DNA from: Escherichia phage vB_EcoD-Elw
Length of the DNA stretch: 64,000 bases
Sequence record: OR621298
Direction: 5' to 3' (one strand)
Part shown: one piece after another, positions 1 through 64,000 of the stretch
Layout of the letters: each line of letters opens with the position of its first letter
How positions within the stretch are numbered: position 1 is the first letter of the stretch
Program-made: the position numbers and the translations under genes
The notes under the pieces: generated by a model
Databases searched by the model: none
Seen by the model: the letters and a program-made list of their open reading frames with translations, nothing else
Told to the model about the DNA's origin: nothing

Positions 1-90
1 GTGCAAGTAAGGATCTTGAGGTATTATTACCTAAACGTTTGTCACTTACTACTAATCGAAATACTTTCATTTCGAAATCCTCTATTAAAG

Positions 91-168
91 TGGAAGCGGG
101 TGCAGGAATCGAACCTACCTCTTTCTAGCTTATGAGACTAGCGATCTCTACCAGAGATCTAACCCGCA
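91..168 (-). tRNA. tRNA-Met/fMet-like (anticodon CAT)
   Basis: Reverse-complement gives T-arm GTAGG-TTCGATT-CCTGC, acceptor ACCCGCT plus encoded CCA, anticodon loop CTCATAA; position 1:72 unpaired, as in initiator tRNA. Confidence 0.65.
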
Positions 169-174
169 ATTGTT

Positions 175-252
175 TGGTCTCCGTGGGAGGATTTGAACCC
201 CCGACCCTATCGCCCCAAACGAAACGCTCTGGCCAAACTGAGCTACACGGAG
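175..252 (-). tRNA. tRNA-Pro (anticodon TGG)
   Basis: T-arm GGGGG-TTCAAAT-CCTCC, 7-bp acceptor CTCCGTG/CACGGAG, encoded CCA, anticodon loop TTTGGGG. Confidence 0.65.
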
Positions 253-256
253 AATA

Positions 257-415
257 TTATTTCTTCAACCACAACAAAGATAAGCCCAGCATACTAAAGC
301 CGCTAACTAATCCGATACATTTTTCTTCTATAGTAAAAGTATCTAGATTAAATGCTGTTATAGCTATTGGCATACACCATAATGTCATAAAAACTTGAGC
401 TATCTTGTGTTTCAT
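257..415 (-). CDS. small hydrophobic protein (52 aa), hypothetical
   Basis: ATG at 415 preceded by GAAGGAAAG RBS; translates MKHKIAQVFMTLWCMPIAITAFNLDTFTIEEKCIGLVSGFSMLGLSLLWLKK; below the 60-aa cutoff of the ORF track. Confidence 0.45.
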   Translation of the reverse strand: MKHKIAQVFMTLWCMPIAITAFNLDTFTIEEKCIGLVSGFSMLGLSLLWLKK

Positions 416-447
416 TTTGCTTTCCTTCTCTTCACTTTATAAAATAT

Positions 448-476
448 ATTATACAGATAATATAGCAGAATAGCAA
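448..476 (-). promoter_or_regulatory. sigma70-type early promoter (TTGCTA-17-TATAAT)
   Basis: On minus strand: TTGCTA, 17-nt spacer, TATAAT; same motif recurs throughout the early region. Confidence 0.6.
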
Positions 477-787
477 ATGAATTTTTAATAAATTTACTTA
501 TTGTGTAGGCCACCTGGAGGCTACCAACCCCACGGCTGACAAAGAAGTTTGCGAGACCTCTCTTAAATGCCAGAATAGACCCGCCGATCTATCGGAACCT
601 ACATAATAAGTAAACTTTCGTTTACTTACGCCCCGTTAGAGGGACTTTAGCGACTAGAACCGGCCGGAAACTTCATCGCCTTGTTTATTCAGAAGTCCGT
701 TCTCTAGGGAGCAGAAATCTAAATTTGGTGGAGTTTGGGAGACTACGTGTTACTCCCTCTGTCCGAAGTAGGATAGTGCTTAACCGT

Positions 788-979
788 TTAGCTGAACCCC
801 TTTAAATATTTATACGTTTTATCTAACAACTCTTGTTTAGAGATTATACCATCACGATATTCAGTAATAAAATTATCTATGTTGGAGTCCTTTGATACAA
901 CGTTATCAGATAGCTCTGTGAATTTATTTGCTAAAAGATCTAATTCTTTGTAATTCACAAAACCTCCAGAATATGCCAT
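788..979 (-). CDS. hypothetical protein (63 aa)
   Basis: ORF only; no Shine-Dalgarno sequence, and the start codon lies inside the adjacent tRNA-like element. Confidence 0.3.
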   Translation of the reverse strand: MAYSGGFVNYKELDLLANKFTELSDNVVSKDSNIDNFITEYRDGIISKQELLDKTYKYLKGFS

Positions 980-1097
980 TCTAGACAGGACTCGAACCTG
1001 CTATCACTTGTGCGGACTTACGAGAACCATTCTTTCACTCGAATCGAACGAGCTTCTGCCCTAGCCAAGCTGGTTTCCCCATCAACCACGCTAGAAT
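978..1097 (-). ncRNA. anomalous tRNA-like element (two T-loop motifs, no encoded CCA)
   Basis: Two canonical T-arm motifs on minus strand (GCAGG-TTCGAGT-CCTGT and GCTCG-TTCGATT-CGAGT) 45 nt apart; only acceptor pairing found (ATTCTAG/CTAGAAT) spans about 120 nt. Confidence 0.3.
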
Positions 1098-1219
1098 GTT
1101 TGATTGTTTTCAGTGCAAGAGTCCGAGTCTTGGACACGACCGCTTCGCAAGTACATAGGCAGCTTATCATGAGTCAGCACTTCCGAATTGCTAGCTCCGT
1201 GTTCTGCACTGAGATTTTG

Positions 1220-1567
1220 TTAATTTAATAGTAAAGTACGATCTACTTCACCATTAATTGTTCGGCATTCCTCTGGAATTGCTGGTGTAGTCTTATATTC
1301 CCACCATTCAGAACCATCATATTCACCACGTTCTAACCAAGTTCCATCAGTAAACCATACGTTACCATAAAGCAATTGTCCACCGAAACCAGAATCATAT
1401 TTAAAGTCTAGATTATTTAGAAAATCTTCAATATCTTTTTCTGTATAACCTACGGGTAATACCCAAACTTCTTTGTCTCCATAATAACCGAATTCTATCT
1501 TAATACACTTAACTTCAGAATTAGTATTCTTTAGGGCAAGTAACAATTCTTCTTTAGCATTAATCAT
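1220..1567 (-). CDS. hypothetical protein (115 aa)
   Basis: ORF with ATG at 1567; no recognisable motif. Confidence 0.5.
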   Translation of the reverse strand: MINAKEELLLALKNTNSEVKCIKIEFGYYGDKEVWVLPVGYTEKDIEDFLNNLDFKYDSGFGGQLLYGNVWFTDGTWLERGEYDGSEWWEYKTTPAIPEECRTINGEVDRTLLLN

Positions 1568-1593
1568 AGCATATTTCTCATACTAAATTAATT

Positions 1594-1669
1594 TGGTACA
1601 CCCACTAGGACTTGAACCTAGAACCCTCCGCTTAAGAGGCGGTAGCTCTAACCATTGAGCTATGGGTGT
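1594..1669 (-). tRNA. tRNA-Lys (anticodon CTT)
   Basis: 76 nt; acceptor ACACCCA/TGGGTGT, D-arm GCTC..GAGC, anticodon loop CTCTTAA, T-arm CTAGG-TTCAAGT-CCTAG, encoded CCA. Confidence 0.7.
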
Positions 1670-1675
1670 ATTAAA

Positions 1676-1828
1676 TTACTTTTCCAGTTCATCAGCTATG
1701 GCTTTGATTTTTTCAAAGTTTACATCACTAATAATGATACCTTCCAGTGACAGAGATATTCTAGCATTTTTCATAGCAGATTCTTTTATCTGCTCTATTT
1801 CTTCTGGAGTAAACTCCCTACGTTCCAT
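1676..1828 (-). CDS. small hypothetical protein (50 aa)
   Basis: ATG at 1828 with AAGGTAGG RBS; MERREFTPEEIEQIKESAMKNARISLSLEGIIISDVNFEKIKAIADELEK; sits between tRNA-Lys and tRNA-Asp. Confidence 0.4.
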   Translation of the reverse strand: MERREFTPEEIEQIKESAMKNARISLSLEGIIISDVNFEKIKAIADELEK

Positions 1829-1845
1829 AGCTAACCTACCTTATT

Positions 1846-1922
1846 TGGCGCGACCGATGGGATTTGAACCCACATTCCCTCCCGTGACAGGAGAGTACCA
1901 TTACCAAGCCAGCCCCGGTCGC
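1846..1922 (-). tRNA. tRNA-Asp (anticodon GTC)
   Basis: Acceptor GCGACCG/CGGTCGC, anticodon loop CTGTCAC, T-loop TTCAAAT, encoded CCA. Confidence 0.7.
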
Positions 1923-1931
1923 ATAATTCAT

Positions 1932-2117
1932 TTACTCAGCTTTGAGCTTTTCAATAGCTGCATTAAGTTCTTTAAGAAACTCTTTTCGTACATTAAGACG
2001 ATTGAGACTTACTAGTATATCGTGTTTAAGTTCTTCGATGTATTTCTTTTCAACTTCAATATTGTTGATAGTGCTATCACGATGAACTTCTAGCTGCGCA
2101 ATTACATTCTTGGACAT
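1932..2117 (-). CDS. hypothetical coiled-coil protein (61 aa)
   Basis: ATG at 2117 with GAGGA RBS. Confidence 0.5.
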   Translation of the reverse strand: MSKNVIAQLEVHRDSTINNIEVEKKYIEELKHDILVSLNRLNVRKEFLKELNAAIEKLKAE

Positions 2118-2144
2118 GCTTGTTTCCTCAGTTATTAATGAAAA

Positions 2145-2217
2145 TGGTATCTGTGGCTGAATTCGATGTCAGCAATGATAGCTGGTTGGCTACCGGTTTA
2201 CTTAACTCTACACAGAA
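2145..2217 (-). tRNA. tRNA-like gene with non-canonical loops (anticodon unresolved)
   Basis: Encoded CCA, acceptor TTCTGTG/CACAGAT (6 bp), T-arm GCTGA-CATCGAAT-TCAGC with 8-nt loop; central stem GGTAG/CTATC with 8-nt loop; ends 2 nt from the next tRNA. Confidence 0.35.
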
Positions 2218-2219
2218 TT

Positions 2220-2297
2220 TGGCGGTTCCTGCTGGATTCGAACCAGCAAACCTCAACTTAACAAGATGCCGCTCTAACCAATTAGAGCTAAGGAACC
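2220..2297 (-). tRNA. tRNA-Asn (anticodon GTT), tentative
   Basis: Perfect acceptor GGTTCCT/AGGAACC, T-arm GCTGG-TTCGAAT-CCAGC, CCA, anticodon loop TTGTTAA; anticodon stem weak (3 of 5 pairs). Confidence 0.6.
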
Positions 2298-2792
2298 ATA
2301 TAAGTCAGAACTAGAGTTAATACGTTCTAGATATTTACTAAGATCCCTAGAATTTATACTAAACCACTCATGTTCTTTTAAATCTTTGAAATACTGGTGA
2401 ATTAGTTTTTCACCTTTTCGTTTGTCAAACCAAAACGACCAATGCTCTAATTTATAATCCCTATATGGGGAATAGGTCTGATATTGAGCTAATCTCTCTT
2501 TTGGATTTTGACTCATACCTATTTTATACTGATTTTTCCATGCAGGATTACTAATACAGTATACAAAACCTTCAGAAATAGGAAGTTTATTTTCCTGCTT
2601 AAACTTTATAAAGGAAAGTGCGGCAAGTTTTCTCGAATACATAGTATTCGTATTCTTTTTGGTATTACCATTAGTTCCTGAAAGATTTATATATTCTTCC
2701 ATAAATCTTTGGATTAGTTCTGCGGTTATACAGAAAGGCCCATTAGTAACAACGCCTTTCTTTACCAAACTATCAAAAACTTTTGTATGCAC
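2274..2792 (-). CDS. T5orf172 / GIY-YIG-like domain protein
   Basis: 172-aa ORF with GTG start and AAGGAAAG RBS; segment FVYCISNPAWKNQYKIGMSQNPKERLAQYQ resembles the T5orf172 (MUG113) domain; 3' end overlaps the tRNA at 2220-2297. Confidence 0.6.
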   Translation of the reverse strand: MHTKVFDSLVKKGVVTNGPFCITAELIQRFMEEYINLSGTNGNTKKNTNTMYSRKLAALSFIKFKQENKLPISEGFVYCISNPAWKNQYKIGMSQNPKERLAQYQTYSPYRDYKLEHWSFWFDKRKGEKLIHQYFKDLKEHEWFSINSRDLSKYLERINSSSDLYGSLALIG

Positions 2793-2813
2793 TACTTCTT
2801 TCCTTTAGTAAAT

Positions 2814-2889
2814 TGGACGACCGCATGAGATTTGAACTCACATAAAAAGGATTTGCAATCCTTCGCCTAAGCCCTTCAGCCAACGGTCG
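2814..2889 (-). tRNA. tRNA-Cys (anticodon GCA)
   Basis: Anticodon arm AAGGA-TTGCAAA-TCCTT (perfect), T-arm GTGAG-TTCAAAT-CTCAT, acceptor CGACCGT/GCGGTCG, CCA. Confidence 0.75.
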
Positions 2890-2958
2890 GTTTATCTTGT
2901 TCTGTCATGTTGCTTCTCCAGTTCAATTTATGTAATTATTATACAGAACTTTTGGAAA

Positions 2959-3231
2959 CTAAGCAACTACATTTTTTAAGAATTTGATGCCTTTCTTTTT
3001 CTTCTTATATTTCCACGTTAATGGATTCTGTCGATTATGAACGCTTGAGATCTTTGTCTCGTCAAAGTTCTTCAATATCATGTAATCACAGGATAATTGT
3101 TCTAGTAGAATGTGATCACCGTCAAAAGCGTATACATAAGGCTGTTGACTAACACGATAATGATAGACTTTGTTAATTCTACGTTTCAGCGACTTATCAG
3201 CGCAGTAAATAAAGAAGTTTTCAGGATGCAT
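2959..3231 (-). CDS. hypothetical protein (about 90 aa)
   Basis: In-frame ATG at 3231 preceded by AAGGAG; the longer ORF would start at TTG 3246. Confidence 0.5.
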   Translation of the reverse strand: MHPENFFIYCADKSLKRRINKVYHYRVSQQPYVYAFDGDHILLEQLSCDYMILKNFDETKISSVHNRQNPLTWKYKKKKKGIKFLKNVVA

Positions 3232-3248
3232 CAGCAGCTCCTTCAATT

Positions 3249-3323
3249 TGGTGCACCCTGTTCGTATCGAACGAACCTCTCAAGCTCTTCAGGCAAGCGC
3301 TAATCCATCTCAGCTAAAGGTGC
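3249..3323 (-). tRNA. tRNA-Phe (anticodon GAA)
   Basis: Acceptor GCACCTT/AGGGTGC, D-arm GCTG..TAGC, anticodon loop CTGAAGA, T-arm GTTCG-TTCGATA-CGAAC, CCA; anticodon stem has two U-U mismatches. Confidence 0.6.
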
Positions 3324-3329
3324 AAATTT

Positions 3330-3406
3330 TGGCAAACCTACTAGGACTCGAACCTAGACCGTACGGTTTTGGAGACCGACATGCTGTCCAGTAACACTCT
3401 AGGAAT
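3330..3406 (-). tRNA. tRNA-Trp (anticodon CCA), tentative
   Basis: T-arm CTAGG-TTCGAGT-CCTAG, CCA, anticodon loop CTCCAAA; acceptor stem has two U-U mismatches, so possibly degenerate. Confidence 0.5.
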
Positions 3407-3414
3407 GCAGAAAT

Positions 3415-3491
3415 TGGCGTCCTGTGCGGGGATCGAACCCGCAAATCCTACCTTGAAAGGGTAGTGACTTTACCAGTTTGTCTAACAGGAC
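3415..3491 (-). tRNA. tRNA-Glu (anticodon TTC)
   Basis: Acceptor GTCCTGT/ACAGGAC, anticodon arm CTACC-CTTTCAA-GGTAG (perfect), T-loop TTCGATC, CCA. Confidence 0.75.
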
Positions 3492-3498
3492 TTAAATT

Positions 3499-3589
3499 TG
3501 GTGTTGGATGATGGAGTCGAACCACCCGAGACCCTTCCGAGTCGGCAGATTTACAGTCTGCTTCGCTACCTCTACGATACTAATCCAAC
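3499..3589 (-). tRNA. tRNA-Tyr (anticodon GTA), long variable arm
   Basis: 91 nt; acceptor GTTGGAT/ATCCAAC, anticodon arm GCAGA-CTGTAAA-TCTGC, long variable arm, T-loop TTCGACT, CCA. Confidence 0.75.
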
Positions 3590-3654
3590 ATATTTAGAAG
3601 TATTCAAAAATTCTCATTTAAACACTTTTAAATATGCTTTCAAATTAGGTAACT

Positions 3655-3663
3655 ATTATACCA
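3655..3663 (-). promoter_or_regulatory. extended -10 promoter (TGGTATAAT) for the tRNA-Tyr/Glu/Trp/Phe cluster
   Basis: Minus-strand TGGTATAAT about 65 nt upstream of the tRNA-Tyr 5' end. Confidence 0.4.
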
Positions 3664-3672
3664 AGTTTTAAG

Positions 3673-3711
3673 GCACTGAGCAAGTCAAATTTTAAAGAAC
3701 TTGCTCAGTGC
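3673..3711. other. perfect 13-bp inverted repeat (stem-loop) downstream of the 3720-3995 gene
   Basis: GCACTGAGCAAGT..ACTTGCTCAGTGC with 13-nt loop; no U-run on either side, so likely a processing or stability hairpin rather than a terminator. Confidence 0.5.
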
Positions 3712-3719
3712 TATATTAG

Positions 3720-3995
3720 TTAGTCGAACTTAGGAGTGACAGTTAAGGAGAACGGAAGTTCGAAAACTTCTTCACCCTCATTACTAACGGTAACTACACG
3801 ACCTTTAAGTTCAGACATTAAAATATCAATATCAGCTTTTGCATCTGGAGCCATGCCAGCTTCAATACATTTAGCTTTAACCTCCGGTAGAAGATCTACG
3901 TTATAGAGATAGAGCCACTCAATCTCACCTTCCCAGTCTTCCCAGGATTTGCAGATTGCACTTTCAATACCAGTTGCTACAACACGATTTTGCAT
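3720..3995 (-). CDS. hypothetical protein (91 aa)
   Basis: ATG at 3995 with GAAGGAG RBS and an upstream TTGCCT-18-TATAAT promoter. Confidence 0.55.
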   Translation of the reverse strand: MQNRVVATGIESAICKSWEDWEGEIEWLYLYNVDLLPEVKAKCIEAGMAPDAKADIDILMSELKGRVVTVSNEGEEVFELPFSLTVTPKFD

Positions 3996-4025
3996 TCGTT
4001 AACTCCTTCATCAATTTATACAACT

Positions 4026-4055
4026 ATTATATCAGAAATTTAAAGCAAAAGGCAA
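4026..4055 (-). promoter_or_regulatory. sigma70-type early promoter
   Basis: Minus strand TTGCCT, 18-nt spacer, TATAAT. Confidence 0.55.
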
Positions 4056-4085
4056 GTACATTTTTAAAAATTCTGTTTGGAGGAG

Positions 4086-4292
4086 CTAAACTCCAGATTC
4101 TTCAGCTAAGTCTAGGCTAATAAGAGTTATAGCCATAATTGCTGCACCGTGTTCTTTTTCTCCGGTGTTTTTAGCAGAGTCTATAATAGTCTTAATCTGT
4201 TCGTAATAGCCTTTTACTTCTTGTTCAATACCTGCCTCGGCTATCATGCCTTTAGTCATGATTCGTTGCATAGTAATTTCACGGTTAGCCAT
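4086..4292 (-). CDS. hypothetical protein (68 aa)
   Basis: ATG at 4292 with GGAGA RBS; start overlaps the stop of the upstream small ORF. Confidence 0.5.
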   Translation of the reverse strand: MANREITMQRIMTKGMIAEAGIEQEVKGYYEQIKTIIDSAKNTGEKEHGAAIMAITLISLDLAEESGV

Positions 4293-4452
4293 GATGTTTC
4301 TCCAGCTTCATTTTTAATAGTTTACAAATGAAATCAACGTCTTCATCTGTACCTAGATCTCTATCTTCAAGAGTTGCCTTGAAGTTTTTAGTCAATTCCA
4401 TGAGGATAACTTCTCTAGAACGACGTGTTGGCGGAGGTGGATGTCTATACAT
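4285..4452 (-). CDS. small hypothetical protein (55 aa, proline-rich N-terminus)
   Basis: ATG at 4452 with AAGGAAA RBS; MYRHPPPPTRRSREVILMEL...; stop overlaps the next start. Confidence 0.4.
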   Translation of the reverse strand: MYRHPPPPTRRSREVILMELTKNFKATLEDRDLGTDEDVDFICKLLKMKLEKHHG

Positions 4453-4467
4453 CTTATTTCCTTAGTT

Positions 4468-4544
4468 TGGTAGGGGTGGTGGGATTCGAACCCACAAAAC
4501 CTGAATTTTAAGTCCAGTACCTATGCCAATTCGATTACACCCCC
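4468..4544 (-). tRNA. tRNA with anticodon TAA (Leu-type anticodon on a short-variable-arm body)
   Basis: Acceptor GGGGGTG/CACCCCT, anticodon arm CTGGA-CTTAAAA-TTCAG, T-arm GTGGG-TTCGAAT-CCCAC, CCA; no long variable arm; D-arm unclear. Confidence 0.55.
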
Positions 4545-4551
4545 GTGTAGT

Positions 4552-4740
4552 TTAGTCAATTACTTTTGAGGCTTCAAGGTAGTCGATATAGTGTATGTTT
4601 TCTACCGTAATCATATAATCTGCCACTTTATCCATAGCTTGGGCTTCAGAGGTAGCTCTGGCTAACCTATATCCTTTTTTATATTCATCCGGGTATTCTC
4701 TATCTTGGATAAACACAACATAAACTATATATAGATCCAT
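4552..4740 (-). CDS. hypothetical protein (62 aa)
   Basis: ATG at 4740 with AGAGG RBS. Confidence 0.5.
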   Translation of the reverse strand: MDLYIVYVVFIQDREYPDEYKKGYRLARATSEAQAMDKVADYMITVENIHYIDYLEASKVID

Positions 4741-4759
4741 TTGTGACCTCTATTTAATT

Positions 4760-4837
4760 TGGTGGCTCCCCGAGGATTCGAACCTACGTACCTTCCGGTT
4801 ATGAGCCGGGTGCTCATACCATATGAGCTTGAGAACC
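4760..4837 (-). tRNA. tRNA with anticodon CAT (elongator Met or Ile-lysidine type)
   Basis: Acceptor GGTTCTC/GGGAGCC (two G-U pairs), anticodon loop CTCATAA, T-loop TTCGAAT with weak T-stem, CCA. Confidence 0.55.
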
Positions 4838-4843
4838 AGAATT

Positions 4844-4932
4844 TGGCGGAAGAAGCGGGAATCGAACCCACAAGGCTATATTTCAAACCGACAGATTAGC
4901 AATCTGCTGCAATACCGTTATGCTATTCTTCC
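4844..4932 (-). tRNA. tRNA-Ser (anticodon GCT), long variable arm
   Basis: 89 nt; acceptor GGAAGAA/TTCTTCC, anticodon loop TTGCTAA, long variable arm, T-arm GTGGG-TTCGATT-CCCGC, CCA. Confidence 0.75.
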
Positions 4933-4947
4933 GAATTTATAAGATAT

Positions 4948-4976
4948 ATTATATTAGAAATTTAGCTTCATAGCAA
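4948..4976 (-). promoter_or_regulatory. sigma70-type early promoter (TTGCTA-17-TATAAT)
   Basis: Minus-strand consensus motif directly upstream of the tRNA-Ser/tRNA-CAT pair. Confidence 0.6.
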
Positions 4977-5472
4977 GAAAATTTTTCAAGTTTTCGGTAG
5001 ACATCTCATCCACATCTACGGGAGAAACAAAGCCGTTTAATTTTCTAGCAAATTTTTCACCCGCAGGATCATTATCTCCGACAGCTACCAATTTAAAAGG
5101 TAGTAATTTCAGTTGCTTTAATAACGCTTTTCCTGGAGAAGAACCCAACATTGCTAGGGCTGGATAACCAGCATTATGTAACGCAACTGCCTTAAATACA
5201 GATTCAGCAATCAATACTACTTTTTCATCTCCATTGAGAGTTTCTAGTCCCCATACACACTGGGTAGTAGAATAAGTAAAGTATTTAGCTTCAAAGGGGC
5301 ACTTACCATGACCTTTTGGAGCAGAAGGATTATAAGTTTGATAGCCCCTCAACATCCCAGAGAAGTCATACAACGGGACTGTTAGCCATCCTTCCGGACT
5401 TAACCAGCAATGATATTTATCTGTATCAAATCCTCTAGATAAGAGGTGCTGTGTTAGCTCATCAACATTCAT
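4954..5472 (-). CDS. TOPRIM-domain protein
   Basis: Start placed at the internal ATG 5472 (AAGAGGA RBS) because the longer ORF runs into its own promoter; conserved Glu (VVLIAESVF) and DxD (VAVGDNDPAG) TOPRIM motifs. Confidence 0.6.
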   Translation of the reverse strand: MNVDELTQHLLSRGFDTDKYHCWLSPEGWLTVPLYDFSGMLRGYQTYNPSAPKGHGKCPFEAKYFTYSTTQCVWGLETLNGDEKVVLIAESVFKAVALHNAGYPALAMLGSSPGKALLKQLKLLPFKLVAVGDNDPAGEKFARKLNGFVSPVDVDEMSTENLKNFLAMKLNF

Positions 5473-5502
5473 ATTTGGTTCCTCTTTCAAATTTATAGAT
5501 AT

Positions 5503-5531
5503 ATTATACAGAGAATTTAGCATTCAAGCAA
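5503..5531 (-). promoter_or_regulatory. sigma70-type early promoter (TTGCTT-17-TATAAT)
   Basis: Minus-strand consensus motif; start site about 25 nt upstream of ATG 5472. Confidence 0.6.
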
Positions 5532-5647
5532 TCAAATTTTTTAACTTTTTAGAGGAAAATCATAGGGCACTTAAGGATAGCAGATAAGTGGTGAGGACCA
5601 AAATTTGTGACCCCACTAAAAATTCAGGGGCAATTTTTAAAGACCCC

Positions 5648-5676
5648 TTGACATTTTCGCTGGGGTAGTGTAAAGT
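5648..5676 (+). promoter_or_regulatory. candidate promoter of the plus-strand island (TTGACA-17-TAAAGT)
   Basis: Perfect -35 TTGACA with 17-nt spacer and weaker -10 TAAAGT; short inverted repeats just upstream. Confidence 0.45.
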
Positions 5677-5737
5677 ATATGTTATGGATGAGTGATCAAA
5701 GAGACACACATTTTCTATATACTAGGAGGTGTCAAAA

Positions 5738-6721
5738 ATGACAGAAGAAGTAGCTAAGAGTCCTGAGACCGTCGCTAGCGTTGCAGCAGAACTGCACCGT
5801 CACGAGGAATCAGATAAGAAAAAGTGGGAGAAGGTCAGAGCCTACGAAGAAAAACATCGTGAACACGATGATGAAGAAGATGATGATGAACATTGTCATA
5901 AATATGGAAAACATAAAATGCAAGAACCAGTAAACGTATTTACTAGTGGCTTCCCTGGCCTACTGGGTGGTTACCCAGCAAACGCAGGTGCTTTCGGTGG
6001 TGAAGGTATGGGACTATTCGGAGCTATCCTAATCGGTGCTCTATTAACAGGCGGATTCGGTGGTTTCGGTGGATTCGGTGGACGTGGTGTAGTTGGTGAT
6101 GGTACCGCAGTTGATGCAGTACTTCAGAACCAAGATACCGCTAGTATTCTAGCAGCTATTAACACTACTCGTACAGAAGCTAACCAGGGTACTGGAGCTG
6201 TTTTAAGCGCAGTTAACAATGGGTTTAGCCAGACATCCCAAAACCAGAGCCGTGATACTCAGTCTGTACTAACTACGATCTATGGTACAGGTGCTAATCT
6301 GTCTAATCAGATCTGTCAGGAAACTCGCAACGTTATTCAGGGTCAGTTCGATCTTTCTCGCCAGATTGATCAATCTTTCGCAGCTAATCAGATAGCTCGT
6401 GCACAAGATAAGTTTGATTCTGCACAGATCGCTTTCCAGCAGACTTTACAAACTAATAACCAGTTTGCCGCTGTTCAGGCTCAGATGTGTGCTAACCAGA
6501 ACTCTCTGGAACGTCAGATCGCTGAATGTTGCTGTGAACTTCAGACTGCGATCGCTGGTGTAACTACTGCGCGTATTCAGGATGAGTTAGATGCATGTCG
6601 CCTACGTGAAGCAATCGCTGCGGGTAACGGTGCTAACGGTCAGGTAATTAATCAAATCGCTGTAAGTCTTGGTGCTATCACTCAGACTCTGGCTGGTCTG
6701 CAGGCTAAACTGCCGGCTTAA
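5738..6721 (+). CDS. glycine-zipper protein with His/acidic N-terminus and Gln/Asn-rich C-terminal half (327 aa), function unknown
   Basis: ATG 5738 with AGGAGG 8 nt upstream (track start 5729 is GTG); hydrophobic GxxxG-repeat segment GLFGAILIGALLTGGFGGFGGFGG; CCC motif; GGT/CGT/CTG-biased codon usage unlike neighbours. Confidence 0.7.
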   Translation: MTEEVAKSPETVASVAAELHRHEESDKKKWEKVRAYEEKHREHDDEEDDDEHCHKYGKHKMQEPVNVFTSGFPGLLGGYPANAGAFGGEGMGLFGAILIGALLTGGFGGFGGFGGRGVVGDGTAVDAVLQNQDTASILAAINTTRTEANQGTGAVLSAVNNGFSQTSQNQSRDTQSVLTTIYGTGANLSNQICQETRNVIQGQFDLSRQIDQSFAANQIARAQDKFDSAQIAFQQTLQTNNQFAAVQAQMCANQNSLERQIAECCCELQTAIAGVTTARIQDELDACRLREAIAAGNGANGQVINQIAVSLGAITQTLAGLQAKLPA

Positions 6722-6742
6722 TATTAAGGGGAGGAGCCCATT

Positions 6743-7159
6743 ATGAGTAAATATGGTTTTGTAAATAACGGACTTAATCAAAGTATGGGCTCCCAGCAGC
6801 CCATTCCGGGTCTGGATAACCCCTACTTACAACAATTGCAACAGCGTTTAGCAGAAGCGCAACAGATGCAGCAACAACTCCAGCAAAACCCTGGAAGTGT
6901 GAGTCCTATGCAAATGATGCAGCAAATGAGCGGGCAGTCGCAAATGCCTCAACAAATGCAGCAACAGGTGCCGCAGCAGCAAGCTCAGCAGCAAACCCAA
7001 CAACCGCAGGTTTCTGCGGAAGGACAGGCAGTACTAGCCCTTTTCGAAGACTTCGCAAAGACAGAGGATGGTAAGCAGCTTGTATCACTTATGGGTAAGT
7101 TTAATAGCTTCTGCCAAAGCCAGGTTGCAAAAGCTCAAAATAGTGGTAATAACTCCTAA
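6743..7159 (+). CDS. Gln-rich low-complexity protein (138 aa), function unknown
   Basis: ATG 6743 with AAGGGGAGGAG RBS; long QQ/MQ runs, ordered C-terminal 50 aa. Confidence 0.7.
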   Translation: MSKYGFVNNGLNQSMGSQQPIPGLDNPYLQQLQQRLAEAQQMQQQLQQNPGSVSPMQMMQQMSGQSQMPQQMQQQVPQQQAQQQTQQPQVSAEGQAVLALFEDFAKTEDGKQLVSLMGKFNSFCQSQVAKAQNSGNNS

Positions 7160-7168
7160 GGAGGAATT

Positions 7169-7363
7169 ATGTGTTGCAGAAAATCTGTTTCGTGCTGCCC
7201 AATGCCTGTAGCACGTTGTTGCTCTCCAGCAATGTTTACGCAAATACCGGCGTTCAATCCGTTTGCCTTTAAGCCTACTCTTATCCTGCCCCCTAGAGTA
7301 GATTTTCAGTCAAGATTGGCCTCCCGTATGGGTGGTTGCTGTAATAAGAGTATATGGTTCTGA
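7169..7363 (+). CDS. Cys-rich small protein (64 aa, four CC dipeptides), function unknown
   Basis: ATG 7169 with AAGGAGG RBS; MCCRKSVSCCPMPVARCCSP...GGCCNKSIWF; followed immediately by an intrinsic terminator. Confidence 0.6.
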   Translation: MCCRKSVSCCPMPVARCCSPAMFTQIPAFNPFAFKPTLILPPRVDFQSRLASRMGGCCNKSIWF

Positions 7364-7379
7364 AGAACCAAACAATAAA

Positions 7380-7413
7380 GCCCCTAGTCGAAAGACTTAG
7401 GGGCTTTTCTTTT
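7380..7413 (+). terminator. rho-independent terminator ending the plus-strand island
   Basis: Stem GCCCCTA/TAGGGGC with 11-nt loop, then TTTTCTTTT. Confidence 0.7.
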
Positions 7414-7420
7414 ATCTTAA

Positions 7421-7458
7421 ATACAGAAAAGCCCTGCGCTCTCCAGGAAACGCAGGGC
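7421..7458 (-). terminator. rho-independent terminator after the SPFH gene
   Basis: Stem GCCCTGCG/CGCAGGGC followed on the minus strand by TTTTCTGTAT. Confidence 0.65.
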
Positions 7459-7483
7459 TTATTTCAGATGTTACATGCGGGTA

Positions 7484-8431
7484 TTACTTATTACGCATAT
7501 CCATAATCATTTGGCCATCATAGCCAGTGCCAACCACAGTCTGCGGTACACCACCTTGGTATTTCTGAGCACGAATCATTTCAACTTCCAGTTGCTTCCA
7601 GCGAATCATCTCAGGAGTAATGGTACGTTGCAACGCGGCGTTAGCTTCAGCTTCTTTCTTAGCTGCGTACAGTTTGGCATCTGCGTCACGCTCATTGGCA
7701 ATAGCTTGGTTATTACGAGCTTCGCGATCTGCTTCTGCTTGTTTAACCTTCTGCTGTGCTTCTTGTTCAACACGAGCCAGTTCAGCTTTCGCAGCATTAA
7801 CTTGCTCTTCACGAACTTTGGTATTCTGTACCTGTTCCATGATTACCGGTGGCAAAGTAATATCCTGAAGGAATACCTGCTTAACTGTATAACCATATGG
7901 GCGTGCATACTCTTCAACTTCCTGTTGAATTGCAGTTTGCAATTGAGCCTGAATTTTAGCATCAAACAAATCTTGTGCTTTAGGTACAGACTTACCAAAC
8001 TCACGAATAGTAGACAGTAATTTTTCAGTTACATATTTGTCTAGCGCTTGATCCTGAGTACCTGCGTTAATACGGTTAATCGGTGCCTTAGAACCATCAA
8101 ACTGCAACATAACAGTCAGGTCAACAGTGGATTTAAACTTATCCTGACTAGGAACCTGAAGTTTATCTAATTTTAGAGCAATATCTTTAGTACTAAAAGT
8201 ATCGAAAGAAGCAAAAGGATTTACAATATGAAAGCCGGGTAGTACTGGGCTAGGGTCAACTTTACCCAGGAAAGTCTGGGTTTTAACAGTACCGTCTTGA
8301 ACAACGGTATAAGAGTTAAAGGCTAGAATCAAGCCTGCTAAACCAACTATAGCACCAATACCCCAACGTTTAATAGTACGAATTACTTTCTGCTCAGAAG
8401 TCAGTTCTTTCATATTTTTAGTATTAAACAT
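7484..8431 (-). CDS. SPFH/band-7 (stomatin/prohibitin/HflC-like) membrane protein
   Basis: 315 aa; N-terminal hydrophobic helix (WGIGAIVGLAGLILAF), central SPFH-like region, C-terminal Ala/Glu/Lys/Gln coiled coil; ATG 8431 with AAGGAAA RBS. Confidence 0.8.
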   Translation of the reverse strand: MFNTKNMKELTSEQKVIRTIKRWGIGAIVGLAGLILAFNSYTVVQDGTVKTQTFLGKVDPSPVLPGFHIVNPFASFDTFSTKDIALKLDKLQVPSQDKFKSTVDLTVMLQFDGSKAPINRINAGTQDQALDKYVTEKLLSTIREFGKSVPKAQDLFDAKIQAQLQTAIQQEVEEYARPYGYTVKQVFLQDITLPPVIMEQVQNTKVREEQVNAAKAELARVEQEAQQKVKQAEADREARNNQAIANERDADAKLYAAKKEAEANAALQRTITPEMIRWKQLEVEMIRAQKYQGGVPQTVVGTGYDGQMIMDMRNK

Positions 8432-8465
8432 ATATTTCCTTTGTTTTAGTTACAGTTAATAAAAT

Positions 8466-8540
8466 TGGCCGAGGTGACAGGATTCGAACCTGCATAAAGG
8501 AATTTAGAAGACTCCTGCCTCTCCATTAGACTACACCCCG
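8466..8540 (-). tRNA. tRNA-Arg (anticodon TCT)
   Basis: Acceptor CGGGGTG/CACCTCG, anticodon arm GGAGT-CTTCTAA-ATTCC, T-arm GCAGG-TTCGAAT-CCTGT, CCA. Confidence 0.75.
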
Positions 8541-9042
8541 TTTAAGTATTTTTAAGAACTCTCGTAAAAACTCTTAAAAATACAGACGATACCGGGAGAG
8601 TCATAAGTCTCACTCATTAAGTATTTCAAGACAAAATACAGTAACGTCTATTATTTTCCAGTTTAAGTCAAGGTGACTTAGTGGTTATGTCCTGCGGTAT
8701 ACTGAGGACTCGGTTAGGATTGGGGTCATGACTTCCCGCCTTTTGCTGCTACTCAACAGGAGTTATCGCGAATTACCTGTGCTATTGTGCACCATTAGTG
8801 ACATCTCTCATGTCAGCATTTCCCACTTTGTGGATAGCTTGAAAAACTACTCCGATATGGAGAAAGAACTTCACTATCCTAGAATACCTTCTAAAGTTCT
8901 TCTTTAGCCTGGACATAGTTAAATCGTAATAAAACTATTCAGCAGACTAGTTGGTTAGTCTGGAACCAACTACCGCGTGGTTTAGGCAGTGCGCAACTAA
9001 CCTCGGAAGCTTTTACGTTAAAAGCATCAGTTATCCAGTTCT

Positions 9043-9114
9043 TACCGACCGTAGGATTCGAACCTACATCTTCCACCAGTTACGGCTTGATAATACCAAT
9101 TATACTAGGACGGC
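9043..9114 (-). pseudogene. degenerate tRNA-like element (no CCA, no anticodon stem)
   Basis: Canonical T-arm GTAGG-TTCGAAT-CCTAC and 6-bp acceptor GCCGTCC/GGTCGGT, but no convincing anticodon arm and no encoded CCA. Confidence 0.35.
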
Positions 9115-9337
9115 AGTGTTACTACATAAGTGATTTCCACACCCCACTATTTATAAATTAGGGAAGAGTTTAGGGGAGAGGTTTCAGACGCCTCATTTTA
9201 TACGTTCTAGCCACTAACCGGGATTGCCGCCCCCTGTGTACTAGTTTTACAACTAACCCACCGACTCTATTCAATGCGCTCCGGTTGGGATTCTGCACTC
9301 AGCGTAATCGGCTCGCTGTTCCCTAATTTATGAATAT

Positions 9338-9366
9338 ATTATACAGAATTTATAAGCATTTAGCAA
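9338..9366 (-). promoter_or_regulatory. sigma70-type early promoter (TTGCTA-17-TATAAT)
   Basis: Minus-strand consensus; would transcribe the 8541-9337 leader, tRNA-Arg and the SPFH gene. Confidence 0.6.
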
Positions 9367-9374
9367 ATGAATTT

Positions 9375-9809
9375 TTAGAAAAATTCACTAGCGATCAAAG
9401 CAGTTGTTTTACCGTCATAACGTCCAGGAAATTCTGCCTTAATAGTTTTCATTAATAGAGCTTTGGTAATACCTGGATTTAATTTAACCAGTTCTGCAAA
9501 ATACTCACGAATCTGAACTTCAGTTAACTGCTCCAGAGCATATTCATGCTCTAGACCTGCTAACAAGTCGAGATATTCAGCATCTGGAGTATATTCGATA
9601 TTTGCTTTTGCAGCAGAAGTCATTGTATTCTCAATTGCTTTGAACTGTGATTTAACCCAGTTAGTAAACTCTAGTCTAGATACGCAATCTTTATCAATTC
9701 GTTGTAAGTCGCCTAAAATCGTACTAAGGTGCTTGACTGACACAGTATCACCGTGTTTGCGAGCTTTTTCAATTAATTCTCGCAGCACACGAATCATATT
9801 CGTACCCAT
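9375..9809 (-). CDS. hypothetical protein (144 aa)
   Basis: ATG at 9809 overlapping the stop of the upstream small ORF (TAATG). Confidence 0.55.
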   Translation of the reverse strand: MGTNMIRVLRELIEKARKHGDTVSVKHLSTILGDLQRIDKDCVSRLEFTNWVKSQFKAIENTMTSAAKANIEYTPDAEYLDLLAGLEHEYALEQLTEVQIREYFAELVKLNPGITKALLMKTIKAEFPGRYDGKTTALIASEFF

Positions 9810-9979
9810 TATTTCATCCCCAATGCTTGGTTAAAAGATTGTTCTGTCATAACTGCTGAGACTTTGGCGAAATCAAACTTTTTAGGGTTCGTAGTGATTT
9901 CAGCAACGTTAGAAGTTTTAACAGTTTTCGTAGTACGAATACCACGAGTGTTAACACCAATAATTACAACTGATTTCAT
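9809..9979 (-). CDS. small hypothetical protein (56 aa)
   Basis: ATG at 9979 with GAGGAAG RBS; translationally coupled to the 144-aa gene. Confidence 0.45.
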   Translation of the reverse strand: MKSVVIIGVNTRGIRTTKTVKTSNVAEITTNPKKFDFAKVSAVMTEQSFNQALGMK

Positions 9980-10010
9980 ATTTCGCTTCCTCTCATTAAT
10001 TTATGAAAGT

Positions 10011-10039
10011 ATTATACAGAAATTTAAGTAGTTAAGCAA
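10011..10039 (-). promoter_or_regulatory. sigma70-type early promoter (TTGCTT-17-TATAAT)
   Basis: Minus-strand consensus motif. Confidence 0.6.
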
Positions 10040-10047
10040 GTAAATTT

Positions 10048-10497
10048 TTAAGTTTTAGTGACAACAGGTTTATAAAACGTATGTCCCTTAATCTTAGTTG
10101 TTTTCTTAAACTTCTTTGTCCAGTAAGGTTTATCTTTACCACTATGGAAGTATAGTGCTCCATGTGTAGGATCTTGTGGTAAATCAACGTAGTATATCAC
10201 TCTAGCTAAATTCTTAGCGGTTTGCCAAGCCTCATCAGTTTTATCAACTTTTGGTCTCTTAGATACCCAAGAGAACTGGTTAGACTGATATACTACTTTA
10301 CAGTAGGAATCTGGGAATTTACCGGAGTTTACACGGTTTTTAGTAACATATGCAATCGCCGTCATTCCCTTTATGCCCTCACCACGACTTTCGAAATAGA
10401 TATTTTTAGCAATGCAATCTATTTCTTTTGCATCGTGCGATGCCTGACTACTAAAGCTGAAGGTAAGGGCAGCTACTAAAAGCAAAGCTGCCTTCAT
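10048..10497 (-). CDS. secreted cell-wall hydrolase (SleB/Hydrolase_2-like)
   Basis: Start placed at ATG 10497 (AGGAG RBS); N-terminal signal peptide MKAALLLVAALTFSFSSQA; cell-wall hydrolase-like core. Confidence 0.7.
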   Translation of the reverse strand: MKAALLLVAALTFSFSSQASHDAKEIDCIAKNIYFESRGEGIKGMTAIAYVTKNRVNSGKFPDSYCKVVYQSNQFSWVSKRPKVDKTDEAWQTAKNLARVIYYVDLPQDPTHGALYFHSGKDKPYWTKKFKKTTKIKGHTFYKPVVTKT

Positions 10498-10502
10498 TCT
10501 TT

Positions 10503-10820
10503 TTACTCCTGCCAATCATATTCAACACGATTGGGATTTTCTTTATACCCTAAGTCAAGCAAATCATTACGCATATTTTGCTTAGCTACTGGGTTCGAGG
10601 TTACTAGTACCACTTTCTTTGGTCTCTGTCCAAATTCTAAGAGTAAACGAAGAATTTGATAACCTTCCATACCATCTACAGCCAAGTCATTATCCATATA
10701 AACGAAATGGCCTGTGGTATCAGTTTTATTCAGAAACTCTACAGCGGCTTCTGGGGTTCGAATGATAATGTCCATTCCGTGAAGATTGCGCACATCATCA
10801 ATCAAAATATGAAAAGTCAT
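10503..10820 (-). CDS. stand-alone receiver (CheY-like REC) domain protein
   Basis: 105 aa; REC-like pattern with acidic pair (HILIDDV), central Asp (YMDNDLAVDG), Thr (VVLVTSNP) and Lys; ATG at 10820; stop lies 6 nt upstream of the hydrolase ATG at 10497. Confidence 0.55.
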   Translation of the reverse strand: MTFHILIDDVRNLHGMDIIIRTPEAAVEFLNKTDTTGHFVYMDNDLAVDGMEGYQILRLLLEFGQRPKKVVLVTSNPVAKQNMRNDLLDLGYKENPNRVEYDWQE

Positions 10821-10850
10821 AATAGCCTCGTTTCATCAATTTAAAAATAT

Positions 10851-10879
10851 ATTATACACATAATTTAGTAAATTAGCAA
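10851..10879 (-). promoter_or_regulatory. sigma70-type early promoter (TTGCTA-17-TATAAT)
   Basis: Minus-strand consensus motif. Confidence 0.6.
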
Positions 10880-11262
10880 ATACATTTTTAAATTGTGAAA
10901 CTAGTAAACCGATAAACAGCCTAGAGGCGCCACAGGCCATATCTTATGAGCCATGTACCTTTGATCTAGGGTTTGAATCATCAACGAATACTTTGCATCT
11001 TTTAGCTTTAGAAGTTTAGAAGTTTGAGTTCTTTAAACTTTTCAGCTTTCATACTTAAATGTTGATCTTTGAAGTTGTGTCGGTAATATCAACGACGCTT
11101 TGTTTTTACGTGTCAGATTAAATGTCTGATGTAATAAACATAATCTCCAATAGATTATACTTTATAGTATGGTCAGCGGTCTTATTTAACCTCGTATTTC
11201 AACCGCTGCTGCGAGGTAAGATGCTTGGGCTTTCGTCTACCGATTTACTAGCTTTTAAATTA

Positions 11263-11901
11263 TTACTCTACTTCAATGAAGGTAGAGGCGTTAGACTCGG
11301 ACAGAACAAAGTCAACATTTGTTGCAAAGTCCTGATATTCCTCGTCATGCTGCTTAATCAGCTTCTCCAGTTCCAGCGGATCAATCAAGAATGGAGTATT
11401 CTTGAGTTCCAGCAGGTTGAGCTGCATTTTAACCTCATCTTCGGAAGTTTTCTTATCGCGGGTAGCCATGCTATCCTGCAAACGCTCATATTTAGTATCA
11501 AACTGTGCTTTCTGCGTATTAAACTTAACCGTAGCGGCGTGGAACTGCTTACGCATGTTAGCCAGCAGTTGAGCTTTAAGTTCCATAGAACGCTTAGCTT
11601 CAATTGCTTCCGCAACAGTCATCTTACGAGAACCAATCTCAACTACTGTTTCCGCATTGCTCTTAATCAGAGCAGCTTTGATACGATCACGCTGGGACAT
11701 CATATCCAGGAGAGATTGGAAATCTGCCTTAATACGAGCAGATAGATCGTCTACTTCGATTGCAGCGCCAACTACAACCTTATTTTTATCCTTACCTTCA
11801 CCAACAGCGATCAGAAGCTGTTGTTCAGTAGCTTTACGGATTTTAGCTTCCAGAGATTTGATAGTTGCCAGAGCGCGAGTTTTAGAGATACGAGTAGTCA
11901 T
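11263..11901 (-). CDS. hypothetical protein (212 aa)
   Basis: ATG at 11901 with AAGGAAG RBS; no recognisable motif. Confidence 0.6.
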   Translation of the reverse strand: MTTRISKTRALATIKSLEAKIRKATEQQLLIAVGEGKDKNKVVVGAAIEVDDLSARIKADFQSLLDMMSQRDRIKAALIKSNAETVVEIGSRKMTVAEAIEAKRSMELKAQLLANMRKQFHAATVKFNTQKAQFDTKYERLQDSMATRDKKTSEDEVKMQLNLLELKNTPFLIDPLELEKLIKQHDEEYQDFATNVDFVLSESNASTFIEVE

Positions 11902-11954
11902 TATTTGCTTCCTTATATGAAGTTTGAGATTTGAATTTGTTTAAATTTGGTCTA

Positions 11955-12137
11955 TTACAGACCAATTGCCAGCAGAGTGCGCAGAACAGTATCGTTACTG
12001 TTATCAATTTTAGGATTAGCACGATTTAGCAGATCAAAGATTTTCTGGATACCTGATTGACGTTCAGCCATACGACGGATACCCAGATTACGAGTAGCTT
12101 TCTTACCATTTTTACGAACATTTTTAGATACTGGCAT
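11955..12137 (-). CDS. small basic protein (60 aa)
   Basis: ATG at 12137 with AAGGAAA RBS. Confidence 0.5.
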   Translation of the reverse strand: MPVSKNVRKNGKKATRNLGIRRMAERQSGIQKIFDLLNRANPKIDNSNDTVLRTLLAIGL

Positions 12138-12177
12138 ATTTGTTTTCCTTTTATTGTTTTCTCAAATTTATGAATAT

Positions 12178-12206
12178 ATTATACAGAATTTTGGAGCCGG
12201 AAGCAA
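12178..12206 (-). promoter_or_regulatory. sigma70-type early promoter (TTGCTT-17-TATAAT)
   Basis: Minus-strand consensus motif. Confidence 0.6.
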
Positions 12207-12207
12207 A

Positions 12208-12909
12208 TCAAATTTTCATTTTTTCGATCATAGCTGCAACACAATAGCTCTCAACTAAGGCATCAAATGCTGGGTCGTGCTTAACCGGATAGATCCCATA
12301 ACGAATGGTGTCCATCTTCTCCATTTTAGCTTTTGCCCAGCTAATACCTTCAGCTTCTAGATCTTTGTAACTATAACCAGCTTGCATCCAGAGATTACGA
12401 AGAGATCGAACATTGCCCAAATTCCAGAATTTCCACGGAACTACCTCTTCATTGGTTCCAGCATGGAACGTGTTTGCCGAGTAGATAGTCATATCAAACT
12501 CTGGGCCATTGCCGTAATACAAAGCATTTTCGCCTAGAGCCAACTCCATAATATTTTGAGCCATAGAGAAGGCAGCATAGTTAGAGCCAAGTTTATTAGT
12601 GCAATGATGTTTACCATTTTGGAAGGCAATCAGCTTTGGATTACGCCCGTTCATAGCTTCCATAATGTGGATAGCAGACGGGCTATTTTTAGCTTGATCC
12701 ATCCAGAATGCTAGAGTAGATGCTGTAACTTTGGCACCAGAATTAAGTTGATCTTGTACATCCAAAGTAACAAATACTAGATCAGGGTCTTTATCAATTC
12801 CATGCATAGCCACAAAAGCGAATGAAGGCATCGCGATATGAGTAGTACCACAATCTCCTGGAGTTCCTAGAGATTCAATATCTAGCATACCAAATGGTTT
12901 TACTTTCAT
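12208..12909 (-). CDS. DEDD-family 3'-5' exonuclease (DnaQ/DexA-like)
   Basis: 233 aa; FGMLDIESLGT (Exo I D-x-E) and HDPAFDAL (Exo III H-x4-D) motifs. Confidence 0.7.
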   Translation of the reverse strand: MKVKPFGMLDIESLGTPGDCGTTHIAMPSFAFVAMHGIDKDPDLVFVTLDVQDQLNSGAKVTASTLAFWMDQAKNSPSAIHIMEAMNGRNPKLIAFQNGKHHCTNKLGSNYAAFSMAQNIMELALGENALYYGNGPEFDMTIYSANTFHAGTNEEVVPWKFWNLGNVRSLRNLWMQAGYSYKDLEAEGISWAKAKMEKMDTIRYGIYPVKHDPAFDALVESYCVAAMIEKMKI

Positions 12910-12937
12910 AACTTATCCTTTATTGTGTAGAAAACTA

Positions 12938-13174
12938 TTAAAGAGCTGTCTCTTTAATAGACTCCCACTTCTTGGGGTCTTTAAAACCAGGAAGCATATC
13001 CTCACTGACATCCCAGTTCTCTTCCATAGAAAAGTCAGGCCATTCATTCCAGCTACCTTCCAGCTCTTCATAACAGGTATCCATTATCTCATGACTAGAA
13101 AGTCGTGTATAATCCCTAGCAGACTTATGAGTGCTAGCACGGTTAAAATCATTCTTTGCTACAAAATTACGCAT
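12938..13174 (-). CDS. hypothetical acidic protein (78 aa)
   Basis: ATG at 13174 with GGAGA RBS. Confidence 0.5.
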   Translation of the reverse strand: MRNFVAKNDFNRASTHKSARDYTRLSSHEIMDTCYEELEGSWNEWPDFSMEENWDVSEDMLPGFKDPKKWESIKETAL

Positions 13175-13180
13175 AGTTTC

Positions 13181-13206
13181 TCCAAATAAGAGGGGCTTTC
13201 GCCCCC
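13181..13206 (-). terminator. rho-independent terminator
   Basis: Stem GGGGC/GCCCC with TTTC loop, U-rich tail on the minus strand. Confidence 0.5.
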
Positions 13207-13215
13207 TGATTTAAA

Positions 13216-13431
13216 TCACTTGCCCAGCAGTTTAAGGATATTTTCCATAATAGTTTGGGCAGACTTTTCACTCTTGTTGGTTTCAGCCAACTTTAAAGCG
13301 AGTTCTTCCTGCTGTTTCTGAATATCCGCAGCAATTTTTTGATCAGCCTCAATACGAGCTTGAAGCTCATCAGTGATAGTGGTAAAGGAAGCAACGATTT
13401 CAGTAACGGAGCGTGGTTTCTTAGAGAACAT
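13216..13431 (-). CDS. hypothetical coiled-coil protein (71 aa)
   Basis: ATG at 13431 with AAGGA RBS. Confidence 0.5.
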   Translation of the reverse strand: MFSKKPRSVTEIVASFTTITDELQARIEADQKIAADIQKQQEELALKLAETNKSEKSAQTIMENILKLLGK

Positions 13432-13495
13432 AAAAAATATCCTTGATTAGTTAGAGAATTAGTAGATTGTAGGGGCTTCTGCCCCTATTTATCTA

Positions 13496-14011
13496 TTACT
13501 TCGCTTTACGCTTGCGAGCTGGTTTAGCAGATTTACGAGCAGAATCACCCGTGAACTTAATGCCTACACCGTAACACAGAGCACGAACGTTATCTTTGCT
13601 ATACTCTACACCGAAGATATTTGGCTTAACAGAACCAAACTGTCCACGAGCATCACGCAGTACATCTGCCGTTGGTTTGCGTTTCTGGTTAACTGATTTC
13701 TCGTAATCTTTCATGGCCATGCCATTACGAGGGAACAATTCTGCTCCAGCATTGAAACTCAGTGTTACTGGAACAGATTTGTGACCATAACCTTGTACAT
13801 AGGTCACAAGGCGGGCTACAGAACGAGTAGCGTTCTTAGCCTTCGGCTTTTGACGAATCGGGGCCGGACGATTCAGTGCCTGTGCAGCTTGAGCATCAGT
13901 AGGGTGTTTGCGCAGGTGGCGTTCCAGACGAGCTTTGCGGTTAGCCTCAGTCTGAGGGAAAGTTTTAACTGCCGGAGCTGCTTGAGTTTTTGCGTTTTTC
14001 TGCTTAGCCAT
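13496..14011 (-). CDS. basic protein (171 aa), possibly nucleic-acid binding
   Basis: Lys/Arg-rich at both termini; GC-richer, E. coli-like codon usage suggesting high expression; ATG 14011 with AAGGAAA RBS. Confidence 0.6.
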   Translation of the reverse strand: MAKQKNAKTQAAPAVKTFPQTEANRKARLERHLRKHPTDAQAAQALNRPAPIRQKPKAKNATRSVARLVTYVQGYGHKSVPVTLSFNAGAELFPRNGMAMKDYEKSVNQKRKPTADVLRDARGQFGSVKPNIFGVEYSKDNVRALCYGVGIKFTGDSARKSAKPARKRKAK

Positions 14012-14049
14012 TATTTGTTTTCCTTTTTGTTTATCAATTTATGAAGTAT

Positions 14050-14078
14050 ATTATACGGTAATTTGAAGCGTTTAGCAA
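14050..14078 (-). promoter_or_regulatory. sigma70-type early promoter (TTGCTA-17-TATAAT)
   Basis: Minus-strand consensus motif. Confidence 0.6.
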
Positions 14079-14086
14079 ATGAATTT

Positions 14087-14536
14087 TTAATTTATTAACT
14101 GTAAGCTTCTTTTAATTTCAGACCTTACCTGCATCAAAAGAACTCCTAAAGTATTGTCCCCGATGCCTCGGCAAACACCCCAATATGTATCTCCCCAGGT
14201 ATTTCCTTCGATCAAAGTTGCATTTTTTGTTGCTAACAGTTTGTCTCTCAAATCAGGGATTGCAAACTTTAACCGTAAAAGCTCTAGCATTACATCATCT
14301 TTTACCTTATCCCAGTCAGAGCGTAGAGTTAATTTACGTCCTCTACGTTTGGCAACTCCTGCATTTAGGGAGCGCAGTACATGAGCTACATCATCTTTTT
14401 GGTCAGATTTCATAGCCTGAAAAGCATGTTCTACAGTATCAGCATGCCATATTTCATTTAGATATTCGAAAGTAATTGGTGATAAATAAAAGTTAGATAA
14501 GAAACTATAAGTACCTTTAAATTCAGTAATCTTCAT
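14087..14536 (-). CDS. NADAR (YbiA-like) domain protein
   Basis: 149 aa; N-terminal GTYSFLSNFY and later WGD/YWG motifs typical of the NADAR family; start overlaps the upstream stop (ATGA). Confidence 0.7.
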   Translation of the reverse strand: MKITEFKGTYSFLSNFYLSPITFEYLNEIWHADTVEHAFQAMKSDQKDDVAHVLRSLNAGVAKRRGRKLTLRSDWDKVKDDVMLELLRLKFAIPDLRDKLLATKNATLIEGNTWGDTYWGVCRGIGDNTLGVLLMQVRSEIKRSLQLIN

Positions 14537-14817
14537 TTTTTACGCCCCGCATCTTTAGCCTCCTCGGCTGTATAGATATACTGATAAGCCCCTTTGGAGT
14601 AGGCTGGAGCAGTACACATTTTCTTACGCTCAATCTCTTCTTGAGCTTTTCTTTCGCGTTCAGCTAATTCTTCGTCCAGATAAACTAAACGTTGTTCTGG
14701 AGGAGGTGGAAGACGTGTTTCTGGCTCACCAATATTAGCCTTTCTTATTTGACGAGGTGATTGTGCACGTTTTCTCAATGGTTTAAATCCTAGTGAATTT
14801 GAGTTATAAATCCGCAT
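14533..14817 (-). CDS. hypothetical basic protein (94 aa)
   Basis: ATG at 14817 with GAGGAGG RBS. Confidence 0.55.
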   Translation of the reverse strand: MRIYNSNSLGFKPLRKRAQSPRQIRKANIGEPETRLPPPPEQRLVYLDEELAERERKAQEEIERKKMCTAPAYSKGAYQYIYTAEEAKDAGRKK

Positions 14818-14844
14818 AAAGCCCTCCTCACTTTCAATACGAAT

Positions 14845-14873
14845 ATTATACTAAATTAGAGAGCTTTAAGCAA
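14845..14873 (-). promoter_or_regulatory. sigma70-type early promoter (TTGCTT-17-TATAAT)
   Basis: Minus-strand consensus motif. Confidence 0.6.
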
Positions 14874-14893
14874 GAGAATTTTTAATTTATTTA

Positions 14894-15370
14894 TTACATC
14901 TCAGCCATTTCAGCTTCAGTAATAACTGTGTTACACAGTGCATCTACAGCTTCATTACCACTAATACCAGAATGTCCTTTAACCTTAATAAAGGTAGGAT
15001 TAGTATTATGAAAGTTGATATACTGCTGTGTTAATTTAAATGCTTCCTGCCAAAGTTCTAGATTAAGAGGAACTTCACCATCTGCTTTCTTCCAGCCTTT
15101 CCTTTGCCAAGAAAACATCCAACTTTCCATACCATTTTTGCAATAAGCAGAATCAGTATAGATAACAATTGGTCTATTATCTTTTTTAACTGACCAACGT
15201 AGAGCCTCTACAATAGCCGTGAGTTCCATCTCATTATTTGTAGTTTTAGGACTATATCCAGATTTAGAACCTAAACGATCATCGTTATCATCATAGACAA
15301 TAAATCCCCAAGCACCTGGACCTGGGTTAGACTTACAAGCACCATCTGTGTAAATGTGGAAAACCGACAT
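14894..15370 (-). CDS. ribonuclease H (RNase HI family)
   Basis: 158 aa; HIYTDGAC, ELTAIVEAL, IYTDS and GHSGISGNEAVDAL motifs. Confidence 0.85.
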   Translation of the reverse strand: MSVFHIYTDGACKSNPGPGAWGFIVYDDNDDRLGSKSGYSPKTTNNEMELTAIVEALRWSVKKDNRPIVIYTDSAYCKNGMESWMFSWQRKGWKKADGEVPLNLELWQEAFKLTQQYINFHNTNPTFIKVKGHSGISGNEAVDALCNTVITEAEMAEM

Positions 15371-15639
15371 TATTTGCTCCAGTCAATTTCAAGCCAAAAA
15401 CCTTCACGCTGCTCATACTTAGCTTCTACGACATAGCCTAGTTTAGTGAGTCGTTGCATAACGCTGTTTCTGGCGTTTTCTGAATATTCAGTTAATCCCT
15501 GAATATGGCAGTTAAATTCTTTTTCTTTGATTGCTTTATCAATCTCTACGGCAATAAGTGACTCTAGATTAAGTACTTCCTGTTTAATAACAGCAATAGT
15601 ATTTTGTTTTGCTTCTAAAGCAGATAAAAGAATAGACAT
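15370..15639 (-). CDS. hypothetical protein (89 aa)
   Basis: TAATG-coupled to both neighbours. Confidence 0.55.
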   Translation of the reverse strand: MSILLSALEAKQNTIAVIKQEVLNLESLIAVEIDKAIKEKEFNCHIQGLTEYSENARNSVMQRLTKLGYVVEAKYEQREGFWLEIDWSK

Positions 15640-15893
15640 TAGTTTTCGCCTTCTATAATTACCCTAGTCGCTGGAGGAATTGGCGGCATAGGAGGAATAC
15701 ATGGTTGACCTCTCTGTGCATCATTTAGTACTCTTGGCGGTTCAGGTCTAATTGCCTTTAATTCCTTTTCTAGGAATTGTTCTAACGCCCGTTCTACAAA
15801 ATGATCGAAAGGTAAGTGATAATACTGAGACAGAGCTAAGAACCTACGTTCTTGACTTTGTGTTAAATAAACTTTCTTTTTAAATAGTCCCAT
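15639..15893 (-). CDS. hypothetical protein (about 84 aa)
   Basis: Start placed at ATG 15893 (GGAGA RBS) because the longer ORF overlaps its own promoter. Confidence 0.5.
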   Translation of the reverse strand: MGLFKKKVYLTQSQERRFLALSQYYHLPFDHFVERALEQFLEKELKAIRPEPPRVLNDAQRGQPCIPPMPPIPPATRVIIEGEN

Positions 15894-15917
15894 AGTTGTC
15901 TCCGATTTATAAAATAT

Positions 15918-15946
15918 ATTATATCTAAATTTCACTCAGTAAGCAA
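15918..15946 (-). promoter_or_regulatory. sigma70-type early promoter (TTGCTT-17-TATAAT)
   Basis: Minus-strand consensus motif. Confidence 0.6.
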
Positions 15947-15985
15947 ATGAAATTTAAATATAATAGCCCCGAAGGGCTATTTGAG

Positions 15986-16825
15986 TTAAGAAGACATCTT
16001 AGCTTTAAGAGCTGGGTGAGGATCGTACCCCTCTAAATGGAATGACCAAGCTGCAGTATTATTCTCCAGTAAATCGTAGAGATCTACAAATTCTGGCATT
16101 ACTAGAGTTGGTAAAGAACGAGGTTTACGTTTTACCTGTTCTTCTACCTGTTCCATATGGTCATTATAGATATGAGTATCACCGCCACTAAAGATAAGGT
16201 AGCGAGGTTTTAATCCAGTCAGTTTTGCCAGGATATGTGTTAATAAAGCATAACTAGCAATATTGAAAGGTAAACCGAGGAAACAATCCACAGAGCGTTG
16301 TGTCCATTTAAGATCTAGGTATCCATCGTTACTTACATAGCACTGGAAGCCGTAGTGACAAGGTGGTAATGCCATTTTATCAAGTTCAGCTACGTTCCAC
16401 GCAGAAACTAGATGTCTGCGGCCATGAGGATTATTCTTGAGTCCTTCAATAAGTTCTAGAATCTGATCTCGCCCACCAAAGTTACGCCACTGTTTACCAT
16501 ATACCGGTCCTAGATTACCCTTATCATACCCCATACTTATAGCTTGGTCTTCATAATTTGGAGTCCAGATGGTCCACTGTCCTTCGTCACGACCAAATGT
16601 GAATACACGTAGATCATGGAGATTTGTGGAACCAGACAAGAACCATAAGAGTTCTCCTACTACGGATTTCCAAGCTAGACGTTTAGTGGTTACAGCTGGG
16701 AATCCCTCACGTAGATCGAATTTAGCGTAAGAATCAAAAATTGAAACTGTGCCTGTTCCTGTACGGTCATTACGGGGTTCACCTAGTAAAATTACATCTG
16801 TCAAAATTTTTAAGTATTGTTGCAT
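15986..16825 (-). CDS. thyA: thymidylate synthase
   Basis: 279 aa; catalytic Cys region ALPPCHYGFQCYV and other conserved ThyA blocks; TAATG-coupled to DHFR. Confidence 0.9.
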   Translation of the reverse strand: MQQYLKILTDVILLGEPRNDRTGTGTVSIFDSYAKFDLREGFPAVTTKRLAWKSVVGELLWFLSGSTNLHDLRVFTFGRDEGQWTIWTPNYEDQAISMGYDKGNLGPVYGKQWRNFGGRDQILELIEGLKNNPHGRRHLVSAWNVAELDKMALPPCHYGFQCYVSNDGYLDLKWTQRSVDCFLGLPFNIASYALLTHILAKLTGLKPRYLIFSGGDTHIYNDHMEQVEEQVKRKPRSLPTLVMPEFVDLYDLLENNTAAWSFHLEGYDPHPALKAKMSS

Positions 16826-17358
16826 TAATAAGTAACCAATTCCTGTACAAATCGCAGGCTGTTATCACTGTTTGCGCCAACTGCATAGACTAATCGAGTG
16901 GATTCATAGTTATAATCCAGTATCATACTATCTAGGTGTGTATCTGCCTCTAGCTTCTGTTCGCTAAAGATTGTAGATACAAAAGCGCTTTCAATATGCC
17001 CATGTTGGTACATTTCTAGAAGAAGATTAGCCCCACCTAGAACTACTGTTTGTTGATCTTTTAGAAAAGTAGGTAATGTATCACCTATCATTGATATGGG
17101 AGTGTAAATATCATGTGTAATATCGTCTGGCAGTGGACGATCAGCACGAATAAATAGGTCAGAAGCTCCAATCATACGTTCTCTAACGGCGTATGGAAGA
17201 GCTAAATAAGTACCCGCACCAATGATAATATTATCTGGATTCAACACGTCCAGTTGAGAATAGAAAGCATCTAGTTCTTCTTTGAAGGAACCCCATGGAA
17301 GTTTACCGCGGAGGCCGAACTCCCCATTCGGCCCAACTGCATACATTGCTGTAATCAT
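16825..17358 (-). CDS. dihydrofolate reductase
   Basis: 177 aa; N-terminal MITAMYAVGPNGEFG and GxGTY motif typical of DHFR; ATGA-coupled to nrdB. Confidence 0.8.
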   Translation of the reverse strand: MITAMYAVGPNGEFGLRGKLPWGSFKEELDAFYSQLDVLNPDNIIIGAGTYLALPYAVRERMIGASDLFIRADRPLPDDITHDIYTPISMIGDTLPTFLKDQQTVVLGGANLLLEMYQHGHIESAFVSTIFSEQKLEADTHLDSMILDYNYESTRLVYAVGANSDNSLRFVQELVTY

Positions 17359-18500
17359 AAGAAATCTCCAAATTCATTACCCAGATCTTTCAGAGTATCA
17401 GTAGAGGTCTCAGTTACCTGACCTACACGGTAGGCTGCACCAATCTGGATTTCTTGCGGAGCAGGCTGTAGAGAAGTAGTATCCAACCAGTTCATGATCC
17501 ACGGAATAGGGTTTTTGGTGATTACTGGTAAGTGACTAGGCCATTCTACACCAATGTGCATAAATGCATTACGCCCCACAAAGTACAGATATTCTTCTAG
17601 AAGTTCTGCGTTCAAGCCAATCAGACTACGACCTTTGAAAATGAAATGACCCCATTCAATTTCAGTTTTCAGAGTTTTCAGGAGCTGTGCTGGTGCTTTA
17701 GCCACTGCTTCATCTACCAGATCTTTATCAAACTGCTGGAACATAATCTGGATGATTGCTTTAGACATCTGGGTGTGCAGAGCCTCATCTTTAGCGATTA
17801 ATTGCAGATTTTTAGCAATACCTTGCAGAATATCGTTCTCTGCTAATGCAAAGGTACATGCAAAGGATGCGTAAAACTGCATTGCTTCCAGACCATAGAT
17901 AGCAAAGTAAGCGTCTAATAGTTTAGCCTGAGTTTCACGTTTAACTTCAGGGAACTCCGTTTCTGGATATGTATTGTCGCCACGATGATCGCGTACTGCG
18001 ATGAAATACTGACCTAACTGGTACAGTTCATCGAATAGTTCAACAGAATCAGCGATGCGTGCGAATGCTTCTTGGTTTTTGGTTACAGAATCAATAAATT
18101 CTGCTGGGTCAGTCAGCACATTACGAATAATATTGCTATAAGCACGACTATGCAGGTCTTCAAAATAGCTCCACTGTTTGAGCATACCTTCCAATTCTGG
18201 ACGACTTACAAGTGGCATAATAGCTGCTTCAGGGGCACGACTGATAAAGGAATCAGTTTGAGTCTGCCATGCTAGGTTCAGGAGTGTAATTTCCTGAATT
18301 TCCCGTGGGAGGTTAGGCCATTGTTTCTTATCTGCTTCCAGACTGATTTCAGTTTCAGTCCAAAATTGAGAGCGTTGCAGAAGTGCCAGACGTTCTAGTT
18401 CTGGATGTGCTACACGTACATAATCTGCGATACCGAGAGAATCTCCCAGGAAAAGGTCAGCATTAGTATGCTCCCAATTCAGGTTTAGTAAAGTAGTCAT
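17355..18500 (-). CDS. nrdB: ribonucleotide reductase small subunit (class Ia)
   Basis: 381 aa; di-iron and radical-site region consistent with R2 proteins; gene order nrdA-nrdB. Confidence 0.85.
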   Translation of the reverse strand: MTTLLNLNWEHTNADLFLGDSLGIADYVRVAHPELERLALLQRSQFWTETEISLEADKKQWPNLPREIQEITLLNLAWQTQTDSFISRAPEAAIMPLVSRPELEGMLKQWSYFEDLHSRAYSNIIRNVLTDPAEFIDSVTKNQEAFARIADSVELFDELYQLGQYFIAVRDHRGDNTYPETEFPEVKRETQAKLLDAYFAIYGLEAMQFYASFACTFALAENDILQGIAKNLQLIAKDEALHTQMSKAIIQIMFQQFDKDLVDEAVAKAPAQLLKTLKTEIEWGHFIFKGRSLIGLNAELLEEYLYFVGRNAFMHIGVEWPSHLPVITKNPIPWIMNWLDTTSLQPAPQEIQIGAAYRVGQVTETSTDTLKDLGNEFGDFL

Positions 18501-18531
18501 TGATTTTCCTCTTTCTCACTATTTCAGGAAT

Positions 18532-18560
18532 ATTATAGCAAATCTGGTAGCGATTAGCAA
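18532..18560 (-). promoter_or_regulatory. sigma70-type promoter (TTGCTA-17-TATAAT) for nrdB
   Basis: Minus-strand consensus between nrdA and nrdB. Confidence 0.6.
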
Positions 18561-18570
18561 GTAAAATTTC

Positions 18571-18599
18571 AAAGAAAAAGGAGACCCGAAGATCTCCTT
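18571..18599 (-). terminator. rho-independent terminator after nrdA
   Basis: Stem AAGGAGA/TCTCCTT followed on the minus strand by TTTTCTTT. Confidence 0.6.
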
Positions 18600-18606
18600 A
18601 TTTTTA

Positions 18607-20937
18607 TTAAATAGTACAACCACCGGATGCACAACCGGCTGCTTCTTCTCCAGCACCTCCACCATTTGCGGTATTGAAGTTAGCATAATACCAAGTTTTC
18701 CACCCATACTTAACAGCAGTCATGAAATCACGAACTACTACTGGACCAGGAATGATTTCATTCTCAAACTTGGTGTAGTCATAGTACATATTCGTACTGA
18801 TAGACTGACTGAAGAATTTCTGCATAGTTGCTACCCATTTGATCCACTCGATACGATCTACATCATAAGCCAGTTTATAGCTCATTAACGTTTCCCAATC
18901 GGTTGCACCCGGAGCAATTGCAATTACTTTATTCACTGCACTACCCTTGATAGATACAATCTTACGAGGCGGTTCAATAGAGTTAGTAACACCTAACAGA
19001 ACAGAAGAACTTTCTCCCGGCATCTGAGCAGTCAGAACAGAGTTACGCATACCGTATTTCAGAATATCTGCACGCAGAGACTCCCAATCCATTTCTAGAC
19101 CTACGGATACCAGTTCATCAACAGTTTTCTTGTACGTGTCTATTACCAGAATTCCTTTAGATGGTTTAGTACGATCAAACCACTCACATGCACCCTGTTC
19201 TTTAGCTAGGCGTACAGAGGCTTTATGCAGGAAGTAAGACAGTTTTTCAGCCTCACGGTGAATCCAGTTACGGGCTTCAATACCTTCATAAGCCAGACCT
19301 TCTGCTGCCATTGCACCTGCTGCGTTCATCAGGCCAATACCAACATTACGACGTTTCTTAGCCGTATATTCCATAGTTGGGAACGGATAATCCTGAATTT
19401 CAATAATTGTATCAACGAATTTCAGAAGGATGTAGCAAGTTTTTTCCCACTCAGCCAGAGATTCCATGCGCCCCAGTACAACACCACCTAAGTTACACAG
19501 AGATACTTCACCAATGTCCTCCGGCTTCATTTGATCAAGCTGCTCTTTTGTCTTATACAGCTCTGTAATGTGATGGAATGGGCGTGTAGGCTGAGTAATC
19601 TCAACACAAAGGTTTGTCATACGGATCGGATCAAGGAAATTACCGTGACGATTAGATTCCCCGATATGATGAGCATACATACGTCCTGTTTCCATTCGGA
19701 TACGTAGCCAAGTATCTAGGATTTCTTTTGCAGAGACTTTAGGAGCTGCAGGAACTGTTTTTCCTTCGTGGTCGATCTTTGTAAGAGATGCCACACGTTT
19801 CTCCGCTGCCACGTAGATTTCTTCAAATTTAGCCTCGTCATCACTATAAAACGCTTCATGAACTTCTGGAGCATAGAAGTATGACATTAGCGTAATATCT
19901 TCATTTTTCAGATAACGTTTTAACAAAAGATTGTTGAAACTCAGAGAATAATCCATCTTATCGATTTTATTCTCATCTGTAGCACGTTGTTGCTTAACCT
20001 GCATCAATTGAATGATTTCAGGGTCGAAGTACGGATAAGACACTGTAGCAGAACCACCACGAGTTTGCTGAGTATTGGCCTTTACTGAGCGGTCAATGTG
20101 TCGATAATATGGCAGTTTTCCGGAATGCGGGAATGCCCCATTTCGCACCGGATCAGCAATTGATCGGCTTTCAAGATGATACCCGATTCCCGCTCTGGCT
20201 GCGACCATTTTGAAGACGATGTGCTCGGCGGTGTCGATTGAATCCAACGTGTCAGTGGAATCCACGAGGCAGCAACTAGCAAATCCACGGTCACTAGAGC
20301 GCAGACCAACCAGTGGCGGCGTAGGAACGTTGATTTTGTGGAGTGACATTGCGTTGTAGAGGTCGATTGCATCTAGAATTGTCCAGTTAGGTTGAGATAG
20401 CATCGCCATTGCCATACCCATGTAGGCAAACTGCGGGGTTTCATAAATTTCACCAGTGGCTATATTACGACGGGAATATTTATCAAAGAACTGTTTCAGC
20501 CCACCACTAGTAAAAAGACGGTCACGATCATGGTCGATAACCTGATTCAGAGCTTCAAATTGCTCATCGGTAATCCATGCACTCATGTCTTCCCATGCAC
20601 CTACGCTAACCATGTGGTCATGGAAGAAACGTAGAGAAGGTGGTTCGAAAGAGTCATAAAGGCGCTTACGCATTTGCGCAAGACGTAATTCCTTTGCTGG
20701 CACATCGTATGCTGGGTTATCTTTGATAAGACTTTCAGCAGCTTTAATTAATGCGTCCATCAGAGTGTCGGAATCTACAACCCCTTTAGGTAGAGTTTTT
20801 TGAGCAGCCATAGTAATGGCTGACCAACTTACATCAACTGTTTTGCAACCATACTCCGCCCAACCATTGAGTTTTTCAGGAGCAAAGTCTTCTACAGTAC
20901 CGTCACGTTTAATTACTTTTTCAATGCGATGGCTCAT
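18607..20937 (-). CDS. nrdA: ribonucleotide reductase large subunit (class Ia)
   Basis: Start placed at ATG 20937 (AAGGAAAG RBS); N-terminal ATP-cone-like region; C-terminal CxxC tail (CASGGC); the longer ORF would begin inside the promoter. Confidence 0.9.
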   Translation of the reverse strand: MSHRIEKVIKRDGTVEDFAPEKLNGWAEYGCKTVDVSWSAITMAAQKTLPKGVVDSDTLMDALIKAAESLIKDNPAYDVPAKELRLAQMRKRLYDSFEPPSLRFFHDHMVSVGAWEDMSAWITDEQFEALNQVIDHDRDRLFTSGGLKQFFDKYSRRNIATGEIYETPQFAYMGMAMAMLSQPNWTILDAIDLYNAMSLHKINVPTPPLVGLRSSDRGFASCCLVDSTDTLDSIDTAEHIVFKMVAARAGIGYHLESRSIADPVRNGAFPHSGKLPYYRHIDRSVKANTQQTRGGSATVSYPYFDPEIIQLMQVKQQRATDENKIDKMDYSLSFNNLLLKRYLKNEDITLMSYFYAPEVHEAFYSDDEAKFEEIYVAAEKRVASLTKIDHEGKTVPAAPKVSAKEILDTWLRIRMETGRMYAHHIGESNRHGNFLDPIRMTNLCVEITQPTRPFHHITELYKTKEQLDQMKPEDIGEVSLCNLGGVVLGRMESLAEWEKTCYILLKFVDTIIEIQDYPFPTMEYTAKKRRNVGIGLMNAAGAMAAEGLAYEGIEARNWIHREAEKLSYFLHKASVRLAKEQGACEWFDRTKPSKGILVIDTYKKTVDELVSVGLEMDWESLRADILKYGMRNSVLTAQMPGESSSVLLGVTNSIEPPRKIVSIKGSAVNKVIAIAPGATDWETLMSYKLAYDVDRIEWIKWVATMQKFFSQSISTNMYYDYTKFENEIIPGPVVVRDFMTAVKYGWKTWYYANFNTANGGGAGEEAAGCASGGCTI

Positions 20938-20975
20938 TTGGCTTTCCTTTTTATATTTATCAGGATTTAAGGAAT

Positions 20976-21004
20976 ATTCTACTTTATTATTGGTCATTAG
21001 GCAA
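20976..21004 (-). promoter_or_regulatory. sigma70-type promoter (TTGCCT-17-TAGAAT) for nrdA
   Basis: Minus-strand motif just upstream of the nrdA RBS. Confidence 0.5.
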
Positions 21005-21017
21005 ATAAAATTTTCTG

Positions 21018-21052
21018 ATAGAAAAGGCCCGGGTATTTTCATACCCAGGCCC
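21018..21052 (-). terminator. rho-independent terminator
   Basis: 11-bp stem GGCCTGGGTAT/ATACCCGGGCC with GAAA loop, followed on the minus strand by CTTTTCT. Confidence 0.65.
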
Positions 21053-21079
21053 TGTATATTACCAGTCTAGCTTTTTAGC

Positions 21080-21301
21080 TTATTCAATTACTTTAGCTCT
21101 AGCCACTTCTTTTAATAGAATATCTATGGAGGTGCTCAGCTCGTTATAATTGAATGGTTTATTTGGATTTGAGGTTACAATTTTCCACGCTAGGGTTGTC
21201 TTAGGACTTTCTTCCCCTTCCTTACGTGTAATCATATTGGCAGCACTCAGTGAAGTACGATGTATTTTAGTTTTACGGCTCAGATGAACGACGTTTCCCA
21301 T
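21080..21301 (-). CDS. hypothetical protein (about 73 aa)
   Basis: Start placed at ATG 21301, 3 nt after the phoH stop. Confidence 0.45.
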   Translation of the reverse strand: MGNVVHLSRKTKIHRTSLSAANMITRKEGEESPKTTLAWKIVTSNPNKPFNYNELSTSIDILLKEVARAKVIE

Positions 21302-21302
21302 A

Positions 21303-22055
21303 TTACACCTTCCCCATGTCTTTAAAGATGTCATAGAATGCTTTAGACTCAACAGAACGAACGTTATCAATCAATTCAATCATTGAGAATGGGGCATTTT
21401 CGTATTTCTCATAGACTTCCATAAGGAGTGCTAGACCTGAGTCACCTTTAATGTCTTTCTGAGCTATATCTCCGCAGATAATTAAACGGCAGTCTTGCCC
21501 TACACGAGTTAGAAGACAAATCATTGCCTCAACGGAAATATTCTGAGCTTCATCGACAATTACATAGGAGTTGTTGAAAGTTCTGCCACGAGCATGTTCG
21601 ACAGCCAAAAATTTAATTTTCTGACGTTCGACATATCCCTTATAGGCGTGATCGCCGATGGCCCATTTCATACCATCAGCTATTGGCTCTAACCAAGGCT
21701 CTAGCTTTTCCGCTAGATCACCAGGAAGCATACCAAGAGACTTACCTAGAGGTTCATTAGGACGTACGAGAATCACTTGCTCAATATCTGAGTGAATGTC
21801 TACGAGTTCCTGAGCTGCAAGAACGGACGGAATAAAGGTTTTACCAGTACCTGGCTCACCGATACCCACAGTTACTGTGTTGTTCTTGATCATATTGATA
21901 TATGATTTTTGCTCGCGGTTTTTACCTACTAGGGATTTAGCAACTGGGTTAGCGTAATCATTAGAAAAATCAGCCTGAATTACGTTATTCTCATATTTGT
22001 TGCCACGCTTTCTTGAACCATTGCGGTTCTCTCTTTTTTGACGTGCTTTTCCCAT
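21303..22055 (-). CDS. phoH: PhoH-like ATPase
   Basis: Start at ATG 22055 (AGGAG RBS); Walker A GEPGTGKT and Walker B region ILVRPNEP...VIVDEAQN typical of PhoH. Confidence 0.85.
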   Translation of the reverse strand: MGKARQKRENRNGSRKRGNKYENNVIQADFSNDYANPVAKSLVGKNREQKSYINMIKNNTVTVGIGEPGTGKTFIPSVLAAQELVDIHSDIEQVILVRPNEPLGKSLGMLPGDLAEKLEPWLEPIADGMKWAIGDHAYKGYVERQKIKFLAVEHARGRTFNNSYVIVDEAQNISVEAMICLLTRVGQDCRLIICGDIAQKDIKGDSGLALLMEVYEKYENAPFSMIELIDNVRSVESKAFYDIFKDMGKV

Positions 22056-22349
22056 AAATAACACTCCTATAGTGTACTTCGCTAACAGAGGATCAACAAA
22101 AAGATCTTGTTTATCAACTTACAAATATATTATACCAATATATACAGTAAAAAGCAACTACAATTTTAAATAAGCCTATGATATTGCATTTAAATAAAAA
22201 ATTTGCTTGCTTTTAACGTGAGATGTGTGATACTAGATAATCATTTTATATCGCGTGCACGAGTGCGTGATTATACAATTTTTAATAGAAATTGGCAAAT
22301 AAAATTTTTTGACTCAGATCATGTTGCAGAACTTTATAGTAAAATATTG

Positions 22350-22378
22350 TTGACATCCGCCCTCGAATGAGTTATAAT
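22350..22378 (+). promoter_or_regulatory. consensus sigma70 promoter (TTGACA-17-TATAAT) for nrdD
   Basis: Perfect -35 and -10 hexamers with 17-nt spacer in the divergent intergenic region. Confidence 0.7.
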
Positions 22379-22407
22379 AGTAGTCTTAGTTAGAGAAGGA
22401 GAGTGTA

Positions 22408-24282
22408 ATGAATCGTAATGAAGAACTAAAATATAAAGAAATGCAGGCGTTAATTAGAAACTGCAAAGAGATTATCGAAGGGTCAGCGGATGAAGAGCTG
22501 CTGTTTAATAATGCCAATAAACCCTCAGAACGTTTCCCTACACAGAGGGATATGCTTGCAGGTGAATTGAGTAAGTATCTGATTCTAGAAGAAATGCCAA
22601 TTCAGATTCGAAATGCTCATATGATTGGGGATATTCATTTCCATGATGCTGATTATGCTGCATTAGGCATGACTAATTGTTGTCTGGTAGCTCTGGAAGA
22701 TATGTTGAAGAATGGTATGAAGGTTGGTAATGCTGAAATTAGCACTCCAAACTCTATCACTACTGCAGCGGCTATTACTGCTCAGATTATCACTCAAGTT
22801 AGCTCCCATCAGTATGGGGGCACTTCCGTGGATCGCCTTGATGAAGTATTAGCTCCTTATGTTCGTAAATCCTATGACAAAAATCATGCGTTTGCAAAAC
22901 GTTGGACTAAGGATGAAGCCAAAGCATCAGTAATGGCTACGGAGATGACTGAAAAAGAAGTCTATGACGCTTGTCAGGGTTTAGAATATGAAATCAATAC
23001 CATGTTCAACTCTAATGGTCAGAGTCCATTTATTACCTTTGGTTTTGGTCTAGGAACTTCTTGGGAAGCACGTCTAGTACAGAAAGCAATATTGAAAGTA
23101 CGCATGGATGGTTTAGGTATCAATAAACGTACAGCTATCTTCCCGAAACTGGTATTTGTACTTCGTGATGGCGTAAATATGAAACCAGGGGATGTTAGTT
23201 ATGACATCAAGAAGTTAGCTATGAAATGTACTGCTGAACGTATGTATCCAGATTATATCAGCTATGACAAGGTTGTAGAAGTTACTGGAGACTATAAAGT
23301 TTCTATGGGCTGCCGTTCATTCCTAGCTGCTACAGAAGATGGTGAAACTGCTGGTCGTAATAACTTAGGTGTTGTTTCTGTAAACTTGCCTAGAATTGCT
23401 ATCGAAGCTGAAGGAAATATTGATCTATTCTTTGATTTGCTTGAGCTACGTGTGGATACAGCGTTAAAAGCATTGGAGTGGAGAGTTGATCGCTTAAAAT
23501 ACATCCAAGCTAAAGCTGCACCCATCCTCTATATGTCAGGAGCCTTTGGGTTACGCTTGGAGCCTGATGAATATGTATTCGATCATTTCTATAACCGTGC
23601 TTCTGTATCTCTAGGATATATTGGTTGCCATGAAATGCTACAGTTCATGTTTGGCAAAGATGTAGATACAATGTCCGAGACCTGCATCAAGTTTGTTCAG
23701 CGTGTGCTGCAGTACATGCGAGATAGAGTCGATCAGAAGAAGGAGGAGACTAAGTTAGGTTATAGCCTGTATGCTACACCGTCGGAATCCCTATGCGATC
23801 GTTTTTGTCGTCTAGACCGTGAATATTTCCCGGAGCATGAAGATATTCTGTCCAAAGGATACTACACTAACTCTCACCACCTTGATGTGGAACGTAAAGT
23901 TGCTCCCAACGTGAAATTTGATTATGAATCTAACTTTACTCCGATTGCTTCTGGTGGGTGTATTTCCTATGTAGAACTACCGGATATGAAACGATTCCCA
24001 GATGCACTAGAATGGGTTATTAATTATGCTGCTAGTAAAGTTCATTACTTCGGTATTAATACTCCGGTGGATTCTTGTGGTAAATGTGGATTCTTAGGTG
24101 AAACAGTAGCATCCGAAGATGGGTTTAAGTGCCCTATCTGTGGTAATCATGACCCCGAAACTCTTGAAGTAACTCGTCGAGTTTGTGGGTATCTTGGAAA
24201 TCCAGGTGCTCGTCCATTTAACCCAGGCAAACAGCATGAGGTTATGGGCAGAGTGAAACATCAGGATATTCGAGCTAAATAA
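22408..24282 (+). CDS. nrdD: anaerobic ribonucleoside-triphosphate reductase (class III)
   Basis: 624 aa; C-terminal glycyl-radical motif RVCGYLG and Zn-ribbon CGKCG...CPICG; GAAGGAGAG RBS. Confidence 0.9.
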   Translation: MNRNEELKYKEMQALIRNCKEIIEGSADEELLFNNANKPSERFPTQRDMLAGELSKYLILEEMPIQIRNAHMIGDIHFHDADYAALGMTNCCLVALEDMLKNGMKVGNAEISTPNSITTAAAITAQIITQVSSHQYGGTSVDRLDEVLAPYVRKSYDKNHAFAKRWTKDEAKASVMATEMTEKEVYDACQGLEYEINTMFNSNGQSPFITFGFGLGTSWEARLVQKAILKVRMDGLGINKRTAIFPKLVFVLRDGVNMKPGDVSYDIKKLAMKCTAERMYPDYISYDKVVEVTGDYKVSMGCRSFLAATEDGETAGRNNLGVVSVNLPRIAIEAEGNIDLFFDLLELRVDTALKALEWRVDRLKYIQAKAAPILYMSGAFGLRLEPDEYVFDHFYNRASVSLGYIGCHEMLQFMFGKDVDTMSETCIKFVQRVLQYMRDRVDQKKEETKLGYSLYATPSESLCDRFCRLDREYFPEHEDILSKGYYTNSHHLDVERKVAPNVKFDYESNFTPIASGGCISYVELPDMKRFPDALEWVINYAASKVHYFGINTPVDSCGKCGFLGETVASEDGFKCPICGNHDPETLEVTRRVCGYLGNPGARPFNPGKQHEVMGRVKHQDIRAK

Positions 24283-24289
24283 GCTAATC

Positions 24290-24322
24290 AGCCGGGTTGC
24301 TAGTCGACCTGGCTTTTATTTT
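24290..24322 (+). terminator. rho-independent terminator after nrdD
   Basis: Stem AGCCGGG/CCTGGCT followed by TTTTATTTT. Confidence 0.6.
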
Positions 24323-24324
24323 AT

Positions 24325-24353
24325 TTGCTTTCAGCCAAAAATTTATATATAAT
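24325..24353 (+). promoter_or_regulatory. sigma70-type promoter (TTGCTT-17-TATAAT)
   Basis: Consensus motif followed by a GAGAGGAG RBS. Confidence 0.65.
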
Positions 24354-24381
24354 AGATTTATAAATTTGAGAGGAGAAAGAT

Positions 24382-24762
24382 ATGGAATTAAAGCACTATA
24401 TAGTTGAATCTACATGTGGTAGTTTCCATCTGGGTGTAGATGATGTTGCTGAGGCTGTCTTTGCTGCCACAGGTGATTACTCGCATATAGAGGGTGTTGG
24501 ATACCCTACCATTATTGGCGATTGGGTGGGAACAAATCTAGATGTATCACCTTATAACCCATATTGCTTGTTTGATGAAGACAGAGATGAAGTAAAATGT
24601 AATCTTGAATTTGTGTATAATAGAGTGTTAAAAGTATACCAACGTAGCCCCAATGGGTACGAAGATATTACTTGGAGTATTAAACAGTATCTTAAAGATG
24701 TGTACTCTAGTTTTTCTGACGAAGACCTAGAAACAGTTGCAGTGGAGTTTAATAATGACTAA
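24382..24762 (+). CDS. hypothetical protein (126 aa)
   Basis: ATG 24382 with strong RBS. Confidence 0.6.
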   Translation: MELKHYIVESTCGSFHLGVDDVAEAVFAATGDYSHIEGVGYPTIIGDWVGTNLDVSPYNPYCLFDEDRDEVKCNLEFVYNRVLKVYQRSPNGYEDITWSIKQYLKDVYSSFSDEDLETVAVEFNND

Positions 24763-24961
24763 GAATGTGAAACACCTTAAATATCGCTTAATTTACAACG
24801 GACGTATGGAAACAGAAGATCTGGCCCAGTTAGCTATTAATTCTAATGAGGTTACGGTGCGTGCGCTGGCAATTGAAAAGTTGCGTGCTTCTTATGAAAA
24901 TCGTGTTATGGAACTAGAGGAGAAACTTTATGGCATTCTCGAAGCCGATGCTACCAGATAA
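24755..24961 (+). CDS. hypothetical protein (about 68 aa)
   Basis: Start placed at ATG 24755 (GGAG RBS); track start 24737 is TTG. Confidence 0.45.
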   Translation: MTKNVKHLKYRLIYNGRMETEDLAQLAINSNEVTVRALAIEKLRASYENRVMELEEKLYGILEADATR

Positions 24962-25151
24962 GGGTTTAAACTCCGCTTTGGAAAACGCATTAATGCAGCA
25001 CTGGGAAACTGGCTATAAGGATGGTGTTGAATCCTGCGCTACTATGCTAGAAGTTATTGCTAATACCTTAATGGAGAAAGGCAATAAAGAATTAGCTGAG
25101 CTATTAGACAGTATTGGGCAAAACTTCAGAGAACAGGTGAAAAATGCGTAG
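24930..25151 (+). CDS. hypothetical protein (73 aa)
   Basis: ATG 24930 with GAGGAGAAA RBS. Confidence 0.5.
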   Translation: MAFSKPMLPDKGLNSALENALMQHWETGYKDGVESCATMLEVIANTLMEKGNKELAELLDSIGQNFREQVKNA

Positions 25152-25968
25152 ATTAATTATTATTAGCGGTGCAGGTTTGAGTGTTGAAAGTGGTGTACGA
25201 GCTTTTCGTACTGATACTGCTAGTGGTAAAGCACTGTGGGATGATTATGATCTAGAAGAAGTATGTAATATTCATGCCTTTCGTGGTAATTTTTATCATA
25301 AAACCCATATGTTTTACAACAAGCGTCGTGAAGAGCTAAAAACTGTTGAACCTAACCTTGCGCATCTTCGTATTGGTGAGTGGTATAAACAATACCCAGG
25401 TCAAGTAGTAAACTTGACTACCAATGTTGATGACCTTATTGAACGTGCTGGCGTTCCACATAGTGACATTCTGCACATTCACGGATATTTAAAAGAGGTT
25501 GTTGTAGCTGACAGCTACAATAGTAGTAATAAACGAATTATTGATGTTGGGTATAACTCTATTGACCCAGATGATTATAAATGGGTTAAACCTAATGTAA
25601 TCTTCTTTGGTGAGCATGCTCCAGCATATACAGAAATGTACAATGTTTTTGATGGTATTACCAGTCAAGATATGATCATTGTGGTTGGTTGCTCTAACCA
25701 AGTAATTAACTTCTACTGGGAATTATTTCCTGTTCTTAATTTGACTGCTGCCAAATTAATGGTAGTTAACTACTATGATAGTGCCCTAGCGACAGAGCCG
25801 GGCTACCAAGGTATGACTCGTAGTGAGATGTACCAGCTGGAAGAACGCGGTATCCCTTACTGGAGTAAAGGGGCTGTAGATGCCTTCAGTGACCCTGATT
25901 TTATTGCTCGTGTAGAAGCTCATCTAGAGGGTAGACCTTATATGCCGGGGAAACAAATATGTCCATAA
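25144..25968 (+). CDS. Sir2-family (sirtuin-like) NAD-dependent protein without the Zn-ribbon
   Basis: 274 aa; GAGLSVESGVRAFR, TTNVDDLIERAG, IHGYL and PNVIFFGE match sirtuin Rossmann motifs; no CxxC...CxxC zinc module. Confidence 0.7.
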   Translation: MRRLIIISGAGLSVESGVRAFRTDTASGKALWDDYDLEEVCNIHAFRGNFYHKTHMFYNKRREELKTVEPNLAHLRIGEWYKQYPGQVVNLTTNVDDLIERAGVPHSDILHIHGYLKEVVVADSYNSSNKRIIDVGYNSIDPDDYKWVKPNVIFFGEHAPAYTEMYNVFDGITSQDMIIVVGCSNQVINFYWELFPVLNLTAAKLMVVNYYDSALATEPGYQGMTRSEMYQLEERGIPYWSKGAVDAFSDPDFIARVEAHLEGRPYMPGKQICP

Positions 25969-26141
25969 TTAAATCTGTGTATACACACCCTGATGATATA
26001 TTTGTATGGGCGGACGGTAGTTGGTGTTATCGCTGTGAGTTGTGGGAAATGGACTATAAATCCGATGACTATGGTGTTATATATGTGGATACGGTTGAGT
26101 ATGATACGTTCTTAGAAAGGAACAAAAATGGAAATAAGTAA
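25959..26141 (+). CDS. hypothetical protein (60 aa)
   Basis: ORF overlapping neighbours by a few codons; weak RBS. Confidence 0.4.
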   Translation: MSIIKSVYTHPDDIFVWADGSWCYRCELWEMDYKSDDYGVIYVDTVEYDTFLERNKNGNK

Positions 26142-26634
26142 TACTCCAATTATTTTTCTAGACATTGATGGGGTGCTCAATTCGAGCATCTCCCACCATC
26201 ATGCACCTGATGATGAAAAGATTTTCTTTGGAAGTGACTGGGTTTTCAAACCACTTCTCAAGGCTTTTCAGGACTTTATTCGTCCTTCTCCGATAATGAT
26301 TGTTGGAGTATCCTCATGGTTCTCTGTCAGGAATGAGATGGAGAACGTTCAGATTATGACCGGATTAGGTCTTATCGATCGTTTTCTTGGTACAACGGAT
26401 TTTACCGGGGGTGGATTATCTAGGGGTAATTCTGTTCTTCGCTTCGTTGAAAAGCATAAGCTCAAACATTGGTGTGTGCTGGATGATGCCGGTGCTATGA
26501 TGTATCAGTATCCAACGGTTATAGTCAATGGTAGAACAGGAATAAATCTTCAGGATTTAAAAGCTGTTAGCTATATGCTAGAATTTAGCCCAGATCTTGA
26601 AATGTGTAAATCCTTACAACAATTTAAGGTGTAA
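26128..26634 (+). CDS. HAD-superfamily phosphatase-like protein
   Basis: 168 aa; N-terminal motif I IIFLDIDGVLN (DxDGV); GAAAGGAAC RBS. Confidence 0.6.
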   Translation: MEISNTPIIFLDIDGVLNSSISHHHAPDDEKIFFGSDWVFKPLLKAFQDFIRPSPIMIVGVSSWFSVRNEMENVQIMTGLGLIDRFLGTTDFTGGGLSRGNSVLRFVEKHKLKHWCVLDDAGAMMYQYPTVIVNGRTGINLQDLKAVSYMLEFSPDLEMCKSLQQFKV

Positions 26635-26636
26635 AT

Positions 26637-27065
26637 ATGTTCAATAATGTATTCTCTAAAGAAGCTAACCCAATTTTGGTTAACTTTTGGCGTACTCTCC
26701 CGGCTAGCCTGTATAATGAGGCTATTAACTCCTTGAAAATATGGTGTGAGAATAACGAAATCTCCTTTGCTTTTAAAGATGATATTGATGAGGCCCCCTG
26801 TATTGGTCTAGTTGTGCAGGTAGAGGAGGGTCTTGAAGAGATTGTGGGCTGGAAAGAGTTAGACGAAATGGGCTTAGTTTTTGCGTTAAATTATAAGCTG
26901 TTTATGCCTGCTAAGCATCGCCTAGTTGTTAACTATAAAACTAGTGAATCTCCTGGTTTTCAGGTTAATGAACGTTATGGTTGGTCTTACTCACCGGAAG
27001 AAGTAAATGATGGTATCCAAAAACTTCGTCGTTTTGGTTATCAAATTCCGGGTTTAACCGCCTAA
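26637..27065 (+). CDS. hypothetical protein, paralogue A of a tandem pair
   Basis: Shares blocks with the next gene (EAPCIGLVVQ vs DDPCIGVFLS; MGLVFALNYKLF vs MGLIVALNFSIF; YQIPGL vs YVPGL). Confidence 0.6.
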   Translation: MFNNVFSKEANPILVNFWRTLPASLYNEAINSLKIWCENNEISFAFKDDIDEAPCIGLVVQVEEGLEEIVGWKELDEMGLVFALNYKLFMPAKHRLVVNYKTSESPGFQVNERYGWSYSPEEVNDGIQKLRRFGYQIPGLTA

Positions 27066-27074
27066 GGGGGCATA

Positions 27075-27467
27075 ATGGAACAAGTATATTGGCGTCAGAT
27101 TGATCCTAGTTTGGTGAAGCGTGCGGAGAAGCTGCTACAACGTTGGTTGGTGGTAAGACAAGTCTCCTTCACTTTTCCGGAGCAGCAAACGGATGATCCA
27201 TGCATTGGCGTTTTCCTGTCTGGATATGCCGGGGAATGGGAATTGGATTGGAATGAATTGTCTGCTATGGGCTTGATTGTTGCCCTAAACTTCTCTATAT
27301 TCCATCCACGTGGTTTGGCCATATGTCGTGTGCCTGATGACGGTTGTTCGCCCCATCTTTTACAGGTGGAAGATGATATTTGGGAGTACACTCCAGATAT
27401 TCTCGCAGAAGCTAAAGAACAATTAAATCGTGTTGGGATTTATGTTCCGGGCTTAAATGATGGATGA
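27075..27467 (+). CDS. hypothetical protein, paralogue B of a tandem pair
   Basis: Paralogue of 26637-27065; AAGGGGG RBS. Confidence 0.6.
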   Translation: MEQVYWRQIDPSLVKRAEKLLQRWLVVRQVSFTFPEQQTDDPCIGVFLSGYAGEWELDWNELSAMGLIVALNFSIFHPRGLAICRVPDDGCSPHLLQVEDDIWEYTPDILAEAKEQLNRVGIYVPGLNDG

Positions 27468-27491
27468 TTTTTATTAGCTAAACTCTGATTA

Positions 27492-27515
27492 CCGAGTCAT
27501 TTTGGCTCGGTTTTA
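27492..27515 (+). terminator. rho-independent terminator
   Basis: Stem CCGAG/CTCGG with 9-nt loop followed by TTTT. Confidence 0.55.
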
Positions 27516-27558
27516 TCCGTACTTAAGACCAATGATAGCACCATCCGGAAAATTTTAC

Positions 27559-27587
27559 TTGCATGATGCCCAAAATCTTGATATAAT
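27559..27587 (+). promoter_or_regulatory. sigma70-type promoter (TTGCAT-17-TATAAT)
   Basis: Consensus spacing; start site about 490 nt upstream of the next CDS. Confidence 0.55.
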
Positions 27588-28084
27588 ATTTATATTGAAT
27601 TGAGAGACATTAGTAAAAATTGATTTTGCTAATTTTTCTTGTTTACAATCCGCGATACGGAACAGTTAGGCTGCCCCATTAAGGGTTGTTTTAACTATTA
27701 CTAGTGTTTATATTGCATTAGTTAATCTTCAATTAAGTGATCTGTGTACCCTGAATTCGGAAAGGTAAATCCAAACCGTGCATATTTAGCTCGTTATATA
27801 GGCAGAGTTTTATATGGGGGTGCGAACGAAAAGAGCAGCGAATGGCGGCACGTACAGTAGTCACCTACCAATAGGATAGTGAGGACAAATAGAATCGGCT
27901 TAGCGGCCAATGACCTAGGTTCTATTCTGTATATGAGCGAAGAGAGCACAGCACTGAGATATGATAACTTATTCATATTGCTTGATGATAATTAATGTTT
28001 ACGTAAATAGTAGTAATAGTTGTTCTATTCTTTCTGAATAGTCCTAAAGAAAAGATTTCGATTAACCAACACAGGAGTATTGTT

Positions 28085-30874
28085 GTGTTTTCTATTCTCC
28101 AAGGTCACGCCGGATTTTCTCGTGATTTAGCAACAGGTATTTGGCGAGAAATCAAAGCGGAAGATTATACCTTTGCCAAGCGATTCTCGAAAAAGCATCC
28201 AGAAGGTAAACCAGCTTCTATGCCCTTCAAATTTGATGTAATAGAAGAGCATGACCCGCAAAGCCTTGCCGAAATGTTACCACTTATGAGACGTTTAACG
28301 TCTGACCCTCATATCGTTGCGGTACGAGGTCGATGTCTTGCACCTAAAAATAACGTGCGACGTAAGAAAGGTAACTTTAATGTATCTAATCCTAGTAATA
28401 TTATTGCTATGGACGTGGATGGTATCCTAGATACCGGTGGGTATGACAAGTTTAACCTTGTTGGTATGGCCCGCCACATTATTAAGATGTTGAATAGTAT
28501 TAGTGAGGACATGTTCCCTCTTGATGCAGGCTTTATAGCTCATGCATCGTCTTCGGCTGGGCTTAAACCAGGTATCCGAATGCACTTAATGCTAGAATCT
28601 AACGTCAAGGTAACTCAGGGTCAGTTAAAGTTCTTATTTACATCTATCAACGATAGTAGTAAGCAAAAATTTGGTTTTGATATTGCCGACTTAGCTTATT
28701 ATTCATCTGTCCAGCTCCACTATTTTGCCGACCCCTTATTTAGTGATGGTATTGTTGATCCGTTTAAAGCGGAGAGTAAGCCACGTCTGGTGTATGTTAA
28801 AGGTTCGAAAGTAAATTTGCCCAATAATCTGGTTGACTATGAAACAACTAGAGGGGAGTTTAAGGAAGAGTTTTATTCTTTACTTGATCAAATTAAAGGC
28901 AAAAAGATCGCGTCTGATAAAGTAGAAGAAACCATCAGCGAATTGGAAGAAGCTGAGGATGGGGTGTACCTGCGTATTATCCCCAAACTATACCATAGAG
29001 CATTAGAGGATGGTGTTGATTTTGCATGGCTAGAACGTGAGATTAAACCCGCTTTATCTGAATATATTGCAACTAAAGATAACAGTCGTAATATTCAAGA
29101 TTACTTTAATAACGGTCGTAAGCAGGCTCTCAAAGCGTTTGTTAATAATTCTAAACGTGAGATTCCATTAAATCTGAAAGGTGTTCCGCTCAAGAAGTTA
29201 GAAGTGGATTCTCCACCAGAAGTTCCGTACCTGAAGATTAACATTGTGCCTCCAAAAGGCCATATAACATTTGTTAAGGCAAGTCTTGGTACTGGTAAAA
29301 CTACGGCAGTAACTAAATGGCTGGACGCAGGTGTTCTTCCTGGCAACTTTTTAGCAGTTACAAATACTAGAGCACTGGTATCTTCAAACGCTAAGAAATT
29401 TAGCGCAGGACAATATGATAAGTCTGTAGATATGCTCAACTTTAAACGTGGAGCTATTGATCGTATGTCCACAACTATTCACTCTTTGCATAAGTTCAAA
29501 AGTTTTATTGGTCAAATAGATACCATTTTTATTGATGAATGTGATGCTGTAATGAATGATCTATTATTCGCACCTGTTGTTAAGCAACGTCGCGAATGTA
29601 TTCAAGTTCTACGTGACATCCTCATGACAGCTAAAACTGTAATTCTATCAGATGGTGATATTAGTGCCGAAACTATTGAAGCATATGGTTCTCTAATTGA
29701 TTTTGATAAACCAGTAGCATTTTATAATCATCACCGTAAGATGCTGTCAAAAGCTCATGCTTATGAGTTCCCGGATGAGTCCAGTATTTGGGTTGCACTT
29801 CAGACTTCTCTAGAGATGGGTGAGAAATCTATCCTAGTATCTGATTGTGGGCCGGATGAACTGAATGAGAAGGGCATGGCGTTGCGTCGTAATACGGGTG
29901 CATTAGTTAAGGAAATCCACTCAAACTCTACGTCTGATGTAGATATTAGACGTATTCTGGATTACACAACTAATGAGCTAATTGACCAACAAATTGATTG
30001 CTTATTATGTAGTCCATCTGTAACGAGTGGTGTTGACTTTAACTATTTTGATAACGTATTCGTTATCACTAGAACTAGCAACCAAGCGCCAAACATGCGT
30101 TTCCAAGCAATCAGGCGCGACCGTGGTGCTCAGAATATCTATTATTTTATTGATAAATCCACTAGTGGGTTCTCCGCAGGTTCTGAACAATATAATATTG
30201 ATGAAGGTTGGCTGGAGTTAGCACAGCAATTATACGCACGTCGCAGAGAACTAGAATCTAGGAACTATACTAGTACTTTACGTTATTACTTGCTTGATCA
30301 GGGTGCAACTATTGATATTTTCAGCGAAAGCTGGGGAACTATTGAAGGTGCTGGTAAAGAATACACAGAAGAGCGAATCAAAGCTATCCTACATTCAACT
30401 CCGGATTACTGTGCACCACGTCATGCGGATGCGTATGAGGCTAAACTACTTCTTGTTCGCTATTATCATCTTGAGTCTATTAAAGATGTAACAGTTGAGC
30501 ATGTTGAACAATATATCAAAGATAAACCGAATGATCGAGCTGCATTCTTCCATAAGATGCACGAGATGTTCTGGGAAGATATTAAGAAGTGTTCAAATGT
30601 GACCATTAAACCATTCATAGAGGCTCTGAAAGGTAAGAAGAAAGACTTCTTCCTTAAAACAGGTCAGAGTGCTAACCCAAAATATGCTAGAATGTATCTT
30701 GGTATGATGGGTATTGGTAAGGATATGAACACTGAAAATATTGTAGACTGGTACAGAACCTATTGTAAAATCGAGTGTATGCCAATCCCATATAAGTTTA
30801 TGACTGATGAGGAGAAACATATGCATGATGAAGCAATGGCAGAGCTAGGTGCTAGAAATGACAGTGAAGAATAA
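28085..30874 (+). CDS. large P-loop NTPase, putative replication initiation / primase-helicase-like protein (929 aa)
   Basis: GTG start with AGGAG RBS; Walker A KASLGTGKTT and Walker B IFIDECDAV in the central region; N-terminal 300 aa with acidic motifs (IIAMDVDG, FDIADL) loosely resembling primase/polymerase-type domains. Confidence 0.65.
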   Translation: MFSILQGHAGFSRDLATGIWREIKAEDYTFAKRFSKKHPEGKPASMPFKFDVIEEHDPQSLAEMLPLMRRLTSDPHIVAVRGRCLAPKNNVRRKKGNFNVSNPSNIIAMDVDGILDTGGYDKFNLVGMARHIIKMLNSISEDMFPLDAGFIAHASSSAGLKPGIRMHLMLESNVKVTQGQLKFLFTSINDSSKQKFGFDIADLAYYSSVQLHYFADPLFSDGIVDPFKAESKPRLVYVKGSKVNLPNNLVDYETTRGEFKEEFYSLLDQIKGKKIASDKVEETISELEEAEDGVYLRIIPKLYHRALEDGVDFAWLEREIKPALSEYIATKDNSRNIQDYFNNGRKQALKAFVNNSKREIPLNLKGVPLKKLEVDSPPEVPYLKINIVPPKGHITFVKASLGTGKTTAVTKWLDAGVLPGNFLAVTNTRALVSSNAKKFSAGQYDKSVDMLNFKRGAIDRMSTTIHSLHKFKSFIGQIDTIFIDECDAVMNDLLFAPVVKQRRECIQVLRDILMTAKTVILSDGDISAETIEAYGSLIDFDKPVAFYNHHRKMLSKAHAYEFPDESSIWVALQTSLEMGEKSILVSDCGPDELNEKGMALRRNTGALVKEIHSNSTSDVDIRRILDYTTNELIDQQIDCLLCSPSVTSGVDFNYFDNVFVITRTSNQAPNMRFQAIRRDRGAQNIYYFIDKSTSGFSAGSEQYNIDEGWLELAQQLYARRRELESRNYTSTLRYYLLDQGATIDIFSESWGTIEGAGKEYTEERIKAILHSTPDYCAPRHADAYEAKLLLVRYYHLESIKDVTVEHVEQYIKDKPNDRAAFFHKMHEMFWEDIKKCSNVTIKPFIEALKGKKKDFFLKTGQSANPKYARMYLGMMGIGKDMNTENIVDWYRTYCKIECMPIPYKFMTDEEKHMHDEAMAELGARNDSEE

Positions 30875-31091
30875 AAAATGGGAAACAAGGAAGTTCCCAG
30901 TAAAAGAACGTAAAGTTCCTGTTTATGATACTTCGGAAAAGCTATGTAGGGTGGTACCACGTAGATTAGCTGGTATCCCTAACATATCCGAGTGGTTACT
31001 TAAACAACGGAAAACAAACGTGTCTCTTCGCATCGGCTTTGAATTAGATAAAGTCTATGCTGAACTTGCTTCTTTGCTCAAGGAATCGTAA
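30858..31091 (+). CDS. hypothetical protein (about 77 aa)
   Basis: Start placed at ATG 30858 (AGGTG RBS); overlaps the end of the 929-aa gene. Confidence 0.45.
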   Translation: MTVKNKKWETRKFPVKERKVPVYDTSEKLCRVVPRRLAGIPNISEWLLKQRKTNVSLRIGFELDKVYAELASLLKES

Positions 31092-31099
31092 AAATTTAT

Positions 31100-31128
31100 T
31101 TGCTTTCAGGAAAAATTTTCTGTATAAT
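31100..31128 (+). promoter_or_regulatory. sigma70-type promoter (TTGCTT-17-TATAAT, extended TG)
   Basis: Consensus motif followed by a GAGAGAGGAG RBS. Confidence 0.65.
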
Positions 31129-31159
31129 AGATTCATAAATTTGAGAGAGGAGTTTAAAT

Positions 31160-31864
31160 ATGGCCGGTTCTCGCAGAAAGAAACATATCCATGAAATCCC
31201 GGATGAAGTCTTTAAAAAAGTTATAGAGCATCTGGAGAACGGTGGTACTAAGAAAGCAGCTTGTGAGATGCTCGGCGTATCATCCAATCCAACTATGGAA
31301 AGGATGATTGAAGAGTGGCAAGACCGCCAGATTCAAGTTGCCGAAATGAAGAAAAAGAAACGTGGCACACTCATTGAAGGTATTGAGTTGGCCAACGTTA
31401 TTGAACAGTATTTATCTGGTGATTCTTTTGAAGAGATTGCCGATCGTAATTATCGCTCTGTAGCAATGGTTAAATCTGTTCTGGAACGCTATGGTGCTCT
31501 GCTTCGTTTGAACGATATTGTAGACCCGTTGAATCCTCCTATTATTCCTGATGATGCTGTAGCAGAAGAATTTGAAGTTGGTGAGCTTGTTTGGGTTCCT
31601 GGATACCAGTGTATCGGTGAAATCAAAAAAGCAATGGATAATCCTGTTGGTTGCTACCGTGTATGGCTTCTATCGGAAGGCAAACAACAGAACGTTCATT
31701 ATATGAATTATGAGCTGGCTTCTGTTAAACACCTGGAAAAGTTAGGAGTTGATGTAAAATCTCTGGGGTATAAATGGACTCGGGAAGAAGTCATTACGTT
31801 GATTAACGAAGCTGTTAAGGCCGCCTTGAAACTTGATAAAGAAAAAGGAAAACGCCGTGAGTAG
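31160..31864 (+). CDS. putative helix-turn-helix DNA-binding protein (234 aa)
   Basis: N-terminal HTH-like segment GGTKKAACEMLGVSSNPTMERMIEEW; basic C-terminus. Confidence 0.6.
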   Translation: MAGSRRKKHIHEIPDEVFKKVIEHLENGGTKKAACEMLGVSSNPTMERMIEEWQDRQIQVAEMKKKKRGTLIEGIELANVIEQYLSGDSFEEIADRNYRSVAMVKSVLERYGALLRLNDIVDPLNPPIIPDDAVAEEFEVGELVWVPGYQCIGEIKKAMDNPVGCYRVWLLSEGKQQNVHYMNYELASVKHLEKLGVDVKSLGYKWTREEVITLINEAVKAALKLDKEKGKRRE

Positions 31865-32108
31865 ACTAACTGATTTACTTAAAGATGGGGAAGTAAAAAC
31901 ACTATATCGTAGAAGCTGGGGTAACGATAATAACGGCTTAGTATTACTAACTTTAGATGCTGACTCGGATGTAGCTACTCAGCATACCTGGGTAGCCGGT
32001 AACTATCCATATAGCGAGGTTGTTTCATTAACAGTATGCGAAGCTATTGCAGACGATTGGGAGGTTGCCAGCATCGAGGATATGCTCGCTGTTGGCCTGG
32101 TGGAGTAA
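31857..32108 (+). CDS. hypothetical protein (about 83 aa)
   Basis: GTG start at 31857 preceded by AAGGAAA; track start 31833 is TTG. Confidence 0.45.
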   Translation: MSRLTDLLKDGEVKTLYRRSWGNDNNGLVLLTLDADSDVATQHTWVAGNYPYSEVVSLTVCEAIADDWEVASIEDMLAVGLVE

Positions 32109-32125
32109 CTACTTAAAAATTTCAG

Positions 32126-32154
32126 TTGCTTAATCCTATAATTCTTGATATAAT
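32126..32154 (+). promoter_or_regulatory. sigma70-type promoter (TTGCTT-17-TATAAT)
   Basis: Consensus motif. Confidence 0.65.
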
Positions 32155-32211
32155 ATTCTCATAGTTTGAAAGAACTATTCTGTTTAATTCTTAATTAAGG
32201 AAATATAAAAT

Positions 32212-32622
32212 ATGACTACTCCAACTCAGTGGACTGATGAACTGTTCGAAAAAATGTCTTCCGAATACGTTGCTCGTATGGAGCAATTCCCAGAGGATGA
32301 ACGTCCTGGTGTTAGCATGGAAATTGTTAGCGAAATTGCCCAGGAAAATGGTGTAACTCCGAACGGTTTTCGTATGAAGCTAACTAAAGCAGGTTTGTAC
32401 ATCAAGAAAGCTGCTGGCTCTGCTTCTAAATCTAGTGCATCTACTGGAGAAAAAGCTTCTGGTGGTTCTCGCACTTCTAAAGCTAAAGCTCATGCCGACC
32501 TTCGTTCCGCATTCTCTGATGCTGGCCTAGCACCAGATTTTCTGGATGATGCAATTATTGACAAACTGACCGGTAAAGCGGCTGCTCATCTGGCAGAAGC
32601 AATCCGAGCTATCACTAAGTAA
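32212..32622 (+). CDS. hypothetical protein (136 aa)
   Basis: ATG 32212 with AAGGAAAT RBS. Confidence 0.6.
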   Translation: MTTPTQWTDELFEKMSSEYVARMEQFPEDERPGVSMEIVSEIAQENGVTPNGFRMKLTKAGLYIKKAAGSASKSSASTGEKASGGSRTSKAKAHADLRSAFSDAGLAPDFLDDAIIDKLTGKAAAHLAEAIRAITK

Positions 32623-32659
32623 TTTTTAGATAAATCCACCAACAAAAGGAACTATAGCT

Positions 32660-32956
32660 ATGACTAAAGCTGAAATTATTGCACAGTGCGAAAAATTTGG
32701 TGAGTTTTATCTTCATTACGAGAAACTTCGTCAGAAAGGAACCACGTACCTTCAGGGTACGATGGAATTTGATCCAGCCCAAGATAAATATCTGGCTGAG
32801 CGTATTAAACGTGAACGTATTCGTAAAGCGAAAGATGATGAAATTCTTGTCTTCTCTCGTACTAATGATAGTTTCCGTTTTATTCCTGTCGAGAAAGTCC
32901 GTCGTGTGACTAGCCTCCAATCAGAGTTAGATCGTGCTTCTCCAGTAGGCCGATAA
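32660..32956 (+). CDS. hypothetical protein (98 aa)
   Basis: ATG 32660 with AAAGGAAC RBS; followed by a terminator. Confidence 0.6.
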   Translation: MTKAEIIAQCEKFGEFYLHYEKLRQKGTTYLQGTMEFDPAQDKYLAERIKRERIRKAKDDEILVFSRTNDSFRFIPVEKVRRVTSLQSELDRASPVGR

Positions 32957-32966
32957 GAAACCAATT

Positions 32967-32988
32967 AGCCCCTATATGGGGCTTTTTG
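32967..32988 (+). terminator. rho-independent terminator
   Basis: Stem AGCCCC/GGGGCT with TATAT loop followed by TTTTT. Confidence 0.65.
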
Positions 32989-33006
32989 TGTATTTGGGAT
33001 ATGTAA

Positions 33007-33315
33007 ATGAGCGAACAGGTAAATCAAAACTATGAAGGACACGTTGATGACCAGTCCATCATACTTTGGGAGAAGGAGGGGGAACAAGTAAGATTAACAG
33101 TATCTGAATTTCGTGGGAATCTATACATGGGTATTCGTTACTGGCTTCTTGATATTAATGATGAATGGTTTCCAACGAAATCTGGCTTCTCTTTTCCTTA
33201 CACCCTAGAAACAACATCACAGCTTTTCTATGCGTTTACACAGATTCTTAGCGAATCTGAGGTTTTACATGAAGTACAGAAACGAGCTGAAGAACTCAAA
33301 GCCAAGAATGCCTAG
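33007..33315 (+). CDS. hypothetical protein (102 aa), possible ssDNA-binding fold
   Basis: ATG 33007; weak resemblance to PC4/p15-like proteins (EFRGNLYMGIRYWLLD...WFPTKSGFSFP); assignment tentative. Confidence 0.55.
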   Translation: MSEQVNQNYEGHVDDQSIILWEKEGEQVRLTVSEFRGNLYMGIRYWLLDINDEWFPTKSGFSFPYTLETTSQLFYAFTQILSESEVLHEVQKRAEELKAKNA

Positions 33316-33342
33316 TTCTTGGCTTTTTCTTTATAAATGTAT

Positions 33343-33371
33343 TTGCTTTCAACTCAGTTTTGTTATATAAT
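33343..33371 (+). promoter_or_regulatory. sigma70-type promoter (TTGCTT-17-TATAAT)
   Basis: Consensus motif; a hairpin plus U-run at 33301-33334 precedes it. Confidence 0.65.
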
Positions 33372-33400
33372 ATTTATATAAATTGATAAGAGGATCAATT

Positions 33401-33589
33401 ATGAAAGTAACACTTCCAAAAATTCAAGCAAAGTTAAATCTAGTATCGAATGCTAGAAATAACTATCTAGATAACTTTGGTGGAATCAACGATAAAGCGT
33501 ACAAAGATGCGTGGTTGAAAGAAGCACAAGAGTTAGCCGATCTCATTGCTCAGTATAATAAAGAACTACAGGTAGAAATGAATGACTAA
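33401..33589 (+). CDS. hypothetical protein (62 aa)
   Basis: ATG 33401 with AGAGGA RBS. Confidence 0.5.
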   Translation: MKVTLPKIQAKLNLVSNARNNYLDNFGGINDKAYKDAWLKEAQELADLIAQYNKELQVEMND

Positions 33590-34553
33590 TGTAAAAGACT
33601 TTATTAAACGTTGCCAAGAAGCATATTATCAAGGTATGTCTTTAATCTCTGATGAGGAGTATGATTGCCTGGTAAAACGCTTCCCACTAGAAGAAGAGAT
33701 CGGGCCTAAGGGCGATATTCCACATCTGTATCGTATGTATTCTTTACAGAAAGTTTATTATAATCGTGGAGATAAACCCCCATTTAACCCATTAGGTCAG
33801 GTAGAAACTGACAAGTTAGATGGTTGTGCGATTTCTCTACTATATATTAATGGCGAATTTGTTCAAGCACTAACTCGTGGTAATGGTATTCTAGGGAATG
33901 ATGTCACAAGCAACGTAAGATTGCTGAACATTCCTAAAAAGATTTCCCAAAAAGTACCTACTCAAATCACTGGTGAAGTTCTAATTACAAAAGAAGTAGA
34001 AAATAAACGTAACTTTGCCTCTGGTGCTATTAACCTAAAAGATAGTGATGCTTTCGTACAACGTATCGGGGAAGGTGGTTTAATCTTCGTTGCATACGGT
34101 ATCCAGTGTTCTGCTGAATCTGTAGGTATTACAGAATCATATTTAAAAGATATGCTTTGGCTAGAGAATGAAGACTTCTTAACAGTTGTTAATGTGCGTT
34201 CCTTCTTTAGATGGATTCCGACGGACGGTAAAGTTGTTCGTATTAATGACAACAACAAATTCTTCCGAGAAGGCTGGACTAATAAATTCCCTCGCGGGGC
34301 GTTCGCTATTAAAGAGGATGAAGAAGGAGAGATTACAACTCTTACTAAAGTTGAATGGCAGGTAGGGGCTTCTGGTAAAGTAACTCCAGTTGGTTATTTC
34401 GAACCGGTAATTATTGATGATGCTACAATTGTTAAAGCGACTCTTAATAACGTTGATTATATTAACTCTCTCGATCTAGAGATCGGTTGCCAGATTCGAG
34501 TGATTCGTGCTGGTGGTGTAATCCCGTGCATAGTAGAGCGAGTATACTATTAA
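33582..34553 (+). CDS. NAD-dependent DNA ligase, N-terminal (adenylation) subunit
   Basis: 323 aa; KxDG adenylation motif in KLDGCAISLLYINGEFVQALTRGNG and an OB-fold-like C-terminal part; separate ORF from the Zn-finger/HhH/BRCT part. Confidence 0.8.
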   Translation: MTNVKDFIKRCQEAYYQGMSLISDEEYDCLVKRFPLEEEIGPKGDIPHLYRMYSLQKVYYNRGDKPPFNPLGQVETDKLDGCAISLLYINGEFVQALTRGNGILGNDVTSNVRLLNIPKKISQKVPTQITGEVLITKEVENKRNFASGAINLKDSDAFVQRIGEGGLIFVAYGIQCSAESVGITESYLKDMLWLENEDFLTVVNVRSFFRWIPTDGKVVRINDNNKFFREGWTNKFPRGAFAIKEDEEGEITTLTKVEWQVGASGKVTPVGYFEPVIIDDATIVKATLNNVDYINSLDLEIGCQIRVIRAGGVIPCIVERVYY

Positions 34554-34754
34554 TACATAACCCTTTGCTACCCATCTACCATATAGGAATTATAAAGTGG
34601 TTATTGACATTTTCGCCGCTTAGGTATATACTATTATCATTCAGTTGAGGGATAGAAAGTTATGGCGAGGGTAAGCAAAGTTAGTTAAAATTGTAGTTGC
34701 TAAATGCTTAAATACTTGCTATAATATTTATATAAATTGATAAGGAAGAAATTT

Positions 34755-35535
34755 GATGAAAATCGAAATTCCAACACAATGTCCCTCTTGTGGTTCTAAG
34801 CTAGATCTTGTCAACGGACAATTATTCTGTCGTAATAAGTCCAACTGTCCAGCGCAATCAAGCAAGTTAATTGAGAACTTCTGTTCAAAAATGAAGTTAA
34901 AGGGCTTTGGCCCAAAAACTATTGAGAAGCTGGAGCTGACGAAGATTTCAGAACTATTTTACCTAACCGAAGAAGATTTGGTTAGAGCCGTGGGTAGCAA
35001 GGTTGCCGCTAAGTTAATTAGCGAATTAAATACTAAAGTTCGCGGAGACATTGACTTTGGTTCAGTTCTCGGTTCTTTAGGAATCCCTCTAATTGGAGAG
35101 GTTGCAGCAAAGAAATTATCCCAAAATTGCACTAGCTTTCACGATGTGAAGGCTGACGGCAAGGCTGGAGAAAATTACAAAGCCTGGCTAAATTCCCCAC
35201 AAGGCAAGGATGTTATTAAACTACCGTGGAAATTTTCAACTGGTATTAAGGGCACTAAAGCTGACGTCATCATTACAGATGAATTAGTTGCCCAGCCAAA
35301 TGGAATCGCGGTATGTATTACCGGATCTTTGCAAGATTTTGCAAATCGAACGGATGCAACAAACTATTTAGAAGGTCTAGGATATACGGTTAAGAAATCC
35401 GTTACCAAAGACGTCAAATACCTAATCTGTGAGGATGAATCAAAACGTTCTTCCTCATCTTATAAGAAAGCCGAAACGAATGGGATAGAAATCCTGTCGA
35501 TTAAAGAACTATTGGAGAAAAATAATAATGTCTAA
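34755..35535 (+). CDS. NAD-dependent DNA ligase, C-terminal (Zn-finger/HhH/BRCT) subunit
   Basis: Start at ATG 34755 (AAGGAAG RBS); Cys4 finger CPSCGS...CRNKSNCPAQ, HhH-like region, BRCT-like C-terminus. Confidence 0.8.
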
Positions 35536-36295
35536 ACTGAACTGGAACGTAGAAGGTGTAACCGAGTCTCTGAAAGCAAAAGCCACTGCTCTGGGTGTTT
35601 CTGTAATCTCTCAAGAACAGGTAGCTGCTATCGCTGCTGAACTGGCTGCTGAAACTGGCAAAGATGTTACTGCTCGCTCTGTTGGCTCTAAACTGCGTAA
35701 AGAAGGTTTTGAAGTACAGAAAGCTAACGAAGTACAGAAATCCCCGTGGACTCCTGAGCAGGAAGCTGAACTGGTTGATTTCCTGAACGCTCATGCTGGT
35801 CAGTATACCTATGCTGAAATCGCTGCTGCTGTAGCTGGTGGTCAGTTCGGTGCTAAGCAGGTACAGGGTAAGATCCTGAGTCTGGAAATGACCGCTTCTG
35901 TTAAACCAACTGAAAAAGCTGCTGCTGTTCGTTCCTTTACTCCGGATGAAGAAACTGATTTTGTTAATCAGGTTGTTGCTGGTGCTACTATTGAAGCTAT
36001 CGCTGCTCACTTCGGCCGCAATATCAAGCAGATCCGTGGTAAAGCTCTGAGCCTGCTTCGTGAAGGTCGTATTGCTGCTATGCCGGTACAGGAAACTTCA
36101 AGTGCTAAAACTCGTGAAGATCTGTTAGAAGGTCTGGATCTGGTTAACATGACTGTTGCTGAGATCGCTGAGAAAACCGGTAAGTCTGAGCGTGGTGTTA
36201 AATCTATGCTGTCTCGTCGTGGTCTGGTTGCTAAGGACTATGATGGTGCCGCTAAGCGTGCTAAACTGGATGCAAAAGCTGCGGCTGCTGAATAA
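35528..36295 (+). CDS. Ala-rich protein with three HTH-like repeats (255 aa), probably abundant DNA-binding protein
   Basis: Three related segments (VSVISQEQVAAIAAELAAETGKDVTARSVGSKLRKEG; ATIEAIAAHFGRNIKQIRGKALSLLREG; MTVAEIAEKTGKSERGVKSMLSRRG); strongly E. coli-like codon usage; followed by a strong terminator. Confidence 0.65.
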   Translation: MSKLNWNVEGVTESLKAKATALGVSVISQEQVAAIAAELAAETGKDVTARSVGSKLRKEGFEVQKANEVQKSPWTPEQEAELVDFLNAHAGQYTYAEIAAAVAGGQFGAKQVQGKILSLEMTASVKPTEKAAAVRSFTPDEETDFVNQVVAGATIEAIAAHFGRNIKQIRGKALSLLREGRIAAMPVQETSSAKTREDLLEGLDLVNMTVAEIAEKTGKSERGVKSMLSRRGLVAKDYDGAAKRAKLDAKAAAAE

Positions 36296-36312
36296 TCTGG
36301 TAAATTAAACCT

Positions 36313-36346
36313 AAGGGGAGGGGGCTATGCTCCTTCCCCTTTTTGC
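36313..36346 (+). terminator. rho-independent terminator (GC-rich 10-bp stem plus U-run)
   Basis: GGGGAGGGGG..CTCCTTCCCC stem with the ATG at 36327 in its loop, followed by TTTTT. Confidence 0.6.
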
Positions 36347-36377
36347 ATTTAGAAGGCACGAAAGCGTGCAAAGGAGA

Positions 36378-37850
36378 ATGACCTTGTTTAACGTGCAAGC
36401 TGTAGTGTTGAAGATGCTTCTAGCTTCCGAACAGAAGCAAATAGCATTGGAAACATTCTCAAAACTGCATAAAGATCATTTTAATGACGCTTTCTCCTCA
36501 ATTTACCAAGCCGTCCAGAATTATTATAAAAAATATAACACAATGCCGTCCATTGACGCACTTATGCTTGAAGCTAATAGGAACGCCCGCCTTTCTCAAG
36601 CTCTAGTCGTCTTAGCTAACACTCAAATTCCAGAAGTGAGCATGGAACAGGCACTTGAAGTCCTAGAAGCCGAATATACACAGGATTTATTCCTGAAGCT
36701 TCTAGAAACAGACGTGCTTCAAGATTTAACAATGCTGGATCAGGGAGAAATTCTCAACCGAGTTGCCTCCCTTCACTTAAAATTAGAAGAGAAAGTAACG
36801 AATACTGGAAAAGTATTCAACGCAGATAACATGCGTATTTTCCAGAGAGAAGAAGATACCAAACTGAACTTAATCGCTCTTGGTATTTGTAATGAGTTCG
36901 ACGCTCAAATTGGTTTAGCTCGCACAGAAACGTTACTGCTTGGTGGTTGGCGTGGTACTGGTAAATCCATTATCTGTTCAAACATACAGGTTCAGCAATA
37001 TTTGAATGGAGATATTGCTCCATACTTCTCAATTGAGATGAAAGAACACGAAGTATTTAGACGTAATCTAGCCATGTTAGCTGGTGTATCAGCACTAGCA
37101 ATGCGTAATAATACTCTAGAAGGTGCAGCTCTGTTGAGATTAGCCAGAACTAGAGCCAGAATGTTTAATGGTGGTGAAGAGCTTTTTGATAACTTCGTTA
37201 AACAGTACACGATGGCTAAGATGAGTGATTTCTACGATATGGAGAGTAAGCTAATAGAGGGATATGAACTACATACTCCTATGATTATCGTTTATGACCC
37301 TGAACTGTCCATTACAACAGTTGACGTAGAATTAAATAAATTAGTTGCTAGATATGGTGATAAAGTTACAGTAGCTTTACTGGACTATATTAACCAAACC
37401 CGACTTCCAGATTCTAAAACCATTGATATGTATGACTGGAAAGAACAGATGGTTGTTAGCTCGTCTTTCAAATCTATCTGCCAGAAACATAACGTGGCTG
37501 GTGTAGCTCCTTACCAGATCGATCAAGATGGTAGAACACGTATGTCAAAGGGGATTCTTGATTCCGCAGACATGGCTGCTAATCTTAATGCTGCAAAAGC
37601 TGATAATGGTCAAGGTGCTATTATGTTTGACTTCGTTAAGACTCGTTCTTCTGATAGCGTGAAGTTTATGCCTAAGATGAACTGGGAAACTCTGCGAATG
37701 GATAATACAACTAACCTAGCAATGGAAGATATATCTCAAATGGAAGCTGAGTTCGTTATCCCTATTGAGAAGGATAAGCCGGCTCAACCTAAACGTGCTA
37801 AGAAAGACAAAACTGAAAATTTAACAGGTGAACAGGCCAGCGATATATGA
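36378..37850 (+). CDS. DnaB-like replicative helicase (start uncertain)
   Basis: Walker A GGWRGTGKS and Walker B-like IIVYDPE; longest ORF starts at ATG 36327 inside the terminator hairpin; ATG 36378 follows AAGGAG with a very short spacer. Confidence 0.65.
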   Translation: MTLFNVQAVVLKMLLASEQKQIALETFSKLHKDHFNDAFSSIYQAVQNYYKKYNTMPSIDALMLEANRNARLSQALVVLANTQIPEVSMEQALEVLEAEYTQDLFLKLLETDVLQDLTMLDQGEILNRVASLHLKLEEKVTNTGKVFNADNMRIFQREEDTKLNLIALGICNEFDAQIGLARTETLLLGGWRGTGKSIICSNIQVQQYLNGDIAPYFSIEMKEHEVFRRNLAMLAGVSALAMRNNTLEGAALLRLARTRARMFNGGEELFDNFVKQYTMAKMSDFYDMESKLIEGYELHTPMIIVYDPELSITTVDVELNKLVARYGDKVTVALLDYINQTRLPDSKTIDMYDWKEQMVVSSSFKSICQKHNVAGVAPYQIDQDGRTRMSKGILDSADMAANLNAAKADNGQGAIMFDFVKTRSSDSVKFMPKMNWETLRMDNTTNLAMEDISQMEAEFVIPIEKDKPAQPKRAKKDKTENLTGEQASDI

Positions 37851-38737
37851 GTAGAATAACAGAACTACTTGATCTGAAAGGCATTGAATATAAAGACACA
37901 GGTGGGGACATCCTCATCTGTTGTCTCAATCCAGATCATGACGATAAACACCCAAGTTTGCGTATTGATCCTGAAACAGGTATTATGCACTGCTTGAGTT
38001 GTGGCTTCGGTAAAGGTATACCGAGCATTTACCATTATTTTAATGAGACTCAGTACCGACAGTCTCCAAGACTATCACAGGTACGTAAAAAGATTTCAGA
38101 GATTAGGAATGGATCAACGAATCTTGCAATTCCTGAATCTGCTTACCTTTTCGAAGGTGATTTCCGAGGTATAAGTTCTAAGACCTTGAAGAAATATTTT
38201 GCTTTCCAACACCAAGCAGACTGGGAAGGCAGAATTGTATTCCCAATCACAGATGCTGTTGGACGCAATATCCTATTTTTGGGTCGTTCTATAAACAGTT
38301 CTGCCCCTCCTAAATACTTAGTAAAACCAAAACAAGTTTCACCGCCAATTTTTCCTGTACGATATAATACTCCAGTTCTTATTCTAGTTGAAGGCATCTT
38401 TGATATGCTGAACCTAGAGGATAATGGTATAGACTATGCTTCTTGCTGCTTTGGTACACATCAGTTTACTTCGGATAACATTGCAGATAAGTTCAGTCCT
38501 TATATTATTGCTGGGGTAAAAGTTGTTGTTATCTTACTAGATAATGATGCTTCTGGTAATAAAGCTGCACAAGCATTGGCTAAGCTAATTCGTACAAAAA
38601 CGCGTTTAACACCTGTAGTTGCTAACTTCCTCCTGCCTGAAGGCAAAGATCCAGGTGATTTAAACAAAGATGAAATTGATATGTTAGCAAAACGTATTGA
38701 AATTTTAGTTGCTGAATCGCTTAAAGATTTGGTATAA
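37847..38737 (+). CDS. DnaG-like DNA primase (Zn-finger plus TOPRIM)
   Basis: 296 aa; Zn finger CCLNPDHDDKHPSLRIDPETGIMHCLSCG; TOPRIM motifs ILVEGIFDM and LLDNDASGNKA; ATGA-coupled to the helicase. Confidence 0.85.
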   Translation: MSRITELLDLKGIEYKDTGGDILICCLNPDHDDKHPSLRIDPETGIMHCLSCGFGKGIPSIYHYFNETQYRQSPRLSQVRKKISEIRNGSTNLAIPESAYLFEGDFRGISSKTLKKYFAFQHQADWEGRIVFPITDAVGRNILFLGRSINSSAPPKYLVKPKQVSPPIFPVRYNTPVLILVEGIFDMLNLEDNGIDYASCCFGTHQFTSDNIADKFSPYIIAGVKVVVILLDNDASGNKAAQALAKLIRTKTRLTPVVANFLLPEGKDPGDLNKDEIDMLAKRIEILVAESLKDLV

Positions 38738-38738
38738 T
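38709..38738 (+). promoter_or_regulatory. promoter with extended -10 (TGGTATAAT)
   Basis: TTGCTG, 18-nt spacer, TATAAT, inside the primase 3' end. Confidence 0.5.
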
Positions 38739-38742
38739 ATAT

Positions 38743-38786
38743 TGGTAAGTTAGAGAAGAAACACTGAAGTTATACTTACTTACCAA
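38743..38786 (+). promoter_or_regulatory. 9-bp inverted repeat (stem-loop) in the DNA polymerase 5' leader
   Basis: TTGGTAAGT..ACTTACCAA with 26-nt loop; 3' arm abuts the AAGAGG RBS of the TTG-initiated polymerase gene. Confidence 0.45.
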
Positions 38787-38799
38787 GAGGAGATTAAAT

Positions 38800-41367
38800 T
38801 TGAAAATCGCAGTAGTTGATAAAGCTCTAAACAACACTCGTTATGATAAACATTTCCAGCTATACGGCGAGGAAGTTGATGTATTCCATATGTGTAACGA
38901 GAAGTTATCTGGTCGTTTGCTTAAAAAGCACATTACTATTGGAACACCAGAAAACCCATTTGATCCGAATGATTATGATTTTGTTATACTAGTAGGTGCT
39001 GAACCTTTCCTGTACTTCGCAGGTAAGAAAGGCATTGGTGACTATACTGGTAAACGTGTAGAGTATAATGGATATGCTAACTGGATTGCGAGTATCAGCC
39101 CAGCCCAGTTACACTTTAAGCCTGAAATGAAACCAGTCTTTGATGCAACAGTAGAGAATATCCACGATATTATCAATGGTCGTGAGAAGATTGCAAAAGC
39201 TGGTGATTACCGTCCTATTACTAACCCTGACGAGGCGGAAGAATATATCAAGATGGTGTATAATATGGTTATCGGACCTGTAGCATTCGACTCCGAAACC
39301 TCAGCACTATACTGTCGAGATGGTTATCTGCTTGGCGTTTCTATGTCTCACCAAGAGTATCAGGGTGTATATATCGATTCTGATTGTCTCACAGAGGTTG
39401 CAGTATATTATCTCCAGAAAATTCTGGATAGTGAAAACCACACTATTGTTTTTCACAACTTGAAGTTTGATATGCACTTTTATAAGTACCATCTGGGACT
39501 TACTTTTGATAAAGCACATAAAGAACGCAGGCTCCATGATACTATGTTGCAGCATTATGTTCTAGATGAGCGTCGTGGTACTCATGGCTTGAAATCTCTA
39601 GCAATGAAGTATACCGATATGGGCGACTATGACTTTGAACTAGATAAGTTCAAGGATGATTACTGCAAAGCACATAAAATCAAGAAAGAAGATTTCACAT
39701 ATGATTTAATTCCGTTTGATATTATGTGGCCTTACGCTGCAAAAGATACAGATGCTACCATACGTTTGCACAACTTCTTCTTACCAAAAATTGAGAAGAA
39801 TGAAAAACTTTGCAGTCTGTATTATGATGTTCTAATGCCTGGTTGTGTATTTCTCCAGCGTGTTGAGGATCGTGGTGTACCTATTTCTATTGATCGTTTA
39901 AAAGAAGCTCAGTACCAGTTAACTCATAATCTGAATAAAGCTCGTGAGAAGCTGTATACTTATCCAGAAGTCGTTCAGCTAGAGAAAGATCAGAACGAAG
40001 CGTTTAACCCAAACTCTGTTAAGCAGCTACGTGTTCTTCTGTTTGATTATGTTGGCTTAACCCCAACAGGTAAATTGACGGATACTGGAGCAGACTCTAC
40101 AGATGCAGAAGCTCTGAACGAATTGTCTACGCAGCATCCAATTGCTAAGACTCTACTAGAGATTCGTAAGCTGACTAAGCTGATCTCTACTTACGTTGAG
40201 AAGATTCTTCTGAGCATTGATGCTGATGGTTGCATTCGTACTGGCTTCCACGAACACATGACTACTTCTGGTCGTCTGAGTTCTTCTGGTAAACTGAACC
40301 TGCAACAGTTACCTCGTGATGAATCTATTATCAAGGGTTGTGTGGTTGCACCACCTGGATACCGTGTAATCGCATGGGACTTAACAACTGCGGAAGTTTA
40401 TTATGCTGCTGTTCTATCTGGTGATAGAAATATGCAACAGGTATTTATCAACATGAGAAATGAACCTGATAAATACCCTGACTTCCACTCTAACATCGCA
40501 CACATGGTATTTAAGCTCCAATGCGAACCTCGTGATGTTAAAAAGTTATTCCCAGCTCTGCGTCAAGCAGCTAAAGCAATCACCTTTGGTATTCTGTATG
40601 GTTCTGGCCCAGCTAAAGTAGCTCATTCTGTTAACGAAGCTCTTCTGGAACAGGCTGCTAAGACAGGCGAACCGTTTGTAGAGTGTACTGTTGCAGATGC
40701 TAAAGAGTACATTGAAACTTACTTCGGTCAGTTCCCGCAGCTTAAGCGTTGGATTGATAAGTGCCACGATCAGATCAAGAATCATGGATTTATCTATAGT
40801 CACTTTGGTCGTAAACGTCGTCTGCATAATATCCACTCCGAAGACCGTGGTGTTCAGGGTGAAGAAATCCGTTCTGGATTTAACGCAATCATTCAGTCTG
40901 CTTCTTCTGATAGCCTCCTTTTAGGTGCGGTAGATGCAGATAATGAGATCATTTCTCTTGGCCTAGAACAAGAGATGAAGATTGTTATGCTGGTTCATGA
41001 CTCCGTAGTTGCTATTGTTCGTGAGGATTTGATCGACCAATACAATGAAATCCTGATTCGTAATATTCAGAAAGACCGTGGTATCAGTATCCCTGGCTGT
41101 CCGATTGGTATTGATTCTGATTCTGAGGCTGGAGGTTCTCGTGACTACTCCTGTGGTAAGATGAAGAAACAGCATCCATCAATCGCTTGTATTGATGATG
41201 ATGAATATACTCGTTATGTCAAGGGTGTATTACTTGATGCAGAGTTCGAGTATAAGAAACTAGCTGCAATGGATAAAGAGCATCCAGATCATAGCAAGTA
41301 CAAGGATGATAAGTTTATTGCTGTATGTAAAGATCTGGATAACGTGAAAAGGATTCTCGGTGCTTAA
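38800..41367 (+). CDS. family-A DNA polymerase with 3'-5' exonuclease domain
   Basis: 855 aa, TTG start with AAGAGG RBS; exo motif VAFDSETSAL; polymerase motifs FNPNSVKQL, FHEHMTTSGRLSS, KAITFGILYG, VHDS. Confidence 0.9.
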   Translation: MKIAVVDKALNNTRYDKHFQLYGEEVDVFHMCNEKLSGRLLKKHITIGTPENPFDPNDYDFVILVGAEPFLYFAGKKGIGDYTGKRVEYNGYANWIASISPAQLHFKPEMKPVFDATVENIHDIINGREKIAKAGDYRPITNPDEAEEYIKMVYNMVIGPVAFDSETSALYCRDGYLLGVSMSHQEYQGVYIDSDCLTEVAVYYLQKILDSENHTIVFHNLKFDMHFYKYHLGLTFDKAHKERRLHDTMLQHYVLDERRGTHGLKSLAMKYTDMGDYDFELDKFKDDYCKAHKIKKEDFTYDLIPFDIMWPYAAKDTDATIRLHNFFLPKIEKNEKLCSLYYDVLMPGCVFLQRVEDRGVPISIDRLKEAQYQLTHNLNKAREKLYTYPEVVQLEKDQNEAFNPNSVKQLRVLLFDYVGLTPTGKLTDTGADSTDAEALNELSTQHPIAKTLLEIRKLTKLISTYVEKILLSIDADGCIRTGFHEHMTTSGRLSSSGKLNLQQLPRDESIIKGCVVAPPGYRVIAWDLTTAEVYYAAVLSGDRNMQQVFINMRNEPDKYPDFHSNIAHMVFKLQCEPRDVKKLFPALRQAAKAITFGILYGSGPAKVAHSVNEALLEQAAKTGEPFVECTVADAKEYIETYFGQFPQLKRWIDKCHDQIKNHGFIYSHFGRKRRLHNIHSEDRGVQGEEIRSGFNAIIQSASSDSLLLGAVDADNEIISLGLEQEMKIVMLVHDSVVAIVREDLIDQYNEILIRNIQKDRGISIPGCPIGIDSDSEAGGSRDYSCGKMKKQHPSIACIDDDEYTRYVKGVLLDAEFEYKKLAAMDKEHPDHSKYKDDKFIAVCKDLDNVKRILGA

Positions 41368-41857
41368 TTTCAAATTGCCCGTCTATGCGTTACGGGCATT
41401 TGTATCAATTGAGCAAGAAGGTGATTATTCCGTAATTACAACAAGATATAATAAATATGTGCTAGATAACAGGAAGTTGCCTGGCACGTTTTCTCAACGT
41501 AGGCTTATTCTATTTGAGAAACGGAAAGAATTACCATACAAGCTCTATCCTATTAGGGGTAGAATATCAATGTTGTCTCAATTAGTGGGGTCAAAGCGTA
41601 ACCAATTTATAGATTCTGATGGAAATCTTATTAATTGGAAGAAAACTACGTTCTATGATGTTGTCACCTCTAAAGTTTTGCATTCAGCTAGAATTTATAA
41701 TGGAAAATACCAATGCTATGTGGCTAAAGTTCCATATCCATTTGTATTATCCTATGTTCCAGCTTATATAAGCTATATTCTGGTAAATAATAGCCCTGTT
41801 ATTTATCAAGTCCATCAAGAGGAGCCTGAAATTCCTAGACTTAGAATAAAATTATGA
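41360..41857 (+). CDS. hypothetical Tyr-rich protein (165 aa), N-terminus uncertain
   Basis: GTG start overlapping the polymerase stop; a hairpin GCCCGT..ACGGGC lies within the first codons. Confidence 0.4.
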   Translation: MLNFKLPVYALRAFVSIEQEGDYSVITTRYNKYVLDNRKLPGTFSQRRLILFEKRKELPYKLYPIRGRISMLSQLVGSKRNQFIDSDGNLINWKKTTFYDVVTSKVLHSARIYNGKYQCYVAKVPYPFVLSYVPAYISYILVNNSPVIYQVHQEEPEIPRLRIKL

Positions 41858-43206
41858 AAGTTGTTATATCTAATAAAGCCTATTTCAAGCCCGATGATGA
41901 ACTTTGGGATTATTGTAGTAAGCAAACCACTTATCACATAGAGACAATGACTAGTAAATACCCTATTATGTACAAGAATAGTGGTGTTGTTGCCAAAGAG
42001 ATTAAGTGGATTCCTATTACGCGTCTGGACTTACTAGATGCTAAAGGAGTAAAATACGAATTAGTAGATAAACGCACATTAGCTCCGGTAGCTATACCAG
42101 AACCTAAGTTCAAGCTGCGTGAAGAAGATCAGCTTCCAATATATGAAGAATGTGACGATACCTGTATTATTAATGGTAAACCTGGATTTGGTAAAACTAT
42201 CCTAGCCCTTGCACTTGCGTATAAATTTGGCCAGAAAACTTTGGTAATCTGTACAAATACATCTATTCGTGAGATGTGGGCAGCAGAAGTTCGTAAATGG
42301 TTTGGGTTTGAACCAGGCATAATAGGTTCTGGGAAATATAACATTGATCCACCAATTGTGGTCAGTAATATTCAAACAGTGAATAAACATGCGAATAATC
42401 TTTCTAAAGTATTCGGTACTGTTATAGTTGATGAAGTTCACCATTGTGTAGCTACAACTTTCACTAACTTCCTAGAAATATCCTGTGCTCGCTATAAAAT
42501 TGGACTATCCGGCACATTAAAACGGAAAGACGGTCTACAAGTTATGTTCAAAGATTTCTTTGGATATAAGATATTTAGTCCGCCGGTTAATAATACTGTT
42601 GCACCTACAATCCATAGGTACTCCGTACCTGTTGAGTTATCAGGAAACCAAAACGTACCATGGGCATTACGTGCTAACGATGTGTATAATCATCCTGAAT
42701 ATCGAGAAACTATTATAAACCTAGCACATTTATATGTGAATATGGGGCATAAAGTACTCATTGTAAGTGATAGAACAGAGTTAATCCAAACAGTACTAGA
42801 AGCTCTTGCACAGCGTGGTGTTACAACATATGAAATTATAGGGGCAACCCACTTGGATGACCGATTAAAAATTCAAGAAGATATAGCAAAAGGTGGTCCT
42901 TGTGTACTTGCAGCAGCTCAAAGTATCTTCTCTGAAGGTATTTCCCTTAATGAGCTATCTTGTTTAATAATGGGAAGCCTCATTAATAATGAATCTCTCA
43001 TTGAACAGCTTGCAGGCCGTGTTCAACGTATTGTCGATGGTAAACTCGACCCTATTGTTGTAGATCTAATTATGAAAGGTGGTACTGGGCTAAGACAGGC
43101 TTCTGGGCGTATGGCAGTATATCGTAATAACGGGTGGAAAACTATTACCATGACTCCTGAGAAAGCAGTTCAATTAGCTAAAATTGCATTTGGCAATAGC
43201 TCATAA
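41854..43206 (+). CDS. SF2 DNA helicase (T5 D10-like)
   Basis: 450 aa; Walker A NGKPGFGKT, DEVH box VIVDEVHH, C-terminal helicase motifs. Confidence 0.8.
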   Translation: MKVVISNKAYFKPDDELWDYCSKQTTYHIETMTSKYPIMYKNSGVVAKEIKWIPITRLDLLDAKGVKYELVDKRTLAPVAIPEPKFKLREEDQLPIYEECDDTCIINGKPGFGKTILALALAYKFGQKTLVICTNTSIREMWAAEVRKWFGFEPGIIGSGKYNIDPPIVVSNIQTVNKHANNLSKVFGTVIVDEVHHCVATTFTNFLEISCARYKIGLSGTLKRKDGLQVMFKDFFGYKIFSPPVNNTVAPTIHRYSVPVELSGNQNVPWALRANDVYNHPEYRETIINLAHLYVNMGHKVLIVSDRTELIQTVLEALAQRGVTTYEIIGATHLDDRLKIQEDIAKGGPCVLAAAQSIFSEGISLNELSCLIMGSLINNESLIEQLAGRVQRIVDGKLDPIVVDLIMKGGTGLRQASGRMAVYRNNGWKTITMTPEKAVQLAKIAFGNSS

Positions 43207-43289
43207 ATGATGTATAATATATACATAAATTTGAGAGAGAAAGTTTCGGATTGATAAGAAAGTCCGAAGCAGAAAAATAAAAATTTTAG

Positions 43290-43319
43290 TTGCTAAATTC
43301 TCTCGAAATCTAGTATAAT
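43290..43319 (+). promoter_or_regulatory. sigma70-type promoter (TTGCTA-18-TATAAT), second of a tandem pair
   Basis: Preceded by another TGTATAAT element at about 43211-43218. Confidence 0.55.
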
Positions 43320-43426
43320 ATATACATAAATTCGAGGAGAAAACAAAAATTAAATTCTTCGATTATGAAAAGCTATACTTACTAGCTAGAGGAAATTCCG
43401 ACCTAATTATTAAGCTATTCAAAAGA

Positions 43427-43711
43427 ATGCTTACAGAGCCTGATGCTCATCAATTATTGGTCGGTTCCTCATTCATTTTGAATGAATCAACAATAGTTGA
43501 TAATCCAAATAAATTGTCTAATAGACAACTGGCAGAATATCTAGGAATTTTAAGTCTACGAAATTATGCCGAATACAAGTTTACAAACGATCCTAGTTTG
43601 GACATACAATATGTTCCAGTATGGATACCACGTTTAGTAATCGACACTAACCCACTAATCGCAATTAACAAATCGAAATTAATCTTTAAAGAGGAAATAA
43701 AATATGGCTAA
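43427..43711 (+). CDS. hypothetical protein (94 aa)
   Basis: ORF with weak RBS; ends overlapping the start of the next gene. Confidence 0.35.
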   Translation: MLTEPDAHQLLVGSSFILNESTIVDNPNKLSNRQLAEYLGILSLRNYAEYKFTNDPSLDIQYVPVWIPRLVIDTNPLIAINKSKLIFKEEIKYG

Positions 43712-44474
43712 GTCTTGGGGCGAAACTACTGGCGGTTCTAACGATAAAATCGAATTCCTGAAGTTCAACAACGGTATCACTCGTGTTCGTATCGTTTCTG
43801 GTGTTCTTCCACGTTATGTCTATTGGCTGACTAATAAAGAGGGTAGCGTAGCTCCTTTCGAATGTCTTCGTTTCAACCGTGACAAAGAGAGCTTTGTTCG
43901 TGGTAAAGCCGATCCGGTTCATGAGATGGGCTTCTTTGAGAAAGAGCTGGATAAAGACGGTAATCGTGTTCCGCTGAAACCGAAGAAAAACTATATCGCT
44001 TTTGTTATTGACCGTTCTGATAACAAGCTGAAAGTAATGGAAGTCAAGGCTACTATTCTGAAAGGCATCCAGTCTATCATGAAGCAGTTGAACCTGGCAA
44101 CTCCGTTTGATATTGATATTTCTATCGAGAAAAAAGGTAAAGGTTTCGATACTGAGTATGATGTACAGCAGATTGCTGCTATGCAGTTCCAGATTAAGCT
44201 GCAAGATCCTAACAGTGCGGAATCTAAGCAATATGCTGCGGATGTAGATCTGATCGGTGAAGCTATGTGTGATGAAGATGGTGACATCATTAAGTTCGAA
44301 AAAGTTCCTTCTCTGGAACAAACCTATCCGGTTCCTACCTATGAAGAGCAGAAAGAAGCAATTCAAGCCTTCATGGAAGGTCGTGAGAATAAAGATGATG
44401 CCAAATCTGGTAACAGCAATGCTGGTTCCCAGAAAGGTATTGACCAAGAAGCTGCAAGCGATCTGGACGACTAA
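43704..44474 (+). CDS. abundant acidic-tailed protein, putative single-stranded DNA-binding protein
   Basis: 256 aa; strong RBS AAAGAGGAAATAAAAT; E. coli-like codon usage; acidic C-terminal tail ...QEAASDLDD; followed by a terminator. Confidence 0.6.
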   Translation: MAKSWGETTGGSNDKIEFLKFNNGITRVRIVSGVLPRYVYWLTNKEGSVAPFECLRFNRDKESFVRGKADPVHEMGFFEKELDKDGNRVPLKPKKNYIAFVIDRSDNKLKVMEVKATILKGIQSIMKQLNLATPFDIDISIEKKGKGFDTEYDVQQIAAMQFQIKLQDPNSAESKQYAADVDLIGEAMCDEDGDIIKFEKVPSLEQTYPVPTYEEQKEAIQAFMEGRENKDDAKSGNSNAGSQKGIDQEAASDLDD

Positions 44475-44480
44475 TAAATA

Positions 44481-44506
44481 GAGGGGCTTCGGCCCCTTTC
44501 TTTTTA
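44481..44506 (+). terminator. rho-independent terminator
   Basis: Stem GGGGC/GCCCC with TTCG loop followed by TTTCTTTTT. Confidence 0.7.
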
Positions 44507-44510
44507 ACCA

Positions 44511-45488
44511 ATGAGAATATTATTTAGTGCTGATCATCATATCAAACTAGGACAAGATAAAGTTCCAAAGGAATGGCAGAAGCGTCGCTTCCTGATGCTA
44601 GGAGAACGGTTAAATGATATATTCCATAATCATAACTGTGATCTTCATATTGCTGGTGGTGATATACTTGATGTTGCCGACCCGTCGTCAGAAGAAATAG
44701 AACTGCTTGAACAGTTCATGTCAAGACTTGACCATCCAGGCAAAATCTTTACTGGAAATCATGAAATGTTAACTAAAACCATTTCATGTCTATATCATTA
44801 TGCGGGGGTTATTAATAAAGTAACGAGTGGTAAGTGGGAAGTAATTACCAAACCATATCGTTCCCCTGAATTTGATATTGTTCCATATGATGAGATCCAT
44901 AAATCCAAATGGAAACCATCTGAATCAAAACTATGTTTCACACATGTTCGTGGTGAAATCCCTCCACATGTAAAACCAGAAATTGATCTAACTAAGTACA
45001 ACTGTTATGATACTGTAATTGCTGGCGATTTACATTCTTATACTAATAGCCAGACTATCGGATCTACTAGACTTCTCTACCCAGGATCCCCATTAACTAC
45101 ATCGTTCCATAGAGAACGCACAAAAGGTACAAATGGTTGCTTTATCATTGATACCGACACATTAAAAGTAGAATGGATTGAACTAGGTGATTTACCACAA
45201 CTGATTCGTAAAACAATCGGAGCTGGTGAAGAGATGGAACCTAGTGATTATGATCGTGTAGTCTATGAAGTTACTGGTGACGTTGTTCAATTAAAGTCTA
45301 TCAAAGACTCTGATTTATTAGATAAGAAGATTAATCATCGAGTCACTAAAGACGCTAAGTTAAATCTTGTTGATCTTGATATGTTAGGTGAACTTGAACT
45401 TTACTTCCGTGAAGTCGAGAAGCTATCTCAAGGCGACATTGATAGAATCTTGGCTAGAGCTGCGAAATATGTCAAAGATTACAATTAA
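44511..45488 (+). CDS. SbcD/Mre11-like nuclease (T5 D12-like)
   Basis: 325 aa; metallophosphatase motifs ILFSADHH, GDILD, GNHEM, AGDLHS. Confidence 0.8.
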   Translation: MRILFSADHHIKLGQDKVPKEWQKRRFLMLGERLNDIFHNHNCDLHIAGGDILDVADPSSEEIELLEQFMSRLDHPGKIFTGNHEMLTKTISCLYHYAGVINKVTSGKWEVITKPYRSPEFDIVPYDEIHKSKWKPSESKLCFTHVRGEIPPHVKPEIDLTKYNCYDTVIAGDLHSYTNSQTIGSTRLLYPGSPLTTSFHRERTKGTNGCFIIDTDTLKVEWIELGDLPQLIRKTIGAGEEMEPSDYDRVVYEVTGDVVQLKSIKDSDLLDKKINHRVTKDAKLNLVDLDMLGELELYFREVEKLSQGDIDRILARAAKYVKDYN

Positions 45489-47307
45489 GACACTAAAATT
45501 TAGTAACGTTATGTCTTATGGTAAGGACATCGTAATTCATTTCGATAAGAATCCAGTTACTCAACTAATTGGTGGCAATGGACTAGGGAAATCCACCATC
45601 GCTACGGTTATTGAAGAACTATTTTATAATAAGAACTCACGCGGCATTAAGAAGGATGCTCTGTTCTCTTGGTCTTCTCCGAAGAAAGAGTATGATATGC
45701 ACGCTTACTTCTCGAAAGATGAAGATGAGTACGAACTGCATAAAGTAGTTAAGTCAACTGCTAAAGTAACCCTTATTAAGAATGGAGAAGATATTAGTGG
45801 ACACACGGCAACCCAAACATACAAGATGATTGAAGAAATTATGGGTGGTGACTTCCAAACATTCACCAAACTGATTTATCAATCGGTGGGTTCCAATCTA
45901 GATTTTCTAAAAGCAACGGATGCAACACGTAAGGCTTTTCTGGTTAACTTGTTCAATCAAGAACAGTATAAAGAAATGTCAGAAACTATTAAGGCTGACC
46001 GTAAAGAAATAGCAAATACCTTAAATAATTTGCAGGGCCAGATGGCTGTAATTACGAAAATCCTTAATGGGAAAAATAATCTAGGTACTTTGCAGGAACC
46101 TGTAGAAGTACCGGAGTTTGATGAAGAGCCATTAGCACAAGAACTTACTGAATCGAAAATTAAGGCGGCATTAGCCAAGTCTCAAGAGGCTAATATTACT
46201 AAATTGCGTAATTTGGACAAAGCTGTACAAGTTGCTGAACAATCTTTCGAGCCTTTCAAAAATTTACCCGCGCCCACTGACCAAAATGAAGAGATCTCAA
46301 GTGTTACGCGTGACCTAACGATTGTGACCTCACGTGCGGGCGAAGTTAAGAAACGTTATCAGAAGTTCAAGCAAGAGGCTTCAAATACTGAATGTCCTAC
46401 CTGTGGTACTCATCTGGATACAACTGCTGCGCAAAAAGCAATGGATATGGCTAGAATAGAATATGACCCTCTGTTCAAAGAGAAGCAATCTCTTGAAGCT
46501 AAGCTAGAACAGTTGAAGAAAGAACAACTTGAGTACGTTGCATATACTAGAGCAAAGGATGCTTTGGATAAGGCAGTAGCAGCTAGAGACGAATTCAAAA
46601 ATTCAATGAGTGATACTTCTTTTGAAGAACTCAATGTGCAAAACCTACAGGTGCAAATCCGACAATTAGAACAGGAAATAGCTGATGGCCGTTCTAAGGT
46701 TGCAATTGCCAAAGAGCATAATGCAAATGTTGAATTAGCCAATGCAAAATATAAAGCGAAACTAGAACAGATTGAGAAAGCTGAGGCAGAAATGTCTGAG
46801 ATTACTTCTAAACTGGATGAGGTATCAGAAGCTGTTGCTGATCTCGATATTCTGATCGCTGCATTAAAGAATCTAGTAGGATATAAACTAGAGCATAGTG
46901 TGAAAGTATTTGAAGAGCTTATCAATAAATATCTTTCCATTATGACTGGCGGTAAGTTCGCACTTGGATTTGAACTTGATGAAACAAAATTACAAGTAGT
47001 AATTTTCAATGATGGAAACCGTACCAGTATGGAGAACTGCTCTACTGGTCAGCAAAGTCGAATCAACCTAGCAACCCTGTTAGCTATTCGAATGCTACTA
47101 ACATCTATTAGTAAAGTTAATATTAATCTTCTATTCCTTGATGAAGTAATTAGCTTTATTGATACTAAAGGACTTGACACTCTTGTTGAACTATTAAATG
47201 AGGAAGAAAGTCTAAACTCTATCATTGTTTCTCATGGGCATACGCATCCTTTAGCTCATAAGATTACTGTCAAAAAAGATGCAGAAGGATTTTCCTACTT
47301 AGAATAA
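45469..47307 (+). CDS. SbcC/Rad50-like ATPase (T5 D13-like)
   Basis: Start placed at ATG 45469; Walker A GGNGLGKST, long coiled coil with zinc hook CPTCG, signature and Walker B LLFLDEVISFID. Confidence 0.8.
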   Translation: MSKITIKTLKFSNVMSYGKDIVIHFDKNPVTQLIGGNGLGKSTIATVIEELFYNKNSRGIKKDALFSWSSPKKEYDMHAYFSKDEDEYELHKVVKSTAKVTLIKNGEDISGHTATQTYKMIEEIMGGDFQTFTKLIYQSVGSNLDFLKATDATRKAFLVNLFNQEQYKEMSETIKADRKEIANTLNNLQGQMAVITKILNGKNNLGTLQEPVEVPEFDEEPLAQELTESKIKAALAKSQEANITKLRNLDKAVQVAEQSFEPFKNLPAPTDQNEEISSVTRDLTIVTSRAGEVKKRYQKFKQEASNTECPTCGTHLDTTAAQKAMDMARIEYDPLFKEKQSLEAKLEQLKKEQLEYVAYTRAKDALDKAVAARDEFKNSMSDTSFEELNVQNLQVQIRQLEQEIADGRSKVAIAKEHNANVELANAKYKAKLEQIEKAEAEMSEITSKLDEVSEAVADLDILIAALKNLVGYKLEHSVKVFEELINKYLSIMTGGKFALGFELDETKLQVVIFNDGNRTSMENCSTGQQSRINLATLLAIRMLLTSISKVNINLLFLDEVISFIDTKGLDTLVELLNEEESLNSIIVSHGHTHPLAHKITVKKDAEGFSYLE

Positions 47308-47310
47308 AAC

Positions 47311-47793
47311 ATGGCTGTAGATAGTAGAGAGAAGGGTAAACGTGGAGAATATCAAGTAAGAGATATTTTACGCGAACGTACAGGTCTTGAGTGGGAACGT
47401 GTTCCAGGCTCTGGTGCTTTTGGCCAGAGCCATGGACTGAAGGGCGACATCTACCTTCCACCACAAAGCGGACACATTAGTAAATACTGCTTCGAGGTTA
47501 AGTGGTATAAAGATGATAATATATCAAGTAATTTATTTAATGTTGGTGAATCCACTCTAGAGAAGTGGTGGCAGCAGTGCTCACGTGAAGGTGAGCAGAT
47601 GAACTCCAAGCCTGCATTAATATTCAAAAAAGACAGAGGACAGTGGTTAATAGCTTTGGATAGCTCAGACCCGATGGTTGACAACTTAATGAGTCGTACC
47701 CATATGGTGTTAAATAAGAAAGACATGGAAATCGTAATTGGTTTATTTGAGCCGTGGCTACATCATGCATCTGTTGAGGACTTAATTAAATAA
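47311..47793 (+). CDS. PD-(D/E)xK nuclease, Holliday-junction-resolvase-like (T5 D14-like)
   Basis: 160 aa; GEYQV, GDIYL and FEVKW resemble the E...D...ExK catalytic arrangement. Confidence 0.6.
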   Translation: MAVDSREKGKRGEYQVRDILRERTGLEWERVPGSGAFGQSHGLKGDIYLPPQSGHISKYCFEVKWYKDDNISSNLFNVGESTLEKWWQQCSREGEQMNSKPALIFKKDRGQWLIALDSSDPMVDNLMSRTHMVLNKKDMEIVIGLFEPWLHHASVEDLIK

Positions 47794-48668
47794 TGAGTAA
47801 ATCCTGGGGAAAATTTATTGAAGAAGAGGAAGCTGAAATGGCTTCCCGTCGTAACCTAATGATTGTCGATGGAACTAACTTAGGCTTTCGCTTCAAACAT
47901 AATAATAGTAAAAAACCATTTGCCTCAAGTTATGTTTCCACTATTCAATCTCTTGCAAAATCTTATTCTGCTAGAACTACAATAGTTTTAGGAGATAAGG
48001 GGAAGTCTGTATTCCGCTTAGAACATCTCCCCGAGTATAAAGGGAACCGAGATGAGAAATACTCGCAGCGTACGGAAGAGGAGAAAGCGCTAGATGAGCA
48101 GTTCTTCGAGTATTTGAGAGATGCTTTCGAATTATGTGAAACTACATTCCCAACTTTCACCATTCGTGGTGTAGAAGCAGATGATATGGCGGCTTATATT
48201 GTTAAACTCATTGGGCATCTATATGATCATGTTTGGTTAATCTCTACAGACGGTGACTGGGATACTTTACTAACAGATAAAGTTTCTCGCTTCTCTTTCA
48301 CAACACGTCGTGAATATCATCTTCGTGATATGTATGAGCATCATAATGTTGACGATGTAGAGCAGTTCATCTCTCTAAAGGCAATTATGGGTGATTTAGG
48401 GGATAATATCCGAGGTGTTGAAGGTATTGGGGCAAAACGCGGATATAATATTATTCGTGAATTTGGTAACGTTCTGGATATTATTGATCAGCTTCCACTG
48501 CCTGGAAAACAGAAATATATACAGAATTTAAATGCTTCGGAAGAATTGCTTTATCGAAACCTAATTCTGGTTGATTTACCTACCTACTGTGTGGATGCTA
48601 TTGCTGCTGTAGGTCAAGACGTATTAGATAAGTTTACAAAAGATATTTTGGAGATTGCAGAACAATGA
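47793..48668 (+). CDS. 5'-3' flap endonuclease (T5 D15-like)
   Basis: 291 aa; N-terminal NLMIVDGTNLGFRF and acidic clusters typical of the FEN/5'-nuclease family. Confidence 0.9.
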   Translation: MSKSWGKFIEEEEAEMASRRNLMIVDGTNLGFRFKHNNSKKPFASSYVSTIQSLAKSYSARTTIVLGDKGKSVFRLEHLPEYKGNRDEKYSQRTEEEKALDEQFFEYLRDAFELCETTFPTFTIRGVEADDMAAYIVKLIGHLYDHVWLISTDGDWDTLLTDKVSRFSFTTRREYHLRDMYEHHNVDDVEQFISLKAIMGDLGDNIRGVEGIGAKRGYNIIREFGNVLDIIDQLPLPGKQKYIQNLNASEELLYRNLILVDLPTYCVDAIAAVGQDVLDKFTKDILEIAEQ

Positions 48669-49111
48669 TTAAAATTAAATTAACTCATCCAGATTGTATG
48701 CCTAAGATCGGTTCCGAAGATGCCGCAGGTATGGATCTGCGAGCATTCTTTGGTACTAACCCTGCTGCAGATTTACGTGCTATTGCACCAGGCAAATCCT
48801 TAATGATTGACACCGGTGTCGCGGTGGAAATTCCGCGAGGCTGGTTCGGTTTGGTAGTTCCACGTAGTTCTTTAGGTAAACGCCATCTGATGATTGCAAA
48901 TACCGCAGGGGTGATCGACTCAGACTATCGTGGGACTATTAAGATGAACCTGTTCAACTACGGTTCTGAAATTCAAACTCTGGAGAATTTTGAAAGACTT
49001 TGTCAGCTAGTAGTAGTACCACACTACTCAACTCATAATTTTGAAATCGTTGACGAATTAGGGGAGACTGATCGTGGGGAAGGCGGATTTGGAAGTTCGG
49101 GAAGCAAATAA
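48665..49111 (+). CDS. dut: dUTPase
   Basis: 148 aa; AAGMDLRA, IANTAGVIDSDYRG and C-terminal GGFGSSG motifs. Confidence 0.9.
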   Translation: MIKIKLTHPDCMPKIGSEDAAGMDLRAFFGTNPAADLRAIAPGKSLMIDTGVAVEIPRGWFGLVVPRSSLGKRHLMIANTAGVIDSDYRGTIKMNLFNYGSEIQTLENFERLCQLVVVPHYSTHNFEIVDELGETDRGEGGFGSSGSK

Positions 49112-49337
49112 TTTTACTGATCCTAATATGATCGGTGTTGATACTAGTATGTCAACTTATCAGATTAAAACTGCTGAACCAGAAACGTTGGTGCTAAAAA
49201 CAGATAAAGAAGGTAATGTTACTTTCTGGGACCCTGAAGGTTTTGTAGAGCTTTGTACTAATACGGATAATGAGCAGTTAAAATTACTACTAACTATTTA
49301 TAATCTTGGTGTTATAGAAGGTTGTAGAAGCAAGTAA
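49074..49337 (+). CDS. hypothetical protein (87 aa)
   Basis: GTG start with AGGGGAGA RBS overlapping the dUTPase 3' end; last plus-strand ORF before the bidirectional terminator. Confidence 0.4.
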   Translation: MGKADLEVREANNFTDPNMIGVDTSMSTYQIKTAEPETLVLKTDKEGNVTFWDPEGFVELCTNTDNEQLKLLLTIYNLGVIEGCRSK

Positions 49338-49338
49338 T

Positions 49339-49377
49339 AGAAAAACCCCGGTGGACAAAATCCACCGGGGTTTCTTT
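49339..49377. terminator. bidirectional rho-independent terminator between the convergent replication and tail operons
   Basis: Stem CCCCGGTGGA/TCCACCGGGG with A-run on one side and U-run on the other. Confidence 0.75.
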
Positions 49378-49393
49378 GTACTATGTATATGTA

Positions 49394-52162
49394 CTATGAG
49401 TTATCTGGCTTAATAAGCTCGCTAACAAGTTTCTTCAGTTCGGTTAATTCTTGCTCAAGTTTGTTAACTTTATCAGCTTGATAACGAAATGCGCAAGCTA
49501 GATCTGCCATAATGACGTTGTTATCAAGCGCTAATGTGTCATCCGCTTTGTCAACAACAATTTGACGATCTACATACTCTTCACCCTCATCGTTAACACC
49601 TATAACATCTGCAAAGATGTCCCCGCCAGGAATTAATTTTACATATTCCGGATCTATTTTTAGCAGGTCTTGGGCTATTAAGCCGAACCGCTGAATGTCG
49701 CTGCCGTTGTATTTAAACATTGTTGGCAGCCACTGCATAACTCGGTCATAGCTTTCTTTTCCGTCCGTATAGATGATATCATGTTTTAAGTCTCTGTCAG
49801 AGGAAGCAGCCTTTTGAAAAACGTAGTTACCAGTGGAGGACCATGTTGTTATATCATTTGACGCTGGTTGAAACTGGAAGTTGCAGAAAAACTCACCATC
49901 GCCACGAAGCCTTAACGAGCAAAAAGGCCAATTATTATTACCTTGTGCAATAAGACCCCATGTTGCGCGAAGTGGATATCCACCAGTGGATTGTGTACCC
50001 CATGAAAGGCCAGGTGCCCATCCACCATCATTGTTAGGAATAATCTCGCCCCAAACAAGAGCATTACCCCAATAGTTAGGATCATCCCATCCCATTTGTT
50101 TGGTTTTGCCAGTGTATTGAGCAGAATGCGTTCTGCCGTCAGGGTAAAACTTGTGCATATAGGACTGTATCCCTGCTTGATACAACTCTATTCCAAAAGA
50201 TTCAACGTGTGTGTCGCCTCTTCTGATTAAACCAGCGATAGCGTAATCGTCATACCAGTTGTAACGACTTACACCAGTCCATGTGTTTATTGGTGGATTC
50301 ATGATTGAAAATAGTTGTGACGCATTGCGTTCATTCCCATCTGCATAAATACCAGCCCCAGGAGCTAAGGAAATACTTTTCGCTCCTGAAAAAGTACCAT
50401 TTTCATTAAACTGATAATACTGTGATGCCCCATTATGAAATACGCCTATTGTATGCTTTCCTACGCCTACTTGAGTCTCAAAATAAGACTGAGAAGAACC
50501 AATATCTTCGCCTTGTGTATTCTTTAATTTTGAATGATATATACCTGCATTTGCAGTAGTTGCATTTTCCGTTTCGTTTTCAACATTAAGACTTAGGAAC
50601 TTTGGTGCATGTTTCTCACCAAGCCCTATATTATTTCTGATACCATTCGCATCCTTAGCACCTGTACCACCAAATTGAATACCTAGTGGTATCCATTGAT
50701 TGGTTGTAGCATCATAAACGCCCCAATGATCCCCCTCATCTGGAATGGTTAGATACTTGTTTTTATTTGGAGAATATAAAACTGTTTCCCCAGAATTCTG
50801 AAACAGCCTATCAACTCCTAAATTATATCTAGCACCTTCAGGAGTATCTGCTCCTGTACCACCAGCCGCAGTTGATAATGGAAGAGTTTCCCATGATATT
50901 CCGTCACCTTTTGTATCTCTCTGAAGTACAATAAGACCATCATCTCTAATAACAAATCTATATAATCTATTATGTGAGTATAGAAAAGTATGAACCCCAT
51001 CTTGTACAAGTGAGTCTATAAGGAGTGTCTGACGAGAAGCATTGATATTTGACAGATCTGAGAGATTATTTTCTTTTAGTAACGATTTACTAATGATACC
51101 TTCAGCTTTTCCAGCAGCCACTTCTGCGCGTCCGGCATCTGTAAATGCACTTTGTGCGCTACCAGCAGCATTGCCAGCTTGTTGTCCTGCTTCGATAGCG
51201 CTATTACTTGCTTGTGCAGCTGAAGCAGCAGCAGCATCTTTTAGCACTGTAGTTTCTGTTACTGCGCTATCTTTAATACTCTGTGTATCTATTTTTAATT
51301 GCTCAACATCAGATTTTAAAGCCGTTGTTTCACTTATAGTGCTGTCTTTAATTAGTTGAGTATCTGTTTTTAATTGCTCAACATCTGATTTTAAGCCTTG
51401 AATAGTAGTTACTGATTGGCTAGCTGAGGCTGCGGAATGGGCTGCATTAGTCTCACTAGTTTTTGCATTAGTCTCACTAGTTTTAGCATTTGTTTCACTA
51501 GTTTTAGCATTTGTTTCCGAGGTTTTTGCAGCAGATGCTGATGCGCCGGCTTGTGCAGAGAATATCTCCGCCTCATCTCTATAACCTTTAGAATCCGAAG
51601 CAGAAGCAGCAGCATTAGTTTCACTAGATTTTGCCTTATCTTCACTAGCTTTTGCTGCAATAGCAGAAGCAGCAGCATTAGTTTCACTAGATTTTGCCTT
51701 ATCTTCACTAGCTTTTGCATTAGTCTCACTAGTTTTTGCATTAGTCTCACTAGTTTTAGCATTTGTTTCACTAGCCTTTGCCTTATCTTCACTAGTTTTT
51801 GCGTTAGTTTCTGATACTTTAGCTGCTGCGGCTGATTCTGCAGATCTATCAGCTGATGCAGCAGATTGAGTAGCAGATGTAGCGGACTGAGCGGCAGAGG
51901 CTTCAGAAGCTCCAGCAGAAATAGCAGCTTCCTGTTCAGAGTTCTTAGCGTTAAGCTCCGAGGTTTTAGCCGCTATCTCAGAATCTTTTGCAGCAGCAGC
52001 AGACTTAGCTGCTGCCTCAATAGAAGATACTAATTCACTTGCAGTAATAGAGCTAATAGAATTACCTAGAGTTACTGTATATCTAGGAAACTTACTAGCA
52101 GTAGCTTTAGTATCATCAATATTTAATATTTGTTGTACAATAATTTTAGTAGTTACTGCCAT
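49394..52162 (-). CDS. L-shaped tail fibre protein with C-terminal intramolecular chaperone domain
   Basis: 922 aa; Ala/Ser-rich coiled region with KTSETNA heptad repeats; C-terminal peptidase-S74-like region (DRDLKHDIIYTDGKESYDRVMQWLP...GLIAQDLLKIDPEYV). Confidence 0.8.
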   Translation of the reverse strand: MAVTTKIIVQQILNIDDTKATASKFPRYTVTLGNSISSITASELVSSIEAAAKSAAAAKDSEIAAKTSELNAKNSEQEAAISAGASEASAAQSATSATQSAASADRSAESAAAAKVSETNAKTSEDKAKASETNAKTSETNAKTSETNAKASEDKAKSSETNAAASAIAAKASEDKAKSSETNAAASASDSKGYRDEAEIFSAQAGASASAAKTSETNAKTSETNAKTSETNAKTSETNAAHSAASASQSVTTIQGLKSDVEQLKTDTQLIKDSTISETTALKSDVEQLKIDTQSIKDSAVTETTVLKDAAAASAAQASNSAIEAGQQAGNAAGSAQSAFTDAGRAEVAAGKAEGIISKSLLKENNLSDLSNINASRQTLLIDSLVQDGVHTFLYSHNRLYRFVIRDDGLIVLQRDTKGDGISWETLPLSTAAGGTGADTPEGARYNLGVDRLFQNSGETVLYSPNKNKYLTIPDEGDHWGVYDATTNQWIPLGIQFGGTGAKDANGIRNNIGLGEKHAPKFLSLNVENETENATTANAGIYHSKLKNTQGEDIGSSQSYFETQVGVGKHTIGVFHNGASQYYQFNENGTFSGAKSISLAPGAGIYADGNERNASQLFSIMNPPINTWTGVSRYNWYDDYAIAGLIRRGDTHVESFGIELYQAGIQSYMHKFYPDGRTHSAQYTGKTKQMGWDDPNYWGNALVWGEIIPNNDGGWAPGLSWGTQSTGGYPLRATWGLIAQGNNNWPFCSLRLRGDGEFFCNFQFQPASNDITTWSSTGNYVFQKAASSDRDLKHDIIYTDGKESYDRVMQWLPTMFKYNGSDIQRFGLIAQDLLKIDPEYVKLIPGGDIFADVIGVNDEGEEYVDRQIVVDKADDTLALDNNVIMADLACAFRYQADKVNKLEQELTELKKLVSELIKPDNS
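51445..51810 (-). repeat. tandem 21-bp repeats inside the tail-fibre gene
   Basis: Repeated units such as GCATTAGTCTCACTAGTTTTT / GCATTTGTTTCACTAGTTTTA encoding (KTSETNA)n; boundaries approximate. Confidence 0.7.
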
Positions 52163-52584
52163 TATTTAGTTACCCCATCACTGATAAATACTTTACCCTC
52201 CATTATACGAAAGGAGCTAATTGCAGATCCTATAACATCTCTAGTCATAATTATATCATAGTATCCTGCGAATCGCTGACGAGGGTTATATTTATCTCTA
52301 TCTTTAGATGCTTTAGCCCCTATATTTTCCACAGATTCTACTGGCAAACTTATAGCTACAGCCCCTTGAGCAGCATCAATAATTTTAGTAGTAAAAGATG
52401 CCAATATCTCCGCATTCTCATCTAGACTATTTTTTACAGTACCTCTTAGAGAATATCCAGTTAAGTTAACTGGGGTATCTGTAGACGGGTAAGTACTATC
52501 ATCAACGTCTAAAAACTGCATCATTAAACCATATGGTACATTTTCGTCTATTACTAAGTCTATAACTCTATTTTCAGTACTCAT
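52162..52584 (-). CDS. tail collar protein (T5 p132-like)
   Basis: 140 aa; size and position between the pb4-like and tail-fibre genes. Confidence 0.6.
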
Positions 52585-52587
52585 TAT

Positions 52588-54660
52588 TTACCTTATATGA
52601 ATATACCCGTTTTGCAGGTCTATCTTCATTCTGTAATAGGCTTCCGGATTATCAGATAATGCAGCGTTTCTATCATAAATAACGTTAACACCGATCTGAG
52701 ATAAGAAGGCATTATTTGCTACAATCTTACTGGCAGTTACCGTACCGTTAACTATCATATCACCATGCAGTACCATTGCTGGATTAATCCAACCGGAACC
52801 ATTCCATTGACGAGTAAACGCAGATTGCGGAGCATTACTATTAAACTCAGTCAATACGTCATATCTAACTGGTGGGCTACCAAAGTTATTCTGGAAGAAG
52901 GTATTAGCTTGCCCATCATCCCAACCACCAAGACCTGGAATACCTAAGGAATACATGCCAGGACCTCTTTGCCCATCTGCACCGATAGTACCTTCAGTAC
53001 CACTCCATTGAACTACATCAGACCAGCTAGTACCCGCAAGTAGCTTATTAGTTACTGGATCAAGCGTGCCTGTAGTCACATAGATATTTTGAGTCATATC
53101 TGTGCGATTAGGTGGGGTTTTAGACCAACCAGGAGGTGGATAATCTTGTTCTAGTGGTTTTGCTGGAAGTGCAGTTGCTAGCTTATAAACAAATACTGTT
53201 TGCTTGCCCTGTATACCTGTTTGGATATCTACATCGCCATTTGGTGTTCCAATTACTACACCACTAGAAATACGCAGAGTAGTACCATCATAACGAATCC
53301 ATTGTGTAGCGTTACCAATGTCTAATTTAGCTTTGGCAGAGGTATTATCCATACCCATCCAAATACCAGAGTTATTATCACCCCAAGATTTACCTTGAGT
53401 GTAAATTGCTGGGTTATCCTTACCAGATAAGTTGGTCATTATAAAATTCGCAGCGTTAATATCTCTAGTAATTACTTTACCATCAACGTTAACAACACGG
53501 TTTATAGGATCAAAAGAAATAGGTGCTTTTCCCTCTTCATCTAGCAGACCAATGTTAATAGCCCCAGTAGCTGCGTCGATTAAGAATGTCTGTCTCCATA
53601 TTTCTCCATCTTTCATGCTGCCCTTAATAAAGGCATAGTTAACATCAATACCCGTCTCATTGACAAAGCTGTTGTCTAGAGGGGTATCTTCATTTAATAT
53701 AAATGTTACAGGAGCTGATTCTGTTATATCTTGTTTATTTGGTCCCCAGGCAATTGACGAAACCTTAAAGGTATGTTCAACTTTCCACGGGAATGATATA
53801 ATCGTTGCAGCTCTAGCAGCACCAACGTTTATCTTTTGAGCTTTAGTCCAGCCAGTCTTAGCGTATTCTTCAGAATTTATATAAGTAACCAAGAACTCAC
53901 GAACATTAGCACCAGCTCCGCGTTCCCAATCCCACTCAATTCTAACATCATAGCGTTCTTTACCATCAGCAATTCGTGCAGCTTTAAAAACAATATTGAT
54001 AGGTGCAGTAGGAGGAACAAAATTATAAGCTACTGTTAAAATATTAGGGAATTCATAGTACCCAGAGGAATCAACTGTAACACCATCAGGCATAGTTACT
54101 TGACCGGATATTCTGATCTTATAATCTCCGATAGGAACTCCACCAAATTTAATAGTAGAACCTAAAGCCCCCATGTAATACTTAGTCCAAGGACTGTCTT
54201 CAGTAGCTGTACTTTTTAACTCAATAGTACAATAGCTCGCTTCACCAGTTGTTTCTACGACAACTATCGGTGCACCTACCCCAACATCCACAGGTTCTGA
54301 TTCAGATCTTGCTGCAACAATTGTTGGCTTCTCTTTTGTCTTAAAGTTGGTTTCATTAGATAGATTGATACCAATTTTAGCCTCTAGTAATTCAGAATCT
54401 ATAATAGAATCATAAAAAGCCCCTTGAATCTCGTAAGAGGTTGAAGGGGTTAGATTATTAATCATTACGAAAAAAGTATCTATACCGGTATAATCACGTC
54501 TATCTATACTTTCTCCCCTCTTTAACCAAAAAGATCTACCAATAACATCATAGTCAGTATATATAGAGTGCTGGACATACGCCATTGTATATCCAGTCAT
54601 TATACTATTTAAGACCATTTTGGCTGGTGCATTATTCGAAATCATTAAATGGATGCCCAC
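52588..54660 (-). CDS. baseplate / tail-tip protein (T5 pb4-like)
   Basis: 690 aa; position downstream of the pb3-like gene. Confidence 0.65.
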   Translation of the reverse strand: MGIHLMISNNAPAKMVLNSIMTGYTMAYVQHSIYTDYDVIGRSFWLKRGESIDRRDYTGIDTFFVMINNLTPSTSYEIQGAFYDSIIDSELLEAKIGINLSNETNFKTKEKPTIVAARSESEPVDVGVGAPIVVVETTGEASYCTIELKSTATEDSPWTKYYMGALGSTIKFGGVPIGDYKIRISGQVTMPDGVTVDSSGYYEFPNILTVAYNFVPPTAPINIVFKAARIADGKERYDVRIEWDWERGAGANVREFLVTYINSEEYAKTGWTKAQKINVGAARAATIISFPWKVEHTFKVSSIAWGPNKQDITESAPVTFILNEDTPLDNSFVNETGIDVNYAFIKGSMKDGEIWRQTFLIDAATGAINIGLLDEEGKAPISFDPINRVVNVDGKVITRDINAANFIMTNLSGKDNPAIYTQGKSWGDNNSGIWMGMDNTSAKAKLDIGNATQWIRYDGTTLRISSGVVIGTPNGDVDIQTGIQGKQTVFVYKLATALPAKPLEQDYPPPGWSKTPPNRTDMTQNIYVTTGTLDPVTNKLLAGTSWSDVVQWSGTEGTIGADGQRGPGMYSLGIPGLGGWDDGQANTFFQNNFGSPPVRYDVLTEFNSNAPQSAFTRQWNGSGWINPAMVLHGDMIVNGTVTASKIVANNAFLSQIGVNVIYDRNAALSDNPEAYYRMKIDLQNGYIHIR

Positions 54661-57494
54661 TCCACAGACTGTTCTCCATCATCTCCTTCTGCTCTAATAC
54701 GAAAATATAGTTTTCTATTGATTCCTAGAGCATCACTATTATGAAGAGCAAAATCTGCCTTATTATACATTAATAAATAGTCATAAGTATACTGATTTTC
54801 AATACGTACACTTCTTAGCATTCTATTCTGGGAATCATAGATTTCCAGAGTATAGAATATACTTTCTATTATATCTTCTTCGGGTATCCTATCCCAAGCT
54901 AGTTTTACATCTGGGCCTACAAATTCAGTTACATCCCCAGAAGCCGTATTAGTTACCCTAAAATTAGATACTACGCTTAGGTTTTTAGCAGAGTTAAGTT
55001 CTATAGATAATGTTACTGGAGAGCTTCTTCTACCGTTTATATCCACAGCCCTTATTTCAAATATTGCTAAACCTGCGGGCTCTCCAATTATCTCTTGTAT
55101 CATGCGTTCATTGGGATTTGTTTCTAGTTGCTGCACAATATAAGGTTCAGCATGACCGGAATGCACGATAGAGTAATAAACTACGTTATTAGTTAAGCTT
55201 GGAAGCCAAGATAACTCACCATTTTTTCCTATAGAACCAACTAAACCACCTGGTGTCGGGGTATATTTAAAATCTCTAGGAGGAAGAACGTTGTTACTAA
55301 TATCTGGTATATCATTACCACTATTATCTACTTGATCAGAGTTGATAAATACATCTTCCCCATATTCCTGTAGAGTAACATTTATCTTTCCTTCTCTAGA
55401 GTTTTCTACTTCATCTACTAAAAAGTACTTCTTATCCCATCCGTAACGGTCGTATGTAAATGCAATAGCATCGTTAGGCTCAATACCAATGAATTGATAT
55501 GGTAAAGAAAATGAGAGGGTTCTAGAATACCTAGATTTCTTAAGTTCTCTGTCTGCAAAACTTCTAGCAGTATAGTAGTTAGTTATATTTGCAAAAGATA
55601 ATTGTAATTTTTTGTCTAAATTTTTATCTTGTTCTTTATATTTAGAGTTGTAAAAGGTAATAGAGTTAGTTTTCCAGCTAAGAGCTGGGTCTACGATGGA
55701 TGCTTGAACTGAGTTGAATTTATTTCTACCAGTAGTATCTGATAGCTCTAAATCACCATAAGTATCCAGAAAATTAATCTCTAATGGAGTATTAGAATAT
55801 TTTTCTACAGTAATCCTATATTGACCAGATAAGTTGTTAATAGCCCCACCGTAGGACTCTAGCAAACCTTGCACGTTTTTAAATACTGATTCAGACGTAT
55901 CTAGAATAGTATTCATTTGTACTATTTGTCTATTTTCTGCTAATGGATCAGTCCACCCAACATATCTCCAGTATGGCTGCCAGGATACTTGGTAAGATTC
56001 ATCTATAATATCTAAAATAGCTGCTTCCTGTATTAATTGCTGAAGGGGGAACTGATCAATGGTAATATTAGCGCCATATCTATCAGAGGTTAAGTAATCA
56101 AGTGTTTGCCAAATACCATTTAAACTAGTACTATTAGCAGTTACTCTACCATCAGAATGATAGACTTTTACTTTTTTACCTTGAATTTCAGCACTAACTT
56201 CAGGAATCTCAGTCCTATTTTCATTAATAGTGAAACGCACCACTGCGTATGCAGTATCTAGTAGTTTATACCTAGCATCCCAGTACTCCGGTCCATTGCC
56301 ATTCATATTCTGAAGGTAGAACCCACGTTCTTTAGCTATATCTACTAGTACTTCAGAAGCCGTTTGGTCAGGTTTTCCATGATACGTCCAAATCCTTATA
56401 TCACCATTACCATCATTATACTTATATTCCTGACCATGCACAGAAGGACTACTAGAAGATATTCCTGATGCTATTCTTTGCATGGTGTCTCCGGCTACTT
56501 TTTTAACACCGAAACAGGTTCTAGCAGAGCTATCATTAGAGTCCATACAAATCATAGGGTTATCCCCAAAGGAAAAGTCAAGAAAACCGTCTATCTCTCC
56601 TTCAGCAAAAGCATATACTACGTAAACTATATTAGGATTGTGTAATTCCGTATCCGCAAAAATAGGTATTCCAGGTATTTTCTGTACACCATAAACTACT
56701 GGTAGATACTTAGCAGCAAGGTTAAAGTCTATATCTACTTCTTTAGTAACAGTCTCGTAATACTTTTTAAGACTATAACTTCTAGATAGTCCAAATAGCT
56801 TTTTCTTAGACTTTAGCTTGTATCTTTCTTCCTGTACCTGATACTTTGCTAGAATAGAGATACTTTTATTGGCATGAAAGAAACCGTAGTCTTCTTGGTA
56901 CTCAAGTCTTTTAGCCCCGTTAGATGGAAGTAATTGTCCTGCTACAACTTCAAGCCCTCTATGAGAAGCATCATCAGTAAATCTACCATTAACCCTATCA
57001 AAATCATAGAATTGGTTAGAACAATTCCAAGTAATTGTGGAGGTTCCAACTCCCGAAGTGCTAATATTATCCTTAATACCCCCACCAGTAATTCTACCTC
57101 TAAAGTATAATAAAGGCCCATTTGTGTCTGGGTCTACAGGTAAAATAGAACCATCTTCTGTAATAATTGCTTGGTGAATTGATACTAATCTATCTAAAAA
57201 AGACACACCATTCTGCACTAATTTCAGTACTTCATCATGCGCTGTACCTGTAATAGTAAAAGATAGGCTGCCAATAGATAAATCTCTATTTTGTTTATGT
57301 GTGCTAATAGACTTAACTTTACCGGCCTGGTACAAAATACCATTATATAGTACATCTCTAAAATAGTCAGTTAAGTAAATAAAAGCAGTACTAGTACCAG
57401 TAGAGCCGGGTAATTCTAGAGAAATTAGACTAGCAGTTTTTATTCTGCTATTATTTTTTAAGTAGTTTCTAGCACTATCTAATATTTTTTTCAT
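54645..57494 (-). CDS. baseplate hub protein (T5 pb3-like)
   Basis: 949 aa; position between the distal tail protein and pb4-like genes. Confidence 0.7.
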   Translation of the reverse strand: MKKILDSARNYLKNNSRIKTASLISLELPGSTGTSTAFIYLTDYFRDVLYNGILYQAGKVKSISTHKQNRDLSIGSLSFTITGTAHDEVLKLVQNGVSFLDRLVSIHQAIITEDGSILPVDPDTNGPLLYFRGRITGGGIKDNISTSGVGTSTITWNCSNQFYDFDRVNGRFTDDASHRGLEVVAGQLLPSNGAKRLEYQEDYGFFHANKSISILAKYQVQEERYKLKSKKKLFGLSRSYSLKKYYETVTKEVDIDFNLAAKYLPVVYGVQKIPGIPIFADTELHNPNIVYVVYAFAEGEIDGFLDFSFGDNPMICMDSNDSSARTCFGVKKVAGDTMQRIASGISSSSPSVHGQEYKYNDGNGDIRIWTYHGKPDQTASEVLVDIAKERGFYLQNMNGNGPEYWDARYKLLDTAYAVVRFTINENRTEIPEVSAEIQGKKVKVYHSDGRVTANSTSLNGIWQTLDYLTSDRYGANITIDQFPLQQLIQEAAILDIIDESYQVSWQPYWRYVGWTDPLAENRQIVQMNTILDTSESVFKNVQGLLESYGGAINNLSGQYRITVEKYSNTPLEINFLDTYGDLELSDTTGRNKFNSVQASIVDPALSWKTNSITFYNSKYKEQDKNLDKKLQLSFANITNYYTARSFADRELKKSRYSRTLSFSLPYQFIGIEPNDAIAFTYDRYGWDKKYFLVDEVENSREGKINVTLQEYGEDVFINSDQVDNSGNDIPDISNNVLPPRDFKYTPTPGGLVGSIGKNGELSWLPSLTNNVVYYSIVHSGHAEPYIVQQLETNPNERMIQEIIGEPAGLAIFEIRAVDINGRRSSPVTLSIELNSAKNLSVVSNFRVTNTASGDVTEFVGPDVKLAWDRIPEEDIIESIFYTLEIYDSQNRMLRSVRIENQYTYDYLLMYNKADFALHNSDALGINRKLYFRIRAEGDDGEQSVEWASI

Positions 57495-58105
57495 AGACTT
57501 TCCCGTAAATTTAATGAGATGTTGGAGTATGTTCCGTTATTATTTAGTGTAGATCCAAAAGCATCACCATTCATGAGTTTTGTTCTAAATAGTATTCCAT
57601 TAAATACTGGCTTCTCCGCTCCAGTAGTAGTTATAAATAAATCAGGGTATAAGTTTATAGACCATGTATTACCTGATTTGTTAAATGATGTTATTTTATA
57701 TACTTTTGGGTGGTTAGACAGCTTAAATAGATCCCCCGGTTTTGGAGTACCTGTAAGAAGTCCTTTTGTATCCATAGTTATATTAGAACCCTTCTGTCCA
57801 GCAGGTATATTTACTAGACTAGTATTACCTCTAACTCTAAAAGCTTCGTATTGGGGTAATATAACATCTATATAACCACCAGTCCTTTTGTATTCTAGAA
57901 TAAAAGCATCTAGAACACTATATTCATCTGGAAATAATTCTGGATAAGAAATATTTATACCCCAGTATTGAGCAGATACCTTAACTTCGTTAACTTTACC
58001 ATTTGGTAACTCATCACGAATTACTGGGTCATTATCAATCAGGTTAACACTTTCGAATCCTAAGCCTGAAAGTTCTGGATTCGTGTATGGGTCTGGTAAT
58101 CTCAT
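57491..58105 (-). CDS. distal tail protein (T5 pb9-like)
   Basis: 204 aa; immediately downstream of the tape measure gene; AGAGGAGA RBS. Confidence 0.7.
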   Translation of the reverse strand: MRLPDPYTNPELSGLGFESVNLIDNDPVIRDELPNGKVNEVKVSAQYWGINISYPELFPDEYSVLDAFILEYKRTGGYIDVILPQYEAFRVRGNTSLVNIPAGQKGSNITMDTKGLLTGTPKPGDLFKLSNHPKVYKITSFNKSGNTWSINLYPDLFITTTGAEKPVFNGILFRTKLMNGDAFGSTLNNNGTYSNISLNLRESL

Positions 58106-58132
58106 AGTTAATTTCTCCTCTTTAATAACAAT

Positions 58133-58161
58133 ATTATAATAGTATTAGAAAATTTTATCAA
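58133..58161 (-). promoter_or_regulatory. sigma70-like promoter (TTGATA-17-TATAAT) inside the tail operon
   Basis: Minus-strand motif between the tape measure and distal tail protein genes. Confidence 0.45.
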
Positions 58162-58177
58162 GAAATTTTTATTTTTC

Positions 58178-58207
58178 CATAAAGAAAAGGAGGACTCAAA
58201 GTCCTCC
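58178..58207 (-). terminator. rho-independent terminator or attenuator after the tape measure gene
   Basis: Stem GGAGGACT/AGTCCTCC followed on the minus strand by TTTTCTTTAT. Confidence 0.55.
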
Positions 58208-58214
58208 TCCAGTT

Positions 58215-61200
58215 TTAAGAATTTCCTAATGTTTTCAGACTAGCACCGTTCTCATTCAGAGCTAATTCTACTGCGTCTCTTAGAGCACCACTATTACTAG
58301 AAGCAAACTCTCTAAAACTTGCAGCATCCATAGCACTAATATTCAAGATGATAGGTCTTCCTGAAGTTGAGTTAGATGAGGTTTTTAGCTCATCATTAGG
58401 CGTAGCTTTCATAGGAACCATAGGGGTAACTACTTCTGTACCATGCTCACCCATTTGATAGCTAACCCCAGGGTACATATTACCACCCTCAGCACGAGGA
58501 ACGAAAGAGTTAGCACCGCCTATGCCTTTATCACCACGGATATAAGATAATTCACCAGCATTAGCAGACATAGACACATCTATATTCTTCTGACGCTCTC
58601 CTAAGGTTAGGTAACTAGTTGTATCCGCTCCAGAATCAGCAATACTTGACATACCAGATGCAGAAGATGCTTGTGCTAATGCCAATGCACCCGCTAAACC
58701 TGCCGCAACCATTAGTGGAATAGAGAACGGATATGGAACAGCGGTGGCTGCCTGCATTACAGCTACTGCAGTTTGGATGATAATCTGCTTCTTAGCTGCG
58801 TCTTGTTGAATCTTCAGCTTTTCAGCTTCCAACTTCTTCAACTTAGCTTTAGATGCTTCTGATTTACCATCACGTTTCTGCTCTGCTGCAATAGCCTGAT
58901 CAATTGCACTAACCTGCTGGTTGGTACTATACTGTATCATAGAAGATACGGTTTGCATACCAGAAGCAATCAGGGAAGTAGTATCTAAAGACCCCTGGGA
59001 GAACTGGATCATGGCATTAGTTAGATTACCCATACTTTGAGCCACAGCGGTTGCTTCAGAGTTTAGCTCAGATAATTTAGAGATTGCCTGGTCATAAGAA
59101 GCCATTCTATTTTGCATATCAGCAAAATCTTTATCTTCTCCAGATAGTCCAGTTGTAGGAGTATATACAGCACCTACAGAAGATCCAACAGAAGCTTGCA
59201 TCTCCGCATTTCTCTGTGCCCTTAAACCTGCTAGTTGTGCCCTAGTTTCAGCTATCTTTTTATTATACTCCGCTTGTGCCGCAGCATTACCTAATGTTTT
59301 CTGCTTTAAGTCTTCATATAATTTTAGCTGTTCCTGTAAGCGCTCCGCATTTCCCATTAATGGTTTAGTAGTAAATTGTCTTTGCTGTTCTTCCTCTCTA
59401 CCAGCAGCCATTGAAGCAATCTGATCTTGGCGGAATTTCCAGATTTCACGTTCAATTTGGGCTTGAGCACGTCTAGACTGTTCCGCCTCCTTCTGTTTAT
59501 CAGCTTGTTTTGTATACCATTCGTACTTCTCTTTTTCAATGGTCAATTCAAGATTTAACTGTGCTAGACGATACTGAGTATCTGTCATAGTACGGTTATT
59601 TAAGAGAGCTATCTCACGATCTACACCCAGGATTTTATCTGTATAATCCTTAACCTTCTTCTGGGCCTCCATACCCTGATTGGTAAGTTTAAGTTTCTCC
59701 AGCTGAATTTTTTCAATTTCTTTCTCAACAGCTTTATTTCCCTGGTTTGTTTGAAGAACACGGCGTAAAGCAGCTTCTTGCTCTTCTAACTGTTGGAGTT
59801 CTAAACGCCTACCGGCTTCCTGTGCTTTTTCTTTATCCTTAGTTTGGTTATATACATCAGCTATCTTCTGTTGAACTGCTAACTGATTTTTAGTTTCATT
59901 ACCAGTTAGTTTAACATACTCAGATAGAGCCTGAGATGCAGTTTTCATTTCAGACAGGGTGTTATAACCCAGATTAAGGTTTTTAACATATTCATCAGCA
60001 CTCTTACCAGTACCTAGAGATAGAGATTCTATGTTTTTTATAGCATCTGCTAAAGTAGCACTAGTTTTAGCAGCAGTATCTGTATTCTGAGCAACGTTCT
60101 GTATGTCATTAGCTAAGTCACTAGCCGTTTTCTTAGTCTGATTGTACGCTTTCTGCTGCTCAGTTAGTCCTTTTAATACAGTAGAGTTAAAATCGTATAC
60201 AGCATCAGGATCAGTAGTATCTCTCTGTAGATTAATTTGCTTCTGAAACTCTGGACTAGCCTTTGCAGCAGCGGCCCCAGCAGCTTGATACGCTGATTTC
60301 CAAGCATTGAGATTCTCTGTAGAATCCTCTACTTCCTTACCAAGTCTAGTTACTTGTAGACCCATAGCTGCAGTTTCTGCTACAAATTGCTTATTGGCCT
60401 CCGAAGCACCTGCTGCTGCAAGACCAACAGGAATACCTTCACCAACTTGACGTATAGCTAATTTTGTATAGAAATCTGCTTGTTCCATTCGTTTATCGAA
60501 CTCAGATTTTAGCTTATTACGCTTATCAAGAGATTCCTTATACATATCTAGAGCTTTATTATACCCTTCTTCAGAAGCGGCTAAACTTAAAGCAACAGCA
60601 CCAACGTTGGTAGGATCTATCTGTCTATTAGTTTTTTCTTGAGCTCTAGCTGCTTCAGCAGATACAGAAGCCTGAGAAGTATAAAATACTGTGTTGATAG
60701 CATCAATTACGGGCCCTAAGTATTTAGCAGCAGCCTGCTGAATCTTTCTCAGTGCGGCATCAGCATTAGCGGCAAATTGCTCCCACGGAGTAGCACGTAA
60801 AACTTCATCTAAGTAGCCAAAACGTTTAGTAGACTCTGCTATAACAGCATTAGCATACGCCTGCTGTTTCTGGAAAGTAGTAAGGCTGTTAATATTATAT
60901 GTTATACCTGTGTTTGCAGCATTTAACTGCTTAACGTAATCAGCATAAGCATCATTAAGACGAATAGTAACACCAAGTTCATCCAGAAGTTCGATTTCTT
61001 GTTTAGATACACCCTTAATTACACGGTTAAGTGCATCAGTCATATCAACGCCAAGAACAGCAGCAGCACGACGAGCTACTAAACCAAATTTATTAAGTTG
61101 TTCGGCGTCAAATCCATAAGCGGACGCTGAGGATGCTTGCCTCATAGCTTCTTCAAAAGAGATTGCATAGCCAGCTGCCTCTTGTAGTGATCTAGCAAGG

Positions 61201-61895
61201 GACTGAACAGGAGTACCTGTCTGAGTACCTACTATAACACCAAATTTTTCTAGACGATTTAGCTGATCACCTAGTTTAAGTTGTTCAAATGCTGATTGCA
61301 AAACGAAGATGTTGGAAGCAAGAGCTGCGTACATAATAGGTAGACTACCACCGATCTTAGCCATTGCCGCAAAATCACGAGTTGCACCACGTGCTGAACC
61401 AGAAGTATTACCAATAGCTCTAGAAGCTCTACCAGCGGCACCAGCAGTATCATTAAAACCCCTAGCTGTGCCACCTAATGCTCTATTAGTATCATATAAT
61501 CTATCCTGGACTTTTTCTGTTGCAGCTGCAACATCATTACCCATTGTTTTAACAGATCTAGAAACTCCATCGAATCCAATTTCTAGTTTATCTGTTACTT
61601 CAATAAGCTGGATAGCCAGGTAGTCTAGCTTATCACCAATACCATCAATGGATTTAGTGATACCAGCCATACCCCTACTAGCTTGCATTTTAGTAAGACT
61701 TTTCGCTGCTCTATCTGCTGCCCTCTCAATGGAATAAAGAGTTCTGGGCATTTTACCTAACTGCTCATTTGTCAGTTCGGAAGCAGCAGCAGCATTTTCC
61801 AACGCATCAGATACGTTTTCAATAGACTTTGCAGTACGAGTTGCCCCCTTCTGTTTAACGTCTATTAGTAATTCTCGTATTAGCTTATCAGTCAT
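58215..61895 (-). CDS. tail tape measure protein (T5 pb2-like)
   Basis: 1226 aa, mostly Ala/Gln/Glu/Lys-rich helical sequence; largest gene of the tail block. Confidence 0.85.
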   Translation of the reverse strand: MTDKLIRELLIDVKQKGATRTAKSIENVSDALENAAAASELTNEQLGKMPRTLYSIERAADRAAKSLTKMQASRGMAGITKSIDGIGDKLDYLAIQLIEVTDKLEIGFDGVSRSVKTMGNDVAAATEKVQDRLYDTNRALGGTARGFNDTAGAAGRASRAIGNTSGSARGATRDFAAMAKIGGSLPIMYAALASNIFVLQSAFEQLKLGDQLNRLEKFGVIVGTQTGTPVQSLARSLQEAAGYAISFEEAMRQASSASAYGFDAEQLNKFGLVARRAAAVLGVDMTDALNRVIKGVSKQEIELLDELGVTIRLNDAYADYVKQLNAANTGITYNINSLTTFQKQQAYANAVIAESTKRFGYLDEVLRATPWEQFAANADAALRKIQQAAAKYLGPVIDAINTVFYTSQASVSAEAARAQEKTNRQIDPTNVGAVALSLAASEEGYNKALDMYKESLDKRNKLKSEFDKRMEQADFYTKLAIRQVGEGIPVGLAAAGASEANKQFVAETAAMGLQVTRLGKEVEDSTENLNAWKSAYQAAGAAAAKASPEFQKQINLQRDTTDPDAVYDFNSTVLKGLTEQQKAYNQTKKTASDLANDIQNVAQNTDTAAKTSATLADAIKNIESLSLGTGKSADEYVKNLNLGYNTLSEMKTASQALSEYVKLTGNETKNQLAVQQKIADVYNQTKDKEKAQEAGRRLELQQLEEQEAALRRVLQTNQGNKAVEKEIEKIQLEKLKLTNQGMEAQKKVKDYTDKILGVDREIALLNNRTMTDTQYRLAQLNLELTIEKEKYEWYTKQADKQKEAEQSRRAQAQIEREIWKFRQDQIASMAAGREEEQQRQFTTKPLMGNAERLQEQLKLYEDLKQKTLGNAAAQAEYNKKIAETRAQLAGLRAQRNAEMQASVGSSVGAVYTPTTGLSGEDKDFADMQNRMASYDQAISKLSELNSEATAVAQSMGNLTNAMIQFSQGSLDTTSLIASGMQTVSSMIQYSTNQQVSAIDQAIAAEQKRDGKSEASKAKLKKLEAEKLKIQQDAAKKQIIIQTAVAVMQAATAVPYPFSIPLMVAAGLAGALALAQASSASGMSSIADSGADTTSYLTLGERQKNIDVSMSANAGELSYIRGDKGIGGANSFVPRAEGGNMYPGVSYQMGEHGTEVVTPMVPMKATPNDELKTSSNSTSGRPIILNISAMDAASFREFASSNSGALRDAVELALNENGASLKTLGNS

Positions 61896-61978
61896 GTTTT
61901 ATTTTTCCCAATAAAAAAGGCTCTGGGCAAATCACCCAGAGCCAAGCCTCATCGTGGAACGCCCATTGGAGGAAACTT

Positions 61979-62347
61979 TTACCGTGCACGAGATCTAGCA
62001 TGTGGCTTAACGTTAGGAATCCTTCCGTTTTGCGGTTTATGCTTCTCAGCACGTTTACGTGCAGCATCTACAGCTTTAGCATCAAATATATTGATAATGT
62101 GTAGAACAAATTCTTTCTCTATAGGATCAGTAATCCCATAAATATCAAATAAAACACCTAGAGCAGCCTTATCTTTACCTATAAAGATAGGAAAGTCACC
62201 TGGTATGAAGCAGTCAATTAGACTGTTATAAATATTCATACTAGTAGCTACAATAGGTGGAAAGTCTTCAAGTTCAACAGGCATGGCCTTAGGATCAGGC
62301 TCTATACCCATTGATTCACAAAGTATTAAATATTGTTGTTTAGTCAT
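61979..62347 (-). CDS. tail assembly chaperone, distal ORF (possible frameshift extension)
   Basis: 122 aa; its frame is open upstream to 62434, overlapping the last 8 codons of the preceding ORF in the +1 frame. Confidence 0.55.
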   Translation of the reverse strand: MTKQQYLILCESMGIEPDPKAMPVELEDFPPIVATSMNIYNSLIDCFIPGDFPIFIGKDKAALGVLFDIYGITDPIEKEFVLHIINIFDAKAVDAARKRAEKHKPQNGRIPNVKPHARSRAR

Positions 62348-62408
62348 TTTAGATGCTGAGCTTTTAATACACTTATCTGCAAAATCAGCAATAGCATCTA
62401 GGAGTTCT

Positions 62409-62828
62409 TTACGCTTTTGGGCTACGAAAAGTGTCTAAGTGGAACACTGTCTGGTTGATCCAAGAATCAAACGCAGCAGAGTTCTGCATGAGCATTACAG
62501 CATTATCGCGGCTAAAAGGAACTTCAGTAGCAGGATCAGCATCTGTTTCAATCAGCATCAGTTTTTCAACGTCACCTACAGTCAAACCGGTCCAACCTTT
62601 AATAGCTGCGTCAACGAAGGCTTCAATGAACTTATCATCATCCTGTACCTGAATCAAAGTACCATTAACCCATTCATCGCGTTTAGCAGAAGAAATAACA
62701 CGTTTAGAGGTAGCACGAGACATATAGTTAAGTTCTAATTTAAAGTTCGGCATACCTGGGTAGGAAAGAGTAATAGTACGAGTATCAAGAGTAATATCTT
62801 TTAAATTAATCATTTTTAATTTCTCCAA
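62409..62828 (-). CDS. tail assembly chaperone, proximal ORF
   Basis: 139 aa; between the collar/tail-tube genes and the tape measure gene. Confidence 0.6.
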   Translation of the reverse strand: MEKLKMINLKDITLDTRTITLSYPGMPNFKLELNYMSRATSKRVISSAKRDEWVNGTLIQVQDDDKFIEAFVDAAIKGWTGLTVGDVEKLMLIETDADPATEVPFSRDNAVMLMQNSAAFDSWINQTVFHLDTFRSPKA

Positions 62829-63708
62829 AGAAATCTATTCTCACTGGGTCTGAAGAAGCAGTAGGTATAATATCCCACTCAACTCTATACACATCTGAGA
62901 AATCTAGGCGTTTTGTAATACGTGCTGAAGGAAAATCTATAGAAATATTATTATTTCTTATATTTAAAGGTACATCTGTCTCCGGTTCGATATTGTAAAC
63001 CATATCTCCTGCAAAACGTTTTAAGTAATATAGAGAAATGGTTGCCGAAGCATTCATTTCATTTACATAAGCTCTTTTATTATTATAAATTTTATTTATA
63101 TCAAAAACACTCTTATCCTCTCTCCAGGAGCACTGCTGTTGGAAAGATAAAGAGGCAGAAATAAGACCGGGTAAGATGCTGCCATTAGTAGAAGCTATTA
63201 CTGGGCTGTAAGACATTACTTCACCCTGTATAATAGAAGCTGCTTCTCTATAGGTAGATACTTCTGAGAATTTCCCAGACTCAATACCAACATTAAGAAT
63301 TGGTATGTTCTTATCTAAAGAAAAATCTACCGTAGATACATAACAGTTTTCAAAATATGCACAGTTATTATCTTTATTTACTATATAGATATTGAACATA
63401 ATAGGTTCAATATTACTACTATATAGTGGGAGTAAGAAAGTATTACCTTTTCTATCAAAACCTAACCATTCAAAGAAGTTAGCCTCTGTAAGAGTATTAC
63501 TGAAATTTATTGCTAGAGAGATAGAAGAGGGGGTTTGAGCATTTATAATAGAGTCTGCATAGTTAGTTCTACGATGAACAGTCCTACGAAGAGTCTTGAA
63601 TTCCTCGTATGAAGTCTGTATATCATAGTTTGATAGGGCATCAAAATGAAATGCCCTACCATCATACTCAACTATAACTTTTGACTCTCGCATTAGAGAG
63701 TAGTACAT
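62806..63708 (-). CDS. tail structural protein (T5 p140-like collar protein)
   Basis: 300 aa; between the Ig-domain tail tube gene and the chaperone genes. Confidence 0.55.
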   Translation of the reverse strand: MYYSLMRESKVIVEYDGRAFHFDALSNYDIQTSYEEFKTLRRTVHRRTNYADSIINAQTPSSISLAINFSNTLTEANFFEWLGFDRKGNTFLLPLYSSNIEPIMFNIYIVNKDNNCAYFENCYVSTVDFSLDKNIPILNVGIESGKFSEVSTYREAASIIQGEVMSYSPVIASTNGSILPGLISASLSFQQQCSWREDKSVFDINKIYNNKRAYVNEMNASATISLYYLKRFAGDMVYNIEPETDVPLNIRNNNISIDFPSARITKRLDFSDVYRVEWDIIPTASSDPVRIDFFGEIKND

Positions 63709-63712
63709 TTAT

Positions 63713-64000
63713 TTAACCACCAGCACTAACTGTGATAGTTTTAGTACCTTCTACACCAGAACCATCTTTAGCTACAGCCTTCACAGTAACTGCACCAGTT
63801 TTAGAGGCATCAGCTGTTAATAACCCAGATTCTGCATCAATTGTAGCTGCGTTACCACTAGAAATAGACCAAGTTACAGCCTTATTAGTAGCTTCTGAAG
63901 GTGTTACCTCAACAGACATCTGTAAAGTATTACTATTTGTTACAGAAACAGCCTCACCTGCCGACTTAACTGTAATGGATTTAACGGGAACTGGAGGAGT
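63713..64000 (-). CDS. tail tube protein, C-terminal part with bacterial Ig-like (Big_2) domain (partial)
   Basis: Open to the window edge; C-terminal TVKSAGEAVSVTNSNTLQMSVEVTPSEATNKAVTWSISSGNAATIDAESGLLTADASKTGAVTVKAVAKDGSGVEGTKTITV is Big_2-like. Confidence 0.6.
   Translation of the reverse strand, partial: TPPVPVKSITVKSAGEAVSVTNSNTLQMSVEVTPSEATNKAVTWSISSGNAATIDAESGLLTADASKTGAVTVKAVAKDGSGVEGTKTITVSAGG

What the first reader, a model, noticed from the sequence alone, without database searches (positions are those of the whole stretch)
7484..8431. Phage-encoded SPFH/band-7 membrane protein
The protein has an N-terminal membrane anchor, an SPFH-like core and a long Ala/Glu/Lys/Gln coiled coil. 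Host SPFH proteins (HflK/C) modulate the FtsH protease, so a phage copy could interfere with host membrane proteolysis. It is transcribed with tRNA-Arg from the promoter at 9338-9366.
Basis: partly seen in the sequence, partly recalled or inferred. Interest (0 to 1): 0.4.

Follow-up and report, generated by a model that had tools for sequence, protein, structure and literature searches.

The report
Phage T5-type SPFH membrane protein gene
This is the well-conserved but dispensable T5.080 gene of T5-like phages, which encodes a membrane-anchored SPFH (band-7) scaffold protein; the gene has been annotated for twenty years, and what it does for the phage is still unknown.

Summary
Window 7484-8431 (-) is a real 315-aa gene, the ortholog of T5.080 and BF23 "ORF trn 1.1" (97.5-98% amino-acid identity). 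It has one N-terminal membrane helix, a Pfam Band_7 domain (E 2.5e-17), a 76-residue Ala/Glu/Lys/Gln helix and a conserved C-terminal tail. The AlphaFold model matches only SPFH cage protomers (erlin, prohibitin, stomatin, HflK/C, QmcA), so the refutation test fails.

The promoter at 9366..9338 is identical to T5 promoter P16-17. It drives RNAX (about 800 nt), then tRNA-Arg, then this gene, then a terminator.

The FtsH idea is untested. The positive-inside rule puts the SPFH domain in the periplasm, as in HflK/C. By sequence, however, the family is closest to QmcA, barely matches HflK/HflC, is a single gene, and has no NfeD partner.

The "lipoprotein" label is wrong here, because the protein has no cysteine.

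The family is under strong purifying selection (dN/dS 0.03) and is shared at 64-84% identity between unrelated phage groups. Chromosomal relatives exist in Morganella and Providencia, and none were found in E. coli.

It is dispensable in the laboratory: "Not Fit" in a T5 knock-down screen, deleted in one BF23 genome, and internally deleted in phage NG_S8.

Verdict: already known, function open, modest interest.

The parts
9338..9366 (-). Sigma-70 promoter (TTGCTA, 17-nt spacer, TATAAT), equivalent to T5/BF23 early promoter 'P16-17'. It is the start of the transcription unit.
   Evidence: Best promoter-like site in 7100-9900, with 10 of 12 matches. The sequence is identical to T5 across the annotated promoter. 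The same annotation appears in BF23.
8541..9331 (-). Leader homologous to T5/BF23 'RNAX' (stable RNA of unknown function). It includes a tRNA-like element at 9043-9114.
   Evidence: T5 and BF23 annotations. Alignment to T5 shows a 147-nt insertion at about 9170-9316 and an 87-nt deletion. The Rfam tRNA model scores 35.5 bits at 9043-9114, but ARAGORN does not call it.
8466..8540 (-). tRNA-Arg (anticodon TCT), 34 nt upstream of the start codon
   Evidence: ARAGORN. Rfam tRNA, 52.3 bits.
8437..8441 (-). Ribosome-binding site AAGGA
   Evidence: Read directly from the sequence. An RBS is annotated at the same place in BF23.
8366..8431 (-). Codons 1-22: basic N-terminal tail (6 K/R, 2 D/E), predicted to be cytoplasmic
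   Evidence: Charge count. 25 of 30 family members have more K/R before the TM than after it.
8306..8365 (-). Codons 23-42: single transmembrane signal-anchor with no lipobox
   Evidence: Hydropathy peak of 1.79 and zero cysteines in the protein. Helix 12-38 in the model.
7856..8305 (-). Codons 43-192: SPFH (band-7) alpha/beta core, with the invariant VPSQDK motif
   Evidence: Pfam PF01145, E 2.5e-17. Model secondary structure. Foldseek matches to SPFH proteins. Invariant columns in the family alignment.
7562..7855 (-). Codons 193-290: long Ala/Glu/Lys/Gln helix (195-270) plus a second helix (273-290). These correspond to the wall and cap helices of SPFH cages.
   Evidence: Alignment to the coiled-coil regions of QmcA, prohibitin and HflC.
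7487..7561 (-). Codons 291-315: conserved C-terminal tail (GGVPQTVVG..Y.G.MIMD.R). It has low confidence in the monomer model and is a candidate inter-subunit cap strand.
   Evidence: pLDDT below 50 for residues 292-315, yet the segment is conserved across the family. It is the only part retained, fused to codons 1-17, in the NG_S8 deletion.
7429..7460 (-). Intrinsic terminator hairpin (13 bp, then a T-rich tail) 24 nt after the stop codon. It also carries the T5 nick consensus Pu-GCGC.
   Evidence: Terminator scan. T5 annotations of a terminator and of the major 32.6% single-strand interruption.
7371..7413 (.). Bidirectional rho-independent terminator shared with the convergent genes 5729-7363 (+)
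   Evidence: T5 and BF23 annotations mapped by synteny. The hairpin is visible in the sequence.

Best explanation
The ORF is the T5.080 ortholog. It is an accessory early gene of T5-like phages that encodes a type-II (N-in/C-out) anchored SPFH protein. It is made from a polycistronic RNA (P16-17 promoter, RNAX, tRNA-Arg, CDS, terminator) that must be processed at the tRNA.

Shown here:
- It is a real gene under strong purifying selection.
- It has the SPFH fold and every module of a cage-forming SPFH protomer: membrane anchor, SPFH core, long wall helix, second helix and a conserved C-terminal tail.
- It moves as a single-gene cassette between unrelated virulent phages of Enterobacterales, Aeromonas and Vibrio.
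- It is dispensable on laboratory E. coli.

Inferred:
- Like all structurally solved full-length SPFH proteins, it self-assembles into a homo-oligomeric ring or dome. Here the dome would sit on the periplasmic face of the inner membrane.
- It would fence off a membrane patch and so change the access or activity of one or more inner-membrane client proteins during infection.
- The benefit would be conditional, depending on host or environment, rather than a core replication function.

The client is unknown. FtsH is one candidate among several.
For: Identity and synteny with T5.080 and BF23 ORF trn 1.1. Pfam Band_7. AF2 model with pLDDT 79. Foldseek hits only on SPFH cage protomers, aligned over nearly the full length at 258-311 columns, and on many viral SPFH proteins.

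Topology: 6 K/R before the TM against 2 in the 15 residues after it, and the same bias in 25 of 30 relatives.

The C-terminal 25 residues are conserved but disordered in the monomer, as expected for an oligomer-dependent cap.

dN/dS is 0.033. The family is present in 722 phage records. Identity is 80-84% between T5-like siphoviruses and Slopekvirus/Karamvirus myoviruses over residues 39-313. In a neighbour-joining tree, versions from at least 5 phage genome types form one clade, sister to the chromosomal Morganella/Providencia genes.

No neighbour is shared across all lineages; one SleB-like hydrolase is shared by two.

Dispensability: T5.080 is 'Not Fit' with 7 guides in the CRISPRi-ART screen (PMC11879866, supplementary file 16). 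A ~4.4 kb deletion including the gene exists in BF23 genome OR083247.1. Phage NG_S8 has an in-frame internal deletion.

Transcription unit.
Against: Oligomerisation, membrane location and orientation are all predictions; nothing here measures them. The closest host paralog by sequence, QmcA, faces the cytoplasm, so an error in the topology prediction would change the picture. Five of 30 relatives do not show the charge bias. No client, partner gene or phenotype is known. The literature search found only annotations and speculation. Co-transcription from P16-17 rests on sequence and on the depositors' annotation, not on RNA data seen here.
Confidence: 0.55

Rival explanations
1. One reading: the protein is an HflK/C-like modulator or decoy. 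It would bind the periplasmic domain of host FtsH, or intercalate into the HflK/C ring, and so alter degradation of membrane or regulatory proteins during infection.
For: The predicted periplasmic orientation is the same as for HflK/C. The fold and cage modules are the same as in HflK/C (7vhq, 7wi3, 9cz2, 9paw, at E 1e-12 to 1e-8). Pairing of SPFH proteins with membrane proteases recurs across HflKC-FtsH and prohibitin-m-AAA (established knowledge; PMC12048511).
Against: No NCBIfam HflK or HflC model is matched. hhalign against E. coli HflK gives 10% probability, and against HflC only 31 columns at 70%. QmcA is the best match. It is a single gene, whereas HflK/C is an obligate hetero-pair encoded by adjacent genes. 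The reported FtsH contact (HflK Arg191, as cited) cannot be mapped at this divergence. Homologous genes sit in the Morganella and Providencia chromosomes among ordinary metabolic, transport and regulator genes and away from any second SPFH gene, which suggests their own role. I know of no FtsH-labile T5 regulator. There is no fitness effect on K-12.
Confidence: 0.15
2. The protein is a protective device of the infected cell at the periplasmic face of the inner membrane. It would act in superinfection exclusion or blocking of incoming phage DNA, or as a shield against membrane-acting defence or abortive-infection effectors, or in control of lysis timing.
For: It is expressed from an early-type promoter and is predicted to be periplasmic. 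It is accessory but strongly conserved. It is exchanged among virulent phages that compete for the same hosts. It shows no phenotype in single-phage laboratory infection, as expected for a function that depends on competition or defence. The only neighbour shared across lineages is a secreted SleB-like cell-wall hydrolase.
Against: There is no direct evidence. It matches no model in PADLOC, a library of defence-system proteins. T5 already has Llp for receptor blocking (established knowledge). The chromosomal, non-prophage homologs in Morganellaceae argue for a more general membrane role.
Confidence: 0.15
3. The protein is a cytoplasm-facing, QmcA/stomatin-like scaffold. In this case the topology prediction is wrong, and it organises inner-membrane microdomains from the inside.
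For: QmcA is the closest solved and closest host relative by sequence.
Against: QmcA has no basic tail before its TM, whereas this protein has 6 K/R there. There is no NfeD-type partner gene next to it, unlike qmcA-ybbJ and yqiJ-yqiK. The charge bias is conserved across the family.
Confidence: 0.1
4. The protein is a lipoprotein, as many GenBank records and PHROG_200 label it.
For: PHROG_200 is named 'lipoprotein'. One relative (Morganella phage Mm5, P0115) has a Cys in a lipobox-like AIGSC context.
Against: The window protein has no cysteine at all, so it cannot be lipid-modified at a lipobox. 24 of the 28 full-length aligned members, and both chromosomal homologs over their first ~70 residues, also lack Cys.
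Confidence: 0.01

Closest known systems
T5.080 (AAS77126.1 / AAX12012.1, 'putative transmembrane protein, IPR001107 band 7') and BF23 ORF trn 1.1 (CAE53207.1)
   Same: Orthologs: 97.5% (T5) and 98% (BF23) amino-acid identity, the same 315-aa length, and the same order of promoter P16-17, RNAX, tRNA-Arg, CDS, then bidirectional terminator and nick.
   Different: Only a few conservative substitutions in the protein, plus indels in the upstream RNAX leader.
E. coli QmcA (stomatin-like SPFH; cage with the NfeD protein YbbJ, PDB 8z5g)
   Same: [quoted passage not shown] It has the same module order and similar length (305 vs 315 aa).
   Different: About 20-25% identity. QmcA is cytoplasm-facing with no basic N-tail, whereas the phage protein is predicted to be periplasm-facing. 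QmcA is co-encoded with NfeD YbbJ, and the phage gene has no such neighbour.
E. coli HflK/HflC (FtsH-modulating periplasmic SPFH cage)
   Same: The fold and cage modules match. The predicted N-in/C-out periplasmic orientation matches.
   Different: Sequence similarity is negligible. HflK/C is a hetero-oligomer of two adjacent genes, while this is a lone gene. The FtsH interaction is untested.
Eukaryotic prohibitins and erlins (type-II anchored SPFH cages)
   Same: They are the top structural matches (erlin1/2 at E 3e-15, PHB1/2 at E 1e-13). They share a short N-terminal anchor, similar length, and a bulk domain on the non-cytosolic or intermembrane side (established knowledge).
   Different: 15-19% identity. 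They form hetero-oligomers of two paralogs in eukaryotic organelles.
Chromosomal stand-alone SPFH genes of Morganella and Providencia (and Aeromonas, 51%)
   Same: 57-60% identity over the full length, the same architecture and the same basic N-tail. They are single genes without an NfeD or SPFH neighbour.
   Different: They are cellular genes set among ordinary metabolic, transport and regulator genes, not in prophages. Their function is also unknown.

Membership tests
SPFH / Band 7 superfamily (Pfam PF01145) | Sequence match to the Band_7 profile above the curated threshold | tested here: met
   63.9 bits against a cut-off of 23.6, E 2.5e-17, residues 52-225.
SPFH / Band 7 superfamily (Pfam PF01145) | SPFH alpha/beta fold followed by a long helix | tested here: met
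   AF2 model with pLDDT 79. All significant PDB matches are SPFH proteins, at probability 1.0 and E down to 3e-15.
SPFH / Band 7 superfamily (Pfam PF01145) | Membrane attachment at the N-terminus | tested here: met
   One hydrophobic helix at residues ~23-42. This is a prediction only.
SPFH / Band 7 superfamily (Pfam PF01145) | Assembly into large rings or cages | not testable with these tools
   Only monomer prediction is available. The conserved but disordered C-tail is compatible with an oligomer cap.
HflK/HflC FtsH modulators | Sequence membership (NCBIfam HflK or HflC models; similarity to E. coli HflK/HflC) | tested here: not met
   No NCBIfam hit at E <= 0.1. hhalign gives HflK 10% probability and HflC 70% over 31 columns.
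HflK/HflC FtsH modulators | Two adjacent paralogous genes forming a hetero-oligomer | tested here: not met
   It is a single SPFH gene flanked by a tRNA and a terminator. Compare hflK-hflC.
HflK/HflC FtsH modulators | SPFH domain in the periplasm | tested here: inconclusive
   The positive-inside rule predicts N-in/C-out here and in 25 of 30 relatives. There is no experimental topology.
HflK/HflC FtsH modulators | Physical and functional interaction with FtsH | not testable with these tools
   This needs pull-down experiments or multimer modelling.
Stomatin/QmcA-NfeD pairs | Adjacent NfeD-family partner gene | tested here: not met
   No ORF lies between the tRNA-Arg and the terminator other than the SPFH gene. 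There is no conserved neighbour in other phages or in Morganellaceae. Compare ybbJ-qmcA and yqiJ-yqiK.
Stomatin/QmcA-NfeD pairs | Cytoplasm-facing SPFH domain | tested here: not met
   The predicted orientation is opposite to that of QmcA. This is a prediction only.
Bacterial lipoproteins (the label carried by PHROG_200 and many GenBank records) | Lipobox with an invariant Cys after the signal peptide | tested here: not met
   The protein has zero cysteines.
T5.080 orthologous group / PHROG_200 | High full-length identity and conserved position downstream of tRNA-Arg in Markadamsvirinae | tested here: met
   PHROG_200 at E 1e-85. 97.5-98% identity to T5 and BF23 with the same synteny. 436 records hold the CDS and 438 hold the adjacent tRNA-Arg/RNAX.
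Known anti-phage defence proteins (PADLOC) | Match to a PADLOC model | tested here: not met
   No hit at E <= 0.1.

The most novel reading that the evidence does not exclude
A periplasm-facing, homo-oligomeric SPFH cage is a mobile 'membrane-fencing' module that unrelated virulent phages (T5-like, T4-like, and phage genomes of about 90 kb and 150 kb) trade among themselves. It would corral a specific host inner-membrane machine, such as FtsH, a DNA-entry channel or a membrane-bound defence effector. The benefit would show only in competition or on defended hosts. This would be the first assigned function for a viral SPFH protein.
Probability: 0.2. Interest if true: 0.6.

Novelty: already known. 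Interest (0 to 1): 0.27.

Why it matters
SPFH proteins occur in phages and giant viruses, yet I found no assigned function for any viral member. This family is a good entry point for four reasons. It sits in the model phage T5. It is strongly conserved and horizontally shared, which argues for a real selective benefit. It is non-essential, so it is easy to delete. Its predicted periplasmic orientation, combined with a QmcA-like sequence, gives a concrete hypothesis that is cheap to test. For the scan itself the result is mostly corrective: the gene is ordinary and long annotated, the 'lipoprotein' label is wrong, and the FtsH story is only one of several untested options.

Tried and rejected
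- Lipoprotein reading (PHROG_200 and GenBank label): rejected, because the protein has no Cys.
- Defence or anti-defence assignment: no PADLOC match, and nothing in the literature.
- NCBIfam naming: no model matched.
- Conserved partner gene (NfeD or other): none found next to the gene here, in Slopekvirus Miro, Proteus phage YP1, Aeromonas phage avDM2, Morganella or Providencia. The only hit across lineages is a SleB-like hydrolase at 32% identity.
- Recent capture from the E. coli host: no DNA match in 5,426 complete E. coli genomes.
- A published remark that BF23 lacks the gene (PMC12752171): resolved. BF23 record AJ604530.1 has it at 98% identity. The complete BF23 genome OR083247.1 carries a ~4.4 kb deletion that removes it.
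- The 147-nt insertion in the RNAX leader as a structured RNA: no signal (z = +0.6), and no Rfam family.
- Literature searches for T5.080, phage SPFH with FtsH or superinfection, T5 transcriptomics, and the SNIPE paper: no functional data, apart from the CRISPRi-ART fitness call.
- Mapping the HflK Arg191-FtsH contact onto the phage protein: not attempted beyond hhalign, because there is no alignable similarity to HflK.

Full report
**What the window is**

The region 7000-9900 is 97% identical in DNA to Salmonella phage SCF and about 92% identical to coliphage T5. It matches 461 T5-like records (Demerecviridae, Markadamsvirinae). The window begins with the characteristic T5 tRNA cluster of 13 tRNAs.

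**Check of the observation**

An ORF runs exactly from 8431 (ATG) to 7484 (end of the stop codon) on the minus strand and encodes 315 aa. An AAGGA ribosome-binding site lies at 8437-8441.

- The protein matches Pfam Band_7/SPFH at E 2.5e-17, well above the curated cut-off. It matches PHROG_200 at E 1e-85.
- It has one hydrophobic segment at residues ~23-42, preceded by a basic tail with 6 K/R.
- Residues 205-270 are dominated by Ala, Glu, Lys and Gln.
- It has no cysteine at all.

An AlphaFold2 model was built on a 28-sequence family alignment. Its mean pLDDT is 79. It shows a TM helix (12-38), an alpha/beta core (41-192), one 76-residue helix (195-270), a second helix (273-290), and a low-confidence but highly conserved C-terminal tail.

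Foldseek against the PDB returns only SPFH proteins: erlin1/2, prohibitin1/2, stomatin, HflK/C, QmcA, flotillin and major vault protein. All have probability 1.0, E-values run from 3e-15 to about 1e-6, and many alignments span nearly the full length. The physical description is confirmed.

**Identity**

The gene is the ortholog of T5.080. One T5 record calls it 'conserved hypothetical protein, single transmembrane domain'. The other calls it 'putative transmembrane protein, IPR001107 band 7'. It is also the ortholog of BF23 'ORF trn 1.1'. Amino-acid identity is 97.5% to T5 and 98% to BF23.

SPFH genes in T4-like phages (44RR, Aeh1, RB43) were reported in 2006 (PMC1524935). Later phage-genome papers mention such genes only as annotations or speculation. 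The finding is therefore already known as an annotation. I found no paper that assigns a function.

**Transcription unit**

The site TTGCTA-17-TATAAT at 9366..9338 (-) is the strongest promoter-like match in the region. It lies in a stretch of ~95 nt identical to the T5 promoter annotated 'P16-17', which is annotated in BF23 as well.

The homolog of 'RNAX' sits there, roughly at window 8541-9331. RNAX is a stable RNA of unknown function of ~720-785 nt in T5 and BF23. It contains a tRNA-like element at 9043-9114, which scores 35.5 bits on the Rfam tRNA model and is not called by ARAGORN.

The tRNA-Arg ends 34 nt before the start codon. No other minus-strand promoter-like site or terminator lies in between. 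A strong hairpin terminator (7460-7429) follows the stop codon, and the annotated bidirectional terminator comes after it.

Co-transcription with tRNA-Arg is thus the arrangement the sequence dictates. It is inferred from sequence and from the depositors' annotation, not from RNA data.

**Which SPFH is it?**

Against all PDB sequences the best relative is E. coli QmcA (E 2e-6; profile E 1.7e-7). Prohibitins and erlins follow. HflC appears only weakly, in the coiled-coil region.

I fetched the four E. coli K-12 SPFH genes and compared each with the family profile:

| E. coli protein | hhalign probability | Aligned columns |
|---|---|---|
| QmcA | 96.5% | 203 |
| HflC | 70% | 31 |
| HflK | 10% | 50 |
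| YqiK | 6% | 16 |

No NCBIfam model (including the HflK and HflC models) and no PADLOC model is matched.

An exhaustive phmmer search of 1.84 billion cluster representatives finds only 941 proteins at E <= 1e-3 and 34 at E <= 1e-30. This is a small, distinct SPFH subfamily.

Its orientation is predicted to be opposite to that of QmcA:
- QmcA starts directly with its hydrophobic helix and faces the cytoplasm.
- HflK and HflC face the periplasm (PMC10434171).
- The phage protein has a 22-residue basic tail before its TM, with net zero charge after it. The same bias holds in 25 of 30 relatives.

In short, the protein is QmcA/stomatin-like in sequence and HflK/C- or prohibitin-like in predicted topology. 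It is a lone gene with no NfeD partner and no second SPFH paralog.

**Distribution and evolution**

By tblastn, 722 of ~50,700 phage records carry a homolog:
- T5-like phages, at 90% identity or more.
- T4-like Slopekvirus/Karamvirus phages of Klebsiella, Enterobacter and Cronobacter, at 80-84% over residues 39-313.
- An 89-kb Proteus phage, at 75%.
- T4-like Aeromonas phages, at about 64%.
- More distant Vibrio and Aeromonas phages.

Contigs of about 90 kb and about 152 kb also carry it.

In a neighbour-joining tree the enterobacterial phage versions from these unrelated genome types form one tight clade. This points to exchange between phages.

The sister clade is chromosomal. Morganella and Providencia species carry a 57-60% identical stand-alone gene set among ordinary metabolic, transport and regulator genes, not in prophages. 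Aeromonas and Bacterioplanoides chromosomes hold relatives at about 50% identity. No DNA-level relative exists in 5,426 complete E. coli genomes.

Within T5-like phages the gene is nearly universal: 436 records hold the CDS and 438 hold the adjacent tRNA-Arg/RNAX. It is under strong purifying selection, with dN/dS 0.033 against T5 at dS 0.42.

No neighbour is shared across all lineages. A SleB-like cell-wall hydrolase occurs near the gene both here and in the Proteus phage.

**Dispensability**

Three independent lines show the gene is not needed for growth on laboratory hosts.
1. In the transcriptome-wide CRISPRi-ART knock-down screen of T5, T5.080 is 'Not Fit' (7 guides, P 0.85) (PMC11879866, supplementary file 16).
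2. The complete BF23 genome OR083247.1 lacks a ~4.4 kb block from hegA to P16-17 that includes this gene. The older BF23 tRNA-region record has it. This also explains a published statement that BF23 lacks a band-7 gene.
3. The Epseptimavirus NG_S8 carries an in-frame internal deletion that fuses codons ~1-17 to ~277-315.

**Mechanism**

Shown here:
- The SPFH fold.
- All the modules that build the rings and cages seen in full-length SPFH structures: anchor, SPFH core, wall helix, cap helix, and a C-terminal strand that is conserved yet disordered in the monomer.
- An early-type sigma-70 promoter.
- Accessory status together with strong conservation.

Inferred:
- Homo-oligomeric dome formation on the periplasmic face of the inner membrane.
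- Enclosure of a membrane patch or a client protein.
- A conditional benefit to the phage.

I rate this general model at about 0.55.

It has no positive evidence. It is weakened by the lack of similarity to HflK/C, the single-gene architecture, the separate chromosomal homologs in Morganellaceae and the absence of a laboratory phenotype. I rate it at about 0.15.

The remaining options and my ratings:
- Superinfection exclusion, shielding against membrane-acting defence, or lysis-timing control: about 0.15.
- A cytoplasm-facing QmcA-like scaffold: about 0.10.
- The 'lipoprotein' label: excluded by the absence of cysteine.

**Verdict**

The functional interpretation is untested. The feature is a long-annotated, ordinary accessory gene of T5-like phages. 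Interest is modest and lies in the open, tractable question of why unrelated virulent phages keep and trade a near-identical SPFH protein.

Noticed in passing
window 8541-9331 (-): This is the homolog of T5/BF23 'RNAX', an abundant stable RNA of unknown function. It lies between promoter P16-17 and tRNA-Arg and contains a tRNA-like element at 9043-9114. That element scores 35.5 bits on the Rfam tRNA model (above the gathering score), is not called by ARAGORN, and is annotated as a pseudo-tRNA or 'tRNA-OTHER' in relatives. No other Rfam family matches.
   Followed up: partly
window ~9170-9316 and ~8650: Relative to T5, the RNAX leader has a 147-nt insertion directly downstream of the promoter. 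The insertion covers at least 80% of the query in 128 T5-like records (183 records match in all), BF23 among them. Its folding z-score is +0.6, so there is no structure signal. The leader also lacks an 87-nt copy of a direct repeat (GTCACCTTGAC-TAAACTGGAA).
   Followed up: partly
window 7429-7460: The terminator hairpin after the SPFH gene contains the T5 nick consensus (Pu-GCGC). It corresponds to the annotated 'major single-chain interruption, 32.6%' of T5 DNA. Terminator and nick site therefore coincide.
   Followed up: no
L022 (BF23 OR083247.1) versus L021 (BF23 AJ604530.1); L003 (NG_S8) 2962-3129: One BF23 genome lacks a ~4.4 kb block holding tRNA-Ile2, tRNA-Ser3, T5.076-079, the SPFH gene, tRNA-Arg and most of RNAX. 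NG_S8 has an in-frame internal deletion that leaves a 55-aa remnant. The block is therefore deletable, and a published statement that BF23 lacks the band-7 gene reflects a deletion stock.
   Followed up: yes
window 10048-10515 (-) and L019 4094-4516: A secreted SleB-like cell-wall hydrolase (T5.083 homolog, with a signal peptide) lies 1.6 kb upstream of the SPFH gene here. It has a 32% identical homolog 0.7 kb downstream of the SPFH gene in Proteus phage YP1. This is the only neighbour shared across lineages and may be coincidence.
   Followed up: no
window 5729-7363 (+): Three convergent genes (T5.077-079 homologs) encode odd low-complexity proteins: a 330-aa Gly/Gln-rich protein with a CCC motif, a 138-aa poly-Gln-rich protein, and a 64-aa Cys-rich peptide. 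GenBank labels for these and neighbouring genes ('cAMP-dependent protein kinase catalytic subunit', 'tRNA amidotransferase', 'recombination-related exonuclease') are inconsistent between records and look unreliable.
   Followed up: no
window 4954-5523 (-): This is the homolog of T5.076, a small protein related to Toprim, OLD and primase. The CRISPRi-ART T5 table lists it as 'anti-defense, Known, Semi-Fit'.
   Followed up: no
L005 (NZ_JBHSCL010000010.1) and proteins P0026, P0053, P0061: Contigs of 174-178 kb that carry this gene and have the size of T4-like phage genomes are deposited as 'Flagellimonas marina', 'Enterobacter asburiae' or 'Klebsiella pneumoniae plasmid'. They are probably phage genomes mislabelled as cellular or plasmid DNA.
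   Followed up: no
window 7475-8020 (+) and other antisense ORFs: Long antisense ORFs overlap the SPFH gene (for example one of 181 aa). They are conserved only as a by-product of the sense frame; BLAST hits between phages fall on the same antisense frames. They are not genes.
   Followed up: partly

Follow-up and report, generated by a model that had tools for sequence, protein, structure and literature searches.

The interval 8541–9374 on the minus strand of Escherichia phage vB_EcoD-Elw, within the window of 64,000 nt analysed here (record OR621298), is, by sequence and position, the orthologue of T5 rnaX, a gene for a long non-coding RNA. RNAX has its own strong early-type promoter, carries no coding signature, is conserved to the level of its neighbors, and contains covarying helices on the transcribed strand. 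We consider it probable that the interval encodes RNAX, a non-coding transcript of some 790 nt that functions at the RNA level. The stable-RNA annotation in T5 was known already; what the comparison of relatives adds points to a conserved RNA of many helices with a maintained tRNA-shaped arm.

In the RefSeq record of T5 (NC_005859), rnaX (T5s08, misc_RNA, 40848–41566) bears the note "RNAX, stable RNA with unknown functions", and it is this database annotation that gives RNAX its "stable RNA" status. The T5 interval, annotated as one 719-nt RNA, is exactly orthologous to 8541–9374; a 516-nt block aligns at 91.7% nucleotide identity, a 138-nt block at 99.3% and the promoter block at 98%. Strand and neighbors agree as well: each locus is bounded by P16-17 and tRNA-Arg(UCU), follows a YqeY-like gene and precedes the tRNA-Arg and SPFH genes. 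Three differences were found. The P1 stem closes a 7-nt loop in T5, as in other "short-form" phages, where vB_EcoD-Elw has the 147-nt domain A; T5 has an insertion of about 85 nt in M3 that is absent from vB_EcoD-Elw; and the arm of T5 has A5:U68 in place of U5.U68. A pseudo-tRNA is annotated within the T5 RNAX locus at 41285–41356 of AY587007. A literature search on T5 RNAX and the T5 stable RNAs found no paper treating RNAX. From papers on BF23, retrons and PARIS, just the boundaries of T5 deletions were of use: the viable deletions 30661–38625 and 29191–32442 end short of rnaX at 40848–41566 (PMC11464382). The features of the locus are listed below in the direction of transcription.

9375–9809, minus strand: YqeY-like gene of 144 aa, PHROG label "tRNA amidotransferase"; upstream context, not part of RNAX
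9338–9366, minus strand: sigma-70-type early promoter TTGCTA-17 nt-TATAAT, 10 of 12 matches, the best of the region; equals T5 "promoter P16-17"
9153–9331, minus strand: domain A, the P1 stem (9319–9331 with 9153–9165) around an insert of about 150 nt
9300–9318, minus strand: P2 hairpin CAGCG-AGCCGAUUA-CGCUG, 100% paired in 10 distinct sequences
9308–9312 with 9260–9264, minus strand: predicted pseudoknot of the P2 loop GCCGA with UCGGU, the 3′ strand inside the conserved block GAAUAGAGUCGGUGGGUU
9178–9194, minus strand: domain A hairpin GAGG-CGUCUGAAA-CCUC, seen as a palindrome on the plus strand
8977–9148, minus strand: core domain M1, the sole module common to every homologue
9043–9114, minus strand: tRNA-shaped arm in the M1 slot, Rfam RF00005 at 35.5 bits
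9009–9035, minus strand: invariant GAUAACU (9029–9035) and hairpin GCUUUU-AACGU-AAAAGC (9009–9025)
8828–8976, minus strand: variable middle module M2 with inverted repeats I4 and I8
8949–8971, minus strand: conserved M2 hairpin AGUUGGUU-CCAGACU-AACCAACU
8864–8901, minus strand: M2 hairpin AAGAACUU/AAGUUCUU
8681–8826, minus strand: multi-helix domain M3a, closed by GUGG (8823–8826) with CCAC (8681–8684)
8545–8583, minus strand: AU-rich terminal hairpin, about 17 bp long, 5 nt before tRNA-Arg
8466–8540, minus strand: tRNA-Arg(UCU), anticodon tct at the DNA level, with encoded CCA, abutting the RNAX 3′ end
7484–8431, minus strand: SPFH/Band_7 gene, downstream of tRNA-Arg
7429–7460, minus strand: intrinsic terminator, the first on this strand and the end of the transcription unit

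A sequence-only reading of the region had proposed the promoter at 9338–9366, about 800 nt behind it without a credible ORF, and transcription onward into tRNA-Arg and the SPFH gene. These proposals are confirmed. TTGCTA-17-TATAAT is the best promoter of the sigma-70 type in the region, and every lineage keeps it ahead of RNAX, the Klebsiella phages, PM135 and PR1 among them. From the predicted start at the A of AUAAAUUAG (about 9331) the interval measures 791 nt (9331 to 8541), with a longest ORF of at most 45 aa on the minus strand and at most 60 aa on either strand. The first terminator met on the minus strand is that at 7460–7429, and transcription is therefore expected to continue through tRNA-Arg and the SPFH gene. 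The genes of the neighborhood are YqeY-like, DUF7616, endolysin and SPFH, and the YqeY-like gene is syntenic with RNAX in four genera. The YqeY link of this 144-aa protein is transitive only, through homologues; Pfam and PDB sequence searches with the protein itself gave no direct match.

RNAX is predicted to be a modular RNA composed of a 5′ stem with a pseudoknotted domain, a core with a slot, a multi-helix 3′ domain, and a terminal AU hairpin. Across four modules, no fewer than 20 base pairs carry compensatory changes; about 5 independent lineages entered the comparison, and with so few the shuffle controls overstate significance. For RNAX as a whole the minimum-free-energy z-score reaches only −1.22, which is uninformative. 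The strongest inverted repeat of the region (I1, 9148–9168 with 9316–9336, 21 nt, 90% complementary) had escaped the sequence-only reading. P1 positions 1–9 are paired in 15–16 of the 16 distinct variants, and position 10 varies among G:C, G:U and A:U. P2 and the pseudoknot together show three compensatory events across genera: a G:C pair of P2 becomes A:U in PM135, and the pseudoknot pairs CCGA:UCGG in vB_EcoD-Elw, CAGA:UCUG in PM135 and CAUA:UAUG in PR1. Extension of the pseudoknot or of the AGAGU/ACUCU helix by one pair was rejected, since the variable position (G, C, U or A) is uncompensated. The hairpin at 9178–9194 occurs as GAGG/CCUC, GUGG/CCAC or GGGG/CCUC, and some relatives have another hairpin instead.

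The core M1 is closed by GUGG (9144–9147) with CCAC (8977–8980) and runs in the order 5′ motif AGUGGGGUGUGGAAAUCACUUAUGUAGUAACACU, slot helix, GAUAACU with its hairpin, and GCC-U-AAACC. A small hairpin in the 5′ motif has two alternative registers, each fitting different lineages. Helix 5, the hairpin after GAUAACU, is 95.8% paired with compensatory changes at two pairs. Within M2, the hairpin GUUGGUU/AACCAAC turns into GUUGAUU/AAUCAAC in one relative (L007). The inverted repeat AGACTAGTTGGTTAGTCT quoted in the earlier reading is real (8944–8961), but the helix that relatives keep is the overlapping TAGTTGGTT/AACCAACTA (8948–8956 with 8964–8972). M3a contains covarying hairpins at 8799–8815 and 8689–8709 and a second GAUAACU; its 64 pairs in 10 helices are 99.3% paired, against at most 48% with slid partners, and 7 pairs have changed on both sides. 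Much of the M1 and M3 sequence is invariant, and therefore many helices predicted there give no covariation signal. A long-range pairing of UGGGGU (9141–9146) with ACCCCA near 8725 was rejected, the partner being unconserved and reading CCTAAG in Epseptimavirus. The terminal AU hairpin is kept in Klebsiella and Pectobacterium T5-like phages, where it stands before other genes. T5 can dispense with domain A, the phages of Klebsiella, Proteus and Providencia lack M3, and some phages have another structure in place of the arm. No single accessory module, the tRNA-shaped arm included, is essential to the RNAX family, which weighs against our reading.

The RF00005 score of the tRNA-shaped arm, 35.5 bits, exceeds the gathering cutoff of 29 (E = 3e-5 when 2 kb are searched, 1e-3 over the whole window), and the alignment leaves an 18-nt anticodon region unaligned. 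The D stem of the arm has 3–4 bp with a GG loop, the variable loop has 5 nt, the T arm is perfect (GUAGG-UUCGAAU-CCUAC), and the 3′ end consists of a discriminator A followed by AGA, the AAGA flank being invariant. The sequence-only reading had described a tRNA-like element at 9043–9114 with perfect T arm and acceptor, no anticodon stem and no CCA. The coordinates, the T arm and the missing CCA stand; the 7-bp acceptor is imperfect, with G1.U72 and a U5.U68 mismatch, and an "anticodon" stem does exist, formed by 3 bp (G:U, C:G, C:G) with the 6-nt loop GUAACU and covarying in relatives. Across alleles this stem has 3–4 bp and a 6-nt loop of GUAACU or UUCACC, and the canonical 5-bp stem with a 7-nt loop (U33, purine 37) is not formed by the arm. 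A "valine-like" reading of these 6-nt loops, as AAC or CAC, is a curiosity and is not relied upon. ARAGORN called no tRNA at 9043–9114 of the window; applied to the arm of relatives it gave Ser(act) or SeC(tca). Ordinary tRNA genes recognised by covariance models had been named as what would speak against the earlier reading. The Rfam tRNA threshold is indeed passed, but the element is not an ordinary tRNA.

Depending on the phage, the M1 slot holds the short-arm tRNA mimic, a long-arm mimic or unrelated hairpins; the alleles other than the short arm have a 20-nt insert or no tRNA shape. The extra hairpin of the long-arm mimic covaries (GGGGA/UCCCC versus GGAGAU/AUCUCC). Among 28 distinct sequences, 87.7% of the cells of the arm are paired, compared with 32–47% with slid partners. 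Both sides have changed with pairing kept at 10 of the 26 pairs, the T arm is 98.6% paired, and the D stem switches from GUAU/UUAU to AGUU/GACU among variants. Pair 1:72 is G.U in 16 of the 28 variants and G.A in the other 12, and pair 5:68 is U.U in 21. The covariation of the acceptor, D and T arms indicates that the arm is maintained and not decaying. In every lineage it lacks what decoding requires, having no 7-nt anticodon loop, no Watson-Crick pair at 1:72 and no CCA. A parent tRNA was sought among the tRNAs of T5 and none is clearly closest, the best matches being 54/72, to much longer Ser tRNAs.

A course from transcription to function can be proposed. Host RNA polymerase would transcribe RNAX, tRNA-Arg and the SPFH gene in one unit. 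RNase P matures the 5′ end of every tRNA, and its cut at G1 of tRNA-Arg would create the 3′ end of RNAX. P1, which begins at nucleotide +1, and the AU hairpin of 17 bp that lies 5 nt short of the 3′ end may shield the two ends from RNase E and exonucleases; the listing as "stable RNA" by the T5 annotators would be explained by this shielding of both ends. The body of the RNA would be a succession of domains, an optional pseudoknotted A, a universal M1, M2 and a multi-helix M3, with the M1 slot carrying the tRNA-shaped arm or a plain hairpin. The arm would then be a structural mimic, in which the L-shape and elbow are maintained and the requirements for decoding and EF-Tu are absent. The most likely role of RNAX may be that of a scaffold or decoy showing the tRNA elbow and acceptor-T minihelix to tRNA-binding factors early in infection, in parallel with GOLLD and ROOL, the large ornate phage RNAs found next to tRNA islands; this is the weakest step of the proposal. 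RNase P, the upstream YqeY-like protein and host tRNA-directed enzymes are candidate partners through guilt by association. Vibrio phage pVp-1 has the YqeY-like gene, and on inspection contained no recognisable RNAX, which counts against a partnership with YqeY.

Alternatively, RNAX may be a polycistronic precursor cassette and at no time one functional RNA, with several independent small stable RNAs released from it by RNase P, RNase E and, at the AU hairpin, RNase III. RNase P would cut at the tRNA-shaped arm and at tRNA-Arg, and the products would be like RNAI, III, IV, 1, 2 and 3 of T5, which measure 100–170 nt. The T5 tRNA region does contain seven other short "stable RNAs" (RNAI, III, IV, 1, 2, 2H, 3), some of them called tRNA-like. 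From phage to phage the modules of RNAX appear, vanish and change order; M1 and M3 are each closed by a separate GUGG/CCAC helix; and an acceptor-T minihelix is a minimal substrate of RNase P. However, the arm lies inside M1 with its acceptor as the base of the slot, and cleavage there would nick one domain and not separate two. An ordinary hairpin fills the slot in other phages, T5 is annotated with one 719-nt RNA, and the modules lack paralogy to other small RNAs: a similarity search found no paralogues of them in the window or in the T5 tRNA region, and no sequence relation to the T5 small stable RNAs was found. We regard a cassette as rather unlikely.

A cis-acting 5′ leader that controls, stabilises or times the tRNA-Arg and SPFH mRNA, for instance by sensing in the manner of a riboswitch, by blocking decay or by serving as a platform for processing, is a less probable alternative. 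One promoter and one terminator bracket RNAX, tRNA-Arg and SPFH, and domain A resembles an aptamer in being closed by P1 around a conserved junction at the extreme 5′ end. Nevertheless, no Rfam riboswitch or cis-regulatory model reached its gathering score, no expression platform and no sense-strand terminator or anti-terminator is seen, and the next feature is a tRNA and not a ribosome-binding site. T5 itself does without domain A, and we know of no precedent for a 790-nt leader before a tRNA, which also counts against this alternative. Relatives that keep RNAX change the genes that follow, to a 169-aa CDS in GSW6 and MET_P1, small ORFs in Klebsiella phages and other genes in PR1. The term "leader" used in the sequence-only reading therefore fits only the layout of the transcription unit (promoter, RNAX, tRNA-Arg, SPFH, terminator); the separate stable RNA listed in the T5 RefSeq record and the varying downstream genes speak against it. 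The SPFH protein was tried as a marker of distant T5-like phages and led to T4-like phages.

The conservation of RNAX bears on a third alternative, that the interval is non-functional debris in a recombination-prone tRNA region, made of decayed tRNA genes and homing-endonuclease scars and retained only by linkage to the promoter and tRNA-Arg. About 525 phage records contain an RNAX homologue and 490 contain the tRNA-like module. Between Tequintavirus and Epseptimavirus the identity is 84–89% for M1 and 85–87% for M3a, equal to or above that of the flanking CDSs. Homologues stand at the equivalent position in Proteus phage PM135 and Providencia phage PR1, where nhmmer with an Epseptimavirus M1 query gave E = 1.2e-3 and E = 8e-7, respectively. 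In pattern scans of viral contigs, 5 of the 9 new loci were chance matches; T5-like contigs are scarce in IMG/VR. Some relatives have HNH endonuclease genes inserted at this locus, the modules are mosaic, and U5.U68 is unrepaired in most variants. Damaged mimics occur in a few genomes, with a D-arm deletion (L059), loss of the 3′ acceptor strand (L060) or a T-stem mismatch (L057). Debris is nonetheless very unlikely. Conservation is on a par with the coding neighbors, the compensated pairs extend over four modules, even genera with a flanking protein of just 29–35% identity retain recognisable blocks, and the U.U mismatch is conserved across lineages and not random. The earlier suggestion of decayed tRNA genes also lacks support in that the Rfam search found a single tRNA-like element in the interval, the remaining modules having no tRNA similarity, and in that compensatory changes keep its L-shape arms.

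A DNA-level element, such as an origin, a nick or recombination site or a protein-binding array, is less plausible still. The non-coding stretch is long and has numerous inverted repeats as well as blocks that are strongly invariant; in T5 the mapping of origins is poor, and a major nick site lies about 1 kb away. However, the predicted helices are rich in G:U pairs, and many of the maintained pairs are G:U on the transcribed strand only, where the opposite strand would give A.C mismatches. The sense strand folds better than the antisense (alifold energies of −25.3 versus −15.1 and −47.0 versus −42.0), and every lineage has a dedicated promoter. Neither iterons nor AT-rich unwinding features are present, as no direct repeats were found and the GC content equals that of the flanks, without a GC signature. 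The replication or DNA-level site offered in the sequence-only reading is thus not favored. Its structured-RNA option is supported, by the covarying helices, by the lack of a codon pattern and by a level of conservation that the flanking genes do not surpass.

Small proteins, such as the annotated ORFs of 42–60 aa that appear as automatic "hypothetical proteins" on both strands in several records, can practically be dismissed, since these calls vary in strand and position by record, the ORFs are unconserved between lineages, and comparison with relatives found no codon-type substitution pattern in the interval (12/7/3, 10/10/5 and 7/5/12 by codon phase, with 1-nt indels, against 12/5/44, 13/4/44 and 6/3/17 with 3-nt indels in the flanking CDSs).

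Among the RNAs of bacteria and phages, large and highly structured non-coding ones are rare. The closest known kind to RNAX, by analogy of size, fold and setting, is GOLLD and ROOL, the large ornate RNAs that phages encode beside tRNA islands. These are phage and prophage RNAs with a conserved core, variable regions and no assigned function, and the GOLLD linker sometimes has embedded tRNAs (PMC12286853, PMC5737381). The likeness lies in a length of about 600–800 nt, many helices, pseudoknots, a conserved core and phage encoding near a tRNA island; RNAX exceeds 500 nt, is multi-domain with a predicted pseudoknot, and has an embedded tRNA-like element. In contrast to GOLLD and ROOL, with which it shares no sequence or structure homology, RNAX comes from virulent Demerecviridae of Enterobacterales, and it embeds a non-decoding mimic inside a domain where GOLLD has a tRNA in its linker. 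As a kind, GOLLD and ROOL are also characterised by RNA-only homo-oligomeric nanocages. Rfam searches for GOLLD and ROOL gave no match at E ≤ 10 in 8000–10000, nor at E ≤ 1–5 in nine relatives, and no Rfam family matched RNAX as a whole, the tRNA model fitting the embedded arm only.

tRNA-shaped modules also occur in larger RNAs such as YrlA (Y-RNA-like), the tRNA-like domain of tmRNA, the mascRNA of MALAT1 and the plant-virus TLS, where they are a handle for tRNA-recognising enzymes. RNAX resembles these in that an acceptor, a T arm and an elbow persist, within or attached to a bigger RNA, although no anticodon loop capable of decoding is present; it differs in that its arm lacks CCA and G3:U70 and in that the acceptor ends are continuous with the host domain. 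Rfam gave no YrlA or tmRNA match at RNAX, the ARAGORN tmRNA search was negative, and neither smpB, a Ro/Rsr gene nor a tag ORF lies nearby. The T5 small stable RNAs, and likewise species 1 and 2 RNAs of T4, which are small stable RNAs of a phage tRNA region, are co-transcribed with tRNAs from early promoters as RNAX is, but they measure 70–170 nt against about 790 nt.

It is possible, though we hold the view only tentatively and below even chances, that with RNAX the Demerecviridae have a so far unclassified RNA family, large, modular and pseudoknotted, of which it is the founder. Such RNAs would be the counterpart of GOLLD and ROOL in function, as ornate RNAs of tRNA islands that display a tRNA-shaped arm and work as an RNA-only or RNA-protein assembly in early infection. 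The range proposed for this family would cover Tequintavirus, Epseptimavirus, the Sugarland-like Klebsiella phages, Novosibvirus and Priunavirus. The gap in the function of GOLLD and ROOL is due in part to metagenomic or poorly tractable sources. If the counterpart reading is true, RNAX would be the first representative in a tractable system, T5 on E. coli K-12, and an E. coli model for the role of the giant RNAs of tRNA islands, a matter that touches on phage tRNAs versus tRNA-targeting defence. If RNAX is merely a processing cassette or a leader, the interest is confined to T5 biology. In T5 itself RNAX is an annotated stable RNA, yet it was overlooked. If RNAX were recognised as one conserved, modular family, hundreds of phage annotations could be put right and censuses of phage tRNAs freed of a spurious "tRNA". 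Most annotation pipelines mark nothing in the region, place invented small ORFs on one strand or the other, or call the mimic a tRNA, and the labels of the arm in public records are OTHER, Pseudo-TAA, Ser, Sec, Gln and Pro.

The interval 8541–9374 corresponds by orthology to RNAX of T5. The T5 RefSeq record annotates its orthologous interval as the misc_RNA rnaX (T5s08), 'RNAX, stable RNA with unknown functions', at 40848–41566 on the minus strand, flanked by 'promoter P 16-17' and tRNA-Arg. The locus is therefore already named in databases, through T5, but uncharacterised; it is absent from Rfam, and a literature search for T5 RNAX found no paper discussing it. A pseudo-tRNA is the sole annotation within the rnaX interval of an independent T5 record (AY587007), while other records leave the locus blank or fill it with small hypothetical proteins, placed on one strand or the other, or with a 'tRNA' named OTHER, Pseudo-TAA, Ser, Sec, Gln or Pro. 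Of the 441 phage records hit by a 1-kb query around the interval, nearly all are from T5-like phages of Salmonella and Escherichia; the top match is Salmonella phage SCF (99.4%). The conservation over at least five genera, the modular pseudoknotted architecture and the nature of the tRNA mimic appear to be undescribed.

Features of the locus; an 'rnax' coordinate x is 9375 minus the window position, read on the minus strand.
9375–9809, minus strand: YqeY-like gene, 144 aa, upstream of RNAX; matches PHROG 1460, 'tRNA amidotransferase'
9366–9338, minus strand: promoter TTGCTA-17-TATAAT
9331, minus strand: predicted start, A, from the promoter position
9331–9319 pairing with 9165–9153, minus strand: stem P1, the transcript's first 13 nt; the region's strongest inverted repeat and outermost MFE helix
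9318–9300, minus strand: P2 hairpin CAGCG-AGCCGAUUA-CGCUG, in the core of domain A
9148–8977, minus strand: module M1, starting AGUGGGG and ending AAACCAC
9114–9043, minus strand: tRNA-like element, 35.5 bits with the Rfam tRNA model, 18-nt anticodon region unaligned
8839–8541, minus strand: module M3; RNAalifold predicts 64 pairs, in 10 helices, from 21 distinct sequences
8583–8545, minus strand: AU hairpin, 17 bp, at the 3′ end of RNAX, 5 nt before tRNA-Arg
8540–8466, minus strand: tRNA-Arg(UCU), CCA encoded
8431–7484, minus strand: SPFH/Band_7 CDS
7429–7460, minus strand: strong terminator-like hairpin downstream of the SPFH gene, 13 bp, 7 G:C, with a T-run

We consider it fairly probable that RNAX is a functional, folded, stable RNA acting as RNA. 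This is supported by a dedicated strong promoter, conserved non-coding sequence, strand-specific covarying helices, and domains with an interchangeable slot. The sequence-only reading had placed a non-coding stretch behind a promoter at 9338–9366 and ahead of tRNA-Arg and the SPFH gene, and this arrangement is real; the promoter (10/12) is the best sigma-70-type site within 7300–10100. Since no minus-strand terminator-like site occurs before 7460–7429, beyond the SPFH gene, the unit comprises the promoter, 791 nt of non-coding sequence, tRNA-Arg(UCU), SPFH and the terminator. That hairpin matches the annotated 'efficient bidirectional rho-independent terminator' of T5 and adjoins a major nick site there. 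The annotated T5 RNAX 5′ end (41566) falls 7 nt inside P1, not at the predicted +1.

Cleavage by RNase P has to fall at G1 of tRNA-Arg and would set the RNAX 3′ end exactly where the T5 annotation ends it. Stems that begin at +1 and long 3′ hairpins are classic shields against 5′-end-dependent RNase E attack and 3′ exonucleases, so P1 and the 3′ hairpin, as end protection, would be consistent with the 'stable RNA' label. The AU hairpin may be a site for RNase III-type processing or a portable stabilising element. That the transcript is a cassette cut into several small RNAs we hold to be unlikely. Conservation of the hairpin is about 90% in Klebsiella T5-like phages and partial in Pectobacterium phage DU_PP_V, with unrelated genes following it; a cis-acting leader, as the position before tRNA-Arg and SPFH might suggest, is distinctly unlikely.

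As a stable RNA, RNAX would act in trans as a folded particle, its tRNA-shaped arm showing an elbow and acceptor-T minihelix to ribozymes or proteins able to recognise a tRNA by its shape. Candidate partners would be RNase P, the YqeY-like protein whose gene lies directly upstream, and host tRNA-directed defence enzymes; any one of them accounts for just a minority of our confidence. YqeY/GatB-tail domains are tRNA-binding modules, and the order of YqeY-like gene, then RNAX, is kept in Proteus phage PM135 and Providencia phage PR1; this protein is a possible partner. It matches no Pfam family directly and is linked to PF09424 (YqeY) only via ~52%-identical homologues. Two genes upstream of RNAX, a 56-aa ORF (9809–9979, minus strand) has a full-length Pfam DUF7616 match (E = 5e-33) and is the neighbourhood's best-conserved protein gene at the nucleotide level, 94% to Epseptimavirus.

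A tRNA-like element does lie at 9043–9114, in the slot of M1. Scans of it are divided: the Rfam tRNA model scores above its gathering score of 29, but ARAGORN calls no tRNA and decoding parts are missing. As first described, the T arm (GUAGG-UUCGAAU-CCUAC) has no mispair and there is no CCA after the element. The acceptor, also called perfect, has G1.U72 and a U5.U68 mismatch, and the anticodon stem, said to be lacking, exists in short form (G:U, C:G, C:G) with a 6-nt loop, so that the D-to-T segment is exactly one nucleotide below canonical tRNA length. Over 28 distinct sequences the cloverleaf and next hairpin are 87.7% paired, against 32–47% with partners slid, and ten pairs are altered on both sides. 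Changes include U:A to C:G and A:U to G:C in the T stem, GUAU/UUAU to AGUU/GACU in the D stem, and U6:G to U6:A and U5.U68 to A5:U68 or U5:A68 in the acceptor. The parts that make the L shape are conserved or covarying: the 7+5-bp acceptor-T stack, T loop UUCGAAU, D-loop GG and 5-nt variable loop. The anticodon loop is either 6 nt long (GUAACU or UUCACC) or gives way to a 20-nt insert that folds into an extra hairpin, itself covarying (GGGGA/UCCCC vs GGAGAU/AUCUCC). Position 1:72 is never Watson-Crick (G.U in 16/28, G.A in 12/28), and the 3′ flank is an invariant AAGA, not the CCA that this phage's tRNA-Arg does encode. The U5.U68 mismatch (21/28) is common to Tequintavirus, Epseptimavirus and Klebsiella-phage versions and thus looks ancestral, not recent damage. 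Parts required for translation are missing in every lineage. The arm thus appears to be a maintained mimic, not a dying gene; the proposal of a degenerate tRNA or decayed genes must be abandoned, and debris is a very unlikely account of RNAX.

Damaged mimics occur in three relatives' loci: L059 (711–853, 10-nt D-arm deletion), L060 of an Obesumbacterium phage (1501–1594, 3′ acceptor strand lost to a CDS insertion) and L057 (9489–9641, T-stem C-to-A change). The slot holds ordinary hairpins in some Epseptimaviruses (L007, L010, L020, L037), PM135 and PR1, which suggests that the arm is not indispensable to RNAX. PM135 and PR1 carry T-loop minihelices outside the slot (UUAUCUG...CUGGG-UUCAACU-CCCAG-UAA-CAGAUAA and ACGGG...GAGG-UUCGAUU-CCUC-CA-CCCGU), neither reached by the Rfam tRNA model; the tRNA-like handle therefore seems recurrent in the family, its place not fixed.

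The other modules are likewise predicted to fold, as the alternative of a structured RNA had correctly foreseen. P1 encloses a 7-nt loop in T5 and other 'short-form' phages and, in the window, the 147-nt domain A that T5 lacks. Its positions 1–9 are paired in 15–16 of 16 distinct variants, and position 10 is G:C, G:U or A:U. Besides P2, the domain A core consists of a variable hairpin with three unrelated alleles among different phages, block GAAUAGAGUCGGUGGGUU, a variable stretch and a swappable hairpin, as well as AAACUCU, which runs into the 3′ strand of P1. Pairing between the P2 loop and the UCGG block makes a pseudoknot; loop and partner become CAGA/UCUG in PM135 and CAUA/UAUG in PR1, and the closing P2 pair changes from G:C to A:U in PM135. 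P2 and the pseudoknot are paired in 100/100 cells, against 16–48% with partners slid. The M1 closure GUGG/CCAC is AAUGGGU/ACCCAUU in PM135 and PR1; inside lie a small hairpin with a conserved loop, the junction UUAUGU..UAACACUG, the slot, AAGAA..GAUAACUG, a covarying hairpin and GCACUGCC-U-AAACC. M2, the most variable module, retains block AAACCACG and the AGUUGGUU hairpin, with a compensatory G:C to A:U in phage GSW6. The palindrome quoted earlier is real (8944–8961), but the helix kept in relatives is the overlapping AGUUGGUU/AACCAACU.

M3 pairs are 99.3% paired versus at most 48% slid, and 7 are altered on both sides, mostly in hairpins 8815–8799 and 8709–8689. Among the maintained pairs, many are G:U in the sense orientation, and alignments fold better in sense than as reverse complement (-25.3 vs -15.1 and -47.0 vs -42.0 kcal/mol). 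A DNA element, which the inverted repeats might recall, is scarcely credible beside this strand preference. The covariation rests on about five independent lineages; much of M1 and M3 does not vary, so covariation says nothing about helices there, and the whole-RNA MFE z-score is unremarkable (-1.22). The heptamer GAUAACU occurs in M1 (9029–9035) and M3 (8762–8768), AGUGGG opens both (9144–9148, 8823–8827; all minus strand) and GUGG/CCAC closes both; the two may be ancient duplicates or have a common binding site.

The interval is non-coding, as had been claimed: its longest ORFs are 42–45 aa in sense and 59–60 aa on the opposite strand. When the window is aligned to Epseptimavirus relatives (74–88% identity), substitutions by codon phase are 12/7/3 and 10/10/5 in part M3a of M3 and 7/5/12 in M1, both with 1-nt indels, and 46/50/54 in the RNAX core against L008, with indels not multiples of 3. 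The same comparison gives 12/5/44 and 13/4/44 with 3-nt indels for the SPFH CDS and 6/3/17 without indels for the DUF7616 gene; the expected third-position excess is thus in the flanking genes and missing from RNAX. Small proteins, for which those short ORFs would have to serve, have a negligible chance.

RNAX is conserved to a gene-like degree. Identity to Epseptimavirus is 84–89% in M1, 85–87% in M3a and ~84% in the SPFH CDS, and just 22–34% of the YqeY-like CDS is alignable, at 70–82%. A distant-mode search finds RNAX in 525 phage records, among them 268 of Salmonella, 132 of Escherichia and 81 of Klebsiella phages, and an SPFH protein search finds 273 Salmonella and 138 Escherichia records; with counts almost equal, nearly every T5-like genome of these hosts has RNAX. 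The published viable T5 tRNA-region deletions, 30661–38625 and 29191–32442 (PMC11464382), stop short of rnaX.

Within Markadamsvirinae, RNAX is mosaic. An HNH homing-endonuclease gene replaces domain A, between promoter and M1, in several Epseptimaviruses (L008 417–899, L047, L063). Klebsiella Sugarland-like RNAX has domain A, an extra ~170-nt module, M1 with a long-arm mimic and part of M2, without M3. Beyond the subfamily, RNAs of ~700 nt occupy the same genomic place in PM135 (Novosibvirus) and PR1 (Priunavirus), with a TTGCTA/TATAAT-type promoter, a YqeY-like gene before (its protein 29% and 35% identical to that of the window) and tRNA-Arg after. Both RNAs retain the P2-pseudoknot core, AAACUCU, the M1 motif, GAUAACUG with its hairpin, and GCC-N-AAACC; nhmmer with one Epseptimavirus RNAX as query reaches M1 of PR1 (E = 8e-7) and PM135 (E = 1.2e-3). 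The motif AGUCAUGAC between GGG/CCC lies in the window's M3 and, in PM135, within a module upstream of M1, a placement which suggests that modules are also reordered. No paralogues of RNAX modules occur elsewhere in the window or the T5 tRNA region.

By kind, RNAX is most similar to the large phage and prophage RNAs GOLLD and ROOL. Their covariance models do not match it, so RNAX is like that kind in its working, or at least in its appearance, but is no member. An Rfam scan of the window interval (E <= 10) and nine relatives (E <= 1–5) matches only the tRNA family. YrlA, tmRNA and MALAT1 also have embedded tRNA-shaped domains, and RNAX is a member of none of these families. On the sequence-level evidence so far, RNAX would offer a tractable E. 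coli model for an unexplained class of giant tRNA-island RNAs.

Several minor observations concern the loci of relatives. T5 (L005) has, relative to window 8541–8839, an ~85-nt insertion in M3 bordered by a 23-nt duplication, and an inserted 169-aa ORF separates RNAX from tRNA-Arg in L007, L008 and L063. At ~6950–7265 of PM135 (L066), a second TTGCTA...TATAAT-type promoter after tRNA-Arg precedes a structured-looking non-coding stretch and then tRNA-Tyr; the stretch has block CACUGCGAAGnUACGGG in common with one of the modules of the PR1 RNAX, as though modules travelled from one stable-RNA locus to another. Vibrio phage pVp-1 (L076) has a YqeY-like gene within its tRNA island and no recognisable RNAX; just downstream of that gene lies an uncalled tRNA-like sequence (~3441–3512) with T arm GUAGG-UUCGACU-CCUAC. 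In the window, the Rfam tRNA model finds a tRNA at 4763–4837 (minus strand, 40.3 bits) missed by ARAGORN, which, from its position beside tRNA-Ser(gct), is probably T5's tRNA-Ile2(CAU).

Follow-up and report, generated by a model that had tools for sequence, protein, structure and literature searches.

The window, by which we mean the whole 64,000-nt stretch of DNA that was analysed, derives from a T5-like phage (Tequintavirus). Positions 10,048–10,820 contain two genes on the minus strand, the first encoding a 105-aa protein of the cREC family and the second a 149-aa SleB-like hydrolase (Table 1). Over 2 kb at this pair, the DNA identity is 98.8% to Salmonella phage SCF and 92.8% to T5. The layout agrees in position and strand with the original prediction of a 105-aa ORF immediately upstream of a SleB-like ORF, and corrects the gap of 6 nt given there: the TAA stop codon of the cREC gene (10505–10503) and the ATG of the hydrolase gene (10497–10495) are separated by a spacer of 5 nt, AAAGA. 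The GGAG Shine-Dalgarno sequence of the hydrolase gene is located inside the final two cREC codons, 8 nt 5' of the ATG, and this start codon coincides with that of T5.083 in a comparison with T5. A GAGG Shine-Dalgarno sequence is found 6 nt ahead of the cREC ATG at 10820.

The two-gene unit is preceded by an early promoter/leader cassette with a −35 element TTGCTA (10879–10874) and a −10 element TATAAT (10856–10851) at a spacing of 17 nt, a 10/12 match in the promoter scan. This cassette is the counterpart of the promoter annotated upstream of T5.084. A second copy, 74% identical to the first over a 70-nt direct repeat, overlaps the final codons of the hydrolase gene, starts the next unit (homologues of T5.082/T5.081) and marks the downstream edge of the cREC–SleB unit. 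The two copies thus bracket exactly the cREC and SleB-like genes. A sequence scan revealed no terminator-like site between the two genes or after them, and an Rfam scan of positions 8300–11400 returned tRNA matches alone, with no regulatory RNA near the pair. The single promoter-like site ahead of the genes and the uninterrupted junction between them bear out the view that the pair is under one promoter.

Table 1. Features of the cREC/SleB-like locus and of candidate partner genes in the same genome.
Feature	Coordinates	Strand	Basis or remark
cREC gene	10820-10503	minus	105 aa + stop; orthologue of T5.084
SleB-like (Hydrolase_2) gene	10497-10048	minus	149 aa + stop; orthologue of T5.083
Predicted Sec signal peptide MKAALLLVAALTFSFSSQA, codons 1-19	10441-10497	minus	hydropathy and inspection
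GGAG Shine-Dalgarno sequence of the hydrolase gene	10509-10506	minus	direct sequence reading
Early promoter/leader cassette, copy 1, driving the two-gene unit	10825-10894	minus	promoter scan and repeat
Promoter/leader cassette, copy 2	9985-10054	minus	direct repeat; T5 promoter P-D/E 33
SIR2	25144-25968	plus	Pfam, 6.9e-25
Swiss-army-knife HAD phosphatase	26128-26634	plus	Pfam HAD_SAK_2, 4e-20

A comparison with T5 shows that the pair corresponds to T5.084 (hypothetical protein, YP_006912) and T5.083 (YP_006911 / AAX12015), the latter annotated as 'endolysin' or 'sleb spore cortex-lytic enzyme precursor'. Gene order and strand are common to both phages, as are the gene sizes (318 and 450 nt), the 5-nt spacer and the flanking early promoters. 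The locus is an allele of T5.084/T5.083, and nothing of substance differs between the two.

The 105-aa protein belongs to the cREC family, PF20274, with a score of 56.8 bits over a cut-off of 27 (E = 3.8e-15, residues 4–87 of 105); none of the NCBIfam models matches it. The family, whose name stands for cyclic-phosphate processing Receiver, was defined by Iyer, Anantharaman, Krishnan, Burroughs and Aravind in 2021 (PMC7824862) and 2022 (PMC9503650). These authors never found it associated with histidine kinases, predicted that it is a cyclic-phosphate phosphoesterase, and described the domain as experimentally uncharacterised (PMC7824862, PMC9503650). A literature search found no biochemical work on any cREC protein after the defining papers.

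The AF2 model of the protein (pLDDT 90.6) adopts a receiver-like Rossmannoid α/β-fold with five strands (residues 4–7, 18–20, 39–42, 69–72 and 100–102) and three helices (residues 23–32, 53–62 and 77–90). Helices α1 and α5 are absent, and the model departs from the (βα)5 topology of PF00072. In comparison with CheY-like receivers, α1 is replaced by a loop bearing the conserved R11 and D17, an Asp is invariant at the D+2 position, and both an output domain and a kinase are lacking. A fold search returned response-regulator receivers as the only structural neighbours. The receiver-like character proposed originally holds for the fold and does not extend to the profile: the protein scores 12.5 bits against Response_reg (PF00072), below the threshold of 30.2, and its hhalign probability against CheY is 12%. 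Matches of the cREC profile to PDB sequences were at chance level (E > 0.2), and a relationship to resolvases was rejected on this ground.

Six residues are invariant in an alignment of 81 diverse cREC members, namely D8, D9, R21, D43, D45 and G53, and all are present in the query; R11, D17, P67, T/S74, N76 and Y92 are nearly invariant. In the alignment with CheY, D8–D9 correspond to D12–D13, D43 to D57 and T74 to T87, and D45 occupies the D+2 position. The CheY-like residue pattern that had been proposed is thus present in its acidic pair, central Asp and Thr, and absent in its Lys: the counterpart of K109 is N95, at a position that is variable across the family, and the PF00072 quintet is incomplete. 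The T5-type protein differs from many other family members at three sites. Ala occupies the nearly invariant Gly position 47, Asn44 is found where most members have His, and a Trp follows the last strand where many members have Arg or Lys.

In HAD enzymes, the nucleophile is an Asp that is followed by another Asp at the +2 position. The D43-x-D45 arrangement of cREC resembles this Asp-x-Asp, whereas the folds and motifs of the two families are unrelated. HAD phosphatases and 2H phosphoesterases (Acb1, LigT-like) would be functional analogues of cREC with no kinship to it. These are enzymes of small size encoded by phages, which act on RNA ends and nucleotide signals by opening or removing their cyclic or terminal phosphates. 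The comparison of cREC with them extends only to the presumed chemistry.

The retained phospho-acceptor geometry and the receiver character of all structural neighbours are features that would suit a true phospho-acceptor, a decoy or phosphate sink that drains host phosphorelays or acetyl phosphate independently of the SleB-like protein. In bacteria, some single-domain receivers serve as phosphate sinks. We consider this role very improbable for the phage protein, which has neither the phosphoryl-stabilising Lys nor α1, a helix that normally contributes to the surface for kinase docking. The invariant D45 and Arg residues suggest catalytic turnover over a stable phospho-state, and the genomic contexts elsewhere comprise RNA ligase, PNK, SIR2, Nudix and Acb1, with no signalling genes.

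The cREC family is widespread. At the 50% identity level, an exhaustive representative search yielded 428 representatives, most of which are stand-alone proteins of approximately 100 aa; a single-query, word-indexed protein search reached T5-like relatives only. At least 845 cREC matches were found in cultured-phage records by two tblastn searches, whose lists may overlap. These numbers contradict the notion that such single-domain proteins are unusual in phages. The T5-type cREC is present in 493 phage records, and SleB homologues in 1371. One apparent HNH_3–cREC fusion (P0033) was rejected as a domain architecture, as it is probably a read-through of a homing-endonuclease insertion. Locus searches with the sub-family alignments A3–A6 gave four loci each for A4 and A6 and none for A5.

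In the Vequintavirus bov25_3, the gene order is Rnl1-type RNA ligase, cREC, SIR2, with cREC directly upstream of SIR2, and a divergent PNK-like kinase and a calcineurin-like phosphoesterase are located at the locus beside a tRNA cluster. An RNA ligase lies 2.4 kb upstream of cREC in another locus (L018), RtcB-like neighbours occur at three loci, and the cREC gene of phage PSTCR5 resides inside a tRNA cluster. These contexts, together with the cREC gene near an Acb1 homologue at L019, agree with the published cREC prediction (PMC7824862, PMC9503650). In most metagenomic cREC neighbourhoods, the flanking ORFs are small and unannotated, and no partner recurs. No histidine kinase was found in 11 Pfam-annotated neighbourhoods of cREC homologues, and no kinase annotation is present in the T5 regions that match the window from approximately 5.3 kb to 64 kb.

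In the genome under study, genes for SIR2 and a HAD_SAK_2 protein are found about 15 kb from the cREC gene and not adjacent to it (Table 1). The combination of SIR2 and HAD is the 'SP15-type' neighbourhood of PMC9503650, and the two proteins may share with cREC a pathway for the processing of RNA ends or ADP-ribose phosphates, a link that we infer. An Rv2179c-like exoribonuclease is encoded 1.4 kb upstream of the pair, a tRNA cluster is nearby, and the genome encodes at least 13 tRNAs. Like the published cREC proteins, the T5-type protein is phage-borne and has no histidine kinase partner. Clear RNA-repair operons with cREC were seen in other phages only; the T5-like gene is not operonic with RNA ligase, Nudix, SIR2 or HAD, and its cassette-mate is a cell-wall hydrolase.

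The host-name counts of the cREC and HAD_SAK_2 tblastn searches are nearly identical. Co-variation of the two was rejected as proof of a common pathway, given that both could be specific to Markadamsvirinae and that PSTCR5 has a cREC without HAD_SAK. This phage lacks SIR2 as well, which indicates that the partnership with SIR2 and HAD is not obligatory.

As an alternative to RNA ends, the main substrate of a cREC phosphoesterase could be a small molecule, either a signal of host immunity or a product derived from NAD (cADPR-type, cyclic oligonucleotides or 2',3'-cNMP). With such a substrate, cREC would be an anti-defence enzyme analogous to Acb1 or Apyc1. At the L019 locus, 72 nt separate an Acb1 homologue from the cREC gene downstream of it, Nudix–cREC fusions and NAD/ADPr contexts have been reported (PMC7824862, PMC9503650), and a cREC match in phi1_175008 carries the annotation 'nudix hydrolase'; in addition, the T5-like cREC is kept without an adjacent RNA ligase. 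The most explicit conserved neighbourhoods in cultured phages, on the other hand, are those of RNA repair (Rnl1, PNK-like kinase, phosphoesterase, tRNA clusters), including the tRNA cluster that surrounds the PSTCR5 gene, and the Acb1 context was seen only once. We regard this class of substrates as rather unlikely.

The downstream gene product matches Pfam Hydrolase_2 (PF07486) over model positions 1–100 of 100 (E = 6.8e-25; score 88.1 bits, cut-off 27) and is assigned to PHROG 938. Comparison with the SleB catalytic domains in the PDB (4F55 and 4FET; E = 2.5e-8) aligns the YxESRGE motif, with Y34-F-E36-S-R-G-E40 (YFESRGE) of the phage protein on YGESRGE of SleB. Orthologues in the Demerecviridae T5, Ace, Sugarland, My1 and KKP_3711 and in contig L020 retain the ESRGE motif. 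The SleB equivalog model TIGR02869 gives 49.9 bits, far below its cut-off of 236.5, and matches at model positions 79–201 only, which implies that the catalytic domain alone is common to the phage hydrolase and SleB proper. This domain aligns end to end with that of SleB/CwlJ and the catalytic Glu is kept. The phage protein differs from SleB proper in the absence of the N-terminal peptidoglycan-binding domain, in the presence of a predicted signal peptide and in its origin from a phage of a Gram-negative host. SleB acts at spore germination, whereas the phage hydrolase is expressed early in infection.

The prediction of the signal peptide is based on visual inspection and on hydropathy, which reaches a maximum of 2.41 over 12 residues at the N-terminus. 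The putative cleavage site, read from the sequence, follows MKAALLLVAALTFSFSSQA and precedes SH; it is of the S-Q-A|S type, with no lipobox Cys. A comparable N-terminus is found in the orthologues of T5, Ace, Sugarland, KKP_3711 and the L020 contig, while those of My1 (1.90) and PSTCR5 (1.77 from the first Met) are weaker by the same 12-residue measure. The proposal of a signal-peptide-bearing, SleB-like hydrolase is thus upheld at the level of sequence prediction. We found no published functional study of T5.083 or T5.084, and no experimental report of muralytic activity or export for a T5.083-type protein.

The label 'endolysin' attached to PHROG 938 and to many GenBank records raises the question of whether the protein is a second endolysin that acts late with the lysis cassette, in which case its early, secreted character would have no special meaning. 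SleB-type domains work as lysins in other phages, and two 'endolysin' ORFs have been described in T5-like Salmonella phages (PMC11180984). The gene nonetheless belongs to the early region, where it follows an annotated early promoter at a long distance from the holin/endolysin pair, and the product has its own predicted signal peptide, with which it would have no need of a holin. We regard a late lytic role as unlikely.

The same gene pair is present in hundreds of T5-like genomes, and in 24 of the 25 T5-like IMG/VR loci it is tight. The two genes are split by an HNH gene in Ace, by an 85-aa ORF in KKP_3711 and by approximately 460 nt in a further locus (L165). The distance between them increases to 2.9 kb in My1 and 9.3 kb in PSTCR5, in Sugarland no cREC is found within 4.5 kb of the SleB gene, and in bov25_3 the two are 64 kb apart. 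Among 77 non-T5 cREC lineages, a SleB gene flanks cREC in one, against 0.34 expected by chance. One contig from an unrelated phage (L034) has a Hydrolase_2 gene directly adjoining cREC, in the reverse order with respect to T5. In phages outside Markadamsvirinae that encode both proteins, cREC is part of an RNA-repair operon. The cREC–SleB pairing is limited to one lineage and constitutes inherited synteny within Markadamsvirinae; the shared promoter reflects common descent and not the regulation of one gene by the other.

The original prediction had taken the pairing as a hint of regulated or host-signal-responsive murein remodelling, in which a receiver-like phospho-switch would sense a host or phage signal and control the activity, export or timing of the SleB-like protein. 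The single promoter cassette, the 5-nt spacing and its retention in nearly all T5-like IMG/VR loci are compatible with this scheme, as are the receiver-like fold with its DD, D and T residues and the adjacency of the same two families in L034. However, the protein falls short of Response_reg and lacks an output domain, the conserved Lys and α1, no partner kinase occurs in any neighbourhood examined, and the defining authors report none with the family. The hydrolase has a predicted export signal and cREC has none, so that direct regulation would need to precede export. The two genes are no longer neighbours in My1, PSTCR5, Sugarland and the Vequintavirus, homing-endonuclease genes or extra ORFs intervene in several T5-like phages, and SleB is not enriched near non-T5 cREC. 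Outside Markadamsvirinae, the genes drift apart or occur alone. The inference of coupling is unsupported, and we judge signal-responsive control to be highly improbable. Taken as a whole, the earlier interpretation is partly supported.

The L034 contig leaves room for a weak functional link, with adjacency of the two families having arisen at least twice, in T5 and, reversed, in L034. In such a case, cREC might work in the cytoplasm, as a phospho-switch or as an enzyme, to gate how the murein hydrolase is produced or exported, or it might damp a host envelope-stress phosphorelay provoked by the hydrolase. The two adjacencies are the only positive support for a real link of this kind, which is extremely improbable.

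The explanation that best fits the established structure of the genes, their family membership and fold, the conserved residues and the phyletic and neighbourhood patterns is that the T5.084/T5.083 pair shares one early promoter cassette and that the two products probably do unrelated jobs. The stand-alone cREC would represent a reduced receiver fold in which the residues of phosphoryl chemistry, D8/D9, D43 and T74, are retained. To these it adds the family-invariant D45 at D+2 and the conserved R11 and R21, and it has no receiver Lys, α1 or kinase partner. It is most likely a small cytoplasmic phosphoesterase with a predicted activity on cyclic phosphates, candidate substrates being RNA or tRNA ends with a 2',3'-cyclic phosphate or an ADP-ribose cyclic phosphate. 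The protein may belong to a phage RNA-repair and NAD/ADPr toolkit together with SIR2, the Swiss-army-knife HAD, the Rv2179c-like exoribonuclease and the tRNAs. The 149-aa protein is a putative Sec-exported, single-domain peptidoglycan hydrolase of the SleB/CwlJ type that is made early, its activity and export being deduced from domain and signal peptide. It would act as an auxiliary murein-cleaving enzyme in the periplasm, separate from the T5 lysis cassette.

Both genes are conserved and already annotated in T5-like phages and belong to catalogued families; the locus is, in this respect, ordinary and already known. Two labels are corrected by the analysis. The 'receiver' is a cREC domain and no two-component element, and 'endolysin' is a doubtful name for an early SleB-type hydrolase that bears a signal peptide and is predicted to be exported. 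Promoter sharing in the early region of T5 provides no ground for inferring functional coupling. T5 is a genetically tractable model with a minimal stand-alone cREC, and is thus convenient for a first enzymatic test of the family.

Both open reading frames of the original prediction are present on the minus strand, and both are preceded by one promoter-like site, a sigma-70-like TTGCTA-17-TATAAT at 10879-10851. The sequence places 5 nt between the cREC stop codon and the hydrolase ATG, and the GGAG ribosome-binding site of the hydrolase gene lies within the last codons of the cREC gene. A scan found no terminator-like site at the pair. A 70-nt promoter/leader cassette occurs in two minus-strand copies (10825-10894 and 9985-10054; 74% identity), which delimit exactly cREC and the hydrolase as one promoter unit. 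Its repetition reflects a modular, one-promoter-per-cassette build of the T5 early region.

Over the 2 kb around the pair, identity is 98.8% with Salmonella phage SCF and 92.8% with phage T5, and 445 phage records contain matches. The genes are orthologues of T5.084 ('hypothetical protein') and T5.083 ('endolysin' or 'sleb'), and are embedded in the T5 early-region layout (tRNA cluster, RNase H, thymidylate synthase, ribonucleotide reductase), with the annotated early promoters of T5 at positions equivalent to those in the window, which encodes 13 tRNAs. What the window carries here is an allele of a pair known from hundreds of sequenced T5-like phages. The finding is ordinary; both families are on record in the databases, and close homologues already bear cREC names in UniProt and GenBank.

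Coordinates of the gene pair, neighbouring features and homologous loci
Feature	Coordinates	Strand	Location	Remarks
cREC ORF, 105 aa	10820-10503	(-)	window	
Hydrolase ORF, 149 aa from ATG	10497-10048	(-)	window	
tRNA-like element	9043-9114	(-)	window	Rfam tRNA 35.5 bits (gathering score 29); no ARAGORN call
T5.081 homologue, 'tRNA amidotransferase' label (PHROG 1460)	9375-9809	(-)	window	no Pfam or NCBIfam match
T5.085 homologue, 'tail fiber protein' label (PHROG 1491)	11263-11901	(-)	window, early region	without Pfam support
Rv2179c-like 3'-5' exoribonuclease domain protein, T5.087 homologue	12208-12909	(-)	window	1.4 kb upstream of cREC
SIR2	25144-25968	(+)	window	
Swiss-army-knife HAD phosphatase (RNA-repair)	26128-26634	(+)	window	3' of SIR2
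Two tandem DUF7415 paralogues	26637-27065 and 27075-27467	(+)	window	after HAD phosphatase
Divergent cREC gene	L173 34545-34919 = record 84545-84919		Providencia phage PSTCR5 (Priunavirus)	Pfam 52.8 bits
Compact RNA-repair cluster	L175 3698-6823 = record 96.7-99.8 kb		Escherichia phage vb_EcoM_bov25_3	by tRNA cluster
Hydrolase_2-cREC adjacency	L034 5578-6320		IMGVR_UViG_3300038652_000127	also L070, L069, L040

Elsewhere in the window, region 25144-27467 corresponds to the neighbourhood that Iyer et al. 2022 (PMC9503650) termed 'SP15-type' and predicted to serve NAD-dependent RNA repair. Homologues of T5.087 are variously labelled 'exonuclease' or 'metallopeptidase', and the tRNA-like element is located where T5 records place a stable 'RNAX' or a pseudo-tRNA. 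The PHROG-type labels of the T5.085 and T5.081 homologues look doubtful.

Both folds had been recognized correctly. The 105-aa protein matches Pfam cREC_REC (PF20274) with 56.8 bits (cut-off 27), and Response_reg with 12.5 bits, below the cut-off of 30.2; its PHROG match (PHROG 1479) carries no function label. The structure model displays a reduced receiver fold of five strands and only three helices, with a loop in place of helix alpha1 and alpha5 absent. An exhaustive profile search yielded 428 representatives of the family at 50% identity, almost all of which are stand-alone and about 100 aa long. Alignments of 150 and of 81 members show that D8, D9, R21, D43, D45 and G53 are invariant and that R11, D17, G47, P67, T/S74, N76, L87 and Y92 are nearly so. 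In a profile alignment to E. coli CheY, D8-D9 correspond to CheY D12-D13, D43 to the phospho-acceptor D57, D45 to the D+2 position, G53 to G65, T74 to T87, G91-Y92 to G105-Y106 and N95 to K109. Four of the five residues of the proposed CheY-like pattern (acidic pair, central Asp, Thr, Lys) are present; the Lys is absent, no conserved Lys being found at the K109 position, which varies across the family alignment. A true phospho-acceptor working as a decoy would agree with the placement of D43, and is very improbable. No histidine kinase family occurs in any Pfam-annotated cREC neighbourhood.

Iyer et al. 2021 (PMC7824862), who defined cREC as a divergent receiver domain, likewise never found it with histidine kinases, linked it to RNA ligases and NAD/ADP-ribose-processing genes, and predicted it to be an enzyme that opens 2',3'-cyclic phosphates or derivatives of cyclic ADP-ribose. 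In 2022, Iyer et al. (PMC9503650) repeated the prediction, called cREC experimentally uncharacterised, and described two neighbourhoods: the V5-type, with sirtuin, T4-like RNA ligase, cREC and kinase, and, in T5-like phages, the SP15-type, with sirtuin and Swiss-army-knife HAD; our literature search found no later work on cREC. Most likely, cREC would be a cytoplasmic phosphoesterase acting on cyclic phosphates within the tRNA/RNA-repair or NAD-ADPr toolkit of the phage. From conservation and known receiver and HAD chemistry, we infer that D43 may be the nucleophile or a phosphate ligand, that D45 may assist it and that R11/R21 may bind phosphate.

The 149-aa protein matches Pfam Hydrolase_2 end to end (E=6.8e-25). 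At E=2.5e-8 it also matches two SleB catalytic domains of solved structure, 4F55 and 4FET, its YFESRGE falling on their YGESRGE. It scores far under the cut-off of the spore-SleB equivalog model because the N-terminal peptidoglycan-binding domain is absent. Its N-terminus, MKAALLLVAALTFSFSSQA|SH, looks like a Sec signal peptide; comparable N-termini are found in the orthologues of T5, Ace, Sugarland, KKP_3711 and contig L020, and a weaker hydrophobic peak (maximum 12-residue hydropathy) in those of My1 (1.90) and PSTCR5 (1.77). Early export to the periplasm is the most likely fate of the enzyme, which would cleave peptidoglycan there as an auxiliary lysin, in local wall remodelling or in some other capacity. 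A plain second endolysin, as the name given to T5.083 implies, is rather unlikely; the literature on T5-like phages mentions only that they have a 'SleB' ORF well away from the holin/endolysin pair.

The two genes are tightly linked in 24 of the 25 IMG/VR loci of Markadamsvirinae and in metagenomic relatives at 70% identity. Insertions are tolerated at the junction: an HNH homing endonuclease in Ace and in bobsandoy (H15/H16), an 85-aa ORF in KKP_3711 and about 460 nt in the homologous locus L165. HNH genes also occur upstream of cREC, read as an HNH_3-cREC fusion ORF (P0033, 273 aa; L007 3823-4347), and the cREC locus is an insertion hot spot for homing-endonuclease genes. In Demerecviridae outside Markadamsvirinae the link dissolves. 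The genes are separated by 2.9 kb and five genes in My1; PSTCR5 carries a divergent cREC within its tRNA cluster, 9.3 kb from SleB, and no homologue of SIR2 or HAD_SAK could be detected in it; in Sugarland, SleB occupies the syntenic site and cREC is absent within 4.5 kb.

SleB homologues are present in 1371 phage records and the T5-type cREC in 493. In the Vequintavirus bov25_3, which has both families, the SleB homologue is at 34 kb and cREC at 98.7 kb, where a calcineurin-like phosphoesterase and a PNK-like kinase (divergent) are followed by an Rnl1-type RNA ligase, cREC and SIR2, adjoining a tRNA cluster; most of these genes are annotated as 'hypothetical' in the record. A tblastn search with the PSTCR5-type cREC matched 352 further phage records, many of which carry an 'RNA ligase' or 'nudix hydrolase' annotation on or next to the matched stretch. 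The 139 cREC loci gathered from uncultured phages form 82 clusters at 80% identity, 77 of them non-T5. One of these 77 has a Hydrolase_2 gene in its flanks, against 0.34 expected in 567 kb of flanks, given how densely SleB homologues are spread over phage genomes in general (P=0.29). This 28-kb contig of an unrelated phage (L034) represents a second, independent adjacency in reversed order that is not statistically compelling: its Hydrolase_2 protein, without signal peptide, is 32% identical to the T5 protein, and cREC follows after 8 nt and has its reading frame shifted at a (TG)5 run, a position where the assembly from a second sample breaks.

Recurrent neighbours of cREC are sparse (RtcB-like ligase and calcineurin-like phosphoesterase, three loci each); one contig (L018) has an RNA ligase nearby. 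On contig L019 (5438-6300), which also carries Ter-family genes, cREC lies 72 nt downstream of a homologue of Acb1, an anti-CBASS 2H phosphodiesterase, which hints that some members may counter nucleotide signals. An anti-defence enzyme that degrades signals would share its chemistry with an RNA-end enzyme and differ only in substrate; we consider it unlikely for the T5 protein.

Nothing supports the proposed signal-responsive murein remodelling, and the comparisons between phages speak against it. Functional coupling of the two genes, which their close linkage might suggest, is very improbable. Most likely, cREC and the hydrolase owe their common early promoter cassette to descent and work in separate compartments. 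The sole residual interest of the locus is that the family could first be tested biochemically on the minimal cREC of T5.
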